From Obrimoposthia wandeli (Eukaryota), in assembly GCA_977020255.1 (NCBI GenBank), contig CDROCS010000506.1, positions 3,472,001-3,536,000 of the forward strand: 64,000 nucleotides of DNA. Reading direction: 5' to 3'. The position numbers and the translations under genes are program-made. The notes under the pieces were generated by a model, which searched no databases, was not told the DNA's origin, and worked only from the letters and a program-made list of their open reading frames with translations. This document shows positions 1-64,000 of this stretch, one piece after another (within the stretch, counting starts at the first letter, position 1; every line of letters begins with the position of its first letter).

Positions 1-2
1 CT

Positions 3-416
3 GCTGGTATGCCTGTTGGTGCAATCACGCGTGCTTTTGCTGCGATGGGTGATGACATCTCTTTATTACAATTTACCGATGAGCAAATCAAACAAGCAAA
101 CCGCGAATATCCACTGTGGACTAAATTCACGATTCCAGCCAATACCTACCCAAGCCAAAGCAAAGCGGTGACGACGATTGCGCAGCCTAATTTCTTAGCG
201 GTACGTGATGATGTGTCTGAAGAAGATGTTTATCTATTAACGAAAAATATCTATGAAAACCTACCGTTCTTAAACAGTATTCATAAAGCCACGAAAGCAA
301 TGGCGGTAGAAAAATCAATTAAAGGTCTGCCAGTACCATTACACCCAGGTGCTGTACGTTATTACCAAGAGATTGGCTTAACAATCCCTGCCGAGCTATT
401 ACCAACTGCACTGTAA
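3..416 (+). CDS. TAXI-family TRAP transporter solute-binding protein, C-terminal part (5' end outside window)
   Basis: The frame is open to the window edge. The C-terminus VPLHPGAVRYYQEIG and the segment VSEEDVYLLTKNIYEN are typical of TAXI receptors. It lies directly upstream of a fused TRAP permease. Confidence 0.85.
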   Translation, partial: AGMPVGAITRAFAAMGDDISLLQFTDEQIKQANREYPLWTKFTIPANTYPSQSKAVTTIAQPNFLAVRDDVSEEDVYLLTKNIYENLPFLNSIHKATKAMAVEKSIKGLPVPLHPGAVRYYQEIGLTIPAELLPTAL

Positions 417-443
417 CAGACGACGTTAAGTATTAATAAGAAG

Positions 444-467
444 GACTGCTGCCACGAGGTAGCAGTC
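444..467 (+). other. Intergenic stem-loop between solute-binding and permease genes
   Basis: GACTGCTGCC-ACGA-GGTAGCAGTC with no U tract. Probably stabilises the upstream mRNA (inference). Confidence 0.5.
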
Positions 468-482
468 AAAAAGGAATTTGTT

Positions 483-2606
483 ATGGACAAGCAAGTCGAA
501 GAAAAGTTAGAACAATTTGAATCTGCCACACGTACTGATTTCCCCTGGGTAACTGCGTTTATTTCTGCCTGCGGTGTGGTGTTATCTTTATTACATATCT
601 GGTTTAACACGTTTGCCACCATCCCTGAATTATGGGCTTCTGCTACTCACTTTGCTGGGTTTTCTGTTATTTGTGCGCTGTGGTATCCGGCGCATCGAAG
701 TCTAAAAAGCAGTAAGTTAGCACTCGGTGTTGATATTGTAATCGCCCTCGCGGCACTTGCTTGTTTAGCGTATATCCCTTTTGCTGAAGATGCCTTGTAT
801 GAACGTGGCGTGCGCTTTGTTACCAGTGATTGGGTGTTTTCGATTATGGCGATCATCATTGTATTAGAATTGATCCGCCGTACGATTGGCTGGTTTATTC
901 CTGTGTTAATTGTGATCTCATTAACGTATGTGGTGTGGTGGGGTCAGTTAGTACCCGGTATGTTCCATTTCCCAGGGTTAAGTTTAGAAACATTATTGTA
1001 TCGTAGTTTTTATAGCTCAGAAGGTATGTTTGGCGCCATCTCACGTATCAGCTGGAGCTTTGTGTTCATGTTTATTCTGTTTGGTGCTTTTCTGGTGCGA
1101 TCAGGGGTTGGTGATTACATCATTAACCTATCACGCGCGGCGGCAAACAAAGTCATTGGCGGGCCTGGCTTTATTGCGGTGCTAGCATCAGGTTTGATGG
1201 GCTCTGTATCAGGTTCGAGTGTGGCTAACACTGTATCGACAGGCGTTATTACCATTCCTCTTATGCGTAAAGCGGGTTTCCCTGCACGTTTTGCAGCAGG
1301 TGTTGAAGCGGCTGCATCAACGGGTGGGCAAATCATGCCACCTGTGATGGGCGCGGGCGCATTCATTATGGCTTCTTATACACAGGTGCCTTATGTGAGT
1401 ATTATCGCGGTATCCGTTGTACCTGCGTTGATTTATTTTTTGTCGGTGGCATTTTTCGTTCGTATCGAGGCCAAGCGCAGTAACATCCAACAAGTTAACG
1501 CGTCTGACGATTCCTTCTCAAAAGTGTTTCTAGCGGGTTGGTATAATTTAATTCCACTCGGGGTATTAGTATTCTTATTAGTCTCTGGGTTTACGCCGAC
1601 CTATTCAGCCGGCCTATCGATTATTTCAGTCGTTGTCGCATCTTGGTTATCACCCAACAAAATGGGCATCAGAGCGGTATTTGAAGCACTAGAGCAAGGT
1701 GCTAAAAATATGGCGACAACCGCGGTACTGCTGGTTGGTATTGGTCTGGTTGTTAATGTGATTAGTACCACGGGCGTGGGTAATACCTTTTCGTTAATGA
1801 TCAATGAATGGGCTGATGGTAGCTTGATGTTGATGTTAGTCTTGATCGCTCTGGCTTCATTAATCCTTGGCATGGGCTTACCCGTGACGGCGGCTTATAT
1901 TGTTTTAGGCACACTTTCAGCACCAGCGTTATATACATTACTCGCCGAGGCCCAGTTGGTGCAAATGCTAATGGATGGTCTGTTACCAGCGCAAGCACAC
2001 GGTATATTTATGCTGGCTGCTCCGGAACAAATGAGCGCATTAGCTCAACCAATGACGCAAATACAAGCTGAAAGTTTATTAAGCTTGGTACCGAGTGATT
2101 TCATGGGGACTTTGTTAGAGCAGGGGTTAGGAGCTGATAAGGTGATGCTTGCATTACTTTCTGCACACTTAATTATTTTTTGGTTATCACAAGACAGTAA
2201 TGTTACTCCGCCAGTTTGTTTAACGGCATTTGCTGCCGCCACTATCGCCGGTACACCACCAATGCGTACGGGTTTAACGGCATGGAAAATAGCCAAAGGT
2301 TTGTACTTAGTGCCGATACTGATGGCTTATACCTCGCTGGTGAGTTGGGATATGATGACTGTTATCACGGTGGGCTTTTTCGCTATCATAGGTACTTACG
2401 CATTTATTGCGGGTATTGAAGGTTACTTAGAAAGTGAGTTGAATATCTTCCTACGTGGATTTTCGTTATTACTTGGTTTAGCAATGACATGGCCAGATTT
2501 ACCCTTAGTATTAAGAGTGGTTGCGCTAGTGAGTTTCGTCGGCATGTTTGTTTACACTAATCGCCGTTATAAATCTGTTGTAACGACTGTTGCCGTAGCC
2601 GTTTAG
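483..2606 (+). CDS. TRAP transporter fused 4TM/12TM permease (TAXI type)
   Basis: 707-aa hydrophobic protein with motifs GSVSGSSVANT, EAAASTGGQIMPPVMGAGAF, LGMGLPVTAAY and SNVTPPVCL. Confidence 0.93.
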   Translation: MDKQVEEKLEQFESATRTDFPWVTAFISACGVVLSLLHIWFNTFATIPELWASATHFAGFSVICALWYPAHRSLKSSKLALGVDIVIALAALACLAYIPFAEDALYERGVRFVTSDWVFSIMAIIIVLELIRRTIGWFIPVLIVISLTYVVWWGQLVPGMFHFPGLSLETLLYRSFYSSEGMFGAISRISWSFVFMFILFGAFLVRSGVGDYIINLSRAAANKVIGGPGFIAVLASGLMGSVSGSSVANTVSTGVITIPLMRKAGFPARFAAGVEAAASTGGQIMPPVMGAGAFIMASYTQVPYVSIIAVSVVPALIYFLSVAFFVRIEAKRSNIQQVNASDDSFSKVFLAGWYNLIPLGVLVFLLVSGFTPTYSAGLSIISVVVASWLSPNKMGIRAVFEALEQGAKNMATTAVLLVGIGLVVNVISTTGVGNTFSLMINEWADGSLMLMLVLIALASLILGMGLPVTAAYIVLGTLSAPALYTLLAEAQLVQMLMDGLLPAQAHGIFMLAAPEQMSALAQPMTQIQAESLLSLVPSDFMGTLLEQGLGADKVMLALLSAHLIIFWLSQDSNVTPPVCLTAFAAATIAGTPPMRTGLTAWKIAKGLYLVPILMAYTSLVSWDMMTVITVGFFAIIGTYAFIAGIEGYLESELNIFLRGFSLLLGLAMTWPDLPLVLRVVALVSFVGMFVYTNRRYKSVVTTVAVAV

Positions 2607-2620
2607 TAAGGATAATGAAA

Positions 2621-3901
2621 ATGACTTTAACTACATCGAATCTTGATGGTAATGGCATCGATAAGAATGACTATGATTATATTATTATTGGTGGTGGAAT
2701 TGTTGGTGTTTCAACGGCTTGGCAGTTGCAACAACGAGAACCGGAAAAACGTATATTATTAATCGAAAAAGAAAGTAAGTTATCGCAACATCAAACCGGT
2801 CATAACAGTGGGGTGATCCATGCTGGGGTTTATTATGAACCTGGCAGTATGAAAGCTAATTTCTGTAAAGCTGGAGTGGCGGCGACGAAAGCGTTTTGTG
2901 CTAAGCATGATATTCCCGTTGAAAACTGCGGCAAACTGCTGGTGGCCACGAATGCACTTGAGTTACAACGTATGGAAGCACTGTATAAACGTTGTCGCGA
3001 TAATGGCATTGACGTTGAATTATTAGATGCTGCAGGCCTTGCTGAAAAAGAGCCTAACATTACTGGATTAGGCGCAATATTGGTGCCTTCTACCAGTATT
3101 GTTAATTACAGTTTAGTCACCGAAAAAATGGCTGAAGCATTTTGTGCGCTCGGTGGCGAAATAGCCTTAGAAACTGAAGTGACGCACTTAATTGAAAACA
3201 GTGAACATATCGATGTGCAATGCCAGCAAAAGGCACCGTTAGGTCATTCGTTCAAAGGCCTCAGTTATGTCGCTAAATTCTTAATTACCTGTTCTGGCTT
3301 AATGGCCGATCGCGTGACTAAGATGCTGAATATTGATACTGAATTTCAAATCATTCCTTATCGCGGTGAATACTACCGTTTGCAGTCTCAGCATAACAAT
3401 ATTGTTAATCACCTTATTTATCCCATACCTGATCCTGAACTGCCATTTTTGGGTGTACATTTAACCCGTATGATCGACGGTTCGGTGACGGTTGGTCCTA
3501 ATGCTGTCCAAGGTTGGAAGCGAGAAGGGTATGGCAAAGTAAACATTGATTTACGCGATATTGGCGACATGCTTAAGTTTGCTGGTTTTTGGCGTGTGAG
3601 CGCTAAGAATTTAAAAACTGGCTTAATTGAAACCAAGAATTCGTGGTGGAAACCGGGTTATTTGAAGTTGGTTAATAAATATTGTCCAACGTTGAAAGTC
3701 TCTGATTTAGAACATTATCCAGCGGGTATTCGCGCGCAAGCTGTATTGAAAGATGGCAGCTTGGTGCACGATTTCTTATTTGCTGAGAGCCCGCGCAGTT
3801 TACATGTTTGTAATGCGCCATCACCTGCCGCAACGTCTGCGATCCCCATTGGTGATTACATTTGTAATAAAGTGCATGAGAAGCATTTAATGCCGACTTA
3901 G
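2621..3901 (+). CDS. lhgO: L-2-hydroxyglutarate oxidase
   Basis: FAD-binding IIGGGIVG, HQTGHNSGVIHAGVYY, PFLGVHLTRMIDG and CNAPSPAATSAIPIG. Start placed at ATG 2621 by spacing from AAGGA; the track start is 2615. Confidence 0.92.
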   Translation: MTLTTSNLDGNGIDKNDYDYIIIGGGIVGVSTAWQLQQREPEKRILLIEKESKLSQHQTGHNSGVIHAGVYYEPGSMKANFCKAGVAATKAFCAKHDIPVENCGKLLVATNALELQRMEALYKRCRDNGIDVELLDAAGLAEKEPNITGLGAILVPSTSIVNYSLVTEKMAEAFCALGGEIALETEVTHLIENSEHIDVQCQQKAPLGHSFKGLSYVAKFLITCSGLMADRVTKMLNIDTEFQIIPYRGEYYRLQSQHNNIVNHLIYPIPDPELPFLGVHLTRMIDGSVTVGPNAVQGWKREGYGKVNIDLRDIGDMLKFAGFWRVSAKNLKTGLIETKNSWWKPGYLKLVNKYCPTLKVSDLEHYPAGIRAQAVLKDGSLVHDFLFAESPRSLHVCNAPSPAATSAIPIGDYICNKVHEKHLMPT

Positions 3902-3970
3902 ATGTAAATTAAATCGAGTAGATAAAGTCGTGTTTTAAGTTCAGCTCTTACCCTGCTGGAGGGATTTTAA

Positions 3971-4023
3971 TAGCGATGTACCTTAAGTATAATAAAATAT
4001 ATTATATTTAAGGTACATCGCTA
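3971..4023. repeat. 53-bp near-perfect palindrome (24-bp arms, 5-nt loop)
   Basis: TAGCGATGTACCTTAAGTATAATA-AAATA-TATTATATTTAAGGTACATCGCTA, with one G-T mismatch. Confidence 0.9.
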
Positions 4024-4042
4024 CTCATGAACGGAATCTATT

Positions 4043-5068
4043 TTGCAACGATTAAACTATAAAATCCTCTCTTTAGTGTCTTTCTTTTTTTCTTTTAGTT
4101 CTCAATTACAAGCAGCGACAGAAAGTGACTGTATTAACAATCAAGTCGCGCATAGTGCTGCAGAAGTAACATTAGGGGAAATCAGGGCTATATGTAAGGC
4201 GCAAAGTAGTCTTGAAGAAGACGGTTCGGTCATTATTTATGGTAAAAAAGTGCAAGCGGGTTTGATGACAAAACGAGTGGTTGAAGAGCGTCAACATGAT
4301 ACTTCTGAATTTGTACTTACGCCGCACAGAATGAATTATATTTTACCTGTTTATTCCACCAATCAAATTAACCCTGAAGTTTACCGTAATCTAGATGCCA
4401 GTGATGAAGGCTATAAAGAAGTCGAGGCTAAATTTCAATTAAGCCTGAAACTGCCATTAAGCTATCACTCTTTATTGTTTGACGGCGATCGTATCTATGC
4501 TGGTTTCACCGTCGAGGCCTGGTGGCAAGTGTATGCGGATGACATTTCTAGCCCTTTCAGAGAAACTAATTATAGACCTGAAGTCTTTTATGTTACACCA
4601 CTAGATTGGCATCCTAATGACGCGAATACGGCGATGACTGTCGGATTCGAACATCAATCGAATGGCCGTTCAGGAACCGCGTCTCGTTCATGGAATCGTG
4701 TTTATAGCGAATTTACTTATGAGAAGGGTAATCTGGTTTGGAGTATTAGACCTTGGTATCGTATACCTGAAGATGCTAAAACAGATCCGAATAGCCCGAG
4801 TGGAGATGATAACCCGGACATTACTGATTACATGGGGCATGTTGAATACGCGGTCGGTTATGCTTTTGGAAAGTATGAATTGAGTACTGAAATACGTCAG
4901 AATTTTGCAACCAGTAAAGGCGCTGTGAAGGTGAATTTAACGACGCCTTTATATGGCAAACTAAAAGGTTATTTCACAGTATTTAATGGCTATGGTGAAA
5001 GTCTGATTGATTATAATCACAGTCAGACGCGTTTCGGTATCGGAGTCGCGCTTAATAACATGTTTTAA
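4043..5068 (+). CDS. pldA: Outer-membrane phospholipase A (OMPLA)
   Basis: Signal peptide, SPFRETNYRPE, catalytic HQSNGRS, SRSWNR, YGESLIDYNH and a terminal Phe. Confidence 0.92.
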   Translation: MQRLNYKILSLVSFFFSFSSQLQAATESDCINNQVAHSAAEVTLGEIRAICKAQSSLEEDGSVIIYGKKVQAGLMTKRVVEERQHDTSEFVLTPHRMNYILPVYSTNQINPEVYRNLDASDEGYKEVEAKFQLSLKLPLSYHSLLFDGDRIYAGFTVEAWWQVYADDISSPFRETNYRPEVFYVTPLDWHPNDANTAMTVGFEHQSNGRSGTASRSWNRVYSEFTYEKGNLVWSIRPWYRIPEDAKTDPNSPSGDDNPDITDYMGHVEYAVGYAFGKYELSTEIRQNFATSKGAVKVNLTTPLYGKLKGYFTVFNGYGESLIDYNHSQTRFGIGVALNNMF

Positions 5069-5109
5069 CACGGGGCCCGTGTTCAGTAGTCGCTTTTATG
5101 ACTTATGAC

Positions 5110-7182
5110 TTATGATGAATGATGGCGATTGGCCTGAAGCGTCAGGGTAAATGTCATTCCAGCTTGCTGCTGATTATTATGTGCGAATATCTCGCCTTGC
5201 ATATCGCGCATAATATTGGCAGTGATAGCCAAACCTAGTCCTAATCCCTCGCCAATCTTCTTGCTGGTATAAAAAGGTTCGAATAAGTGGGTCAATGCCG
5301 CTTCATCGACGCCGGACCCATTATCTATAACATTGATGTGTATGTTGTCTTTATCCATGCGTGCGCTGATCAGCAATGTCGGTTGTGACGTTTGCTTTAG
5401 TGCTGCCGCGGCATTACTGATTAGGTTAGAAAACACTTGGTGTAATCGATGTGGCTCAGCTAATACCTGTGGTAATGCATCCGGTATATCCAGCGTGATG
5501 GTTATGTTGGTGAGTTGGGGTTGCTGTAGTATAAATACTTCGCTCAACACCTCTGTTATTGATGTAGCAATTAAGCGTTCTGGGCGATTAAAGGCGAACA
5601 CTTTAAGCTGCGCTGTCATCGATAGCATACGCTTCACTAGCTTATCGATTAAAGCCATGTTGGAACGCAACACTTTGGTATTTCCTTGATCCAAAAACAG
5701 CAGGTTGCTGGATAATAAGGTTCTAATACCTGTCAAAGGCTGGTTTAGTTCATGGTTTATAGCGCTAGACATACGCCCGAGCGCAGCCATTTTACTGCTT
5801 AATAATAACTCTTCTTGCGCGGCATATAGTTTTGCTGTGGTTTCTTGTACTCGGGTTTCGAGTTGCTCATTTGCTTGTGACAGAGCACGTTCAGCGCGTT
5901 TACGTTTACTGATATCAACAAATGTCATCAGCGAACCACGTCGTTGTGACCAGGCTAGTGGCGTAATGGATAATAAAGCAGGGAAGTCATCACCGTGATG
6001 ATTATGAGCAAACACTTCAATGCCTGTGAAAGTTGGCGTGATTAACAGGTCATTTAGTTGGCTCACAACAGCTTCGTTGTCTTGGTGCTCGGTCAGTAAT
6101 TGGCTGGCATACAGCTTATGATTCTTGTCATTCTTATCATTTTTATCAAAGTTGTCATTACTTAATCCAAAGTAGCGCATTGCTGTTGGGTTGATATAGC
6201 TGATGCTGCGATCATTATTAAGTAATACTAATCCGACGTTGGTACCTGCAATCATCTGTTTTAATGCGGCGTGAGAATAAAGCTTTTGCTTACGTTCATA
6301 ACGATATAGCAGTACAGACAGTAACAGTGACATTAATATAGCGGAAATAAATCCTGCCACATTCACTTTTCGATAGAGGTCATTTAATGGCGTTAGGTAG
6401 TAAATATGCCATCTTAGATCGTCTAGCTGCACTTGTTGTACTTGATAATCACGGTTAGCTATCGTCCAGTTGTAGATGTTGGCGTTATTACTGAGCTCAT
6501 GTGTGGTGATGTCAGCTGTGCCTAAGCGGTTAATTTCTGTCGCCGATATCTCTGGGTGGCTAGAGAGAAAGAATTTATTTTTAGCATTACTGATGAGGAT
6601 GAAATCGTTTTCTGCCAACCAAGGATCACTTAATGCGGTTAAGTCTACTTCGATGACGGCAATTCCGATTAATTTACCTTGGTGGTTTATCGGCAAGCTT
6701 AAGTAATAATTGGCGATGCCATTGGAAATATAACTGGAGGTAAGCACACCTCTGTCGTTATCTAATTCACCGTATTGATTGCGTAAATTGGTGGTAATGT
6801 TCTGGGCTTTGTTGAGATCCCACTTGGTATTATGGCGGCTTGATACTAACAAGGAACCATCTGGCTTGAGCAGGTACCAGCCTTTGGTATTGGCGGCTTT
6901 ATCAAATTGGGTAAGCGTTTGCTGGATCTGCGTTGTCGGTGCCTGTGAATTAGTCAGGACAGTAATAACGTTTTTTTGCTCTGTGATCAGGTAAGGGAGG
7001 TACTTGTAACTTGCGAGTACACGCCTTATATCGACAACATAAGTGAGCAGTTGGTTTTCTGCTTGTTCACGGTTGGAATCTAATAGCCAATCTCGGCATA
7101 TTTCGCGGACGCTAAAGGTTGTGATGACTACGCTGCAAAGGATGACTGCAACTATGATTTTAAATTTGTTCGACACCGACAC
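5110..7182 (-). CDS. DctB-like sensor histidine kinase (periplasmic sensor, PAS, HisKA, HATPase)
   Basis: Two TM segments, KMAALGRMSSAINHELNQPL H-box, NLISNA, DNGSGV, LFEPFYTSK and GLGLGL. Confidence 0.85.
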   Translation of the reverse strand: MSVSNKFKIIVAVILCSVVITTFSVREICRDWLLDSNREQAENQLLTYVVDIRRVLASYKYLPYLITEQKNVITVLTNSQAPTTQIQQTLTQFDKAANTKGWYLLKPDGSLLVSSRHNTKWDLNKAQNITTNLRNQYGELDNDRGVLTSSYISNGIANYYLSLPINHQGKLIGIAVIEVDLTALSDPWLAENDFILISNAKNKFFLSSHPEISATEINRLGTADITTHELSNNANIYNWTIANRDYQVQQVQLDDLRWHIYYLTPLNDLYRKVNVAGFISAILMSLLLSVLLYRYERKQKLYSHAALKQMIAGTNVGLVLLNNDRSISYINPTAMRYFGLSNDNFDKNDKNDKNHKLYASQLLTEHQDNEAVVSQLNDLLITPTFTGIEVFAHNHHGDDFPALLSITPLAWSQRRGSLMTFVDISKRKRAERALSQANEQLETRVQETTAKLYAAQEELLLSSKMAALGRMSSAINHELNQPLTGIRTLLSSNLLFLDQGNTKVLRSNMALIDKLVKRMLSMTAQLKVFAFNRPERLIATSITEVLSEVFILQQPQLTNITITLDIPDALPQVLAEPHRLHQVFSNLISNAAAALKQTSQPTLLISARMDKDNIHINVIDNGSGVDEAALTHLFEPFYTSKKIGEGLGLGLAITANIMRDMQGEIFAHNNQQQAGMTFTLTLQANRHHSS

Positions 7183-7220
7183 ACCGCTGAAATAAAGTTA
7201 ATAATAAAAGAGTAGCTACA

Positions 7221-7293
7221 AGATAGTTGGTAACAGATAGCTAGTTGCAAGAGAGCTAGTTACAGAGAGTTAGTTATAGGGAGTTAAGTTAAC
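7221..7293. repeat. Degenerate ~14-bp tandem array (about 5 copies)
   Basis: AGATAGTTGGTAAC / AGATAGCTAGTTGCA / AGAGAGCTAGTTAC / AGAGAGTTAGTTAT / AGGGAGTTAAGTTAAC. Confidence 0.7.
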
Positions 7294-7481
7294 AAATTCT
7301 GGCTAATAAAACTGACTTTGTAATCACATTACACCTTATTAATCGCTTATTTTTGGATATTAATATGACGTAATTTAGTTGGGATTTATCAGTTTAAGTA
7401 TATAGTGGACTATCTTATTTGAGCTATTGATGATCCTAGCTATTTATTATCAGTGGCCGATGCTGTTGGAGAAATGACAAA

Positions 7482-8345
7482 GTGAAAATGATTTCCGGTC
7501 TTAGCGACATTATTAACGATTTTGATACCTTTATCTTAGATCAATGGGGCGTGCTGCATAATGGCGGTGATGCCTTTCCTAACGCAGTTGCGACATTAGA
7601 ATATTTACAGCAACACAACAAAAAAGTAGTGATCTTATCGAACAGTGGTAATACTCACCATTTCTCTTATCAGCGTTTAACTGATTCCGGTATTAGTCGC
7701 GATCTGTATATTGATGTGCTGACATCGGGTGATCACATGCGCCATAATTTCAAGCAAGGTAAATTTGATCATTTAGGGTCGAATGCCTTGGTGTTTGGCT
7801 GGGGCGAGGGGATCAACGGTACTGTGTTAGCTGATTGCGGTTTAACCAGTGTGGCGATTGAAGATGCATCATTTATCATGTGTTATGGCGTCGAACGTGG
7901 CACGGTTGCTGATTATCAAACAGATTTGGATATTGCACTTTCTCGTGGTTTAGAAATGGTCGTGAGCAATCCTGATTTAGTGGCGATGCGACCGGATGGT
8001 GGCTTAAATTTATGCCCAGGTTCTATTGCCACTGTGTATGCAGCAATGGGTGGTAAGGTACATTGGCACGGTAAACCACAAGCGGAAGTGTATGCGATGT
8101 GTCATACCCTGTTAGGCGGTTGGGATAATGCCATTGCTGTCGGTGATAGTTTAGAGCATGACATCCGCGGCGCGAATACAGCAGGTATATCTAGTTTGTT
8201 TTTAACCACGGGTATTCATGCTGATGATCTGAGCGCGAAAATGACCAATAAAGACGATGTGATTAGCGCGTCTGTGGTCGCTGATTTAAGCCGTGAGTTT
8301 GACGTAATGCCAAGCCATTATATTGATTGGTTTCAAGTCGATTAA
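7482..8345 (+). CDS. HAD-superfamily subfamily IIA hydrolase (TIGR01459-like)
   Basis: FILDQWGVLHNG, ILSNSG, SNPDLV, HGKP and VGDSLEHDIRGA. Confidence 0.85.
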   Translation: MKMISGLSDIINDFDTFILDQWGVLHNGGDAFPNAVATLEYLQQHNKKVVILSNSGNTHHFSYQRLTDSGISRDLYIDVLTSGDHMRHNFKQGKFDHLGSNALVFGWGEGINGTVLADCGLTSVAIEDASFIMCYGVERGTVADYQTDLDIALSRGLEMVVSNPDLVAMRPDGGLNLCPGSIATVYAAMGGKVHWHGKPQAEVYAMCHTLLGGWDNAIAVGDSLEHDIRGANTAGISSLFLTTGIHADDLSAKMTNKDDVISASVVADLSREFDVMPSHYIDWFQVD

Positions 8346-8481
8346 TTGATGTTTATGGTTTGTGCATTCAAATTTCAGCAGGTAATCTCTTAGTTAACTA
8401 TTAGACTATATCTAAATGGGTAAGCCTTAAGTAGGTAATACTTGTAAAGGGAAGGTCTAAAAAATAACTAAGGGGGTACTG

Positions 8482-9723
8482 ATGGAATTGGACGTAAGAC
8501 AAACTGTGATTGTGGCGATTTTGGTGCTGTTTATAGGTAAGTTCCTGACACGCAAAGTCGCTTTTTTACAAGAATATAATATCCCCGAGCCAGTTTCTGG
8601 CGGCTTAATTGCGTCTATTGTTTTTGCTATTATTTATGGCGCATTTGATATTGAATTACAATTTTCATTAGCGGTGCGAGATACGTTATTGATTGTGTTC
8701 TTCACTATTATTGGCTTGTCCTCACGATTCTCAACGCTGCTTAAAGGCGGTAAACCGTTAATTATCTTACTGGTGATCGCGGTCATTTATTTGTTCTTGC
8801 AAAACTTCACAGGCTTAACCGTTGCACAGTTTACCCAGCAATTACCGGAAGTCGGTATTATTGGTGGTTCAGTGTCGCTTAGTGGTGGGCACGGGACTGC
8901 GATTGCCTGGGCGCCGCTGTTTGTCGAGAAATATAATATCAGTAACGCGATGGAAATTGGTATTGCGTGTGCGACCTTTGGCCTGATCCTTGGCGGTGTT
9001 ATTGGTGGTCCGATTGCTAAATATTTAATCAGCCATTATAAGCTAGAACCGAGTAAAGAACCTGAGCTGACAGTGGGTACTCTACATCAGGCTACGCAGC
9101 ATCAAGCTAAGCAGACTAAACAAATACAGGCGAACACTGCAGCACCGATTGATTATCACCATATGCTTAATTCGATATTGATTATCAGTATCAGTATTGG
9201 CTTAGGACTCGGGCTTAATGTCATTATCGGCAACCTAGGCTTACATTTACCTGAGTTTGTTACTTGCTTGTTTGCTGGCATTATCGTCATCAATTTAGGC
9301 CCGTTAATATTACCTAAGTTGACGTGGCCTGAGCGCAGTCGTTCGTTAGCTTTAATTTCTGACTTGAGTTTGGGCTTGTTTCTCGCCATGTCATTAATGA
9401 GTTTACAGCTGTGGACATTAGGCGGGCTAGGTGGGCCAATATTAATCATGCTTGCTGCGCAGGTACTGATTGTGACTGGCTTTGTTATCTTTGTGGTCTT
9501 CCCGCTAATGGGTAAAGATTATGATGCAGCTGTGATGTCAGCTGGTTATGCGGGATTGGCGTTAGGCGCAACGCCGACAGCTATTGCGAATATGACAGCA
9601 GTAACCGAGAAGTTTGGTGCCTCGGCAAAAGCCTTTGTCGTTGTACCGCTGGTGGGCGCATTTTTTATTGATATTGCCAATGCCCTGATTATTCAATTTT
9701 TGTTGGATATCTTTGCGTCGTAG
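8482..9723 (+). CDS. gltS: Sodium/glutamate symporter
   Basis: NIPEPVSGG, LSGGHGTAIAW, GLALGATPTAIANM and FVVVPLVGAFFID. Confidence 0.9.
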   Translation: MELDVRQTVIVAILVLFIGKFLTRKVAFLQEYNIPEPVSGGLIASIVFAIIYGAFDIELQFSLAVRDTLLIVFFTIIGLSSRFSTLLKGGKPLIILLVIAVIYLFLQNFTGLTVAQFTQQLPEVGIIGGSVSLSGGHGTAIAWAPLFVEKYNISNAMEIGIACATFGLILGGVIGGPIAKYLISHYKLEPSKEPELTVGTLHQATQHQAKQTKQIQANTAAPIDYHHMLNSILIISISIGLGLGLNVIIGNLGLHLPEFVTCLFAGIIVINLGPLILPKLTWPERSRSLALISDLSLGLFLAMSLMSLQLWTLGGLGGPILIMLAAQVLIVTGFVIFVVFPLMGKDYDAAVMSAGYAGLALGATPTAIANMTAVTEKFGASAKAFVVVPLVGAFFIDIANALIIQFLLDIFAS

Positions 9724-9737
9724 CTAGATAGCAGGGT

Positions 9738-9914
9738 TTATAAGTGTTTCTCTGTTTCTGCTATCAGATTTCTTATACGTCTGGATTTGTCGTCGTTAAT
9801 ATGGGGTAGATGGGGTTCGAGGCTAACTTGTTTAACTTTTTCAAGTGCTTGGATCACTTCTTCTTTGGCTTTATCTAGGCTTTCTTTACTTGGCGTATTC
9901 ATAGTGCTTAACAT
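9738..9914 (-). CDS. Putative small helical protein, 58 aa (not in ORF track)
   Basis: Hand translation: MLSTMNTPSKESLDKAKEEVIQALEKVKQVSLEPHLPHINDDKSRRIRNLIAETEKHL. No clear Shine-Dalgarno; alternative start at 9902. Confidence 0.4.
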   Translation of the reverse strand: MLSTMNTPSKESLDKAKEEVIQALEKVKQVSLEPHLPHINDDKSRRIRNLIAETEKHL

Positions 9915-10033
9915 GTTGTTTAGGGTCTTTTATTTAACAATATAAACGCACATGCTTTCAATAATAATGCACTAAGATAACGTTGATATTTCTTTTGCCT
10001 TTCTTATTTCCCTTATTTTTTCTTCTTTTTTTA

Positions 10034-19855: not shown

Positions 19856-21307
19856 CTAACAACCAGGGCCACAATCCATACAATGTTTAATCATGTCTGG
19901 ACCTAAGTGTAGTTTCGCGTTGAGATCTCGTAATGCTGTTCTCACACCTTCTTCGATAACAGGGTGGTAGAATGGCATGTCTAACATTTCCGACACGGTC
20001 ATTTTTTGTTGATGTGCCCATGCTAATAAATGCGCTAAGTGCTCTGCATCTGGGCCAATCATTTCTGCGCCTAAGAATAAACCTGTGCCGTGTTCTGCAT
20101 ACACATGTAATAAGCCTTTATTACGCAGCATGACACGTGAACGACCTTGGTTTTCGAATGACACGCTACCTGTTTCAAAACAACCACAGTTACCTAAACG
20201 CGTAATTATCTGTTTGTATGTTTCACCGACCATGGCAATTTGTGGGTCGGTAAATACTGCCGAGATAACGCTACGGCGTAGACCTGCTCGAATTTGTGGG
20301 AAACGTCCGGCGTTATCACCAGCAATTCTAGCTTGGTCCGCCGCTTCGTGTAATAGCGGAATTTGATTACTAGCATCACCAGAAATAAAGATACTTTCTA
20401 CCGATGTTTGCATGGTGTAGTAATCCGCTGTTGGTACGCCACGCTCATCTAATTCAAGGCTAGTATTTTGCAGACCAATTTTATCGACATTTGGACGGCG
20501 GCCTGTCGCTGCAAGTACGTATTCAACATTCACTGTTTGTAGTGCTTGGTGTTCATCTAAGTATTTAATTTCAACATGGTCACCTTGGCGCTTCATGCTT
20601 TCTACTTTAACGTCGGCATCAAGATAGAATTCTTCATTAAAAGATTTATTCGCATAAGCCATCACTTCAGGGTCTGTTAATGGACCGACTTGACCACCTA
20701 AGCCGAACATTATCACGTCGACGCCAAGGCGTTTTAGTGATTGCCCTAATTCTAAACCGATAACACCAGGGCCAAATACGGCAATTGATTTAGGTAAATC
20801 GTCCCACTCAAAGACATCATCGTTGATCACTAAGCGGTCGCCTAATTCGTTCCATACTGCAGGGTAAGCTGGGCGTGAGCCAGTCGCAATGACAATACGT
20901 TTGGCATTAATTTGTGTGTGGTCGCCAACGAGTAAAGTATTGTTGTTTAAAAAGCTAGCGTAACCAGCTATTTTATCTTGTTCAGGGATCTCATCGACGC
21001 CCTCTACAACAAAACCAACAAAGCGATCGCGTTCACTTTTAACACGCGCCATGACTTCAACGCCGTTAATCAAGGTTTCGCCTTGTGGGTGGATACCAAA
21101 ACCTGGTGCTTTGGCAATGTGATGTACACTTTCTGCCGCGGCAATAAGCAGTTTTGATGGCATGCAACCAACACGAGCACACGTTGTACCATATGGACCA
21201 CCTTCGATGATCACGACACTGTCTGAATGTAATTTTGCTGCGCGATATGCGCCAAGTCCTGCTGTACCACCACCAATTACTGCGACATCTACATTTATCA
21301 TATTCAT
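19856..21307 (-). CDS. Flavoprotein disulfide reductase (annotated dihydrolipoyl dehydrogenase, PRK06292 type)
   Basis: IGGGTAG, GTTCARVGCMPSK redox disulfide, PFYHPVIEE and C-terminal CMDCGPGC. Confidence 0.8.
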   Translation of the reverse strand: MNMINVDVAVIGGGTAGLGAYRAAKLHSDSVVIIEGGPYGTTCARVGCMPSKLLIAAAESVHHIAKAPGFGIHPQGETLINGVEVMARVKSERDRFVGFVVEGVDEIPEQDKIAGYASFLNNNTLLVGDHTQINAKRIVIATGSRPAYPAVWNELGDRLVINDDVFEWDDLPKSIAVFGPGVIGLELGQSLKRLGVDVIMFGLGGQVGPLTDPEVMAYANKSFNEEFYLDADVKVESMKRQGDHVEIKYLDEHQALQTVNVEYVLAATGRRPNVDKIGLQNTSLELDERGVPTADYYTMQTSVESIFISGDASNQIPLLHEAADQARIAGDNAGRFPQIRAGLRRSVISAVFTDPQIAMVGETYKQIITRLGNCGCFETGSVSFENQGRSRVMLRNKGLLHVYAEHGTGLFLGAEMIGPDAEHLAHLLAWAHQQKMTVSEMLDMPFYHPVIEEGVRTALRDLNAKLHLGPDMIKHCMDCGPGC

Positions 21308-21436
21308 TATTAAGCCTTAGAAAGCGTCTGCGAAAACGGTTGTCGTTTGTCGCGCTTATATTTAGTGTAAATTTGGTTACGAAGACGAGCTTCGTGTTGA
21401 TGTAGCTATTATGCAAAACTTATGTGTATAGGCATA

Positions 21437-21473
21437 ATCGATTAAATAGCTAACTTTGATAGTTAATATCTAT
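21437..21473 (-). promoter_or_regulatory. Candidate OxyR binding site abutting the -35
   Basis: Minus strand reads ATAG-N7-CTAT-N7-AGCT-N7-CGAT (12/16 match to consensus). It is followed directly by a weak -35 (TATGCC), a 17-nt spacer and -10 CATAAT at 21413-21408. Confidence 0.6.
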
Positions 21474-21599
21474 TGGTGGTATCTATGGGTATGTTTGATT
21501 TCATTGGCGCTAGCTATTACGGGGGATTCTTATGATTATTACGGCTGTGTTCGTTAATTAAACGGTCATAACAGAACGAGTTAATTCATTTAATTCAAA

Positions 21600-21613
21600 T
21601 TGATGTATATCAT
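21600..21613 (+). promoter_or_regulatory. FNR-like box upstream of MCP gene
   Basis: TTGAT-GTAT-ATCAT, one mismatch to TTGAT-N4-ATCAA. Confidence 0.5.
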
Positions 21614-21719
21614 TATGTTTTATAATTGTTTATACAATTAACAAATAAATAGGTATTATCCTCAGCTATATGTTGTGGCATGTTGATAAGCGTGTTGCCA
21701 TTTTTACAATTCAGGAAGT

Positions 21720-23702
21720 GTGATGAAATTTTCAGATATCTCGTTTAAACATAAAATTATTATGTTATTGGCTTTACCTATGTTGGGTTTTTTGTGGTTG
21801 AGTGCCTCTTCACTTTCACAAAGTGTAGCGATCAATAACGAAATGTCTGTTTTAACCCAGTACACACAGCTTTCTGTTGAGTACAGTGAATTAGTCCATG
21901 AGATCCAAAAAGAACGTGGCATGACCGCTGGGTTCATTGGTTCGAATGGCGCTAAATTTAGCAGTAAATTGCGTAAGCAACGTGCTGACACAGATGCAAA
22001 GCATGCTCAATTAATGCGTTTCTTACAGAATAACGCTGTGTCTGACCGTAAAATTAAGCAATTACAAACGAGCATTCAACAAGATCTTGCAATGCTGAAA
22101 GGTATTCGTAATAAAGTCGATTCGCAGAATATTCAATTAGGGGCGGCACTCGGTTATTACACTAAGTTAAATGCCAAGCTATTGAGTGTATCTGGCTTGA
22201 TTGTTGATATGAGTTCTGATGCGAGCATCACGGCTGAGACAGTGGCTTATTATAATTTTTTACAGGGTAAAGAACGTGCCGGCATTGAACGTGCGGTATT
22301 GAGTAATACTTTTTCTAAAGATCACTTCGGTCCCGGTAACTTTGTTAAATTTATTGGCTTAGTGATTGAGCAAGAAACCTATTTTGCTAATTTTAAAACC
22401 TTTGCAACAGAGAGCAATAAGCAGTTCTTTGAACAGCAGTTAAATAGCGCAGCGGCTAAAGAAGTGCTGGCGTTAAGAACGATAGCTAAAACTAAATCAA
22501 CGGACTTTAATGTCGATGCCGAGTATTGGTTTACACAATCTAGCGTGCGAATTGGCCAGTTAAAAACGATCCAGGATGCGCTAGAGTTATCATTGTTGAA
22601 TTTGGTTGATAGTAATCGTGATAACGCGATGACAACGCTGATGAGAAACATTGTATTTAGTCTGTTGATTATAGTGATCTCTGCGATGATTAGTTTTGTT
22701 ACCATTCGTGATTTATTGGCGCGGGTAAAAGAGCTGATGAATGTGATGACCGAAGTACGTGATAACAATGACCTAACGGTACAAACACAACTTGCAGGTA
22801 ATAGCGAACTCGGGCAGATCGCAACGGCATTAAATCTAACGTTATCGCAATTCTCAGGGGCGATGGATAACATTTCAACCTCGAGTATTACCCTCGCATC
22901 GGCAGCCGAAGAGACGGCTCAAACCTGTGCATATAGCTCTACATCATTAATCGAACAGCAAGACGGTATCAGCTTGATTGCGACTGCGATTGAAGAGTTA
23001 TCTGCAACAGTAAAAGAAGTCGCACATAATACCCAGTTAACGGCTGATTCGGCAAAAGAAGTCGATAAACAAGCGACTGATGGTTACGAGATAGTACAGC
23101 AATCATCACTGTCAATAGAAACACTCGCAAGTGAGATTGATAGTTTAGCGCAACGTATTACCAACTTACATCACAGCAGCAACAACATTACCAATATGGT
23201 CGATGTCATCAAATCGGTTGCAGACCAAACTAACTTATTAGCGCTAAATGCGGCGATTGAAGCTGCGCGTGCGGGTGAGCAAGGGCGTGGTTTTGCAGTT
23301 GTGGCTGACGAGGTACGTACATTAGCGAAACGTACCCAAGAATCAACGGCAGAAATTGAAAGCTTTATTGGTGCATTACAAGCGGATGCAAATGCGGCCT
23401 TTAACGTCATTGAAGTGAGCCAAAGTAAAGCGGCTGATGCGGTTGCTAAGTCGAGAAACGTAGCACAAACATTGCAAGATATTACCACAGCAGTAAACCA
23501 GATCTTTGCGATGACAGAACAAGTAGCTACTGCGATTGAAGAGCAGTCGGTGGTGACGCAAGATGTCGCTGAAAACATTGTTAACGTCAAACAAAAATCA
23601 ATGGAGTCGGCAACGGGCGCGAATCAAATTGCCATGACAGCAAGAGAACAAGCGCAATTAGCCACTTCATTACAAGATGTGGCTAGAGTCTTTAAGATTT
23701 AG
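21720..23702 (+). CDS. Methyl-accepting chemotaxis protein with NIT (nitrate/nitrite-sensing) periplasmic domain
   Basis: VHEIQKERG and [12 protein letters not shown] motifs, HAMP domain, and [30 protein letters not shown]. Confidence 0.85.
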
Positions 23703-23712
23703 GCATTACGTA

Positions 23713-23740
23713 TTAACAATTAATAATTAATAATTAATAA
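23713..23740. repeat. 7-bp tandem repeat immediately 5' of lipoprotein RBS
   Basis: TTAACAA TTAATAA TTAATAA TTAATAA followed by GAGG. Confidence 0.7.
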
Positions 23741-23755
23741 GAGGTTAGGGTAAAC

Positions 23756-24313
23756 ATGATAAAGAAAATGAGACTGATTGGATTGGCGTTAGTTGCTGTT
23801 GTCATGAGTGGTTGTGCGACTGTGCAGTTACCACCTGCGCAGCAAGCGTTAGTCGACAATAATACAACGCTTTATACGCAAGTAGGTATGTGGACTGAAA
23901 AAGACAATGTGATTGCAACTAACTACAAACGTGGCGAACATATTCCCGTTAACTCTGTAGTGCAAATTACTGATATTAATGCCGCGACAGTAACCTTTAA
24001 TTATGACGGTCGTAGTATTACGCTGAAGAATATTGAGAAATACACCAAAGTAGATGTAGCTGGATTGATGGCTCGTACTTTCGCTGTGCAGCCAGTTAAT
24101 TTAACGCAATTTAGTGCATTAGAAAAAACAGCAATTGAGAAAGGTGATGTGGTTATTGGCATGACGAAAGATGCGGTGATTATCAGCCGTGGTTTTCCAC
24201 CTGCACATCGCACCGCTAATCTAAAACTAGATAGCTGGAGATTTTGGCAAAATCGATTCGGTACGATTGTTTATGAATTTGAGCAAGGTAAAGTATCAAA
24301 CATAGTTAAGTAG
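23756..24313 (+). CDS. Lipoprotein with SmpA/OmlA-like C-terminal domain
   Basis: Lipobox VMSG-C and C-terminal GMTKDAV...FPP...W.FW...FEQGKV. Confidence 0.65.
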   Translation: MIKKMRLIGLALVAVVMSGCATVQLPPAQQALVDNNTTLYTQVGMWTEKDNVIATNYKRGEHIPVNSVVQITDINAATVTFNYDGRSITLKNIEKYTKVDVAGLMARTFAVQPVNLTQFSALEKTAIEKGDVVIGMTKDAVIISRGFPPAHRTANLKLDSWRFWQNRFGTIVYEFEQGKVSNIVK

Positions 24314-24345
24314 AAAGCATAGTTAAATAGAAAATATAGTTAAGT
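24301..24345. repeat. 17-bp tandem duplication of gene 3' end
   Basis: CATAGTTAAGTAGAAAG / CATAGTTAAATAGAAAA / TATAGTTAAGT. Confidence 0.75.
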
Positions 24346-24373
24346 CGTATTTAGAGCGCTTAACAATACGTAT

Positions 24374-24408
24374 AAATAAAAAGGAAGCATGTCGCTTCCT
24401 TTTTATTT
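24374..24408 (+). terminator. Intrinsic terminator
   Basis: AAATAAAAAGGAAGC-ATGTC-GCTTCCTTTTTATTT. Confidence 0.8.
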
Positions 24409-24552
24409 TTATTAAATTGAATATAATACGGCATAGTCGTGGGGTGACTGGTTAGGCAGTAACCAACGACTTGCTTAACCTGTACTTGTGCGGTAAATTC
24501 CCTATCCTTAATTAACCAGCCAATATCACCTTCTAGAGATTATGAATCGTTA

Positions 24553-25737
24553 ATGGAACCCATCCCTGTCGTCTTGCTAGACTTGTTTACTATCACTATT
24601 TTTACTGCGATAGGATTGTCATTTTTAGCTGTCATCATGTTGTGTACTTGGCTTAGCAACCGTCGTTATGATGGGGTTGGTTATTGGCTTGTCGCCTCTT
24701 TACTGATGTTGGCTTATAGCTCTATCATGGCTGAGCAATTATGGCTATTTAAGTTAGAGGGTTATGCTGGTCATACTTGGCTTAATGTCATCCGTCCCAA
24801 TATATTACTCTGCTTAGCGGTTTGCCTTATCGCCCATGGTTTTCATCGTTTCCTACAAATAAAACAATCGTTATTATGGCTCTACGCGATCCAGTGCTTA
24901 CTGATAGTGCCTTTTTATGTATACGGTTTAACCTTTGAGTTATTACCACTGTATACAACGGTTTTGACGACTGTATCCACGAGTATTAGTTTTCTTTTTG
25001 TCTCTCGTTATTTAATCAGTTATCAAGCCAAGCAATATGGTATGACGCGCGTTATTTGTCTGTTTACCTGTGGTTTATCCTTGCTGTTAAGTGTTGTAAA
25101 GGTAGTGATGTTAGTACAAGAAGACCCTTTACTTAATTGCGTTGAGATCACGACGGCGATTGCGTGTATTAATATGCTAATGACGCAGTGTTTTCTTACA
25201 TTCTGTTATTTGATGCTCTGTACCCAGCGTAATGCTTTTTCATTACAGCATATGTCATTTACTGATCCGCTTGCTAATATTTACAATCGCCGTGGTTATC
25301 AACATGCTATTGCGGCTTTAGTCCCGCATAAAGAAGCGGCCGTGATGATTTTGGATATAGATCATTTTAAGCATGTTAATGATGAATATGGTCATGCGAT
25401 GGGGGATTTAGTGATTAAAGATATCGCTAATATTATTGCTAGAGCCTGTGGTTCAATGTGTGTTTATGCACGTACTGGTGGTGAAGAGTTTAGTATTTAT
25501 TCACCGCTAATATCAGCCAGTAAAATAGAGAGTTTAGGGGAAGAGATTCGTCTAGCTATAATGGAACATACTACTGTTAAAGCAGCGCTAGCGATAAAGG
25601 TAACGGCCAGTATCGGCATTAGTGTCGGTCAAAGCGTCAACATCTTCGCCTTGGAAGAAGAAGCTGATAAAGCCTTGTATCAAGCAAAACGAGATGGTCG
25701 TAATTGTACTGTGATGCAGTTATCGATGGCGGGTTAA
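24553..25737 (+). CDS. Multi-TM diguanylate cyclase
   Basis: About 7 TM helices, then DPLANIYNRR, DIDHFKHVND.YGH..GD and RTGGEEF; no RxxD I-site. Confidence 0.88.
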   Translation: MEPIPVVLLDLFTITIFTAIGLSFLAVIMLCTWLSNRRYDGVGYWLVASLLMLAYSSIMAEQLWLFKLEGYAGHTWLNVIRPNILLCLAVCLIAHGFHRFLQIKQSLLWLYAIQCLLIVPFYVYGLTFELLPLYTTVLTTVSTSISFLFVSRYLISYQAKQYGMTRVICLFTCGLSLLLSVVKVVMLVQEDPLLNCVEITTAIACINMLMTQCFLTFCYLMLCTQRNAFSLQHMSFTDPLANIYNRRGYQHAIAALVPHKEAAVMILDIDHFKHVNDEYGHAMGDLVIKDIANIIARACGSMCVYARTGGEEFSIYSPLISASKIESLGEEIRLAIMEHTTVKAALAIKVTASIGISVGQSVNIFALEEEADKALYQAKRDGRNCTVMQLSMAG

Positions 25738-25776
25738 GTGGCTAGTTAATACTGAATAGCTGGCACGTTATTAACA

Positions 25777-25824
25777 CTAAAATACAGACGAAAAAAAAGA
25801 GCTACTTATAGCTCTTTTTTGCAT
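25777..25824. repeat. 48-bp direct repeat copy 1, containing torZ terminator
   Basis: CTAAAATACAGACGAAAAAAAAGAGCTACTTATAGCTCTTTTTTGCAT; 47/48 identical to 29836-29883. Confidence 0.95.
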
Positions 25825-25840
25825 TAACGATAGTTTTATA

Positions 25841-28288
25841 TTATGCGTTTAATGGTGGTGTAAAGGCCGTTAAAGTCGGTGCAATGCCGGTATACTTTTC
25901 AATTTTAACTAATGATGAATTTGCTGCACAACCATTAGCAAGTTGTGAAGTCGGAATATCACTGGTTAGTACGTTCGGGTTACCATTTTTACAAATACCC
26001 AGTAGTTTATCCTGATCTAGCCAAGCACCTTCATGAATACAAACAGATCCTTGTTTGATAATGTTTGCCACTAATGCGCCTACAAGAACTTCACCACGTT
26101 GGTTGAATGCTCGCACTAAATCACCACTCTTTATCCCACGAGCAGCTGCGTCAGTTGGGTGTATGGTAATAGGTTCACGGTTAGCTATCGCATATTGTTC
26201 ACGCAATTTGGCATAATTTAACTGGCTGTGTAAACGATGTGCAGAATGTGATGTCATCAACTGCAATTCACCATTTTTGGCATTTCCGATCCACTCTGTT
26301 GGTGCTAACCATGTCGGGTGAGGAGGGCAGTCTGCGTAACCGTAACCCTCGATAGTTTTAGAGTAGATTTCAATCTTACCACTTGGTGTGCCGAGTGGGT
26401 TCATAATGGGATCTTTACGGAAACCAGCATGACGAACAAACTGTTCATTTTTCTTATTGATTTTCATTTCAATCAATTCATTCTTTTGCCAGAATGAACC
26501 AAACTTAGGCATACGTACACGTGCTTTTACTGCGCCTTTTTTAGCTTGATCGTAAAACCCTTTTAGCCAATCCATTTCTGTTTTGTTTTCAGTGTAGACA
26601 TTGCGGCCACCGGGTTTAATCAATTCAGCCATATCAGCGAACACATCAAAGTCATTACGTGATTCAAATTGAGGTTCTACAACTTGCTTCATTGGAATAA
26701 GATGTCTGTTACTGTAATCACCTGTCATTGTCATATCATTTCGTTCAAATGATGTAGTAATTGGCAATACGATATCGGCATGTTTTGCTGCGGCAGTCCA
26801 GTAAGGTTCTGAAATAACGACTAGATCTGGTTTCTGCCATGCTTTAATCAAACGATTAGAATCTTGGTGATGGGTGAAGTTACCACCGCCTGCCCACCAA
26901 ATCATTTTAATTTCAGGGAAAGAAAGTTCATGACCATTATGTTGGAATTTTTTATGTGGTGACTCAAGTGCTTCAACGATACGAGCAACAGGGAAACTTT
27001 TGACTGCACCAGACACAGCCCAATCATTACCAGCAGATGAACCGCCGCCAAGACTAGATGAAATGGCTGGCAATACACCGCCATCACGAGTCGGGCTACC
27101 ACCGTTTGAGTAATGGTAAGATAGACCGAAACCACCACCTTTAAGACCAATTTGGCCAAGCATAGATGCAAGTGTTGCAATCATCCAATGTTTTTGTTCG
27201 CCATATTGTTGGCGTTGCATACCCCAACCAGCCATCAACATTGTGCGGTTTTTACTAAATATATCTGCTAATGCTTCAAGTTGTTTAACAGACACACCAC
27301 AAATGTTTTCTGCCCATTCTGCTGTTTTAGCAACACCGTCTGATTTACCTAATAAATAATCTTCAAATTTATCATAACCAGATGTATATTTAGCGAGGAA
27401 ATCTACATCATGTAGTTTTTTAGCAACTAAGATATTAGCAATACCTAGCATCATAGCAACGTCTGTGCCTGGATGTGGTGCAACCCATAATGCTTTATCA
27501 CCAAAAAATTCAACGGTTTCTGATTTCATTGGGTCAATAGCAATAATTGTTTTGCCCGAATGTTTCAAAGTATTAAAAAACTCTATACCGGCTTCATCTG
27601 TTGACGTCCATGCTATTTTCAGCGTGTTCAATGGGTTTATACCCCACATAACAACAACATCACTGCTTTCTAAAATAACAGGGTAAGTTGTTTGCTGTTC
27701 ATAAACTTCAATCGAACCCATTACGTGCGGCATAATTACTTGCGCTGCACCTGTTGAGTAATCACCTAGGTGACCAGAATAACCGCCAGCCATGCTCATA
27801 TAACGCTGTAATAATGTTTGTGCTTTATGCAATACACCGCTTGAACGCCAACCGTAAGAGCCAGCAAAGATAGCTTCTGGACCATGTTCAGTACGAATTC
27901 GAGATTGTTGTTCATGGATTAACTTGTATGCTTCATCCCAAGTTACACGAACAAATTCATCATTACCGCGTTTACCATCGGATTTAGTTGGCGATGCAAG
28001 GTAACCTTTACGAACCATTGGGTATTTAACACGTGCTTTTGTATGTACTTGATCTGCTGCGGTTGTTTGTAAGCTGTTTGGTACTGTTTTGGCTAATGCC
28101 CCTTTTGATGAAATAATACGTCCATCTTTGGTTTTTACTTGTATTGCACCCCAGTGAGCTGCTGTAAGAATAGGGGAGTCTTTGCCTTTCGCTGCAAATG
28201 CGGGTAACGGTGTAACTGACATAATTGCAGCAGCACTTGTTGTTACTGCTGCGCCTTTAAGAAATCCACGACGAGAAAATTCGTTCAT
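25841..28288 (-). CDS. torZ: Periplasmic molybdoenzyme TMAO/biotin-sulfoxide reductase TorZ
   Basis: Tat signal [28 protein letters not shown] and [22 protein letters not shown] closely match E. coli TorZ as recalled. Confidence 0.85.
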
Positions 28289-28374
28289 TAGTTTATCCCT
28301 TATTAATTTTATTTGGTGTCATATTTTTTGGAAAATAAATAGCCAATAATCACTTGATGTATTGGCTATATTAA

Positions 28375-29469
28375 TTAGTGTTTAACCATATCTTTTGCGT
28401 ATGCTTGGAAATATTTAGTTAATATTTCAAGATCTTCGTCAGATATATCTGTTCGTTCGCCCATGCCTTTAGCCACAGGTCCCCATGCATTAACAGTGAA
28501 ATGGTTAGCGCCAATTTTGGCGTGACAGCCTGAACAATAAACGGTGTCAAGCTGCTCTGCGTAGTTCCATAACGGTGTTATATTACTTAGCACTTGTGCA
28601 TCGATGTCAGCAATCAAGCTCGCGCTACGCCAGTTATTACCGTATTCATCTTCTTTGAAGTCACCGATAGTTAATGCTGCTTGTCCTTTTTCACTTAATG
28701 TCGCAACAATTGAACGTTGGCCATTTCCAGAATATAAAACGCGTTCAGCACCTTGCATTTGGAAGGCATTGATCTGTACTTTTCTGTTGTTACCCTCGGT
28801 TTCAATAACGGTTAATTGTGTCGCTGGGTTGATAGAACCAAAGTCGCCCATCGAAATCACAGCAACTGGGTAAACTGAGGTAGCGGTGTCATTCGTTTCT
28901 TGTGTTTTATTTAATAAGTTATCAAATGCTTCACTGTCCATTTCGGCTTCTGGTGGGAAATGGGCAACACCTTTGTGGCAATCGATACATGTTTGCCCAT
29001 TTTCTTTGGCAAATTCGTGCATCTTCACGGCATCTTCAGATTGCTCAAATGAGTCCATCGCATCACGAGCATGGCAAGAGCGGCATGTTACTGAGTCATT
29101 AGCTCGCATCTGTTCCCAGACTGTTTCAGCCATCGCCATGCGATGATCTTCATATTTTTCTTCAGTGTCGATTTTTCCTGTAACGAACTCATGGTAAATG
29201 TCTTTAGACGCGATTATTTTGGTGATGACATAGTCGATAGGATTACTTGGGATATGACAATCGGCACATTCAGCGCGAATACCTTTGGCGTTACTAAAGT
29301 GGATAGAACCTTGATACTCTTCGTAAGGAATTTGCATTGTGTGACAAGATATACAGAATTCAGTTGATGATGTTTTTTTCATTACGTAAGCGGTTCCGCC
29401 TAACGTTAACCAGCCGAGCACTATGGCAACAAGTAAACAAGCTGCAAAATAACGCTTTTTAATCTTCAT
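28375..29469 (-). CDS. torY: Pentaheme membrane-anchored cytochrome c TorY (NapC/NirT family)
   Basis: N-terminal TM and five CxxCH motifs (CISCH, CADCH, CRSCH, CIDCH, CSGCH); 364 aa. Confidence 0.85.
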   Translation of the reverse strand: MKIKKRYFAACLLVAIVLGWLTLGGTAYVMKKTSSTEFCISCHTMQIPYEEYQGSIHFSNAKGIRAECADCHIPSNPIDYVITKIIASKDIYHEFVTGKIDTEEKYEDHRMAMAETVWEQMRANDSVTCRSCHARDAMDSFEQSEDAVKMHEFAKENGQTCIDCHKGVAHFPPEAEMDSEAFDNLLNKTQETNDTATSVYPVAVISMGDFGSINPATQLTVIETEGNNRKVQINAFQMQGAERVLYSGNGQRSIVATLSEKGQAALTIGDFKEDEYGNNWRSASLIADIDAQVLSNITPLWNYAEQLDTVYCSGCHAKIGANHFTVNAWGPVAKGMGERTDISDEDLEILTKYFQAYAKDMVKH

Positions 29470-29498
29470 TTTTATCTCGATATAACAGTATAATTATT

Positions 29499-29547
29499 TC
29501 GTCAAACCATATACCGCTTTGTGAGTACTACTTTTGATGTATATCAA
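29499..29547 (-). promoter_or_regulatory. Class-II FNR-dependent promoter of torYZ
   Basis: Perfect TTGAT-GTAT-ATCAA at 29534-29547. A -10 TATGGT at 29511-29506 places the box centre at -41.5. Confidence 0.75.
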
Positions 29548-29765
29548 TACTAGAGCATTGATTTGAATAATAATAAATTAATTATATTATGTTAATTTTT
29601 TGGGTGGTGAAGGTGTGAGTTCAAGCTATTGAATTTTAAGTATGATTTTTTGTAATAGCTTTTTGTAATCGATTTTTGTAGCTTTGTTTTTAAGTTGTAT
29701 GGTTATCAGGCCATTGAGTCATGAATCTAATTATTGGATATTGAATGAACAGGCGTAGCTATTGG

Positions 29766-29798
29766 GATAGAGAGATAGAGATAGAGATAGAGATAGAG
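29766..29798. repeat. (GATAGA)n hexanucleotide microsatellite
   Basis: Four perfect units at 29774-29797 plus one unit at 29766. Confidence 0.85.
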
Positions 29799-29835
29799 CG
29801 GGTGTTAAGGTCAAGCGTGGGCAAACGACTAAATG

Positions 29836-29883
29836 CTAAAATGCAGACGAAAAAAAAGAGCTACTTATAGCTCTTTTTTGCAT
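29836..29883. repeat. 48-bp direct repeat copy 2, containing crr terminator
   Basis: CTAAAATGCAGACGAAAAAAAAGAGCTACTTATAGCTCTTTTTTGCAT. Confidence 0.95.
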
Positions 29884-29926
29884 ACCTAGGTTATTGTTAA
29901 GAACAAGTCTTTAATAACGTTAAGTA

Positions 29927-30439
29927 CTAGTCCTTAATAACTTTAAGAACAATAGTTTCGCCTAGTACAACTGAACCAGAGAATTTTTCCATGCTCTTAA
30001 TTTCATCCATGTTTGAGATGATGCATGGTGTAATTACTGATTTAGCTTTAGCTTTCAATAACTCAAGATCGAATTCAATGATGGTTTCACCAGCTTTGAT
30101 ATGTTGACCTTCTTCAGCGATACGAGTAAAGCCTTCACCGCGTAATTCAACAGTGTCTAGACCGAAATGCACTAGAACTTCTAGGCCTTCGTCAGAACGA
30201 ATTGCGAATGCGTGGTTAGTTTCGTAAATTTTTACGATCTCACCTGTTACTGGAGCAACTAGTTTGTTACCAGTTGGGTTGATAGCGATACCGTCACCAA
30301 CAATTTTCTCAGCAAAGATAACATCTGGCACATCTTCGATAGCAACGATTTCACCGGCAAGTGGAGAAACAATGTGTAGCGTATTGCTGTCATTACTGTC
30401 GTCTGAAACCAGTTTTTTTAATTTATCGAATAATCCCAT
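29927..30439 (-). CDS. crr: PTS glucose-specific EIIA
   Basis: MGLFDKLK, DVIFAEKIVGDGIAI and VHFGLDTVELRGEGF. Confidence 0.97.
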   Translation of the reverse strand: MGLFDKLKKLVSDDSNDSNTLHIVSPLAGEIVAIEDVPDVIFAEKIVGDGIAINPTGNKLVAPVTGEIVKIYETNHAFAIRSDEGLEVLVHFGLDTVELRGEGFTRIAEEGQHIKAGETIIEFDLELLKAKAKSVITPCIISNMDEIKSMEKFSGSVVLGETIVLKVIKD

Positions 30440-30560
30440 TTTTAACTCCTAACAATTTGGTAGACATAGTTATTGGTTATTTAAAGTGTGAATAACCAAT
30501 AACTTTACGTTGTCATCATAGCATTATCTTACAGATTAGATGCTATGAAAACTGAAATAA

Positions 30561-32288
30561 TTAGCAAGCAGCGCGTTGCTTAGTGAACTGAGCGATTAAC
30601 TCTTGGATTTCACCTGCAGTTGCACAGCTTAATGCTTGGTCTGCTAACTCTTTAACATCAGCGAAATTAGCATTACGGATTGTTTTCTTCACTTTAGGGA
30701 TTGAGATACCGCTCATTGAGAACTCATCTAAGCCCATACCTAGTAATAGTAGTGTTGCAGTTTCATCACCCGCAAGTTCACCACACATACCCGTCCACTT
30801 GCCTGCAGCATGTGAAGCGTCAATAACCTGTTTAATCAGCGTAAGTACCGCTGGTGTAAGTGGGTTATATAGGTCTGAAATCATTTCGTTACCACGGTCT
30901 ACCGCTAGTGTGTACTGCGTTAGATCGTTAGTACCAATACTAAAGAAGTCTACTTCTTTAATAAGGTGATGCGCAATTGCTGCAGCTGCTGGTGTTTCAA
31001 CCATAACACCTGTTTCCATTGCTGCATCGAATGCGTGACCTTCAGCTGTTAACTCAGCTTTCAGTGTCGCAAGAATGTCCTTAAGTAGACGAATTTCTTC
31101 AACAGAAATAATCATCGGGAACATAATGCGGATTTTACCGAATGCAGAAGCACGTAAGATAGCGCGTAGCTGTGCGTTCATAATTTCTGGACGGTCGAAA
31201 CAGATACGGATCGCGCGCCAACCCAAGAATGGGTTCATTTCTTTTGGTAAGTTTAGGTACGGTAGGTCTTTATCACCACCGATATCCATAGTACGGATGA
31301 TCACTGATTGACCATTCATGCTTTCTGCAACCGCTTTGTATGCTTCAAACTGTTCATCTTCAGTTGGTAAGCTATCACGGTCCATAAATAGGAATTCTGT
31401 ACGGTAAAGACCAACGCCTTCGCCGCCATTACGGATCACACCAGCACAATCTTTTACTGTACCAACGTTACCACATACTTCCACATGCTTACCGTCAAGT
31501 GTGATTGCAGGTAAGTCTTTCATTTTAAGCAGCTCAGCTTTTTCAGCAAGATACTGTGCCTGAGTTGCTTGATATTCTTTGATTACGCTTTCTGATGGGT
31601 TAACAATAACGTTATTGTTAATTGCATCAAGGATTACGAAGTCACCAGATTTGATGATTTCAGTTACGTTACCTGTACCAACAATCGCTGGAAGTTCTAA
31701 TGAACGAGCCATGATTGATGTATGGGCAGTACGGCCACCTAAGTCAGTCACGAAACCTAAGATTTTATCTAGGTTAATCTGTGCTGTTTCTGACGGTGTT
31801 AAGTCGCTTGCGATTAGAATAACTTCATCTTTGATCGCGCTTAATGAAACAATTTCCATACCCAGTGCATTTTTTACGATGCGATTACCGATATCACGGA
31901 AATCTGCAGCACGTTCTCGTAAATAAGGGTCGTCCAATGCAGCCATCATTTCAGCATTTTCTTCAATGATGCTGTGAATAGCAAGATCTGCCGATGCTTT
32001 ATTTTTCTTAATAAAGGTTACGATATCGTCTTCTAGTTCTTCATCTTCTAGTAGCATCATGTGCCCTTCGAAGATTTCAGCTTTCTCATCGCCAAATGTT
32101 TGGCGTGCCATTTCCGTGATAGCTTCAAGCTGTATCGCAGACTTATCCCTAGCAGCTAAAAAGATAGCTATTTGTTCATCGATCTGTGCAGTTTCAATAG
32201 TTTGTTGGTTAAGAACAATTTCTTCGTTAGTGAATAATTGTGCTTTACCAAAAGCAATACCTGGTGAGGCGAGAATGCCTGATATCAT
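30561..32288 (-). CDS. ptsI: PTS enzyme I
   Basis: [34 protein letters not shown] and GMCGELAGD. Confidence 0.97.
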
Positions 32289-32336
32289 AACCTTTCCTTA
32301 CTTCAATACAAAAAATACGTTTATGACAATATGGGT

Positions 32337-32594
32337 CTATTCTAAGATATCCATAAGAGCAACTAGCGCTTCAACAGCCGCTTGCTCGTCAGTACCTTCT
32401 GCTGAAATAGTCATTGTTACACCTTTAGAAAGGCCTAACGTTTGTAATTTAAATAAGCTTGTAGCGCTTGCAGATTTACCGCCAGCTTCAACTGAAACTT
32501 TTGACTCGAATTCTTTTGCTTTTTTCACGAAAAGAGCAGCAGGGCGAGTGTGAAGACCGTTTGGTGCGATAATTACAACTGATTTTTGGTACAT
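32337..32594 (-). CDS. ptsH: Phosphocarrier HPr
   Basis: NGLHTRPAA and [12 protein letters not shown]. Confidence 0.97.
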
Positions 32595-32661
32595 GACTTT
32601 TCCTTAAAAATAACGATTCTAAAAATAGAGGTTTACTATAACCATATATCTAAGTGTAATC

Positions 32662-32682
32662 TAATTTTACAGAGTAAAATAA
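32662..32682. promoter_or_regulatory. Candidate Mlc/NagC (ROK) operator upstream of ptsH
   Basis: Minus strand TTATTTTACTCTGTAAAATTA, a TT-N9-AA dyad with A/T flanks. Confidence 0.55.
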
Positions 32683-32780
32683 CTTTTTTTTATAAAAAAT
32701 ATGGCTATAGATCATGTTTTCGTAAGTTTTACTACAAAACAATGCGATGTAAGTATATTACCCCTAATTCAGGCCATTGT

Positions 32781-32795
32781 TGTAGTTTAATTACA
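32781..32795. promoter_or_regulatory. Candidate HexR box upstream of ptsH
   Basis: TGTA-GTTTAAT-TACA within the larger dyad TTGTTGTA-N7-TACAACAA. Confidence 0.6.
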
Positions 32796-32810
32796 ACAAA
32801 AAGAACAAAG

Positions 32811-32826
32811 TGTGACGGCTATCAAT
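32811..32826. promoter_or_regulatory. Candidate CRP site upstream of ptsH
   Basis: TGTGA-CGGCTA-TCAAT. Confidence 0.45.
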
Positions 32827-32850
32827 AGGAATAAAAAAAATGCTTTGTAC

Positions 32851-32876
32851 AAAAAAAAGCCGCTAGTGCGGCTTTT
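32851..32876 (-). terminator. cysK terminator
   Basis: Minus strand AAAAGCCGCACTAGCGGCTTTTTTTT. Confidence 0.8.
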
Positions 32877-32893
32877 GTTAATCTTGTTAATTT

Positions 32894-32950
32894 ATTGTGA
32901 CTACAACAGCGTCATTGTGACTATTATAGTATCATTGTGATTATTGTTGG
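32894..32950. repeat. Degenerate 20-bp tandem array overlapping cysK stop
   Basis: ATTGTGACTACAACAGCGTC / ATTGTGACTATTATAGTATC / ATTGTGATTATTGTTGG. Confidence 0.65.
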
Positions 32951-33909
32951 AGCTCTTGCTCGGTAAATACACCATCGAATAATGCTGTACTTAAATAACG
33001 TTCACCTGACGATGGTAGGATCACTACGATATTTTTATCTGCGAATTCAGGTAATGCTGCTAAACGTGCTGCAGCAACAACCGCTGCACCAGAAGAAATA
33101 CCCGCTAAGATACCTTCTTCTTTCATTAGACGTTGTGCCATCTCGATAGAATCTTCGTTTGATACTAGCTCAACACGATCAACCATTTCTAAATCTAGGT
33201 TACCAGGGATAAAACCAGCACCAATACCTTGGATCTTATGTGGACCCGGTGTTAATGCTTCACCTGATTTTGCTTGGCTGATAACAGGTGAGTTAGTTGG
33301 TTCAACGGCAACAGACACTAAGTCCTTACCTTTATTTAATTTAATGTAGCGGCTTGTACCTGTAATCGTACCACCAGTACCAACACCAGCCACTAATACA
33401 TCGACTTGACCGTCAGTTGCTTCCCAGATTTCTGGACCGGTTGTTTGTTCATGGATCGCTGGATTAGCTGGATTTTCAAATTGCTGTAATAAAATGGTTG
33501 TTTCAGGACTCGCATCTCGAATCTCAACGGCTTTATCAATTGCGCCTTTCATACCTTTTGCGCCATCAGTCAACACAAGGTTAGCACCTAATGCTTTAAG
33601 TAGCTTACGACGTTCTAGGCTCATCGTGTTTGGCATTGTTAATGTTAGTTTATACCCACGAGCTGCGGCAACAAATGCTAATGCAATACCTGTGTTACCA
33701 CTTGTTGGCTCCACAATCTCAATACCTTCTTTTAAGATACCGTCTTTTTCAGCTTGCCAAATCATGTTGGCACCGATACGGCATTTAACACTGGCACTTG
33801 GATTACGGCTTTCAATTTTTGCAAACACGTTACCTGTAGTAACTCGGTTTAAACGTACTAAAGGTGTATTACCGATAGATAGTGTGTTGTCTTGTAAAAT
33901 TTGGCTCAT
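32941..33909 (-). CDS. cysK: Cysteine synthase A
   Basis: [30 protein letters not shown] and [12 protein letters not shown]. Confidence 0.96.
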
Positions 33910-34417
33910 GGGATTTCCCTATATAAGTGATGACGCGTAGCTTATTCGTATTTACTAAATGATTTATATTAAATGACTTATATTAAGTTACTTACAATAA
34001 GTGATTTACTAAGTTATAGCTTAAGCATACTGATAAGTTTGAAAATTGAAAATGCTGTTTTGTTATATCGTTAGGTTCTAAAATGATAAGAACTTATAAC
34101 GATTAGTTATGCATTGTGTTTAAATTCCACTTTGACCGTTACTTAATAAAGCTTATATATAGCATTCAAATGCGGGTGTATGGTGTTGAGTCCTTTCTAT
34201 ATATAGACCAAATTGGGGTGATTAGTTCCAACGGATCAGTTAATTAAGTGTTTGCGCCGTTTTTTTAAAGCATTAATTTGATTGCCAAGGCATCATTTTT
34301 TCATTTTTGTAGGATATGCAACTAGATCTAGTACACACTTTGCTTTAGTTTAGTTAACTCTGAATCCCAATTTAGCTGATAGTGATCCAATACCCTGAGT
34401 CGCTAAAGGACAATGTA

Positions 34418-35539
34418 ATGAGTAATGTAGTAATTAGTGGTAGCGGTTTATTTACCCCTCCAGATGCAATCAGTAATGATGAACTAGTCACAAGCTTTAA
34501 TAGTTATGTTGATAATTTTAATGCTGACAATGCAGCAGCAATCGAAGCCGGTGAAGTAACGGCTAAAGCACACTCAAGCAGTGAATTTATTGAAAAAGCA
34601 TCGGGCATTAAAAGTCGTTTTGTGATGAGCAAAGCGGGCATTTTAGATCCAGCGATCATGCGCCCTGTATTTCAACCGATTAGCGATGATGAGCCGAGCA
34701 TTACTGTGCAGATGGCGCTGGTTGCAGCAAAGCAAGCATTAGCAGCTGCTAATAAAGAAGCACAAGACATCGATTTAATTATTTTTGCCGCGTCTGGATT
34801 CCAACGTGCTTATCCGGCAATGGCGGTTGAACTGCAGCATTTTCTGGGTGCTAATGGTTTCGCTTATGATATGAGTGTGGCGTGTTCATCGGCAACATTT
34901 GCGATTGCTAATGCGATGGATGCTGTTAAATCTGGTCGTAGTAAAGCGGCATTGGTGGTTAACCCTGAAATTTGTTCTGCGCATTTAAACTTTAAAGATC
35001 GCGACAGTCACTTCATTTTTGGTGATGTGTGTACTGCGGTTGTGATTGAAGATAAAGCCACGGCAACAAGCGATAACTGTTATGAAATCATTGATAGCAA
35101 ATTGTTTACCCAGTATTCAAATAACATCCGTAACAACTTAGGCTATTTAAGCCGTAGTGAAGGCGCTGATATTAATGCTGACTCAAGCTTCTTCATGCAA
35201 AATGGCCGTAAGGTATTTAAAGAAGTATTACCGACGGTATATAACTTGATCACTGAACAACTGAGCGGTTTAGAGTTACAAGCAAGTGACTTTAAACGTT
35301 TGTGGTTACATCAAGCTAATATCAATATGAACAACTATTTGGCTAAGAAGCTATTGGGTCGTGATCCATCGGCAACAGAAGCCCCTATTATTCTTGATAC
35401 TTATGCGAATACTGCGTCAGCAGGTTCTATTATTGCGTTCCATTTACATCAAGACGGTGTGGAAAGTGGTGATCTAGCATTAATCTGCTCGTTTGGTGCG
35501 GGTTACTCTGTGGGTTCGTTGGTATTAAAACGCTGCTAG
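34418..35539 (+). CDS. Beta-ketoacyl-ACP synthase III family protein (long, Pseudomonas PA3286-like type)
   Basis: Catalytic triad in VACSSAT, WLHQAN and YANTASAGS. Start placed at ATG 34418 after AAGGA. Confidence 0.8.
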   Translation: MSNVVISGSGLFTPPDAISNDELVTSFNSYVDNFNADNAAAIEAGEVTAKAHSSSEFIEKASGIKSRFVMSKAGILDPAIMRPVFQPISDDEPSITVQMALVAAKQALAAANKEAQDIDLIIFAASGFQRAYPAMAVELQHFLGANGFAYDMSVACSSATFAIANAMDAVKSGRSKAALVVNPEICSAHLNFKDRDSHFIFGDVCTAVVIEDKATATSDNCYEIIDSKLFTQYSNNIRNNLGYLSRSEGADINADSSFFMQNGRKVFKEVLPTVYNLITEQLSGLELQASDFKRLWLHQANINMNNYLAKKLLGRDPSATEAPIILDTYANTASAGSIIAFHLHQDGVESGDLALICSFGAGYSVGSLVLKRC

Positions 35540-35560
35540 CCTGAATAAGCAGTAAATAAT

Positions 35561-35597
35561 AAAAAGCCCCAGTTAAGTGATTAACTGGGGCTTTTTT
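35561..35597. terminator. Bidirectional intrinsic terminator
   Basis: AAAAAGCCCCAGTTAA-GTGA-TTAACTGGGGCTTTTTT. Confidence 0.85.
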
Positions 35598-35630
35598 ACG
35601 ACTATTATTTATCGTTACGATTTATTACTG

Positions 35631-36365
35631 CTATTTATTACTGTTATCAACCCACATTGCTGTTGCACCACAAACAGCCACAGGCATGATCATGAAGTTA
35701 ACGATTGGGATTGATTGGCACAATGCCACCATCGAACCAAAGCTTAAAGATTGCATACGGTTTGATGACAATTCACTGCGCATTTCATCAAAGCCAATTT
35801 TGTTATTATCAAACGTGTAATCAGCGTATTGGATCGCGAGCATCCAAGCGGTAAAGATAAACCACAATACTGGTGCGACGGTTTGGCCGACAACCGGAAT
35901 GAAGAATAACAGCAGTAATGCTATTGCACGGGGGATGTAGTATTTAATTTTTTTAAGCTCACGCGTCAGTACACGTGGGATATCTAATATGATGTCCTTG
36001 ATGCTCATTTCTGGTAACGGTTTATTATTTAATAACAGCTCGGTTTGCTCTGCTAATAAACCATTGAAGGGGGCGGCGATAATATTCGCAATTGCGCCAA
36101 AAAAGAACCCAAAGACGAGCAGAATGACAATAAAGGCGAGGGGCTTAATGATATAAACTAACCAGCTCAACCAGTCTAAACTTGCTTCAAGCTCCAGCAA
36201 CCAAACATCGATTTGTTGAAATAAGAAGTAAAAACTAACCGAGAACAAAATAAGGTTAACTAATAGTGGGATCAATACAAAAGGTCTTAGCTTAGGTTGA
36301 CGGATTAAATCAAAACCTTGCAAGAAATATTGAAATCCAGATAGAGATGGTTTTACTGAAAGCAT
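35631..36365 (-). CDS. cysZ: Sulfate transporter CysZ
   Basis: FVLIPLLVN, IAAPFNGLLAE, YADYTFDN and MPVAVCGATAMW. Confidence 0.92.
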   Translation of the reverse strand: MLSVKPSLSGFQYFLQGFDLIRQPKLRPFVLIPLLVNLILFSVSFYFLFQQIDVWLLELEASLDWLSWLVYIIKPLAFIVILLVFGFFFGAIANIIAAPFNGLLAEQTELLLNNKPLPEMSIKDIILDIPRVLTRELKKIKYYIPRAIALLLLFFIPVVGQTVAPVLWFIFTAWMLAIQYADYTFDNNKIGFDEMRSELSSNRMQSLSFGSMVALCQSIPIVNFMIMPVAVCGATAMWVDNSNK

Positions 36366-36582
36366 ATTCTATGGAGCCTATATAAGTAGTTTAAGTGGCA
36401 TATCTTATCATGCAGTTGTTATGGCGCTGCTATCATTGCACTATCATAGCAGTAAAAGAGACTCCGATTGATGTAAAAAGTGCAGTAAAAAGCAGCAGCT
36501 TTTCTATTCTCATCAGAGGAATCTTTAATATTGCACACACATCTGCTAAAGTTTTCTGGTTATTCTATCTACGTTGTTGGCT

Positions 36583-39500
36583 ATGTACCTTAAAAAGATC
36601 AAAATATCAGGCTTTAAGTCGTTTGTTGATACCACCGAATTGCTTTTTCCCCATGATATGACTGCAGTTGTTGGCCCTAACGGCTGTGGTAAATCCAATA
36701 TTATTGATGCAGTCCGCTGGGTGCTGGGTGAAAGCTCGGCCAAGCACTTGCGTGGCGATGCTATGGCTGACGTTATTTTTAACGGTTCAGTGGCGCGTTC
36801 GCCTGTCTCAAGAGCCAGTGTTGAACTGTTATTCGATAATGCCAAACAACGGATTGATCATGCTTTATTACAACATAATGAAGTGTCTATTCGTCGCGAG
36901 TTATACCGTGATGGTACGAATCAGTATTATCTCAATGGTAACAAATGCCGTCGAAAAGATGTCACCGAACTGTTTTTAGGTACAGGTTTAGGGCCGCGCA
37001 GTTATGCGATTATCGAGCAAGGCATGATCTCGCGCTTAATCGAATCGAAGCCTCAAGAATTACGTCATTTTATCGAAGAAGCGGCGGGTATTTCTAAATA
37101 TAAAGAGAAACGTCGCGAAACCGAGCAACGTATTAATCAAACCAAAGATAACCTTAATCGATTGGCTGATATCCGTATTGAACTGGGTACGCAAATTGAT
37201 AAGTTAAAAGTACAGTCAGCGGTTGCGCAACAGTTTAGAGCTTTAAAACAACAGCAGCGTGAAGCGAAAAGTCGTCTTGGTTTAGTGCAGATTTATGATG
37301 TAGAACGTTCTATCAATCAGCTTGCTCAGCAAAAACTCGTGCTGATGAATGAACAAGAGAAGTTGACGGCGACAACGACTAAATTGCAAACTCAGATCAC
37401 CGATTTGGACGTACAGTTAAATGAACTGTCGATATTAATTGAAAACCAGCAGCAAGCGTTTTATTTACAAGGCACAGAGCTAACCAAGATTGAGCAGAAA
37501 TTACTGCATCACAAAGCGCGTAAGCAAGAATCGGCAGGTAAACAACAAGAGCATCAGCAGCAAAGCGAAAAATTAAACCTATTACTGCAAGAAGAGCAAG
37601 CGCAACTACAGGTTCATCAGCAACAGGCTTTATTAACCGAGACTGACTATAACCGACTGTCTGCTGAATTAGTCGTGATTGACCAGTCTTTAGCGACGGC
37701 GACGATCACCAGTGATCAAGCGATTGCCCAACATGCGGTGTACCTGGAAAAAGTACAACGCTTTAGCAGCAAATTGGATGTGTTGACCAACGCGGTTAAA
37801 AGCGCGGAGTCAGTACTGAATAAAAGTAAACTGCAGCGCAGTGAATTAGCTGAAGAGCAACGCCAATTTGTGCAAAACAGTAAACAAGTTGTAATCAGTG
37901 ATAAAACCGCTGAGCAGCAACAACTACAATCACAAGAAACGCAGCTAGCGCATGAATTAGCAGGTTTGCATAACGGCTCTGAAGGCATTAATAAGCAAGT
38001 CTTAGAACTCGATAAAAATATAGCTCAAAATACGGCTGAAAAAATTGAGATTAAAGCATCACTCAGTGTTATCGCAGAACTGCTACGCAAAGCCGAACAT
38101 GCCGACCACGCCCATACTTGGTTAGAATGTAATTTCGATTCTATTCCGTTAAAGTTATTACAACAATTAGATGTAGAACCGGGCTGGGAAGCCGCCGTTG
38201 AAAAAGTACTGGCGAACTGGCTGGATGCTTACTGTATTTCGGATGCGCAACTGGCTCAATTTGATCTTGATGAACTTCCTGCCTTGCAGTGGTTTAAACC
38301 GAGTCAGTGTGACGTGCGTATTGGCTCGTTAGCCGATAAAGTGAAAAACAATCTATTTAACCGTCAATTAAACCAAGTGACCTGTGTGGCGAATATTAAC
38401 GACGCGCAAGCGGGCGTGGATACTCACAGCCAATATAGTTATATCACCGCCCATGGTGATTGGTTTACCGATGAGGGTGTGTGGCTTTCACAGCACGCCA
38501 AAGCGAATGTTTCGTCACCACAAGGGCGTATTGAAATGCAACTGCAAGCATCACAGCTGCAGGGGCGTTTAACCGCCATTGAAACCCTGATGGATACGCA
38601 ACACAATCAATTGACAGTATTGAAGGTCACTCAGGACGAATACCAGCATCAAACGCAGCAGTTGCAAAAGCATTTACATGATAAACAAAGTGAAGTGAAG
38701 CAGTTAACTGTTGAGCTGAGCTTATTGCAGCAACAACAAGATCAATGGCAGCTTCAGCATGACCAATTAAATACCCGGTTATTAACGCTGGATAATTTAC
38801 TTGCGATTGAAGCGGAAGAAGTACAGCGTTTTAACGAGCAGATAATATCGACACAAACCGCCATCACGCAGCTCGCGAATGATGATGGCTTGATTCAAAA
38901 GGCGGAATCGGCGAAGGCAGATAAGGCTAAATTTTTACAAGAACAGCAGCTGCTTGAAAAACAAGTACAACAATTGCTCTTGGTAAAAACTAAATTTACT
39001 GTCGAAATAGAGAAACAACAGCAGCTTATCGCCAAAACAGATGCACAGTATCAAACTATTTTGCAAGATATTGCTGCATTAGGTGACGACTCATTATATG
39101 CTGAAAGCTTAAAGCAGCTAGAAACCGCGCGTGCGATCGCTGCTGAAAAACAAATTGGTATCGAAAGTGACAACAATGCGAAGAAATCAACCCGTACAAA
39201 ACTGATTGATGACAAGCGTCATGTTGAAGAAAAACGTGCTAGGATAATGACTAGTAGCTTTAAAGTGAAAGACAAAGTTCAGCAGTTAGATTTAAAGCAA
39301 GCGAACAACAAAGCAAGAGAACAACTACTATATCAACAAATTGCGGATGACCATGTGGATGTAGACACATTGAAACGTGAGTGTGTTAATATATTAACGC
39401 TTAAGGAGTATCAGCAACAGCTGAAACAGCTTGAAGCACAATTACAGAAGATAGGTGCAGTTAATCTTGCGGCTGTCGCAGAATTTGAACAGCAATCGCA

Positions 39501-40065
39501 GCGTAAACAATATTTAGACGAACAAACCGATGACTTAGAAAAAGCCATCGAGACGTTAGAAGCGGCTATTGTTAAAATTGATAAACAGACTCGGGCGCGA
39601 TTTGCGACCACGTTTGAAAAAATTAATAGTGATTTTAAAACCTTATTCCCGAAAGTTTTTGGCGGTGGTGCAGCTTGGTTAGAGCTGACATCGAGCAATT
39701 TATTAGATACGGGTGTAAGTATTATGGCGCGACCGCCAGGCAAGAAGAATGCGCGTATTTCATTACTTTCCGGTGGTGAAAAAGCCCTAACTGCACTGTC
39801 GTTAGTGTTTGCGATATTTCGATTAAACCCGGCGCCATTTTGTATGTTAGATGAGGTCGATGCACCACTCGATGAATTAAATGTCGGGCGTTTTTGTAAA
39901 CTGGTTCAGGAGATGTCAGAAACAGTACAATTTATTTATATTAGTCATAATAAGTTAGCCATGGAAATGGCTCAGCAATTAATAGGAGTGACCATGCATG
40001 AACCAGGGGTCTCTCGAATCGTCGCTGTCGATATATCGGCTGCGGTAGAACTTACAGACAATTAA
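36583..40065 (+). CDS. smc: Chromosome segregation protein SMC
   Basis: Walker A GPNGCGKSN, long coiled coils with central hinge, LSGGEK signature and LDEVDAPLD. Confidence 0.95.
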   Translation: MYLKKIKISGFKSFVDTTELLFPHDMTAVVGPNGCGKSNIIDAVRWVLGESSAKHLRGDAMADVIFNGSVARSPVSRASVELLFDNAKQRIDHALLQHNEVSIRRELYRDGTNQYYLNGNKCRRKDVTELFLGTGLGPRSYAIIEQGMISRLIESKPQELRHFIEEAAGISKYKEKRRETEQRINQTKDNLNRLADIRIELGTQIDKLKVQSAVAQQFRALKQQQREAKSRLGLVQIYDVERSINQLAQQKLVLMNEQEKLTATTTKLQTQITDLDVQLNELSILIENQQQAFYLQGTELTKIEQKLLHHKARKQESAGKQQEHQQQSEKLNLLLQEEQAQLQVHQQQALLTETDYNRLSAELVVIDQSLATATITSDQAIAQHAVYLEKVQRFSSKLDVLTNAVKSAESVLNKSKLQRSELAEEQRQFVQNSKQVVISDKTAEQQQLQSQETQLAHELAGLHNGSEGINKQVLELDKNIAQNTAEKIEIKASLSVIAELLRKAEHADHAHTWLECNFDSIPLKLLQQLDVEPGWEAAVEKVLANWLDAYCISDAQLAQFDLDELPALQWFKPSQCDVRIGSLADKVKNNLFNRQLNQVTCVANINDAQAGVDTHSQYSYITAHGDWFTDEGVWLSQHAKANVSSPQGRIEMQLQASQLQGRLTAIETLMDTQHNQLTVLKVTQDEYQHQTQQLQKHLHDKQSEVKQLTVELSLLQQQQDQWQLQHDQLNTRLLTLDNLLAIEAEEVQRFNEQIISTQTAITQLANDDGLIQKAESAKADKAKFLQEQQLLEKQVQQLLLVKTKFTVEIEKQQQLIAKTDAQYQTILQDIAALGDDSLYAESLKQLETARAIAAEKQIGIESDNNAKKSTRTKLIDDKRHVEEKRARIMTSSFKVKDKVQQLDLKQANNKAREQLLYQQIADDHVDVDTLKRECVNILTLKEYQQQLKQLEAQLQKIGAVNLAAVAEFEQQSQRKQYLDEQTDDLEKAIETLEAAIVKIDKQTRARFATTFEKINSDFKTLFPKVFGGGAAWLELTSSNLLDTGVSIMARPPGKKNARISLLSGGEKALTALSLVFAIFRLNPAPFCMLDEVDAPLDELNVGRFCKLVQEMSETVQFIYISHNKLAMEMAQQLIGVTMHEPGVSRIVAVDISAAVELTDN

Positions 40066-40084
40066 CATTAAGAGATAGGCTGTT

Positions 40085-41095
40085 ATGCAAGATTTGCGAC
40101 TTGTTCTCATCATTCTAGGGTTTATGGCAATTGTTGCTTTAATTGCCCATGGCCTTTGGTCAAATAAAAAGAATCAAGTAAAACCATTAAAAGATAAACC
40201 GTTAGATAAACTTGATCAGAGCGTTAAAGATAAACAAGGCTTTGATCTGGATGGTATCGGTGAAAAACGTGTTGTGGCTAAATCTGTCGAACCGACAATG
40301 AGCTTCGACAGTGATGAACCCGTTCCTGTATCGGTTGAAAAAGTTGAACCGCAGTTTAGTGCTGTGAATAGTAGTGCTGTGAATAGTAGCCCTGTATCAA
40401 GTCGCCCGTTAAAAACTAACGAGCCGCAAGCAAGCACTGACGCAGCGCCGAAAGAGACTGTAGTGACAGCGTCGTTTTCGGCAATCGATGTTGAAACGCC
40501 TGTCGTGGTAGAACATGCTGAGACTGTTGATCGTGTGAAAAGTGATCTTAGTTATGATGTTGTCGATGACGCCGCTAATGCCGAGATTGATGTTGTAGTC
40601 GATAATACACTTGCAGCAGCCGAACCGCAGCAAAGTACACCTGTCGCAGCTGTACAAGATGACGCCGTTGAAGAAGCGGTATTTGTGATTAATATTATGG
40701 CGCGCGAAGGCAAGAGCATTGCTGGCGCTGAATTATTACAAGAATTATCAGCCTTTGGTTTCAAGTTTGGTGCAATGAATATTTTCCACCGCCACGTTGA
40801 TGCCGCAGGTAAAGGCGCTGTTATCTTTAGTCTTGCGAATATGGTTAAACCAGGTACGTTTGATATTGATACGATGGAACAGTTTGAGTCTCCAGGGGTA
40901 TCATTATTCATGATGTTCCCGTGTGCAGGTAAAGCATCACATAATTATGGTCTGATGCTAAGTGCAGCAGAGCGTATTGCAGACGGTGTTGATGGTTTAT
41001 TAATGGATGGCAGTCGTCACCCATTAACAGAAGAAGCCATTGAACAAGAGCAAACGTTTATTCGCCAATTAGAAAGCCGTGCATTAGCAAAATAA
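40085..41095 (+). CDS. zipA: Cell division protein ZipA
   Basis: N-terminal TM (MQDLRLVLII...HGLW), low-complexity linker and FGAMNIFHRH...FSLANMVKPGTF. Confidence 0.9.
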   Translation: MQDLRLVLIILGFMAIVALIAHGLWSNKKNQVKPLKDKPLDKLDQSVKDKQGFDLDGIGEKRVVAKSVEPTMSFDSDEPVPVSVEKVEPQFSAVNSSAVNSSPVSSRPLKTNEPQASTDAAPKETVVTASFSAIDVETPVVVEHAETVDRVKSDLSYDVVDDAANAEIDVVVDNTLAAAEPQQSTPVAAVQDDAVEEAVFVINIMAREGKSIAGAELLQELSAFGFKFGAMNIFHRHVDAAGKGAVIFSLANMVKPGTFDIDTMEQFESPGVSLFMMFPCAGKASHNYGLMLSAAERIADGVDGLLMDGSRHPLTEEAIEQEQTFIRQLESRALAK

Positions 41096-41152
41096 ACTGT
41101 TTATAAGTAGCATAAACAGTAGGCTAGAAAAATAAATACAGTATCCAGATAA

Positions 41153-43240
<2,088 letters not shown>

Positions 43241-43382
43241 TTTATTTAAAAGACTATTTTGAACACTTAATTTTAGCTCGCGTATTGTTAGTTTTAGCTT
43301 TAATGGTAAAATACGCAGCATCATGTGCTTAACCTTTCGTGGGTTAAGCTAATTAAATAATGTAAAAGGTATTGTGAGACTT

Positions 43383-44795
43383 ATGACTGTTAAGACTCGT
43401 TTTGCACCTAGCCCAACTGGCTACTTGCACGTAGGCGGCGCACGTACAGCGCTTTATTCTTGGTTACATGCAAAAAGCCAAGGTGGTGAATTTGTATTGC
43501 GTATCGAAGATACTGATTTAGAACGTTCTACTCAAGAAGCGGTTGACGCGATCTTAGAAGGCATGAAATGGGCTGGTCTGGATTGGGATGAAGGTCCGTA
43601 TTTCCAAACTCAACGTTTCGATCGTTACAACGAATTAGTTGATCAACTACTTGCAGAAGACAAAGCATACAAATGTTATTGTTCACGTGAGCGTCTTGAT
43701 GAATTACGTGAAAAGCAAATGGCTGAAAAAGAAAGCCCACGTTACGATGGCAAATGTAGCCATGGTGACATTGCCGACACTGGTGCTGATTTCGTTGTGC
43801 GTTTCCGCAATCCGAAAGAAGGTTCTGTTATCGTTGATGACAAGATCCGTGGCAAAGTTGAATTTGCTAACAAAGAATTAGATGACCTAATCATCCGCCG
43901 TACTGACGGTTCACCAACATACAACTTCTGTGTTGTTGTTGATGACTGGGATATGGGCATTACTAATGTTGTTCGTGGTGAAGATCACTTAAACAATACA
44001 CCTCGTCAAATCAACATCTTAAAAGCACTAGGCGCACCTGTTCCACAGTACGCTCACGTTGCTATGATCTTGGGTGATGACGGCGCTAAACTATCTAAGC
44101 GTCATGGCGCTGTAGGTGTTATGCAATACCGTGATGACGGTTACCTACCTGAAGCACTACTAAACTATTTAGTACGTTTAGGTTGGTCACATGGCGATCA
44201 AGAAATCTTCAGCACTGAAGAAATGATCAAACTGTTTAGCTTAGACGATGTAAACAAAGCGCCTTCAGCGTTTAATACAGAGAAGCTACAATGGGTAAAC
44301 CAACATTACATTAAAACACTAGCACCTGAATATGTAGCAACTCACCTAGAGTGGCACATGGCAGACCAAGGCATCGATACGACTAACGGTCCAGCACTAG
44401 CTGAGATTGTTAAAGTACTTGCTGAACGTGCTAAAACACTAAAAGAACTTGCGACTGCTAGCCGTTACTTCTTTGAAGACTATGCTGAATTTGATGCAAC
44501 TGCGGCGAAGAAACATTTACGTCCTGTAGCAAAAGAAGCATTAGTTAAAGTTCAAGAAAAACTAGCTGCGATTGCAGATTGGAGCGATGCTGAAGTATTA
44601 CACGCTGCAATTAACGATACAGCGACTGAACTTGAAGTAGGTATGGGTAAAGTTGGTATGCCGCTACGTGTTGCTATTACTGGTGCCGGTCAATCACCGT
44701 CATTAGATGTAACACTTAAGCTTATCGGCAAAGAACGTAGCCTTGCTGGTATCGACAAAGCGTTAGCATTTATTGCTGCACGTGAAAACGCCTAA
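43383..44795 (+). CDS. gltX: Glutamate--tRNA ligase
   Basis: [14 protein letters not shown] and KLSKR. Confidence 0.97.
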
Positions 44796-44850
44796 CGGTG
44801 TGTAAATAATAACCTTTCTGTCGTTTGGTCGTGATTTTCTATTGTAGATA

Positions 44851-44880
44851 TTGACACCAAAACGGCAGATAGAATATTAT
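44851..44880 (+). promoter_or_regulatory. Sigma70 promoter of tRNA gene
   Basis: TTGACA-N18-TATTAT, followed by the hairpin CTACAGCAGCA-AA-TGCTGCTGTAG in the leader. Confidence 0.55.
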
Positions 44881-44910
44881 CCCTACAGCAGCAAATGCTG
44901 CTGTAGAAAT

Positions 44911-44986
44911 GGGGCCATAGCTCAGTTGGGAGAGCGCGACACTGGCAGTGTCGAGGTCATCGGTTCGATCCCGTTTGGCTCCACCA
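44911..44986 (+). tRNA. tRNA-Ala(GGC)
   Basis: 76-nt cloverleaf with G3:U70, anticodon GGC, TTCGA T-loop and encoded CCA. Confidence 0.96.
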
Positions 44987-45199
44987 TTTCTACTTCTTCA
45001 ATCTAGTTCATCAATTTCAATCTATTTTATTTCTATTCCAGATACATTTCCTACGATTCTAAACCTCACTATTATTTATATTTGAGCTACTGCATCCATA
45101 TAATATGATTAGTGTTTCTATCAAGTTAAGGTTATATTCATCTATCATGTCGTAGACTGCTGACAATTATTAGCCCCTGTAGCACCTTAATGAGTAACT

Positions 45200-46240
45200 A
45201 TGAAACTAATTTTAAACGAAAATAGCCAGATGCGTAATTTGGTGATGATTGCTGCGGTGATCATTATCCTAGGTGGTATCAAAATCGCCACGCCGATTAT
45301 CATTCCATTTTTACTGGCTATCTTCATTGCCATTATCTGTAACCCCTTGGTTAACCTAATTACTCGCTGCCGCATTCCGCGCGGGATTGCTATTTTTATG
45401 GTGCTGATTGTCGCTATCATGATGGGCCTAACGATCACCAGTGTGATTGGTTCAAGCGTGCAACAACTCACCAGTAATATTGGCGATTATCAAAGCCAAA
45501 TCAAAGGTCACTACGGCGATTTAGTGGTGTTCTTAAATAAATATAATATCCAAATATCATCAGATACCTTATTAGAATATTTCAACCCTGGTACGGCGGT
45601 TACTATGGTGTCGAGCATGGTCAGCAGTTTATCTGGTGTGATGGCTAACATCTTCCTGATCTTGTTAACCGTGGTATTCATGTTGTTTGAAGGTGAAGTG
45701 TTACCGAAAAAACTGCATTTCATGTTTAAAGACCCTGATTTTAAATTAGCTCAATTAGACAAATTCTTAGACTCGGTAAACAAGTACGTAGCGATTAAAA
45801 CCTTAGTTAGTATCGCGACGGGTATATCGGTTGGCTTGATGTTGTTTATTATGGATGTTGATTTCTATTTGTTATGGGGCTTAATTGCGTTCCTGCTTAA
45901 CTATGTGCCGAATATCGGCTCGTTAATTGCTGCTGTACCTGCGGTTATTCTGACGGCGTTACAACTGGGTCTACCCCAAGCTGGTGCTGTAGCAGCTGGT
46001 TATGTGACGATCAACTTAGTCATGGGTAATGTGATTGAACCGCGTTTCATGGGTAAGGGCTTAGGCTTATCGACGCTTATTGTGTTCCTATCGTTAATCT
46101 TCTGGGGCTGGTTACTTGGTCTAGTTGGTATGTTATTGGCTGTACCATTGACGATGATTGTTAAAATTGGGCTAGAAACCATTAATGATCATAACTGGAT
46201 GTCGATACTGATTAGCAGTGATGTTGACGCAAAAAAATAA
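45200..46240 (+). CDS. AI-2E family transporter (TqsA/YhhT-like)
   Basis: IIPFLLAIFIAI, LNYVPNIGS, GNVIEPRFMGKGLGLS and IFWGWLLG. Confidence 0.9.
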   Translation: MKLILNENSQMRNLVMIAAVIIILGGIKIATPIIIPFLLAIFIAIICNPLVNLITRCRIPRGIAIFMVLIVAIMMGLTITSVIGSSVQQLTSNIGDYQSQIKGHYGDLVVFLNKYNIQISSDTLLEYFNPGTAVTMVSSMVSSLSGVMANIFLILLTVVFMLFEGEVLPKKLHFMFKDPDFKLAQLDKFLDSVNKYVAIKTLVSIATGISVGLMLFIMDVDFYLLWGLIAFLLNYVPNIGSLIAAVPAVILTALQLGLPQAGAVAAGYVTINLVMGNVIEPRFMGKGLGLSTLIVFLSLIFWGWLLGLVGMLLAVPLTMIVKIGLETINDHNWMSILISSDVDAKK

Positions 46241-46308
46241 CTTAGTGCCTAGATCGCATTTTAGCACTAGTCAGGTATAATGCCTGACATTGAAGAAAGG
46301 GATGTACA

Positions 46309-47295
46309 GTGTGCATCCCTTTTTATTTCCCAAGATTAATTAAGGTGAATAAGATTGTGACTGTTGCTATATCCGAGGCTGATGTGAAATTGCCGCTTGA
46401 GTTTATTGATTTCTCTGCTGTTGCAGAAGATGCTTGTCGCTTGTTCCATGGTCGTGGCCACACGTATGCGGGCTTCGAGCACATCAACATTGATTGGTTG
46501 TCACCTGTTGCACTTATTACGTTATACAAAGAAGAAGAAAACGATTATTTGATGCTGCTAGCTGAAGCGCTGCAAGCACAACTTGGCCAGCAGTGTAAAA
46601 CAGTATTAGTGCAGTTCCGCTGTCGTGAACGTGCACCGACGTCATTGTTCCTTGGTGAAGAATGTAATCGTACCGAGATCACCGAAAATGGCATGACCTT
46701 CAACCTTGAGTTTGGTCGAGCGCAAAATACTGGTTTGTTCCTTGATATGGCCAATGGCCGTCAGTGGGTTAAAGAGCAGTCTGAGAATGCCAACGTATTA
46801 AACTTGTTCTCTTATACTTGTGCGTTTTCTGTTGCTGCGTTAGCGGGTGGGGCAGACAAGGTGATGAACGTTGACCTTAGCCGTACTTCACTGACGATGG
46901 GACGTGATAACCACCGCAGTAATGGTCATGATCTTAAGAAAGTTAAATTTGAAGGTGTCGATATCTTTAAATCATATGGCCGTTTACGTAAACATGGTCC
47001 TTATGATCTGTTGATCTCGGATCCACCGTCGTTTCAAAAAGGCAGTGTTGATATTAAGCGTGATTACAGCAAGATCATTAAACGTATTCCGGAACTGATG
47101 AAGCCGGGTGGTAAAGTGATGTTATGTTTGAACGCACCAGAGCTAGGTGAGCAGTTCTTGTTTGATAATGTTGCCGAGCATTGCCCTGATTGTGTGTTCC
47201 AAGAACAATTGCCAACACCGGCAGTGTTTAAAGAAGCTGAAGCAGGCAAAGGCCTTAAAGTCTTAATCTTTATTTACTCGCCAAAAGCAGAGTAA
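46309..47295 (+). CDS. Class I SAM-dependent methyltransferase (RlmI/RlmK C-terminal-like)
   Basis: NTGLFLDM, VLNLFSYTCAFSVAA and DPPSFQK. The true start may be slightly downstream. Confidence 0.8.
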   Translation: MCIPFYFPRLIKVNKIVTVAISEADVKLPLEFIDFSAVAEDACRLFHGRGHTYAGFEHINIDWLSPVALITLYKEEENDYLMLLAEALQAQLGQQCKTVLVQFRCRERAPTSLFLGEECNRTEITENGMTFNLEFGRAQNTGLFLDMANGRQWVKEQSENANVLNLFSYTCAFSVAALAGGADKVMNVDLSRTSLTMGRDNHRSNGHDLKKVKFEGVDIFKSYGRLRKHGPYDLLISDPPSFQKGSVDIKRDYSKIIKRIPELMKPGGKVMLCLNAPELGEQFLFDNVAEHCPDCVFQEQLPTPAVFKEAEAGKGLKVLIFIYSPKAE

Positions 47296-47649
47296 TTGAT
47301 ATAGCCTGTTGTTTTAGTCATTACGCTAAAACAGCAGGCTAAATTAGTCATCTTTACGTTAATAAGTGGTCATCCCACATAAAAACTCGCCCTCAACGTT
47401 ATTTCTTATATTCCTTTTGTATTCAAATCCCCTTCAATATTCGTGAATATTTATCAATTTAGCATCAAAACCCCTCTATATTACTTTTTGATATAACTTA
47501 TATTAAGTTGTTCTATTTTGTTTATTATCGTTCAGTTTTAGTCAAGCAGTTGTGTTTTGAGGTCGTGACTCCTTCCTTATATCGGTAGTTTGCTTTCATA
47601 TGAAGAGCGCATCAGCAAAATGTTGATAAATAATTACAGAATGGATTTA

Positions 47650-47663
47650 TTGACTAGGATCAA
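47650..47663 (+). promoter_or_regulatory. FNR-like box upstream of 37-aa ORF
   Basis: TTGAC-TAGG-ATCAA, one mismatch. Confidence 0.35.
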
Positions 47664-47820
47664 TTTTTTTGCCGAGAACGACAAATATTGCAGACTTAAA
47701 ATGCTGTGTTAGGATTAATACATGGACTGGGCACAAGGTTGTTCCAGGGAAGTGTGATAAGCGGGTTATCGATTATCGGCATATTTTAACGAAGTACTGT
47801 TTAGTACTATTAAGGTGGTT

Positions 47821-47934
47821 ATGATGGACTATAATGAAAACGATTTATCGTATTATCAACTTCAAGACGAATTGAAACAAGAAATGGAAGCGGAATTACG
47901 TGACCAACTTGATGATGAAGCAGGCGTAAACTAA
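47821..47934 (+). CDS. Small acidic protein, 37 aa (not in ORF track)
   Basis: Hand translation: MMDYNENDLSYYQLQDELKQEMEAELRDQLDDEAGVN. TAAGGTGG RBS upstream and its own terminator downstream. Confidence 0.65.
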   Translation: MMDYNENDLSYYQLQDELKQEMEAELRDQLDDEAGVN

Positions 47935-47974
47935 TCTACACGATTAAATAGATTAGCGACAACAACTGTTAATT

Positions 47975-48001
47975 AAAAAAGCCTCAATTGAGGCTTTTTT
48001 T
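47975..48001 (+). terminator. Intrinsic terminator (bidirectional)
   Basis: AAAAAAGCCTCAATTGAGGCTTTTTTT. Confidence 0.85.
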
Positions 48002-48036
48002 ATGCCTGAATTTTACTTCACTTTTAAATCATCACG

Positions 48037-48214
48037 TTATGCACAGGCTAGGATTATTCATGTATATACTCACTTAGTTGCGTTTCGCTTGTGTATAACT
48101 TTAAGTATTAAACAGGTAATGTGGACTAAATGTATTATATTTACCGCTCGTTTTGTGAATAATAGACTTTTTTGTTAGGTTATCCACAGATTCTGTGGAT
48201 AAACATGTGTGTTA
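48037..48214. promoter_or_regulatory. DnaA-box cluster with DARS-like core
   Basis: TTATGCACA 48037, TGTGTATAA 48090, TGTGAATAA 48154, and core TTATCCACA(48180)-GATTC-TGTGGATAA(48194)-ACA-TGTGTGTTA(48206). Confidence 0.8.
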
Positions 48215-48554
48215 ACTTAAGGGTGTGTCGTAAGTCTTTGTATTAAAATGATTTTATATCATTGCATTTATATTTCGTGAAAAATCAAGAAAAAATTAGA
48301 AATTAAATACGACTAAAGACTGAATAATTTAGTTATTTTTGTTATATAAAATAGGCGTCCCAGGACGCTTCAACGGGCTCTTATATATTTGAGATACAGA
48401 GGTTGAATATTCAGTTTTAATCGCCCTGAGCGCTATTGTGGAGATTGTATGTAAACCAATGTCTATGTTACGCAAATAAGTGTCAACAACCTTGGGTAAC
48501 GTAACGCTATGCCATATATTAATTGTGAATTAATTAATGAGGAAGAGCCTAAAT

Positions 48555-49256
48555 ATGAATAGCAGCAAATTATTTCAGCAATTACTAAGCGAAGGCAAAC
48601 AACTATTCGAGAAAAATAGCGGTAAATTAAACAGCCAAAATATCAATGTTGAATCAGCCAAAAAAATGGCATCAGGATTTGGTGGTGGGCTCGCTTCAGG
48701 CGGTATCTTAGGCACTCTTTTAGGTAGCAAAAAAGGCCGTGATTATGCAGGTAAAGCGGCGAAAGTAGGTGGTGTAGCTGCATTGGGTGGCGCGGCTTAT
48801 TATGCGTATCAAAAATGGCAATCAGATCAGAAGGGGACGACAACGCCTCAAGTATCGGCACAGGTAAACTCGACATCATTCTCAAAGCAGGCTGAATTGA
48901 CTTCAGAACCTGTATTACAGTGTAATACCGACTTGTTATTGGACGCTATGATTGGTGCAGCGAGAGCAGACGGACACATCGATGCTGAAGAACATCAGGC
49001 TATTATTGCCAAATTAAACGCCTTGGGTATTGATGCGGGTACTAATCAACTGATTGAAACTGCACTAGCGAAGCCTTTAGATCCCGCTGCGTTAGCGGCA
49101 AGAATTACCTCGACAGAACAAGCCTGTGAAGTGTATTTAATTTCGTATGCGGTGATCGATGTTGACCACTTTATGGAGAAAGCGTATCTGCAGGAGTTAG
49201 AGAAACATTTGAACCTACCGCCAGCGTTAATTCAAGAGTTGAAAAAGCAGCTTTAG
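48555..49256 (+). CDS. DUF533 / YebE-like (TerB-fold) inner-membrane-associated protein
   Basis: GGLASGGILGTLLGSKKGR, GGVAALG..AY.AYQKW and AMIGAARADGHID. Confidence 0.8.
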   Translation: MNSSKLFQQLLSEGKQLFEKNSGKLNSQNINVESAKKMASGFGGGLASGGILGTLLGSKKGRDYAGKAAKVGGVAALGGAAYYAYQKWQSDQKGTTTPQVSAQVNSTSFSKQAELTSEPVLQCNTDLLLDAMIGAARADGHIDAEEHQAIIAKLNALGIDAGTNQLIETALAKPLDPAALAARITSTEQACEVYLISYAVIDVDHFMEKAYLQELEKHLNLPPALIQELKKQL

Positions 49257-49287
49257 TTTATGGATAACGGATGATATTGATAGCTAC

Positions 49288-49311
49288 AAAAAAGGCTCCC
49301 GAGGGAGCCTT
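49288..49311 (-). terminator. pta terminator
   Basis: Minus strand AAGGCTCCCTCGGGAGCCTTTTTT. Confidence 0.8.
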
Positions 49312-49336
49312 AATACACGTTTAACAGGTTTTCAAA

Positions 49337-51481
49337 CTAGTTGCTTAATTGCTTAGCTTGAATTGCTGTTAGAGCGATTGTGTAAACGATATCGTCTACT
49401 AATGCGCCACGTGATAAATCATTTACTGGTTTACGCATGCCTTGCAGCATTGGACCAATAGAGATTAGGTTTGCAGAACGCTGTACCGCTTTGTAAGTTG
49501 TGTTACCAGTATTAAGATCTGGGAATACAAATACAGTTGCTTTACCAGCAACAGGGCTGTTTGGCGCTTTGCTTTTCGCTACATTTTCCATGATAGCTGC
49601 ATCGTACTGTAGAGGACCATCAATGATCAAATCAGGACGACGTTCTTGAGCAAGTTTCGTTGCTTCACGTACTTTCTCTACATCACTACCTTGGCCAGAT
49701 GAACCAGTTGAGTAAGAGATCATAGCAACGCGAGGGTCGATACCGAATGCTTTAGCAGAATCCGCAGATTGAATTGCGATGTCAGCTAGTTGAGAAGCAT
49801 CTGGGTCTGGGTTAATTGCACAATCACCGTACACTAACACTTGATCAGGTAGCAACATGAAGAAGATCGAAGACACTAGGTTTGAACCCGGTGCTGTTTT
49901 GATCAACTGTAGTGCTGGACGGATTGTGTTTGCTGTCGTATGAACGGCACCAGATACAAGACCATCAACTTCAGACTGTTCTAACATCATAGTCGCAAGA
50001 ACAACACTATCTTGTAGTTGTTCACGTGCTACTACTTCAGTCAGACCTTTCGCTTTACGCAGTTCAACCATAGGTGCAACATATTTTTCAAGACATGTTA
50101 CTGGATCTATGATTTCAACACCGTCAGAAAGAATGATACCTTGGCTTTCTGCAACACGTCTAATTTCAGCTGGGTTACCAATCAATACTGGTGTCGCGAT
50201 ACCGCGTTCAGCACAGATGTTAGCCGCTTCAATTGTACGTGGCTCTTCGCCTTCAGGTAATACAACACGTTTCTTCGCTTGACGCGCTAATTCAGTTAAC
50301 TGGTAACGGAATGCAGGCGGTGATAAACGACGAGTACGTTGTGTACCAACAGTTAACGTTTCAATCCATTGCTTGTCGATATGACTTGCGATGTATTCTT
50401 GAACCGCTTCGATGCGTTGTTTGTCATCTGCAGGGATATCAAGATTGAAGTTTTGAAGCGTTAATGCAGTCTGCCAAGTGTTCGTAGGCGTTAGCATGAT
50501 TGGTAAACCAGTCGCCATTGCTTGTTGGCAAAGTTTTAATACACTTGCGTCTGGACGAGCATCACCAGTTAACAGTAATGCACCGATTTTAACGCCGTTC
50601 ATTGCAGCAAGACATGCAGCAACAATAACGTCAGCACGATCGCCAGAAGTAACTAATAAGCCACCTGGACGGAAGTGCTCAAGCATGTTCGGGATAGAAC
50701 GTGCACAGAAAGTGATACCCACTAGACGACGTTCTTCGATGTCGCCTTCGTTTAGGATCTCAGCACCTAAGTGTTTAGCTAGATCTTTTGCACGTGGTGC
50801 AATTAGCTCAGCGCTCCATGGGATACAACCCAGGATAGGCATTGGGCTTTTGCCAAATACTTGTAGCACTTCTAGGTTATGGCTAGCATTACCTGTGTTT
50901 GCTTCAAACATTTCTGCAAGATCTGGACGGCTACGACCAGCTTCATCAAGTGGTGCGCCAACTTTGTTGATCACACAACCAATGATGTTTTTGTTTTTGC
51001 TGCCGCCGAAGTTAGAACAAGCGATCTCTAAACGATCTTTAAGTTGTTCTGAAGAATCTGTGCCTGGGTTAGTCACAAATACCATTTCAGCGTCAAGTGC
51101 TTTAGCGATGTTGTAGTTAACATCGTTAGCAAATGGTTGTTTTGATGTTGGTACTAGACCTTCAACAACAACGATTTCAGCGTCAACCATGTGCGATTCA
51201 AAACGCTCAACGATATCTTCAAGAAGTACGTCAGTTTTACCAGCGCCGATTAATTTTTCAGCGTGTAATAAAGTGAACGGCGTTGCAGGTGATGCATTCG
51301 TTCCTTGACGGATAATTTCAGTTGATAACTCAGGACCTTTTTCGCCTTGGCGAGGTTGAGCAACAGGTTTGAAAAAGTTAACGTTTAGGCCGTTGCGTTC
51401 AAACGCACGAACCATACCTAGACTAACAGAAGTTACGCCTACGCCTACGCCAACTGGGATAAGCATTATAGTGCGAGCCAC
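49337..51481 (-). CDS. pta: Phosphate acetyltransferase
   Basis: AAA_26, DRTGG and PTA_PTB domains; [18 protein letters not shown]. Confidence 0.97.
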
Positions 51482-51571
51482 TAGCGTCCCCTTATATTGG
51501 GATTGAGAAGAAAGAAAGGTGCGATCACACCTTTCTTATAAAAGTTAAACTTAGTTAAGTTAACTAGCTAA

Positions 51572-52765
51572 TTAGATTAAGCTTACTGCGTCTTGAGCAA
51601 TAACTAATTCTTCATTAGTAGAGATAACCATAGCTTTAATTTTACTATTTGCTGTAGTGATTGTGCCTTCTGAACCAAAACGTGCAGCTGTATTTGCTGC
51701 AGCGTCAACTTCGATACCGAAGATAGAAAGTTGGTTAAGAACTAATGAACGGATAACGTCAGAGTTCTCACCGATACCACCAGTAAATACGATAGCGTCG
51801 ATACGGCCTAAAGCAGCTGCGTATGAAGCGATGTATTTAGCTAGACGGTAGCAAGAAAGTTCCATTGCGCGTACTGCGCCAACTTGACCTTCTGCATGGC
51901 CATCTTCGATAGCACGGCAATCGCTAGAAATTTCAGACACACCTAGTAAACCACTTTCGTTGTTTAGCATGCTGTTCACTTCTGCAAGTGTGTAGTTACA
52001 CTGTGTAACTAGGTGGTTAATGATGCTTGGATCAATATCACCACTACGCGTACCCATTACTAGACCTTCAAGTGGAGTCATACCCATGCTTGTGTCTACT
52101 GATTTACCGTCTTTAATTGCACAAACTGATGCGCCGTTACCTAAATGACAGTTGATGATGTTAGTTTCTTCAACTTTTTTACCTAGAAGCGCAGCTGCTT
52201 CACGAGTAATGAATAGGTGACTAGTACCGTGCATGCCGTAACGACGGATGTTGTTTTCACGGTATAGTTTGTACGGTAATGCGTATAGGTATGCTTTTTC
52301 AGGCATAGTCTGGTGGAACGCAGTATCAAATACAGCAACTTGTGGTAATGTTGGGAATGCAGCTTGTGCAGCACGGATACCGATTAGGTGAGCCGGGTTG
52401 TGAAGCGGTGCTAAAGTTGCACAGTCTTCGATGCCTTGCATTACTGATTCATCAATGATTACTGATGAAGTGAATTTTTCGCCGCCGTGTACAACACGAT
52501 GACCGATCGCTACGATAGCGTCGCTCATTTCTTTTTGGTCTTTAAGAATGTTATTTACGATGTATGCTACAGCTTCTTTATGTGAAGCGCCTGCGCCTAG
52601 ATCGGCTGTGCCTTTGTTGCCGTCAAGTTTCCACTTGATACGTGCATTATCTAAATTAAAGCATTCAGCAAGACCAGATAATTTTTCATCACCTGATACT
52701 GAATCAAGAACTGCAAATTTAAGAGAAGAGCTACCACAGTTTAGAACTAGAACGAGTTTATTCAT
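51572..52765 (-). CDS. ackA: Acetate kinase
   Basis: [26 protein letters not shown] and FTGGIGENS. Confidence 0.97.
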
Positions 52766-52975
52766 GCGTAAAAACCTATTATGAAATAATCAATAAAATA
52801 ACTGATAACAATACCTAGCGATTTTCGCTTTGGTATCGTATCTTTATTAAAGCAGAGAGATTGTCTGTGCTTAGCAAATTGGCTGACACTGTCATTTTTA
52901 CGTACGATGTCGTAGTTGATACGACGAATGTTCGTTACTAAATATCCATCTTAAAAAATGACAACTTGTTAAAAC

Positions 52976-52991
52976 TGTGAGTTATGTCACT
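52976..52991. promoter_or_regulatory. Candidate CRP site in ackA/yfbV divergent region
   Basis: TGTGA-GTTATG-TCACT. Confidence 0.5.
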
Positions 52992-53169
52992 CACATTTTC
53001 CCTAAAAGTGTTAACTGCCTCATAGTTTACTTGCTATGGGACGATATCTCAAAGTATATTTGTAATAAAGTTGATCTAAACCATTAACCTAACATTCATA
53101 TACTGTTTTACCTGCACAACGACATAGTGTATGGTTTGAATTATAGAATATTTATCTTTTTACGGGAGG

Positions 53170-53613
53170 ATGCTGATGGGTGTGTTTAAAGATACCCTTT
53201 ATAAAGGTCAACATTATATGACGCGTTGGCCGATGAAAAAAGAATTGGCTGCCCTTTTTCCTGAAAATAGAATCATTGCTGCCACGCAGCTTGGCTTTAA
53301 GACAATGCCGCCATTAGCTATTCTAACGGTAATGATGCAGTACCTTTATGGTGACATGCAACAATTGCCAGCGAGTATTGCGATTGCATTATTATTGATT
53401 ACCTTGCCGATGCAGGGTGTGTATTGGTTAGGCAAACGTTCGAGCGAGTTATTACCTGTGTCACTTGCAAACTGGTATCACGAGTTATACCAAGGTTTAG
53501 TGACGCAAGGTTGTGAACTGGAACCAGCAGCAAAAAATCCACATTACAGTGAATTGGCTGATATTTTAGCAAGTGCATTTAAACGAATGGACAAAGCCTT
53601 TATGGCAAAATAA
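53170..53613 (+). CDS. yfbV: YfbV (DUF412) membrane protein
   Basis: GQHYM..WP.KKEL...FPENRII.AT and PMQG.YWLGKRS; divergent from ackA as in E. coli. Confidence 0.9.
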   Translation: MLMGVFKDTLYKGQHYMTRWPMKKELAALFPENRIIAATQLGFKTMPPLAILTVMMQYLYGDMQQLPASIAIALLLITLPMQGVYWLGKRSSELLPVSLANWYHELYQGLVTQGCELEPAAKNPHYSELADILASAFKRMDKAFMAK

Positions 53614-53651
53614 GACATTACCTTATAGATAGTCTTACGCTAGTCTAAATT

Positions 53652-53687
53652 AAATACCGATATTATCGCTAATATCGGTATTTTTTT
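53652..53687. terminator. Terminator between convergent yfbV and rlmA
   Basis: AAATACCGATATTA-TCGC-TAATATCGGTATTTTTTT. Confidence 0.8.
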
Positions 53688-53726
53688 GTCTGAATTTTGC
53701 TGTGTTTTTTCTGCTTTTTTTGGTAA

Positions 53727-54596
53727 TTAAGCCGTACGTTTATACAGGGTAATATTAAAGTCTAACGTAAGGGTTAAGTCAGCCGCGTAGAGTGCTGCTT
53801 TTTGTTCATCGTTCATTTTCCACGCGAGTGGTGTCATTTCTAATAAGTTCTTGCTGTCTTTGGCTTGGGTTAGGGTGATCTCGTCAGTTACACGCTGTTG
53901 CTCAACCACGTAAAATCCAGCAATCTCTTCAATCTCCATGTCATGCTTTTCAGGAGTTTGATAAATCTTCTGTTTTAACTCAAACAAATGCTCGGCAGCC
54001 GGCGTCACTGTGAGTAAATAACCGTCAGCTTTGATAATACGAGCGAGTTCGTCGTTTTGTGATGGTGCATAAATACGCGTGACTAAATCTTGGCTCGCAT
54101 CAGCGAAAGGGGTCGCGTACGCACTAGCTACACAAAAGCTAATGCTCTTATAGCGTTTTGCCGCATAGCGGACCGCTGATTTAGAAATATCTAACCCGGC
54201 GATTTGTAGTTTTTTGGCAGTGCCTACATTTGCGCTAGTCGCATCATTAGCATCCGTTATAGCCTGCGCTAAGCGGTGGGTGTAATAACCCTCGCCACAG
54301 CCCAAATCGAGGATGTGAGGAGTGTCTACAGTCGCTAAAGCCTGCTGAGCAATGCTATTTACCTTATCAGATAATGATTGATAGAAACCTTGGTCCAGAA
54401 ATTCACGACGGGCTTGCATCATCTCTTTGTTGTCACCAGGGTTCTTTGAATTTTTGTGTTGTACTGGCAATAAATTAACGTAACCTTCTTTTGCTAGATC
54501 AAATTGATGGCGCTGCTCGCAAGCGAGGCTTTTGTCTTGCAGGGATAACGGGCCAGCGCAGATTGGGCAAAGGTAGGTAGGGCAAAGGTGATTCAT
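53727..54596 (-). CDS. rlmA: 23S rRNA m1G745 methyltransferase
   Basis: Zn-binding CPIC...C..H.FD.AKEGYVNLL and LDLGCGEGYY. Confidence 0.9.
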   Translation of the reverse strand: MNHLCPTYLCPICAGPLSLQDKSLACEQRHQFDLAKEGYVNLLPVQHKNSKNPGDNKEMMQARREFLDQGFYQSLSDKVNSIAQQALATVDTPHILDLGCGEGYYTHRLAQAITDANDATSANVGTAKKLQIAGLDISKSAVRYAAKRYKSISFCVASAYATPFADASQDLVTRIYAPSQNDELARIIKADGYLLTVTPAAEHLFELKQKIYQTPEKHDMEIEEIAGFYVVEQQRVTDEITLTQAKDSKNLLEMTPLAWKMNDEQKAALYAADLTLTLDFNITLYKRTA

Positions 54597-54637
54597 GTGA
54601 TCTCGTTATTCAGGTAAAGTTAGCAACAGGCTAAAAC

Positions 54638-54673
54638 AAAAAACCGATCATAGCATAGAGCTAGGATCGGTTT
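54638..54673 (-). terminator. pflA terminator
   Basis: Minus strand AAACCGATCCTAG...TGATCGGTTTTTT. Confidence 0.65.
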
Positions 54674-54696
54674 GAAATAGAATTCGGTTTGGACGA

Positions 54697-55473
54697 TTAA
54701 TAAATTACATTGTCTTTATATTCTAGTAAGACAGATTGAATGCGGTCCATGGTATCTTTACTTGGCGGCGGCACACCGTCAAGCGGGTAATCAAAGCCCA
54801 TTGTTTTCCATTTATGCAGGCCTAATTCGTGATAAGGCAACAATTCTACTTTTTCAATATTATCCATGTGCTGAATAAACTTACCTAATTCATGTGCGGA
54901 TGCATCATCATCGGTAAAACCTGGCACGACCACATAACGGATCCATGTTTTTTGATCACGTTTGGCTAAGTACTCGGCAAATTCAAGAGTTCGTTTATTA
55001 CTGACGCCAGCGAGTTCTTGATGGATCTTATCGTTCATTTGTTTTAGATCTAGCATGACTAAATCGGTTACATCAAGGACTTCGTCAATCACATCACTGT
55101 ATTTACGAATATAGCCGTTGGTATCCAAACAAGTATTAACACCTTCTGCTTGCGCGGCAGTGAAAAAATCACGGACAAATTCAGGTTGGAGCATTGCTTC
55201 ACCACCTGATGCAGTGACACCGCCACCCGTTGCAATCATAAATGCCTTGTATGAAACGAGTTCACGCATTAATTCATCAACGGTGGTTTCTTTACCTGAA
55301 TGCAAATCCCATGAATCACGGTTGTGACAATACAGGCAACGCATTAAGCAGCCTTGCATGAACACGATGTAACGAATACCTGGTCCATCTACGGAGCCAA
55401 AAGATTCGGTAGAATGAATGCGTCCGACAGTGCTGCATAACTCAGTAGAATCAATCGGCTTAATAAGCGACAT
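54697..55473 (-). CDS. pflA: Pyruvate formate-lyase activating enzyme
   Basis: GSVDGPGIR and radical-SAM CLMRCLYC. Confidence 0.96.
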
Positions 55474-55613
55474 AATATCTCCAAATGATAGGGCTATATG
55501 ACTATTATAAATGAAAAAACGATTATAAATACAAAAGCCTTACATGTGTAAGGCTTTTATTTATTGGTAGGATAAAACAACCGTAGTCGCTTTATCCTAC
55601 TATTCCGATAGTC

Positions 55614-57893
55614 TTAGAATGACTGTTGGAATGTACGTGTGATCACGTCTTGTTGCTGTTCAGGCGTTAGCGAGTTGAAACGTACCGCGTAACCAGACAC
55701 ACGAATGGTCAGTTGTGGGTATTTTTCAGGGTGCTTAATCGCGTCTAGTAACATTGAACGATCCATCACGTTTACGTTTAAGTGCTGACCACCTTCAATT
55801 GCACTGCTGTGCTTGAAGTAACCATCCATTAAACCAGCTAGGTTAGTACGACGTGTATCGTCAGTTTTACCTAGTGCGTTTGGTACGATAGAGAAAGTAT
55901 AAGAGATACCATCTTTTGCGTATTCAAACGGTAGTTTTGCAACTGATGTTAGGGCTGCGATAGCGCCTTTCTCATCACGACCATGCATTGGGTTTGCACC
56001 CGGTGCGAATGGTGCGCCTGCACGACGGCCATCTGGTGTAGTACCGGTTTTCTTACCGTATACAACGTTAGATGTAATTGTTAGTACTGACTGTGTTGGT
56101 TTCGCATCACGGTACATTTTGTGGCTAGCCACTTTCTTCATGAAGGTTTCAACTAGGTCACAAGCGATTTCATCAACACGTGAATCGTTGTTACCAAATT
56201 TAGGATAATCACCTTCGATTTCAAAATCGACAGCAATACCATTTTCATCACGAATTGGTCTAACTTTTGCGTATTTAATTGCAGAAAGTGAATCAGCAGT
56301 AACAGATAGACCTGCGATACCACATGCCATTGTACGTTCTACGTCACGGTCATGTAATGCCATTAATGATGCTTCATACGAATATTTATCGTGTGAATAA
56401 TGGATAGAGTTTAGGGCAGTAACATACGTTGTTGCTAACCAATCCATTACTTTGTCATAACGCGCTGAAATATCCGCGTAATCAAGTACTTCATCAGTGA
56501 TCTTATCGGCTTTAGGACCAATTTGGATTTTCAGTTTTTCATCTACGCCGCCATTGATTGTATATAACAATGCTTTTGCAAGGTTACTACGAGCGCCGAA
56601 GAACTGCATTTGTTTACCAACGATCATTGGTGATACACAACAAGCAATTGCATAGTCATCATTGTCGAAGTCGGTACGCATTAAATCATCATTTTCGTAT
56701 TGGATTGATGATGTATCAATAGATACTTTCGCACAGTAGCGTTTGAATGCTAATGGTAAATGTTCAGCCCACAATACAGTGATGTTTGGCTCTGGTGAAG
56801 GACCCATAGTGTATTGTGTGTGTAGTACACGGAATGATGATTTAGTTACTAATGAACGACCATCTGTACCCATACCTGCGATAGTTTCTGTTGCCCAGAT
56901 TGGGTCACCAGAGAATAACTCATCGTATTCAGGTGTACGTAGGAAACGTACCATACGTAGTTTCATTACTAAGTGGTCAATCATTTCCTGAGCGTCAGTC
57001 TCAGTGATGATACCTGCTTGTAAATCACGTTCGATGTAAACATCTAGGAACGTAGTTACACGGCCGAAGCTCATTGCTGCGCCATTTTGTGATTTAACAG
57101 CAGCTAGGTAGCCGAAGTAAGTCCACTGGATCGCTTCTTTTGCGTTTGTCGCTGGACCAGAAATATCGAATCCGTAAGTTGCCGCCATCGTTTTGATGTC
57201 GTTTAGCGCACGATACTGCTCTGAAATCTCTTCACGTAAGCGCATTGTTGCTTCTAGGTCTTCACCTGAGTAGAACTTCGCTTCTAATGATTTTTGTTGT
57301 GCAAATTTATCTTTCATTAGGAAGTCGATGCCGTATACAGCAACACGACGGTAATCACCAATGATACGACCACGGCCATATGCATCTGGTAAACCCGTTA
57401 GAATACCTGACTTACGACATTTCATGATGTCGCTTGTATATACGTCAAATACACCTTGGTTGTGCGTTTTACGGTATTCAGAGAAGATTTTAGCTGTTAC
57501 TGGATCAAGTTCTTTGCCATAAGCTTTACAAGAACCTTCAACCATACGGATACCGCCATTAGCGATAATTGCACGCTTTAATGGTTTTTCAGTTTGTAAA
57601 CCAACGATTGTTTCTAAACTTTGGTCGATGTAACCAGCGGCATGAGAAGTGATTGTTGATGGTACTGAAGTATCAAAATCAAGCGGCGCGTGAGTGCTGT
57701 TCTCGATTTTAATGCCTTCCATGACATTGTTCCAAAGCGTATTTGTTGCTTCAGTTGCGTCAGCTAGGAAAGACTCATCACCCGTAAACTCTGTGTAGTT
57801 CTTCTGGATGAAATCACGTAAGTTAACTTCGTTTGTCCATTCACCAGTAGTGAAACCTTTCCAAGCTTGATCAAATATTGTTTGTTCAGTCAT
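55614..57893 (-). CDS. pflB: Pyruvate formate-lyase
   Basis: IACCVS active-site Cys pair and RVSGYAV glycyl-radical loop. Confidence 0.98.
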
Positions 57894-57965
57894 AAGTACA
57901 CCTAATCTATTAATATTCTAAAAAATGTAATTTCAAAGTTTGTTATCTGTTGTCACCAACAGATA

Positions 57966-58817
57966 TTAAGATTCTTTTTTACAGTAGATAGCCCAGTAAG
58001 TCAGGCCAACTAATACGCCACCACCAATAATGTTGCCAATGGTGACCGGAATAAGGTTGTTAAATACAAAGTTAGATAATGTTAAATCGGTAAAGTCTGC
58101 AGGGTTAGCGCCAGTTGCTAGCCAAAATTCAGGGCCAGAAAAGTTCGCAATAACATACCCGAGAGGGATCATAAACATGTTAGCGATACTGTGTTCGTAG
58201 CCTGATGCAACGAACATCGTTACGGGTAATGCTACAGCAATAAACTTGTCGGTAATAGACCGCGCAGCAAAGCTCATCCATACACCAAGGCAAACAAGTA
58301 GGTTTGCAAGGATGCCGAGTGTGACAGCTTGAATAAAGGTGTGATGCAATTTGTGTTGGGCAATCTTCATTGCATTGATGCCCCAAGCACCGTCAGCGAC
58401 GAGATGTTGTTTTGCTAAAAACATGAGTAAGACAAAGAAGATACAACCAACAAAATTTCCGGCGTAAACAACGGCCCAGTTTTTGGCTAATTGCAGGGTT
58501 GTTATCTTGTTATTAGCGCGGGCAATGATAGTTAGAATTGAACTGGTAAAAAGTTCACCGCCGCAGACAACAACAAGTAATAGACCAAGGCTAAAAGCAA
58601 AGCCGCCCATGAATTTTTTTAAACCGTAAGCAACATCGGCTGTGCCAGTTGTCACTGTAGTATAGAAGGCAAATGCGATGGAGATAAAGACACCGGCTGT
58701 GATTGCAAGCATGAAAGCTTGTCTAGGGGCTTTAGTTGCTTTTGCTACACCGATAGATTCTGCTTTAATTAGCAGTTCGGCTGGTAGAATTGCATCAAAT
58801 GGGCTTACTGTTTTCAT
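57966..58817 (-). CDS. focA: Formate channel FocA
   Basis: GGELFTSS, GYEHSIANM and VTIGNIIGG. Confidence 0.95.
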   Translation of the reverse strand: MKTVSPFDAILPAELLIKAESIGVAKATKAPRQAFMLAITAGVFISIAFAFYTTVTTGTADVAYGLKKFMGGFAFSLGLLLVVVCGGELFTSSILTIIARANNKITTLQLAKNWAVVYAGNFVGCIFFVLLMFLAKQHLVADGAWGINAMKIAQHKLHHTFIQAVTLGILANLLVCLGVWMSFAARSITDKFIAVALPVTMFVASGYEHSIANMFMIPLGYVIANFSGPEFWLATGANPADFTDLTLSNFVFNNLIPVTIGNIIGGGVLVGLTYWAIYCKKES

Positions 58818-58875
58818 TGCTTAGTCTCAATCAATAACCTGGGTTCATTATTACCTAACTAGGAGTAATTGCAAA

Positions 58876-58889
58876 GTGATCTAGATCAA
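58876..58889 (-). promoter_or_regulatory. FNR box upstream of focA-pflB
   Basis: GTGAT-CTAG-ATCAA (one mismatch), about 60 nt upstream of the focA start. Confidence 0.6.
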
Positions 58890-58956
58890 TTTTATGTCTT
58901 TTTATGTTTTTTTATTACGAAAAGTAACGTGATTAATCTATTTTAATCTTTACTGC

Positions 58957-58971
58957 TGTAACTTAATTACA
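58957..58971. promoter_or_regulatory. Candidate HexR box upstream of focA-pflB
   Basis: TGTA-ACTTAAT-TACA. Confidence 0.55.
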
Positions 58972-59300
58972 ATTAGATGCTGTTTTTATTAACTTTATTT
59001 TAAACTTATAATATAAAGTTTAATTACCTAGCCACGATAACATAAACCATTATAAATACCAATATAGCGGTACTGGCTAGTGCTATCTATTGATGGTGTT
59101 AAATTCTGCATTTATATTTTAACTAGACGATAAGACCTACGGTTGTCTTTAGCATGGAGTTAATGACTAAAATCAAGTCGTTTTATGTTATCTGAATTGC
59201 TAATTTGTTATGTTAAGTGCTGTTTTTATGTTGCAGACTTTAATGATAGTTTGAATCTAAGTGTTGCACATGTCTTATATTGTTATAAAGCGTATTTAGG

Positions 59301-60080
59301 ATGAATAGAATGAGTAGCAGTCCCACATTAGACATCAAGAATTTACATAAATCATTTGGTGACAATGAAGTCTTAAAAGGTATCGACCTGACTGCGAATA
59401 AGGGCGATGTAATTTCGATTATCGGTTCTTCAGGATCGGGTAAAAGTACATTCTTACGCTGTATTAATTTGTTAGAAATGCCAACGTCGGGTGATATCTC
59501 GGTCAATGGCGAATTAATCGAGATGATGACGGATCGTGATGGCAATCGAAATATAGCCAATAAAAAGCAAGTTCAACGCATTCGTTCACGACTAGCCATG
59601 GTATTCCAAGGCTTCAATTTATGGTCGCACATGACGGTGATTGAAAATGTGATTGAAGCGCCAATTCAGGTGTTAGGCCTCTCGCGCAGCGATGCATTGG
59701 CGAGTGCAGAACAATATCTTAAGAAAGTTGATTTGTGGGAAAGAAAAGACTATTACCCAAGTCAGCTATCTGGTGGTCAAAAACAACGAGTGGCGATTGC
59801 CCGCGCACTGGCGGTTGAGCCGGAAGTATTGTTATTTGACGAACCAACCTCGGCTTTAGATCCTGAATTAGTCGGTGAAGTACTACGTGTTATGCAAAGC
59901 TTGGCAGAGGAAGGCCGTACTATGCTCGTGGTCACCCATGAAATGGCATTCGCACGCGATGTATCAACCAAGGTTATCTTCTTGCACCAAGGCCAGATTG
60001 AAGAGCAGGGCGATCCCAAAGAATTATTTGATAATCCGAAATCAGAGCGTGTTAAGCAGTTCTTGGCACCTAAGTATTAA
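59301..60080 (+). CDS. Polar amino-acid ABC transporter ATP-binding subunit (HisP/AotP-like)
   Basis: [17 protein letters not shown] and [17 protein letters not shown]. Confidence 0.9.
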
Positions 60081-60140
60081 AAACCAAAAAACACAACGAG
60101 GGTCATTGATTGACCCAATTATAATAATAGGGAAATACGT

Positions 60141-60914
60141 ATGAAAAAATTAGCGACTGTTATTGCAGCAAGTGTTGCAACAAGCTTATTGCTTTCTTCA
60201 GCTGTGATAGCGAAAGAATGGACTGATGTTCGTTTAGGTGTAGATGCACCTTACAAGCCGTTTGAATATAAAACGCCAGATGGCGAGCTAACCGGTTTCG
60301 AAATCGATTTAGGTAATGAAGTGTGTAAGCGCGCTAATTGGAATTGTACTTGGGTTGTACAATCTTGGGACGGTATTATCCCTGGTTTATTATCACGTAA
60401 ATACGATGCTATCTTCTCGTCTATGTCGATTACGGATGCACGTAGAAAACAAGTTCTGTTCTCTGAACCTTACTACAATACGCCAAGCGGTTGGTTTGCA
60501 GCAGCAGACTTTAAACTGGATGTGGCAGATAAAGCAGCCTTTAAAAAACTCCGTATTGGTGTCCAGCGCGGTACAGTACAAGATACACATGTAACTGAAG
60601 AGTATGCTAAAAATAATACGATCAAACGTTACAATACCAGCGGTGATTTATTGCTAGATCTTGAAGGCGGTCGTTTAGACATGGTATTACTGGATTTCCC
60701 AGTAGGTGATACTACGTTATTGATCCCTGAGAAAAAAGGTGCTTTCGCTGCAGTCGGCGATACATTCCAACTAGGTGAAGGCATGGGTGTTGCACTGCGT
60801 AAACGTGATAAGTCTCTGGCGAACACGTTCAATAAAGTATTAGCAGAAATCAAAACGGATGGTACATACGAAACTATCCAAGCTAAATACTTCAGCTACA
60901 GCATTAAAATGTAG
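60141..60914 (+). CDS. Basic amino-acid ABC substrate-binding protein (HisJ/ArgT/AotJ-like)
   Basis: Signal peptide, Y.PFE, GFEIDLG, WDGIIPGL and SSMSITDAR. Confidence 0.88.
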   Translation: MKKLATVIAASVATSLLLSSAVIAKEWTDVRLGVDAPYKPFEYKTPDGELTGFEIDLGNEVCKRANWNCTWVVQSWDGIIPGLLSRKYDAIFSSMSITDARRKQVLFSEPYYNTPSGWFAAADFKLDVADKAAFKKLRIGVQRGTVQDTHVTEEYAKNNTIKRYNTSGDLLLDLEGGRLDMVLLDFPVGDTTLLIPEKKGAFAAVGDTFQLGEGMGVALRKRDKSLANTFNKVLAEIKTDGTYETIQAKYFSYSIKM

Positions 60915-61011
60915 TTTCTTTATCGCCGCCATTAGCGTGTGGCGATAATAAAAATGGGCGCGACTCTTTGTTTTTCACTAAAGGGCGCGTTCACTGCTTT
61001 CTGGGAATATT

Positions 61012-61776
61012 ATGTTAGATCTCCAAGGTTATGGCCCAAGTATTTTTAATGGCGCTATATTAACCGTTAAACTTGCCATTTTTTCATTAATTATCGCTGT
61101 GTTATTCGGTTTGATCACCGCTGTCGCACGCTATTCTGGCGGTAAAATTTCTTCTGCTCTTGCGCTGACTTATACCAGTTTAGTTCGTGGTGTACCTGAT
61201 CTAGTGCTGATGATGCTTATTTATTTTGGCTTACAAGTGGGGTTGAATAATTTTTCAGAGTGGTTGTATGAATTACATGAAACCTACGCCATTAATGAAT
61301 TTTATATTGAACAAGGTTGGTTAACCTTATCGGCGTTTTATGAAGACGGTATGTACATTACTATCGATGAATTTAGCGCAGGCGTGGTGACGATTGGTTT
61401 TATTTTTGGTGCTTACATGGGCGAGACGTTCCGTGGTGCCTTGTTATCGGTTGATAAAGGCCAATTAGAAGCGGCGACAGCATATGGCATGTCTGATTGG
61501 CAAGTATTCCGCCGAGTGATGTTCCCACAAATGATGCGCTTTGCATTACCGGGTATTGGTAACAACTGGTTAGTGCTGGTTAAAACCACCGCGCTGGTCT
61601 CTGTTATTGGTTTGTCTGATATGGTTAAGCTCGCTAAAGAAGCGGCAATGACAACCTATGAACCGTTTTTATTCTTTATTCCTGTGGCGTTTGTGTATTT
61701 AGCTATTACCACGGTGAGTGAGATTGTACTGAAATATTTAGAACGTCACTATAGCAAAGGCGTAGAGGGTCATTAA
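61012..61776 (+). CDS. ABC permease (HisQ/AotQ-like)
   Basis: RGVPDLV and AYMGETFRGA...GQLEAA EAA loop. Confidence 0.88.
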   Translation: MLDLQGYGPSIFNGAILTVKLAIFSLIIAVLFGLITAVARYSGGKISSALALTYTSLVRGVPDLVLMMLIYFGLQVGLNNFSEWLYELHETYAINEFYIEQGWLTLSAFYEDGMYITIDEFSAGVVTIGFIFGAYMGETFRGALLSVDKGQLEAATAYGMSDWQVFRRVMFPQMMRFALPGIGNNWLVLVKTTALVSVIGLSDMVKLAKEAAMTTYEPFLFFIPVAFVYLAITTVSEIVLKYLERHYSKGVEGH

Positions 61777-61777
61777 T

Positions 61778-62488
61778 ATGTTAGATCAACTGGTTGCTTT
61801 GCTTGAGCAAAATGAAATGTTTACCCCAAGTACCTTAAATGAGTATTGGGACGGTACCGTATTAACAGTACAACTGACTTTTTTATCTGTGGTAATAGGT
61901 TTCTTTCTGGCAGTGCCGTTAGCAATCATACGTACCAGCAAGTATGTGTGGTTATCGCGTACTATTTGGTTATTTACCTATGTGTTCCGTGGTACGCCAT
62001 TATTGATCCAGCTGTATCTGATTTATTATGGTGTGACCATGATTGATGGTATTCAAGACAGCCCAATTTGGTTCTTGTTAGAAGATGCCTTCTATCCTTG
62101 CTTGTTAGCGTTTGTATTAAACACCGCAGCATACAGCACCGAGATCATTCGTGGTTCATTGGTGACAACCGATAAAGGTGAAATTGAAGCTGCAGAAGCT
62201 TATGGCATGAACTATTGGCAGATCTTACGCCGTATCATCCTACCATCGGCGTTTCGTCGTGCACTGCCTGCGTACAGTAATGAAGTTATCTTTATGCTGC
62301 ACGCGACGTCAATTGCGAGTGTCGTTACCTTGGTTGATATTACCGGTGCGGGTTACAATGTGTATTCACGTTTTTATGCCCCGTTTGAAGCGTTCATTTT
62401 TGCGGGTGGTATTTACCTGTGTTTATGTTTTGCTATCTTTGCGGTATTCAGACGATTAGAAAAACGTGCGTTTAGACACCTTGCTTAA
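61778..62488 (+). CDS. ABC permease (HisM/AotM-like)
   Basis: FRGTPLLIQ, AYSTEIIRG and ALPAYSNEVI. Confidence 0.88.
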   Translation: MLDQLVALLEQNEMFTPSTLNEYWDGTVLTVQLTFLSVVIGFFLAVPLAIIRTSKYVWLSRTIWLFTYVFRGTPLLIQLYLIYYGVTMIDGIQDSPIWFLLEDAFYPCLLAFVLNTAAYSTEIIRGSLVTTDKGEIEAAEAYGMNYWQILRRIILPSAFRRALPAYSNEVIFMLHATSIASVVTLVDITGAGYNVYSRFYAPFEAFIFAGGIYLCLCFAIFAVFRRLEKRAFRHLA

Positions 62489-62533
62489 TGATTCACTTCG
62501 GCTGTAAGTACTAGGCCGTCATTCAAATAACAA

Positions 62534-62557
62534 GCCGTTGTGGATATCCACAGCGGC
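62534..62557. terminator. Hairpin between convergent ABC operon and MltF-like gene
   Basis: GCCGTTGTGG-ATAT-CCACAGCGGC. Confidence 0.55.
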
Positions 62558-62578
62558 CTGCTATTCTTTTCTTCAGCA

Positions 62579-62638
62579 CGTTATTTAACTTACTATTCAA
62601 TTCACTATTCAACTCGTTATTCAGCATGTTATTAAATA
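62579..62638. repeat. Degenerate 12-bp tandem array (5 copies)
   Basis: CGTTATTTAACT / TACTATTCAATT / CACTATTCAACT / CGTTATTCAGCA / TGTTATTAAATA. Confidence 0.7.
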
Positions 62639-62652
62639 AGGCTATCTACATT

Positions 62653-63999
62653 CTACTGTTCGGTTTTCGCCACTTGCTGTGGTGCTAATTGCGCCTCGTT
62701 AATTTGATAGCGTGAAGCGAGCAGGTAGGTGATATAAAACTTATAAATGTTATTCACATAATCCACCGTTTCTCTGCCGATAACGTCTGCGGCAATCTTC
62801 TCGACATGATTAAACCAAATATTAGGATTTAAACCTTCTTTCGATGCCCGTCTTCTTAATCTGATCAACTTAGCTGGGCCGGCGTTATAAGCGGCAAAAC
62901 TGAGTAATAACGAATCGAGCTCGGTGATATTGTCGTGGCTAAAATAACGTTGATGCATAAAGTGCAAATACTTCACCCCCGCGTGGATATTACCATCGAC
63001 TTTGTTGATGTTTTTAATATTGATATAAGGCTCATTAGCCGTTGAAGGCAATACTTGCATTACCCCGACAGCGCCGCGATGGCTAATGGCTTTTTGGTTG
63101 AGTCGCGACTCTTGGTAGGCCTGCGCAAGAATAAGCTGCCAATCGAACTGGTACTGTTTAGCGTATTTTTTAATGATCTGTTCGGTTTCTAAATAGCGAT
63201 TTTCAAATTTCTGGTGAATGACTTTTTTTAACCAAGGGTGGCGGACCAAATAACGGCGATGCAGGATGTTGCCGAGCTTGGTGCCTTTTTTATGCTGAGC
63301 AATAAACTGATTTAAGCTGCTGGTTAATTGTGGGGTGTGATTACGTACCGCCCAGGTGCTGGGAATACCGCGGCCGACAGCTAATTCGGGGTGTATTTTT
63401 GTATTTTTATATAAGCGTTTCCACAAACGTAAACTATGACTAGAGATCATCGTCATGAATATCTGCTTGTTGTCGACCATATCTAAAATTTCGAAATCTT
63501 CAAGTTCGTCGCTGACAATATTGATGTAAATAGGTGGTTTATTGAGATGGAATAACTGCTTGTTGACGTGTTGTAACTGCTGATGGTAAATACTATTGCG
63601 GCGTATCCATATACCTTTCCCTGAGAGCTGCTTTATGTCGTTATATTCTTTCGTAGACTTGTGACTGACGAGCAATAATTGATGATCGGTATAGATGGGC
63701 TCTGTATGGGTAACTTGGTTCTGCAGACGCTGTGGCGTCATTAATGGGCCTATGGCTATATCGCCATAACCTTGTGCGAGTAAGCTGATAATTTGGCTAC
63801 TTGGCACCGGAATAAACAGGATATTAAGTTTTAATTTAGTGTCTTTGAAATGTTTCTGATTTAAGTGCTTTTCGTATTCACCCATCATGTCATAAGCCAG
63901 CCCACGTGGACGGCTTTGATAAATAAAATAATAAGCTGGGTGGTTAACGACAAGTACCTTGATGCTGCGTTTGGCTAATAGTTGGGGAAGGTCTTCAAA
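62653..63999 (-). CDS. MltF-like lytic transglycosylase (SBP_bac_3 plus SLT); 5' end outside window
   Basis: The frame stays open upstream of 63888 to the window edge. SLT motifs AQAYQESRL, GVMQVLP and AAYNAGP are present. Confidence 0.85.
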   Translation of the reverse strand, partial: FEDLPQLLAKRSIKVLVVNHPAYYFIYQSRPRGLAYDMMGEYEKHLNQKHFKDTKLKLNILFIPVPSSQIISLLAQGYGDIAIGPLMTPQRLQNQVTHTEPIYTDHQLLLVSHKSTKEYNDIKQLSGKGIWIRRNSIYHQQLQHVNKQLFHLNKPPIYINIVSDELEDFEILDMVDNKQIFMTMISSHSLRLWKRLYKNTKIHPELAVGRGIPSTWAVRNHTPQLTSSLNQFIAQHKKGTKLGNILHRRYLVRHPWLKKVIHQKFENRYLETEQIIKKYAKQYQFDWQLILAQAYQESRLNQKAISHRGAVGVMQVLPSTANEPYINIKNINKVDGNIHAGVKYLHFMHQRYFSHDNITELDSLLLSFAAYNAGPAKLIRLRRRASKEGLNPNIWFNHVEKIAADVIGRETVDYVNNIYKFYITYLLASRYQINEAQLAPQQVAKTEQ

Positions 64000-64000
64000 G

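Follow-up and report, generated by a model that had tools for sequence, protein, structure and literature searches.

The torY-torZ operon of this Moritella chromosome probably arrived by insertion into a terminator shared by two convergent units, a GGDEF gene and ptsH-ptsI-crr, with duplication of that terminator (T) and later precise losses in related species; this explanation accounts best for the locus as a whole. The operon is bracketed by a left (T_L) and a right (T_R) copy of T in the window, which denotes the whole stretch of 64,000 nucleotides (64 kb) analyzed here. Sites with a single T and no operon occur in other Moritella species, and carriers of the operon have a common junction with T_R. 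The comparison used 13 Moritella species genomes; the window genome is called WIN.

Genes and features of the locus

An earlier sequence-only reading of this DNA had called GGDEF, torZ, torY, crr, ptsI and ptsH genes, and all of these calls were borne out by family models (Table 1). It had also described the roughly 4 kb between the repeats as torYZ and its promoter only. ORF analysis agreed: the enclosed DNA consists of torZ, torY and an upstream region of 366 nt, with no further real ORF. NCBIfam and Pfam scans of the ORFs at 19856-33909 found no tyrosine or serine recombinase, integrase or transposase, again as had been read, and no inverted pair joining the two cassette ends was found. The GC content of the cassette, 39.7%, agrees with the 41% of the window, which fits the old age of the insertion described below. 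Further to the left, a 185-aa ORF (23756-24313) is without a family match.

TorZ scored 875 bits against the TorA equivalog, under the cut-off of 909, and was therefore not filed as TorA. It carries an SRRGFLKG motif, and its TAT signal model gave 22.6 versus 16.7. TorY matched the NapC/NirT domain but stayed under the 478-bit equivalog cut-off of the torC model with 311.8 bits. Its five CXXCH motifs lie at residues 39, 68, 129, 161 and 312. The pair combines a TorC-family cytochrome (N-terminal tetrahaem and C-terminal monohaem) with a TAT-exported Mo-bisMGD reductase of the BisC/TorA/DorA group, as is typical of TorYZ, and is predicted to form a putative N-/S-oxide respiratory system. Both genes are intact and under purifying selection, with a torZ dN/dS of about 0.05 relative to genome G002. 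The hairpin in the spacer between them is a possible internal attenuator. Upstream of torY, the pattern TTGAT-N4-ATCAA has its single occurrence in the window. The box is kept in G002 and has one mismatch each in G004 and in the metagenome contig L244, so far as its pattern goes a predicted site of FNR control of torYZ.

Table 1. Coordinates of the features at the torYZ locus (positions in the window)
Feature	Position	Strand	Remarks
GGDEF diguanylate cyclase gene	24553..25737	+	TIGR00254 GGDEF, 116.6 bits; left neighbor of empty and filled sites, converges on the terminator
T_L, left repeat copy	25777..25824		Predicted bidirectional intrinsic terminator for torZ (-) and the GGDEF gene (+); hairpin core 25791-25820
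Spacer between T_L and torZ stop, 16 nt	25825..25840	-	
torZ-like gene, periplasmic Mo-bisMGD N-/S-oxide reductase with twin-arginine signal	25841..28288	-	TIGR00509 bisC_fam, 1135.5 bits, passing the cut-off of 1017.55
torY-torZ intergenic spacer	28289..28374	-	10+3-bp hairpin followed by a U-rich run; z = -2.1, weak
torY-like gene, membrane-anchored pentahaem c-type cytochrome (TorC/NapC family)	28375..29469	-	TIGR02162 (torC), NapC/NirT domain
Upstream/promoter region, part of the cassette	29470..29835	-	Homologous over its full length in WIN, G002, G004 and L244, as far as T_R
Perfect FNR/CRP-type box TTGATGTATATCAA	29534..29547		Center about 71 nt 5' of the torY ATG
(GATAGA)n-type microsatellite	29766..29798		Just inside the cassette; longer than in G002
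T_R, right repeat copy	29836..29883		Predicted ptsH-ptsI-crr terminator, original right-hand context; hairpin core 29850-29879
crr, ptsI, ptsH (PTS general components)	29927..32594	-	NF006962, NF008382, NF008104; conserved right neighbor
crr	29927-30439	-	

The 48-nt repeat

T_L and T_R have the same orientation and are identical at 47 of 48 positions, the sole mismatch being A at 25784 versus G at 29843, and the likeness ends at both borders of the repeat, just as the sequence-only reading had described it. They form the only convincing direct repeat of at least 30 nt in the window; by our own estimate, about 1e-17 such pairs are expected by chance per 64 kb. A search of the whole 1.35-Gb assembly with the 40-nt core of T, allowing up to three mismatches, returned exactly two sites, and the reversed control none. 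T is therefore not a dispersed family of REP- or MITE-like terminators, which settles in favor of two copies a question that the earlier reading had raised. T is also present twice in G002 and once, at the locus, in the other Moritella genomes examined.

The hairpin noted earlier in each copy was confirmed by folding. The minus-strand sequence AAAAAAGAGCUA-UAAG-UAGCUCUUUUUUUU forms a 12-bp stem closed by a 4-nt loop, and the plus strand folds equivalently; the folding energies range from -13 to -17 kcal/mol, with z about -3. The stem is bordered by A8 and T6. The layout of T is an A-tract, a GAGCTA stem, the loop, a TAGCTC stem and a T-tract, and a 14-nt 5' part is conserved besides. T_L lies 39 nt past the GGDEF stop and 16 nt past the torZ stop, and T_R 43 nt past the crr stop. 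With a stem-loop and a U-run on each strand just 3' of gene stops, both copies are predicted to act as bidirectional intrinsic (Rho-independent) terminators. The proposal that one copy ends ptsH-ptsI-crr and the other torY-torZ holds at the level of prediction, with the addition that T_L would also serve the GGDEF gene. A search for RNA runs containing this DNA found none. T is absent from the output of a simple terminator scan, probably because its U-run was counted as part of the stem, and an Rfam search gave no relevant match.

Order of the assembled pieces

The GGDEF-to-T, T-to-torZ, torY-to-T and T-to-crr pieces are present in contigs assembled from four public runs, which answers part of the earlier call for a misassembly check. 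In one run the 48-nt T unitig stands at about twice the flank depth, and in X17 the depth of the cassette equals that of the flanks. The reads entered the analysis as Logan contigs with k=31, which break in the microsatellite and inside the 40-nt exact repeat, so that a joint skipping 4059 nt is not resolvable in them and the order is not provable from those contigs alone. Such breaks leave two possible pairings of the four arms, and the assembled order could in principle stand for an empty site and a second molecule, or for a join collapsed or made chimeric at a repeat. Nevertheless, the independent assembly G002 shows this gene order as well, and so do G004 and L244, in which only the right copy is present. 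Taken with the depth in X17 and the position of the window within a contig of more than 3.5 Mb, this makes an artefact extremely improbable.

Filled and empty sites in Moritella

The GGDEF orthologue adjoins crr in 10 of the 13 genomes, and an empty site consisting of the GGDEF gene, a single T and crr was found in eight (G003, G005, G006, G007, G008, G009, G010 and G012). The left flank of G003 corresponds to the window flank left of T_L, and its right flank to that right of T_R. T_L is collinear with the left flank and single T of the empty sites, and to the right of T_R the flank is of the very type seen at the G003 and G006 empty sites. A single copy shared by the GGDEF gene and crr is what the sequence-only reading had expected of relatives lacking torYZ, and the empty sites support its view that the cassette was inserted at the crr terminator with duplication of the target.

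WIN, G002, G004 and L244 contain the same cassette and the same cassette-to-T_R junction. That the repeats bracket the cassette holds for WIN and G002 but not for every carrier: G004, G013 and L244 have the cassette at the same right-hand junction without T_L, and their torZ is followed by a hairpin and U-run of its own. In G002, about 72 nt, including a small hairpin of its own, separate T_L from torZ, as against the 16 nt in WIN. A metagenome scan, made with a hairpin pattern that was too generic, kept 80 loci, two of them from Moritella (L244, filled and G004-like, and L192, empty). Proteins encoded by torYZ in other genera are 74-76% (TorZ) and 68-71% (TorY) identical in amino acids and their genes lie in different contexts. 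No flanking repeats were found around torYZ at the five loci inspected in other genera, which rules out the repeats as an inherent trait of such cassettes.

Age of the insertion and patchy distribution

The insertion dates back at least to the separation of the cassette-carrying species. The nucleotide identity of torZ is 83, 81, 86 and 94% for WIN-G002, WIN-G004, G002-G004 and G004-G013, respectively, and that of housekeeping genes in the same pairs is 90, 88, 89 and 96%; torZ dS is 1.10 and 1.31 versus 0.84 and 1.69 for the GGDEF gene. These values rule out that the cassette was inserted recently, or was passed laterally in recent times between the species sampled. T itself evolves very slowly across the genus, with two changes in T_L and one in T_R of WIN relative to the single T of G006, and the near-identity of the copies follows from this slow evolution and is no sign of a recent event. 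Gene conversion was considered as a source of the 47/48 identity; with both copies only one or two changes from the T of G006, it is superfluous.

The species tree, which is midpoint-rooted only, draws on 9.1 kb near the locus and has 58% support for the G002+G006 node, is concordant with the GGDEF tree. In both trees, three subclades pair genomes with the cassette and genomes without it as sisters, and under one gain four to five losses are required. The patchy pattern fits repeated clean loss by recombination between T_L and T_R, and loss of the cassette, rather than gain, would lie behind it. Excision or tandem amplification through the repeats had been suggested earlier; the distribution points to excision, and for amplification no evidence was obtained. 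Among the reads and contigs, of which the k=31 contigs do not bridge the 40-nt exact repeat, none displayed an excision product.

Discussion

The following course of events is proposed. In ancestral Moritella, the convergent GGDEF gene and ptsHI-crr operon would have shared one bidirectional T. An ancestor would then have acquired a self-contained torY-torZ operon, with its own upstream region and FNR box, encoding a pentahaem quinol-oxidizing cytochrome and a periplasmic molybdenum N-/S-oxide reductase. Insertion would have left a full T on either side, T_L keeping the former left-hand surroundings and T_R the former right-hand ones, so that the GGDEF, torYZ and ptsHI-crr units would each end at a working terminator and torYZ would be shielded from pts read-through. 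Since a recombinase, terminal inverted repeats and a repeat family were not found, host recombination at or near the palindromic T is the likeliest route, by illegitimate joining or by a crossover with incoming DNA bearing T; an element-encoded enzyme is less likely. The 48-nt repeats would subsequently serve as a substrate for RecA-type deletion, and the clean empty sites in sister species (G003 and G007 beside WIN, G006 beside G002) find their simplest explanation in later, precise losses through T_L x T_R. In G004, G013 and L244, either T_L was lost or the duplication came later than the insertion.

In the latter case, the cassette might first have been inserted beside T without duplicating it, using its own terminator, as in G004, G013 and L244, with a copy of T placed on the left later in the WIN/G002 lineage. 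Clade B carriers without T_L do have a good hairpin and U-run after torZ, and G002 retains a remnant hairpin between T_L and torZ that is lost in WIN. For example, an empty-site relative might have received the cassette together with its T-crr-ptsI side through homology-facilitated illegitimate recombination, the incoming DNA pairing homologously on the crr side and being joined illegitimately to the resident T at its right edge. T ends in GCAT, which also precedes the cassette 3' region in G004 and G013, although a microhomology of 4 nt carries little weight. The ptsI gene of WIN hints at exchange on the crr side, as it resembles that of G002 (98% nt, dS 0.10) more than those of nearer relatives (95-96%, dS 0.19-0.21); the signal is small, however, since dS is low for the pts genes throughout. 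T_L is exactly in register with the left flank of the empty sites, as a primary target duplication predicts, and two events are needed instead of one. This order of events is accordingly considered unlikely. Somewhat less so is a distribution produced by gains, with the empty site ancestral in each subclade and a T-flanked filled allele spread by transformation or transduction, recombining in GGDEF and crr/ptsI. Lateral spread through the flanks would give the same patchy pattern, genomes with and without the cassette are intermingled on the tree, and the flanks, especially crr and ptsI (90-99% identical genus-wide), are good recombination anchors, to which the slight ptsI incongruence may be added. 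Nevertheless, the cassette has diverged in step with the neighboring GGDEF gene and with the species themselves, no species pair has a near-identical cassette, and the GGDEF and species trees agree.

Insertion with duplication of T, followed by loss, was also weighed against a role of T as an attachment site. A site-specific recombinase, since lost or acting in trans, would have put a circular cassette bearing T (attP) into the chromosomal T (attB), as in integrase-borne genomic islands or elements that depend on host recombinases. Direct repeats of tens of bases by a conserved housekeeping gene, together with a single-copy empty site, are the classic att signature, and T is an imperfect palindrome. 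Yet no integrase, transposase or other recombinase lies between or beside the repeats, T is confined to this locus, torYZ of other genera has no such repeats and clade B has no left copy, all of which makes an attachment site very unlikely. A broader and speculative idea, which we hold to be unlikely, is that the terminator behind crr serves Moritella as a landing pad that needs no recombinase: template switching or breakage would be induced by its palindrome, and operons would be gained with duplication of T and later shed cleanly via the repeats. The interval from the pyridine-nucleotide oxidoreductase gene to crr would then be a hotspot of cassette exchange. Its cargo, depending on the species, comprises the GGDEF gene, chemoreceptors, peroxiredoxin-glutaredoxin and torYZ.

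The locus is probably a clear but old case of a cassette gained, and lost again, via a duplicated terminator. With its preserved empty sites, it indicates how a whole respiratory operon can be added between convergent genes with neither disturbed: because the shared terminator is duplicated, each unit would retain a stop signal, and torYZ would be protected from transcription running in from the highly expressed pts genes. For genome scans, it is a caution that near-identical flanking repeats do not mean a recent insertion if the repeat is a constrained functional element. A patchily distributed second TMAO-type reductase in a cold-water, deep-sea and fish-associated genus may bear on the use of TMAO, and with the 48-nt repeats, operon gain and loss through host recombination could be measured in a simple and testable system.

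Comparison with known systems

Literature searches on Moritella torYZ and on duplicated terminators brought up no account of this locus, and the paper on the M. yayanosii genome refers to TMAO reductase in general terms only. The cassette resembles E. coli torYZ (TorY and TorZ/BisZ) in its torY-torZ order, its five-haem TorC-type cytochrome and TAT-exported molybdoenzyme of the BisC/TorA family, and in forming a unit without the torD chaperone or torTSR regulatory genes. It differs in that the Moritella proteins fall under the NCBIfam TorA/TorC equivalog cut-offs and a perfect FNR box lies upstream.

As in genomic islands and islets flanked by direct repeats, for example at the 3' ends of tRNA genes, a conserved gene is adjacent, repeats of tens of bases stand on both sides, the empty site has a single copy and the distribution is patchy. 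Function of the target is preserved in both because the target is duplicated. The locus has the attL/attR-like repeats and single-copy empty site of integrase-borne islands but lacks their recombinase gene. Moreover, its target is a bidirectional intrinsic terminator and not the end of a tRNA gene, the cargo amounts to just 4 kb (a single operon with its promoter region), T occurs nowhere else in the genome and some carriers lack one repeat. A duplicated target flanking an insert also recalls transposons, and landing in the terminator region of a housekeeping operon, by which no gene is damaged, recalls Tn7 at glmS. Target duplications of transposons measure 2-14 nt, whereas 48 nt are duplicated here, and terminal inverted repeats and a transposase are absent. 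With no inverted ends, recombinase or second family member, a transposon, integron or integrase element was ruled out. RecA-dependent deletion and amplification between short repeats offers another parallel. Although excision is read here from the phylogenetic distribution, the locus shares with such systems two 48-nt repeats with a 40-nt exact core, 4 kb apart, and clean single-copy sisters.

Host contig, repeat and enclosed genes

The window occupies positions 3472001-3536000 of C506, a contig longer than 3.5 Mb in an assembly of 1.35 Gb and 6912 contigs. The assembly is clearly that of a eukaryote, and C506 within it is a bacterial chromosome. Its crr protein is 98% identical to a Moritella counterpart, and 13 Moritella species genomes could be aligned with the region. 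The Moritella bacterium is an associate or a contaminant of the eukaryotic host sample.

Alignment of the two copies of the terminator element T upheld the proposed 48-bp direct repeat with abrupt ends: 47 of 48 bases are the same, and the flanks cannot be aligned. No other convincing direct repeat of at least 30 nt was found in the 64-kb window. As searched with its 40-nt core at up to three mismatches, T has two copies and no more in the entire assembly (reversed control, 0), and the genome-wide terminator family considered in the sequence-only reading was not encountered. Both copies contain A8-GAGCTA-CTTA-TAGCTC-T6, which folds on either strand into the expected hairpin, with a 12-bp stem, followed by a U-run. 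T has the predicted shape of a two-way intrinsic terminator.

Features of the locus and its surroundings
Feature	Position	Strand	Remark
Pyridine-nucleotide oxidoreductase gene	19856-21307		
185-aa ORF	23756-24313		no known family
Three copies of a AGCATAGTTAAAT-type motif	24282-24345		17-nt spacing; between 185-aa ORF and GGDEF gene
sroE match	24360-24410		weak, sub-threshold (E = 0.1)
GGDEF diguanylate cyclase	24553-25737	+	gene call
T, left copy	25777-25824		
torZ-like BisC-family molybdoenzyme	25841-28288	-	gene call; TAT signal
Hairpin in torY-torZ spacer	28300-28345	-	AUAGCCAAUA...UAUUGGCUAU then UUUAUUUU
torY-like TorC/NapC-type cytochrome	28375-29469	-	gene call; five CXXCH motifs
(GATAGA)n-type microsatellite	29766-29798		just within cassette, beside right T
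ACTAAATG + CTAAAATG	29828-29843		near-tandem 8-nt repeat directly before right T
T, right copy	29836-29883		
crr, then ptsI, ptsH, cysK	29927-30439 (crr)	-	gene call
ptsI	30561-32288	-	
High-identity segment	43256-44996		98% identity to G002:C5:18329-20069; neighbouring segments 86-92%

Gene calls agreed with the gene content proposed earlier (GGDEF, torYZ, crr-ptsI-ptsH). The enclosed DNA had been said to hold torYZ only, free of integrase or transposase, and this was borne out: apart from torZ and torY no real coding sequence was found between the repeats, and searches of ORFs, family models and repeats revealed neither a recombinase nor inverted ends at the locus, and no third copy of T in the assembly. 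About 71 nt before the torY start codon stands a perfect TTGAT-N4-ATCAA box, the single instance in the window; it is kept in the other carriers and suggests anaerobic control of torYZ by an FNR-type regulator, as a prediction only. The spacer hairpin, which folds weakly better than shuffled sequences (z = -2.1), may be an internal attenuator setting the cytochrome-to-reductase ratio. Compared with G002 the microsatellite is expanded, whereas G004 lacks it; contigs of public runs break at it.

Empty and filled sites

The 13 Moritella genomes were searched with window positions 24500-30500 and the junctions were extracted. Eight (G003, G005 to G010 and G012) have an empty site, in which a single T is common to the GGDEF gene and crr at a gene spacing of 116-183 nt. 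This is the arrangement anticipated for relatives lacking torYZ, and it disposes of the notion that all relatives keep torYZ with diverged terminators. Of the three outcomes named beforehand as refuting the reading, none came about. In G003, whose empty site matches best, the DNA on the left of T runs on from the window flank left of the left copy, and that on its right (ACCTAGGTTATTGTTAAGAAC...) is the window flank right of the right copy. Because these flanks match the outer flanks of the two repeats, the pattern is read as insertion with target duplication. G002 shows the complete filled arrangement with both T copies. The proposed insertion at the crr terminator is thus supported by the single-T sites, with the corrections that it is ancient, that the repeats are constrained and that some carriers lack the left copy.

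In G004, G013 and a metagenome contig with the cassette (L244), the left T is absent and another hairpin with a U-run, which looks like the cassette's own terminator, stands behind torZ. Between the left T and torZ, G002 has about 72 nt with a small hairpin, and the window genome 16 nt only. Loss of the left copy in the G004 group fits these observations; so does an initial insertion relying on the terminator of the cassette itself, with T duplicated afterwards.

A distant TorZ paralogue (39-40% identity) is present in all Moritella genomes. Beyond the genus, the nearest TorZ shows 74-76% identity and the adjacent TorY 68-71%, in unrelated gene neighbourhoods. No flanking repeats were found at torYZ loci of other genera, which argues that the duplication is a feature of this site and not of the cassette. 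As neither a recombinase nor inverted ends nor additional copies exist, the cassette was most likely inserted through host recombination at this palindromic terminator, by a path that we infer.

Constraint on the repeats and age of the insertion

Alignment of every T of the genus showed hardly any change in the stems, in the A- and T-tracts or over most of the 5' part, and a loop that varies between distant species. Relative to the single T of G006, the left and right copies of the window carry two changes and one change; the two copies of G002 differ at about nine positions and retain their hairpins. Since T hardly changes across the genus, 47/48 identity requires neither recent duplication nor gene conversion, and the similarity of the copies is attributed, from this alignment, to constraint on T. 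Constraint, and not the extent of the original duplication, may partly set the sharp repeat ends; in G002 the 21-nt stretches that follow the two copies are still alike at 12 positions, a weak observation.

The torY upstream region aligns over its full length up to the right T in the window genome, G002, G004 and L244, so these share the right-hand junction. Nucleotide identity of torZ is 83% for window-G002, 81% for window-G004, 86% for G002-G004 and 94% for G004-G013, against 90, 88, 89 and 96% for 9.1 kb of housekeeping sequence. Its synonymous divergence (1.10 for window-G002, 1.31 for window-G004) is comparable to that of the adjacent GGDEF gene (0.84 and 1.69), which rules out a recent arrival. 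From these identities, divergences and the shared junction, the cassette is as old as the species splits. Cassette and chromosome have the same GC content, and a dN/dS of about 0.05 indicates genes kept by selection.

Distribution and local gene turnover

Trees of five housekeeping genes and of the GGDEF gene agree: the window genome with (G003,G007) stands beside (G002,G006), (G004,(G013,G001)) and G005, G009, G012 and G008 form groups, and G010 is alone. The carriers (the window genome, G002, G004 and G013) are sisters of non-carriers in three subclades; G002 and G006 differ in carriage at 92% GGDEF identity. A single gain requires four or five losses. Clean single-T sites, as found in the non-carriers of the window's clade, are what recombination between the left and right T would leave. 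Spread of the filled allele between lineages by recombination in conserved flanks is possible, and the window's ptsI is slightly nearer to G002 than expected: it shows 98% identity (dS 0.10) to G002 and 95-96% (dS 0.19-0.21) to G003 and G007, which are nearer than G002 in both trees. This could mark an old recombination tract that borders the cassette on its crr side. Farther off, the high-identity segment at 43256-44996 reflects either strong conservation of a gene or recent exchange.

Unlike these clean sites, the neighbourhood in the G004 group is rearranged. In G013 (positions 8571-15355 of G013:C1:4384000-4400200), an IS605-type OrfB/TnpB gene adjoins torZ, torY is truncated (230 aa), and between torY and the crr terminator T there is a chemoreceptor gene of 694 aa; torYZ is probably dead there. 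In G001 different genes adjoin T. The interval from the oxidoreductase gene to crr varies in content between Moritella species (chemoreceptors, GGDEF gene, peroxiredoxin-glutaredoxin, rpiB, TnpB, torYZ) and is a local gene-turnover hotspot with the crr terminator as its fixed right border.

Public reads

Part of the stretch is present in 20 public runs from 11 studies, and Logan contigs of four runs were checked. All four arm-to-T pieces were found, which answers the proposed read check in part; since the contigs end within the repeat, the pieces can be ordered in more than one way and are uninformative on excision. In run X17 the 48-nt T unitig had 48.6x depth versus 21-24x in the flanks, and run X6 contained a relative at about 96% identity with the same GGDEF-T-torZ pieces. 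In run X1 the GGDEF piece had 115x versus 77x for torYZ, a hint that could reflect a mixed population with empty sites.

Comparison with known systems

The locus is a clear and well-documented variant of the known repeat-flanked gene islets. Its unusual feature is a two-way terminator as the duplicated target, combined with the lack of any mobility gene.

What the first reader, a model, noticed from the sequence alone, without database searches (positions are those of the whole stretch)
48037..48214. DnaA-box cluster with a DARS-like three-box core in an unannotated 1.2-kb gap
Seen in sequence: five TTATNCACA-class boxes fall within about 170 bp (48037+, 48090-, 48154-, 48180+, 48194-). A rough estimate at 40% GC gives about 0.01 such boxes expected in that span. 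The last two boxes plus a degenerate third read TTATCCACA-N5-TGTGGATAA-N3-TGTGTGTTA. Established knowledge: E. coli DARS1/DARS2 have a core of box I, an oppositely oriented box II and a box III, and they regenerate ATP-DnaA. I recall DARS1 as TTATCCACT-ATTCC-TGTGGATAA-CCA-TGTGTATTA, with the same N5 and N3 spacing; this recall should be checked. Inference: this is a replication-timing element outside oriC, in a context (methyltransferase/small ORF and DUF533) unlike uvrB (DARS1) or mutH (DARS2). Three extra upstream boxes could add DnaA titration or a datA-like role. I could not find a consensus IHF site by eye.
Basis: partly seen in the sequence, partly recalled or inferred. Interest (0 to 1): 0.85.

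Follow-up and report, generated by a model that had tools for sequence, protein, structure and literature searches.

The report
Conserved DARS-type DnaA-box module in Moritella
A non-coding stretch of this Moritella chromosome has three binding sites for the replication initiator DnaA, spaced exactly as in the E. coli DARS elements that recharge DnaA, and its conservation across the genus whatever genes lie beside it makes it a good candidate replication-timing element at a locus not reported before.

Summary
Five of the window's nine TTATNCACA boxes lie within 166 bp (48037-48202). The triad at 48180-48214 reads TTATCCACA-N5-TGTGGATAA-N3-TGTGTGTTA.

In 13 distinct Moritella-lineage sequences, 62-98% identical over 390 bp, boxes I and II never change. 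Boxes 48037 and 48090 vary only at the consensus N. Spacer letters drift but spacer lengths do not. One claimed box (48154) is specific to this genome. An unnoticed degenerate box (48120) and a 43-bp AT-rich block (48280-48322) are conserved.

The module stays intact where the downstream gene is DUF533, a MASE6-GGDEF gene or a DUF533 remnant, and where an IS3 element lies upstream. It is therefore not merely a DUF533 operator.

No conserved IHF or Fis consensus is present, and no uvrB, mutH or origin genes are nearby.

The best reading is a DARS-type DnaA-reactivating element, a new member of a known kind. The activity itself is untested.

Side result: the same perfect core occurs in at least 120 Gamma- and Betaproteobacterial genomes. 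About half of these carry a DARS2-like IHF site and a distal DnaA box.

First readers of this scan flagged other DARS-like triads elsewhere in this genome. I did not check them.

The parts
48037..48045 (+). Upstream DnaA box, TTATGCACA
   Evidence: Exact consensus match. In 13 Moritella-lineage sequences, 8 of 9 positions are invariant and the only variable letter is the consensus N.
48090..48098 (-). Upstream DnaA box, TTATACACA (TGTGTATAA on the + strand), followed by an invariant CTTT
   Evidence: 8 of 9 positions are invariant and only the N position varies.
48120..48128 (-). Degenerate DnaA box, TAGTCCACA (TGTGGACTA on the + strand), with two mismatches to the consensus
Evidence: Read. 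8 of 9 positions are invariant across 13 sequences.
48154..48162 (-). DnaA box TTATTCACA, present only in this genome
   Evidence: Exact match in the window, but only 4 of 9 positions are invariant and no relative has a consensus box here.
48180..48188 (+). Core box I, TTATCCACA
   Evidence: 9 of 9 positions are invariant in 13 sequences. It lies head-to-head with box II across a 5-bp spacer, as in DARS1.
48194..48202 (-). Core box II, TTATCCACA (TGTGGATAA on the + strand)
   Evidence: 9 of 9 positions are invariant. It is identical to box II of E. coli DARS1.
48206..48214 (-). Core box III, TAACACACA (TGTGTGTTA on the + strand), 3 bp after box II and in the same orientation
   Evidence: 7 of 9 positions are invariant (TGTGnGTnA). 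E. coli DARS1 has TGTGTATTA at the same offset.
48280..48322 (.). Invariant AT-rich block with phased A-tracts and an AATCAA motif, at +100 to +142 from box I
   Evidence: 35 of 45 positions are invariant in 13 sequences, against 17 of 62 in the stretch before it. It is single copy in the window. It sits at a fixed distance from the core in all 19 Moritella-lineage loci and is absent from the 203 other loci. It occupies the position that IBS1-2 holds in E. coli DARS2, +93 to +121. Its function is inferred only.
48340..48351 (.). Conserved TGTTATATAAAA, which ends the conserved module
   Evidence: 9 of 13 positions are invariant. Homology between loci with different downstream genes breaks shortly after it.
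47975..48002 (+). Hairpin terminator of the upstream 37-aa ORF (AGCCTC-AATT-GAGGCT with flanking A and T runs), the left boundary of the module
   Evidence: Read. An equivalent hairpin is present in relatives.
48492..48520 (+). Probable DUF533 promoter, TTGGGT-17-TATATT (context, not part of the module)
   Evidence: The hexamers are conserved in alignment A1. The equivalent site in L129 was found by the scan. It lies about 280 bp downstream of box III.
48555..49256 (+). DUF533 / TerB-family gene (context)
   Evidence: Pfam PF04391, E = 7.6e-58. Homologues are 233 aa long, which sets the start at 48555.

Best explanation
This is a self-contained, non-coding DnaA-binding module of the DARS (DnaA-reactivating sequence) type, spanning about 48030-48350. 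By analogy with E. coli DARS1, two ADP-DnaA molecules would bind boxes I and II head-to-head across the 5-bp spacer. A third, on box III, would stabilise them head-to-tail. The complex would then expel ADP, and the released apo-DnaA would rebind ATP, raising the pool of initiation-competent ATP-DnaA. The three conserved upstream boxes (48037, 48090, 48120) and the invariant AT-rich block at +100 to +142 are proposed accessory parts. The boxes could nucleate further DnaA oligomers for feedback or titration. The block could be a bending or nucleoid-protein site, at the place where DARS2 has its IHF site. Shown here: the sequence architecture, its conservation and its independence from the neighbouring genes. 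Inferred: DnaA binding, nucleotide exchange and every accessory role.
For: (1) Orientation and N5/N3 spacing are identical to DARS1 as read from E. coli MG1655, with 29 of 35 letters shared. Relatives that carry the CCA spacer share 20 of the 21 letters of TGTGGATAACCATGTGTATTA.
(2) Five consensus boxes lie within 166 bp, where about 0.011 are expected.
(3) Phylogenetic footprint in 13 distinct sequences that are 62-98% identical: 49 of 54 box positions are invariant against 26 of 131 other positions (Fisher 6e-20). Boxes 48037 and 48090 vary only at the consensus N. The seven core variants differ only in spacer letters and two box III letters, never in spacing.
(4) The module is intact with DUF533, with a MASE6-GGDEF gene, or with a DUF533 remnant plus an integrase island downstream, and with an IS3 element upstream.
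(5) It is not coding: ORF 48002-48178 carries stop codons in relatives. No Rfam family matches the gap.
(6) The same perfect core occurs in at least 120 other proteobacterial genomes, where about 0.07 are expected by chance, in varied gene contexts. This argues for a function carried by the DNA itself.
(7) The literature states that the box spacing is critical for DARS1 activity and is conserved in DARS1, DARS2 and predicted DARS candidates (PMC6868365).
Against: No biochemical or genetic evidence exists for this element. Nucleotide exchange has been shown only for the E. coli elements. Box III has two mismatches to the consensus. No conserved IHF site (at most 1 mismatch) or Fis consensus is present, so the DARS2 activation mode is not supported. 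The locus is neither of the two known DARS positions. The AT-rich block and the following hairpins could belong to an unrecognised promoter or transcript, in which case the boxes could be its operators. I could not examine the uvrB and mutH upstream regions of Moritella, nor its DnaA residues.
Confidence: 0.6

Rival explanations
1. The boxes are operators through which DnaA controls transcription of a neighbouring or unannotated transcript, for example one that starts near the AT-rich block or at the minus-strand promoter-like site overlapping box I. On this reading they have no role in nucleotide exchange.
For: A weak minus-strand promoter-like site, TGGATA-16-TATTAT, overlaps box I. The AT-rich block and TGTTATATAAAA are strongly conserved and are followed by GC hairpins. 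Several relatives have a TTATTCACA box at +190 and terminator-like hairpins on the plus strand. From my own knowledge, the DARS1 boxes of E. coli also lie in the uvrB promoter region.
Against: The probable DUF533 promoter lies about 280 bp downstream of box III. The module persists when DUF533 is replaced or reduced to a remnant. No consistent sigma-70 promoter emerges across orthologues. Between the boxes only the boxes themselves are conserved, so there is no conserved RNA body. The hairpin inside the block has uncompensated mismatches. No Rfam family matches.
Confidence: 0.15
2. This is a datA-like or purely titrating DnaA sink. The seven boxes would bind DnaA and lower its free or ATP-bound pool, a negative rather than positive effect on initiation.
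For: There are six conserved boxes within 180 bp. One IHF-like site with a single mismatch, AATCATCACGTTA at 48027-48039, overlaps the first box in 3 of 6 aligned loci.
Against: The head-to-head N5 pair plus an N3 third box is the geometry described for DARS cores, not for datA (PMC6868365, PMC11724364). No IHF consensus is conserved across the lineage. The invariance of the spacing, not just of box number, points to a specific DnaA-DnaA geometry.
Confidence: 0.15
3. This is an origin-like element, either a secondary origin or a relic of one.
For: It is a cluster of DnaA boxes with adjacent AT-rich DNA.
Against: GC skew stays positive across the whole window with no switch. The window holds no dnaA, dnaN, mnmG or rsmG. 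The module contains no GATC. I know of no head-to-head N5 arrangement in oriC DnaA-oligomerisation regions.
Confidence: 0.03
4. The boxes are a chance accumulation with no function.
For: None beyond the AT-richness of the gap.
Against: About 0.011 boxes are expected against 5 observed. Conservation is specific to the boxes, at 6e-20. The core pattern has 22 specified bases.
Confidence: 0.01

Closest known systems
E. coli DARS1 (bioD-uvrB intergenic region)
   Same: It has three boxes with I and II head-to-head across 5 bp and III 3 bp after II in the same orientation. Box II is identical, and 29 of 35 core letters are shared. It also shares the uncommon (A/C)CA-TGTGT..TTA form of spacer 2 and box III. 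No consensus IHF or Fis site lies next to the core.
   Different: The locus differs: methyltransferase/37-aa ORF on one side and DUF533/pta on the other, not uvrB. Box I is a perfect consensus here (one mismatch in E. coli), while box III has two mismatches (one in E. coli). Three further conserved boxes lie 52-143 bp upstream, and an invariant AT-rich block lies at +100 to +142; I did not see counterparts in the E. coli DARS1 sequence I read. Activity is untested.
E. coli DARS2 (rppH-mutH intergenic region)
   Same: The core geometry is the same, with 24 of 35 letters shared with L002:3136-3170. It is an extended architecture with accessory DNA on the box III side. The Moritella AT-rich block lies where IBS1-2 lies (+93 to +121). 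Several Moritella relatives have a consensus box at +190, where DARS2 has box V at +211.
   Different: No conserved IHF consensus (at most 1 mismatch) and no Fis consensus are present. The core boxes are strong here and weak in DARS2. The window itself has no box near +200. The locus differs.
DARS candidates predicted in other bacteria (V. cholerae, Shewanella denitrificans, Aeromonas hydrophila and others)
   Same: These are also predicted from conservation of the three-box core and its spacing (PMC6868365, PMC4245941, PMC8682772, PMC6090056).
   Different: The published candidates I could read about are described as lying at positions like those in E. coli (uvrB, mutH). This one does not. 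Fujimitsu et al. 2009, which lists the candidates, was not available to me, so I cannot exclude that a Moritella site is in it.
E. coli datA
   Same: It is a non-coding cluster of DnaA boxes outside oriC that affects the DnaA nucleotide state.
   Different: datA works with an essential IHF site and promotes ATP hydrolysis (PMC11724364). Here the geometry is that of a DARS core and no IHF consensus is conserved.

Membership tests
DARS (DnaA-reactivating sequence) | Three 9-mer DnaA boxes, with I and II in opposite orientation separated by 5 bp, and III 3 bp after II in the orientation of II | tested here: met
   48180-48214 was read against DARS1 (L001:1609-1643) and DARS2 (L002:3136-3170) from E. 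coli MG1655.
DARS (DnaA-reactivating sequence) | Box spacing conserved among related genomes | tested here: met
   Seven core variants in 13 distinct sequences keep N5 and N3. Boxes I and II are invariant.
DARS (DnaA-reactivating sequence) | Non-coding chromosomal site outside oriC | tested here: met
   ORF 48002-48178 is not conserved. No origin-linked genes are in the window. GC skew does not switch.
DARS (DnaA-reactivating sequence) | Promotes ADP dissociation from ADP-DnaA in vitro | not testable with these tools
   This needs a filter-binding assay with labelled ADP-DnaA.
DARS (DnaA-reactivating sequence) | Stimulates initiation in multicopy; deletion delays or desynchronises initiation | not testable with these tools
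   This needs flow cytometry or ori/ter measurements.
DARS1 orthologue | Located upstream of uvrB | tested here: not met
   The flanking genes are Methyltrans_SAM, a 37-aa ORF, DUF533 and pta. No UvrB match was found in any Moritella-lineage locus.
DARS2 type | IHF sites (IBS1-2) and Fis sites (FBS2-3) flanking the core | tested here: not met
   No conserved WATCAANNNNTTR (at most 1 mismatch) and no GNNYANNNNNTRNNC in six aligned loci. The same scan finds IBS1-2 in E. coli DARS2. Non-consensus binding cannot be excluded.
DARS2 type | Located between rppH and mutH | tested here: not met
   No MutH, RppH or PtsP match was found in the Moritella-lineage loci recovered by the metagenome scan. Pfam and NCBIfam name the five genes around the module, and none is mutH, rppH or ptsP. 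The rest of the window was not searched for them.
datA | Essential IHF site among head-to-tail DnaA boxes | tested here: not met
   Only a one-mismatch IHF-like site, at 48027-48039, is present, and only in 3 of 6 loci.
oriC | Origin-linked genes, GC-skew switch, GATC clusters | tested here: not met

The most novel reading that the evidence does not exclude
The Moritella element would be a third architectural class of DARS. It would combine a DARS1-type strong core, sited at a locus that is neither uvrB nor mutH, with its own conserved accessory set: three upstream DnaA boxes and an invariant bent or protein-binding AT-rich block in place of the IHF/Fis sites. More broadly, DARS-type cores, many with a DARS2-like IHF site and distal box, would be an ancient and positionally mobile class of replication-control DNA across Gamma- and Betaproteobacteria, not a feature of relatives of E. 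coli.
Probability: 0.3. Interest if true: 0.65.

Novelty: new member of a known kind. Interest (0 to 1): 0.5.

Why it matters
DARS elements set the timing of chromosome replication in E. coli, yet they have been shown to work only there. A strongly conserved DARS-type core at a different locus, with different accessory DNA, in a cold- and deep-sea genus gives a clean natural variant. It can be used to ask which parts of a DARS are essential, how the elements are regulated without the IHF/Fis sites, and whether chromosomal position matters outside E. coli. The side result, the same core in more than 120 distant proteobacterial genomes, suggests that the system is much more widespread than the papers I could read indicate.

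Tried and rejected
- **Rfam.** Nothing above noise in 47200-48700. Nothing lies between the core and the distal box in 18 other loci.
- **IHF and Fis consensus scans.** No conserved site.
- **Sigma-70 scans.** In the window and three orthologues, only the DUF533 promoter is consistent. No promoter could be assigned to the AT-rich block.
- **RNA hairpin inside the AT-rich block (CAACTAAA...TTTAGTTG).** Rejected, because the 5' arm is invariant and the 3' arm carries uncompensated changes.
- **58-aa ORF at 48002-48178.** Rejected, because it has stop codons in relatives.
- **Genome-contig scan.** It therefore could not show whether Moritella has further cores at uvrB or mutH.
- **Fujimitsu et al. 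2009 (PMC2685538).** Not held.
- **My own error.** I first took the triad at L002:3452-3486 for the DARS2 core. The positions of IBS1-2, the PciI site and box V show that the core is at L002:3136-3170.
- **E. coli blastn of the gap.** Only trivial 38-bp hits.
- **DUF533 homologues at 55-65% identity without synteny (L126, L132).** They carry no boxes.
- **Earlier notes of this scan.** No note on this genome mentions uvrB or mutH.

Full report
**Observation**

The gap between the Methyltrans_SAM gene (46309-47295) and the DUF533 gene holds five exact TTATNCACA boxes, at 48037+, 48090-, 48154-, 48180+ and 48194-. The DUF533 ORF runs 48537-49256, with a probable start at 48555. The whole 64-kb window has nine such boxes, and dinucleotide shuffles give a mean of 4.4. 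The last two boxes and a third, weaker one read TTATCCACA-GATTC-TGTGGATAA-ACA-TGTGTGTTA at 48180-48214.

I fetched E. coli MG1655 and read DARS1 between bioD and uvrB. The two triads share orientation, the N5 and N3 spacing, and 29 of 35 letters.

**Context**

Pfam and NCBIfam name the neighbouring genes. They are an AI-2E transporter, a Methyltrans_SAM (RlmI/RlmK-like) methyltransferase, DUF533 (a TerB-family protein) and, convergent with it, pta. A 37-aa acidic ORF (47821-47934) with a hairpin terminator (47975-48002) lies just left of the cluster.

This agrees with the syntenic locus in Moritella sp. 24, whose DUF533 protein is 77% identical.

GC skew stays positive across the window. The window has no dnaA, dnaN, mnmG or rsmG, and the module has no GATC. 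This is not an origin.

**Conservation**

Through DUF533 homologues I fetched syntenic loci. An exhaustive metagenome scan for the core gave more. Together they give 13 distinct Moritella-lineage sequences of the 390 bp around the core, pairwise 62-98% identical with a median of 70%.

- Boxes I and II are invariant.
- Box III is TGTGnGTnA.
- Boxes 48037 and 48090 vary only at the N of the consensus.
- Box 48154 is not conserved (4 of 9).

Within 48030-48214, 49 of 54 box positions are invariant against 26 of 131 other positions (Fisher 6e-20). The sequences are related, so this p-value is only indicative. The seven core variants differ in spacer letters (GATTC, GAATC, TTTTC, ATTTC, AAATC; ACA or CCA) and in two box III letters, never in spacing. 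This is the pattern expected if selection acts on DnaA binding and on the geometry between the bound molecules. The 58-aa ORF over the upstream boxes is broken in relatives, and Rfam finds nothing.

**Independence from the neighbouring genes**

- The conserved promoter-like site for DUF533 (TTGGGT-17-TATATT, 48492-48520) lies about 280 bp beyond box III.
- In L216, L186 and L188 the gene after the module is a MASE6-GGDEF protein, not DUF533.
- In L176 and L148 only a frameshifted C-terminal remnant of DUF533 is left, followed by an integrase island.
- In Moritella sp. 24 an IS3 element sits about 150 bp to the left.

In all of these the boxes and the AT-rich block are intact. Homology breaks only after about +185. 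The module is therefore kept for its own sake.

**Accessory DNA**

A 43-bp AT-rich block lies at 48280-48322, which is +100 to +142 from box I. It reads AAAAATCAAGAAAAAATTAGAAATTAAATACGACTAAAGACTG, is nearly invariant, and is followed by TGTTATATAAAA. It is single copy in the window. It is present at a fixed distance in all 19 Moritella-lineage loci and absent from the 203 other loci held. It has two A-tracts 10-11 bp apart and an AATCAA motif. It matches neither the IHF nor the Fis consensus used for DARS2. A potential hairpin inside it shows uncompensated changes, so the constraint is on the sequence and not on an RNA fold.

Scanning E. coli DARS2 with the same script places its core at L002:3136-3170, IBS1-2 at +93 and +109, and box V at +211. 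This agrees with the published layout (PMC4245941, PMC11724364). The Moritella block thus sits where DARS2 has its IHF sites, and 7 of the 13 relatives carry a TTATTCACA box at +190. I take this as a hint of an extended architecture. What binds the block is unknown.

**Wider distribution**

About 0.07 are expected by chance. Nearly all are Gamma- or Betaproteobacteria, including Pseudomonas, Legionella, Lysobacterales, Woeseiaceae, Nitrosomonas and Rhodocyclaceae.

- The unconstrained part of box III is DnaA-box-like (TGTG[G/A]A..), and spacer 1 ends in C in 83%.
- None lies next to uvrB, mutH, rppH, bioD, DUF533 or pta.
- Contexts vary: PriA genes lie within 3.5 kb in 26 loci and are the nearest upstream gene in 14, and a radical-SAM gene (sometimes with rph) lies alongside in about 20.
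- 60 of 114 have an IHF consensus (at most 1 mismatch) at +90 to +147, against 7 of 118 in a mirrored control.
- 54 of 114 have a DnaA box at +180 to +226, against 0 of 118 in the control.
- Only 3 of the 208 other core loci fetched in both scans (the 120 here plus the 88 from the metagenome scan) are within 8 kb of mnmG or rsmG.

So DARS-core modules, often with DARS2-like accessories, are widespread and not syntenic. The Moritella form, with spacer (A/C)CA and box III TGTGT.TTA, is the minority form that E. coli DARS1 also has.

**Literature**

DARS1 and DARS2 share the three-box core. Boxes I and II release ADP through a head-to-head DnaA dimer, and box III stabilises it. [quoted passage not shown] DARS-like sequences were reported in V. 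cholerae at the E. coli-like positions (PMC6090056). DARS2 cores with IHF and Fis sites were reported in V. cholerae, Shewanella denitrificans and Aeromonas hydrophila, also at E. coli-like positions (PMC4245941 and its supplement; PMC8682772). I found nothing on Moritella or on this locus. The original 2009 paper was not available to me.

**Verdict**

I put 0.6 on true DARS function, 0.15 on a DnaA-controlled promoter, 0.15 on a titration or datA-like sink, and very little on an origin or on chance. It is a new member of a known kind at a new locus, with its own accessory elements.

Open points are the nucleotide-exchange activity, the role of the AT-rich block, and whether Moritella also has cores at uvrB or mutH. 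First-reader notes of this scan mention further DARS-like triads elsewhere in this genome (s1-241219, s1-211181, s1-250317). I could not check them.

Noticed in passing
L003-L122 (genome-contig loci): The perfect three-box core occurs in at least 120 Gamma- and Betaproteobacterial genomes, in non-syntenic contexts. PriA genes lie within 3.5 kb in 26 loci and are the nearest upstream gene in 14. About half also have an IHF consensus at +110 to +130 and a DnaA box at about +200, which is a DARS2-like layout (60/114 and 54/114, against 7/118 and 0/118 in mirrored controls).
   Followed up: partly
L002:3452-3486 (E. coli MG1655, rppH-mutH intergenic region): A second triad with the same N5/N3 spacing, TTATCCCAG-CTTTC-TGTGGATAA-CAT-GGTGTAAGA, lies 316 bp to the right of the DARS2 core (L002:3136-3170). 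It presumably falls in the dispensable right half of DARS2.
   Followed up: partly
window 47821-47934 (+): A 37-aa, very acidic ORF (MMDYNENDLSYYQLQDELKQ...) with its own hairpin terminator. Gene calls of 36-37 aa stand at the same place in L124, L125, L127 and L131. It has no Pfam or NCBIfam match.
   Followed up: partly
L216:3886-4884, L186, L188; L176:334-3890, L148; L123:1982-3327: The slot after the DnaA module is variable. It holds DUF533 in the window, a MASE6-GGDEF gene in some relatives, and a DUF533 remnant plus a phage-type integrase island in others. Moritella sp. 24 has an IS3-family element just upstream.
   Followed up: yes
window 48355-48368; L124:3821-3872: A GC hairpin right after the conserved TGTTATATAAAA reads as a minus-strand terminator in the window. 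One group of relatives instead has plus-strand terminator-like hairpins and a TTATTCACA box at +190. A short transcript or leader here is possible but unresolved.
   Followed up: partly
window 48449-48455: A conserved ATGTAAA motif lies about 40 bp upstream of the DUF533 promoter-like site. From memory, E. coli yebE (DUF533) is Cpx-regulated and CpxR sites contain GTAAA. This was not tested.
   Followed up: no
window 49337-51481 (-): A full-length pta gene (NF004167, 1044 bits). In Moritella sp. 24 ackA follows it. DUF533 and pta are convergent.
   Followed up: no
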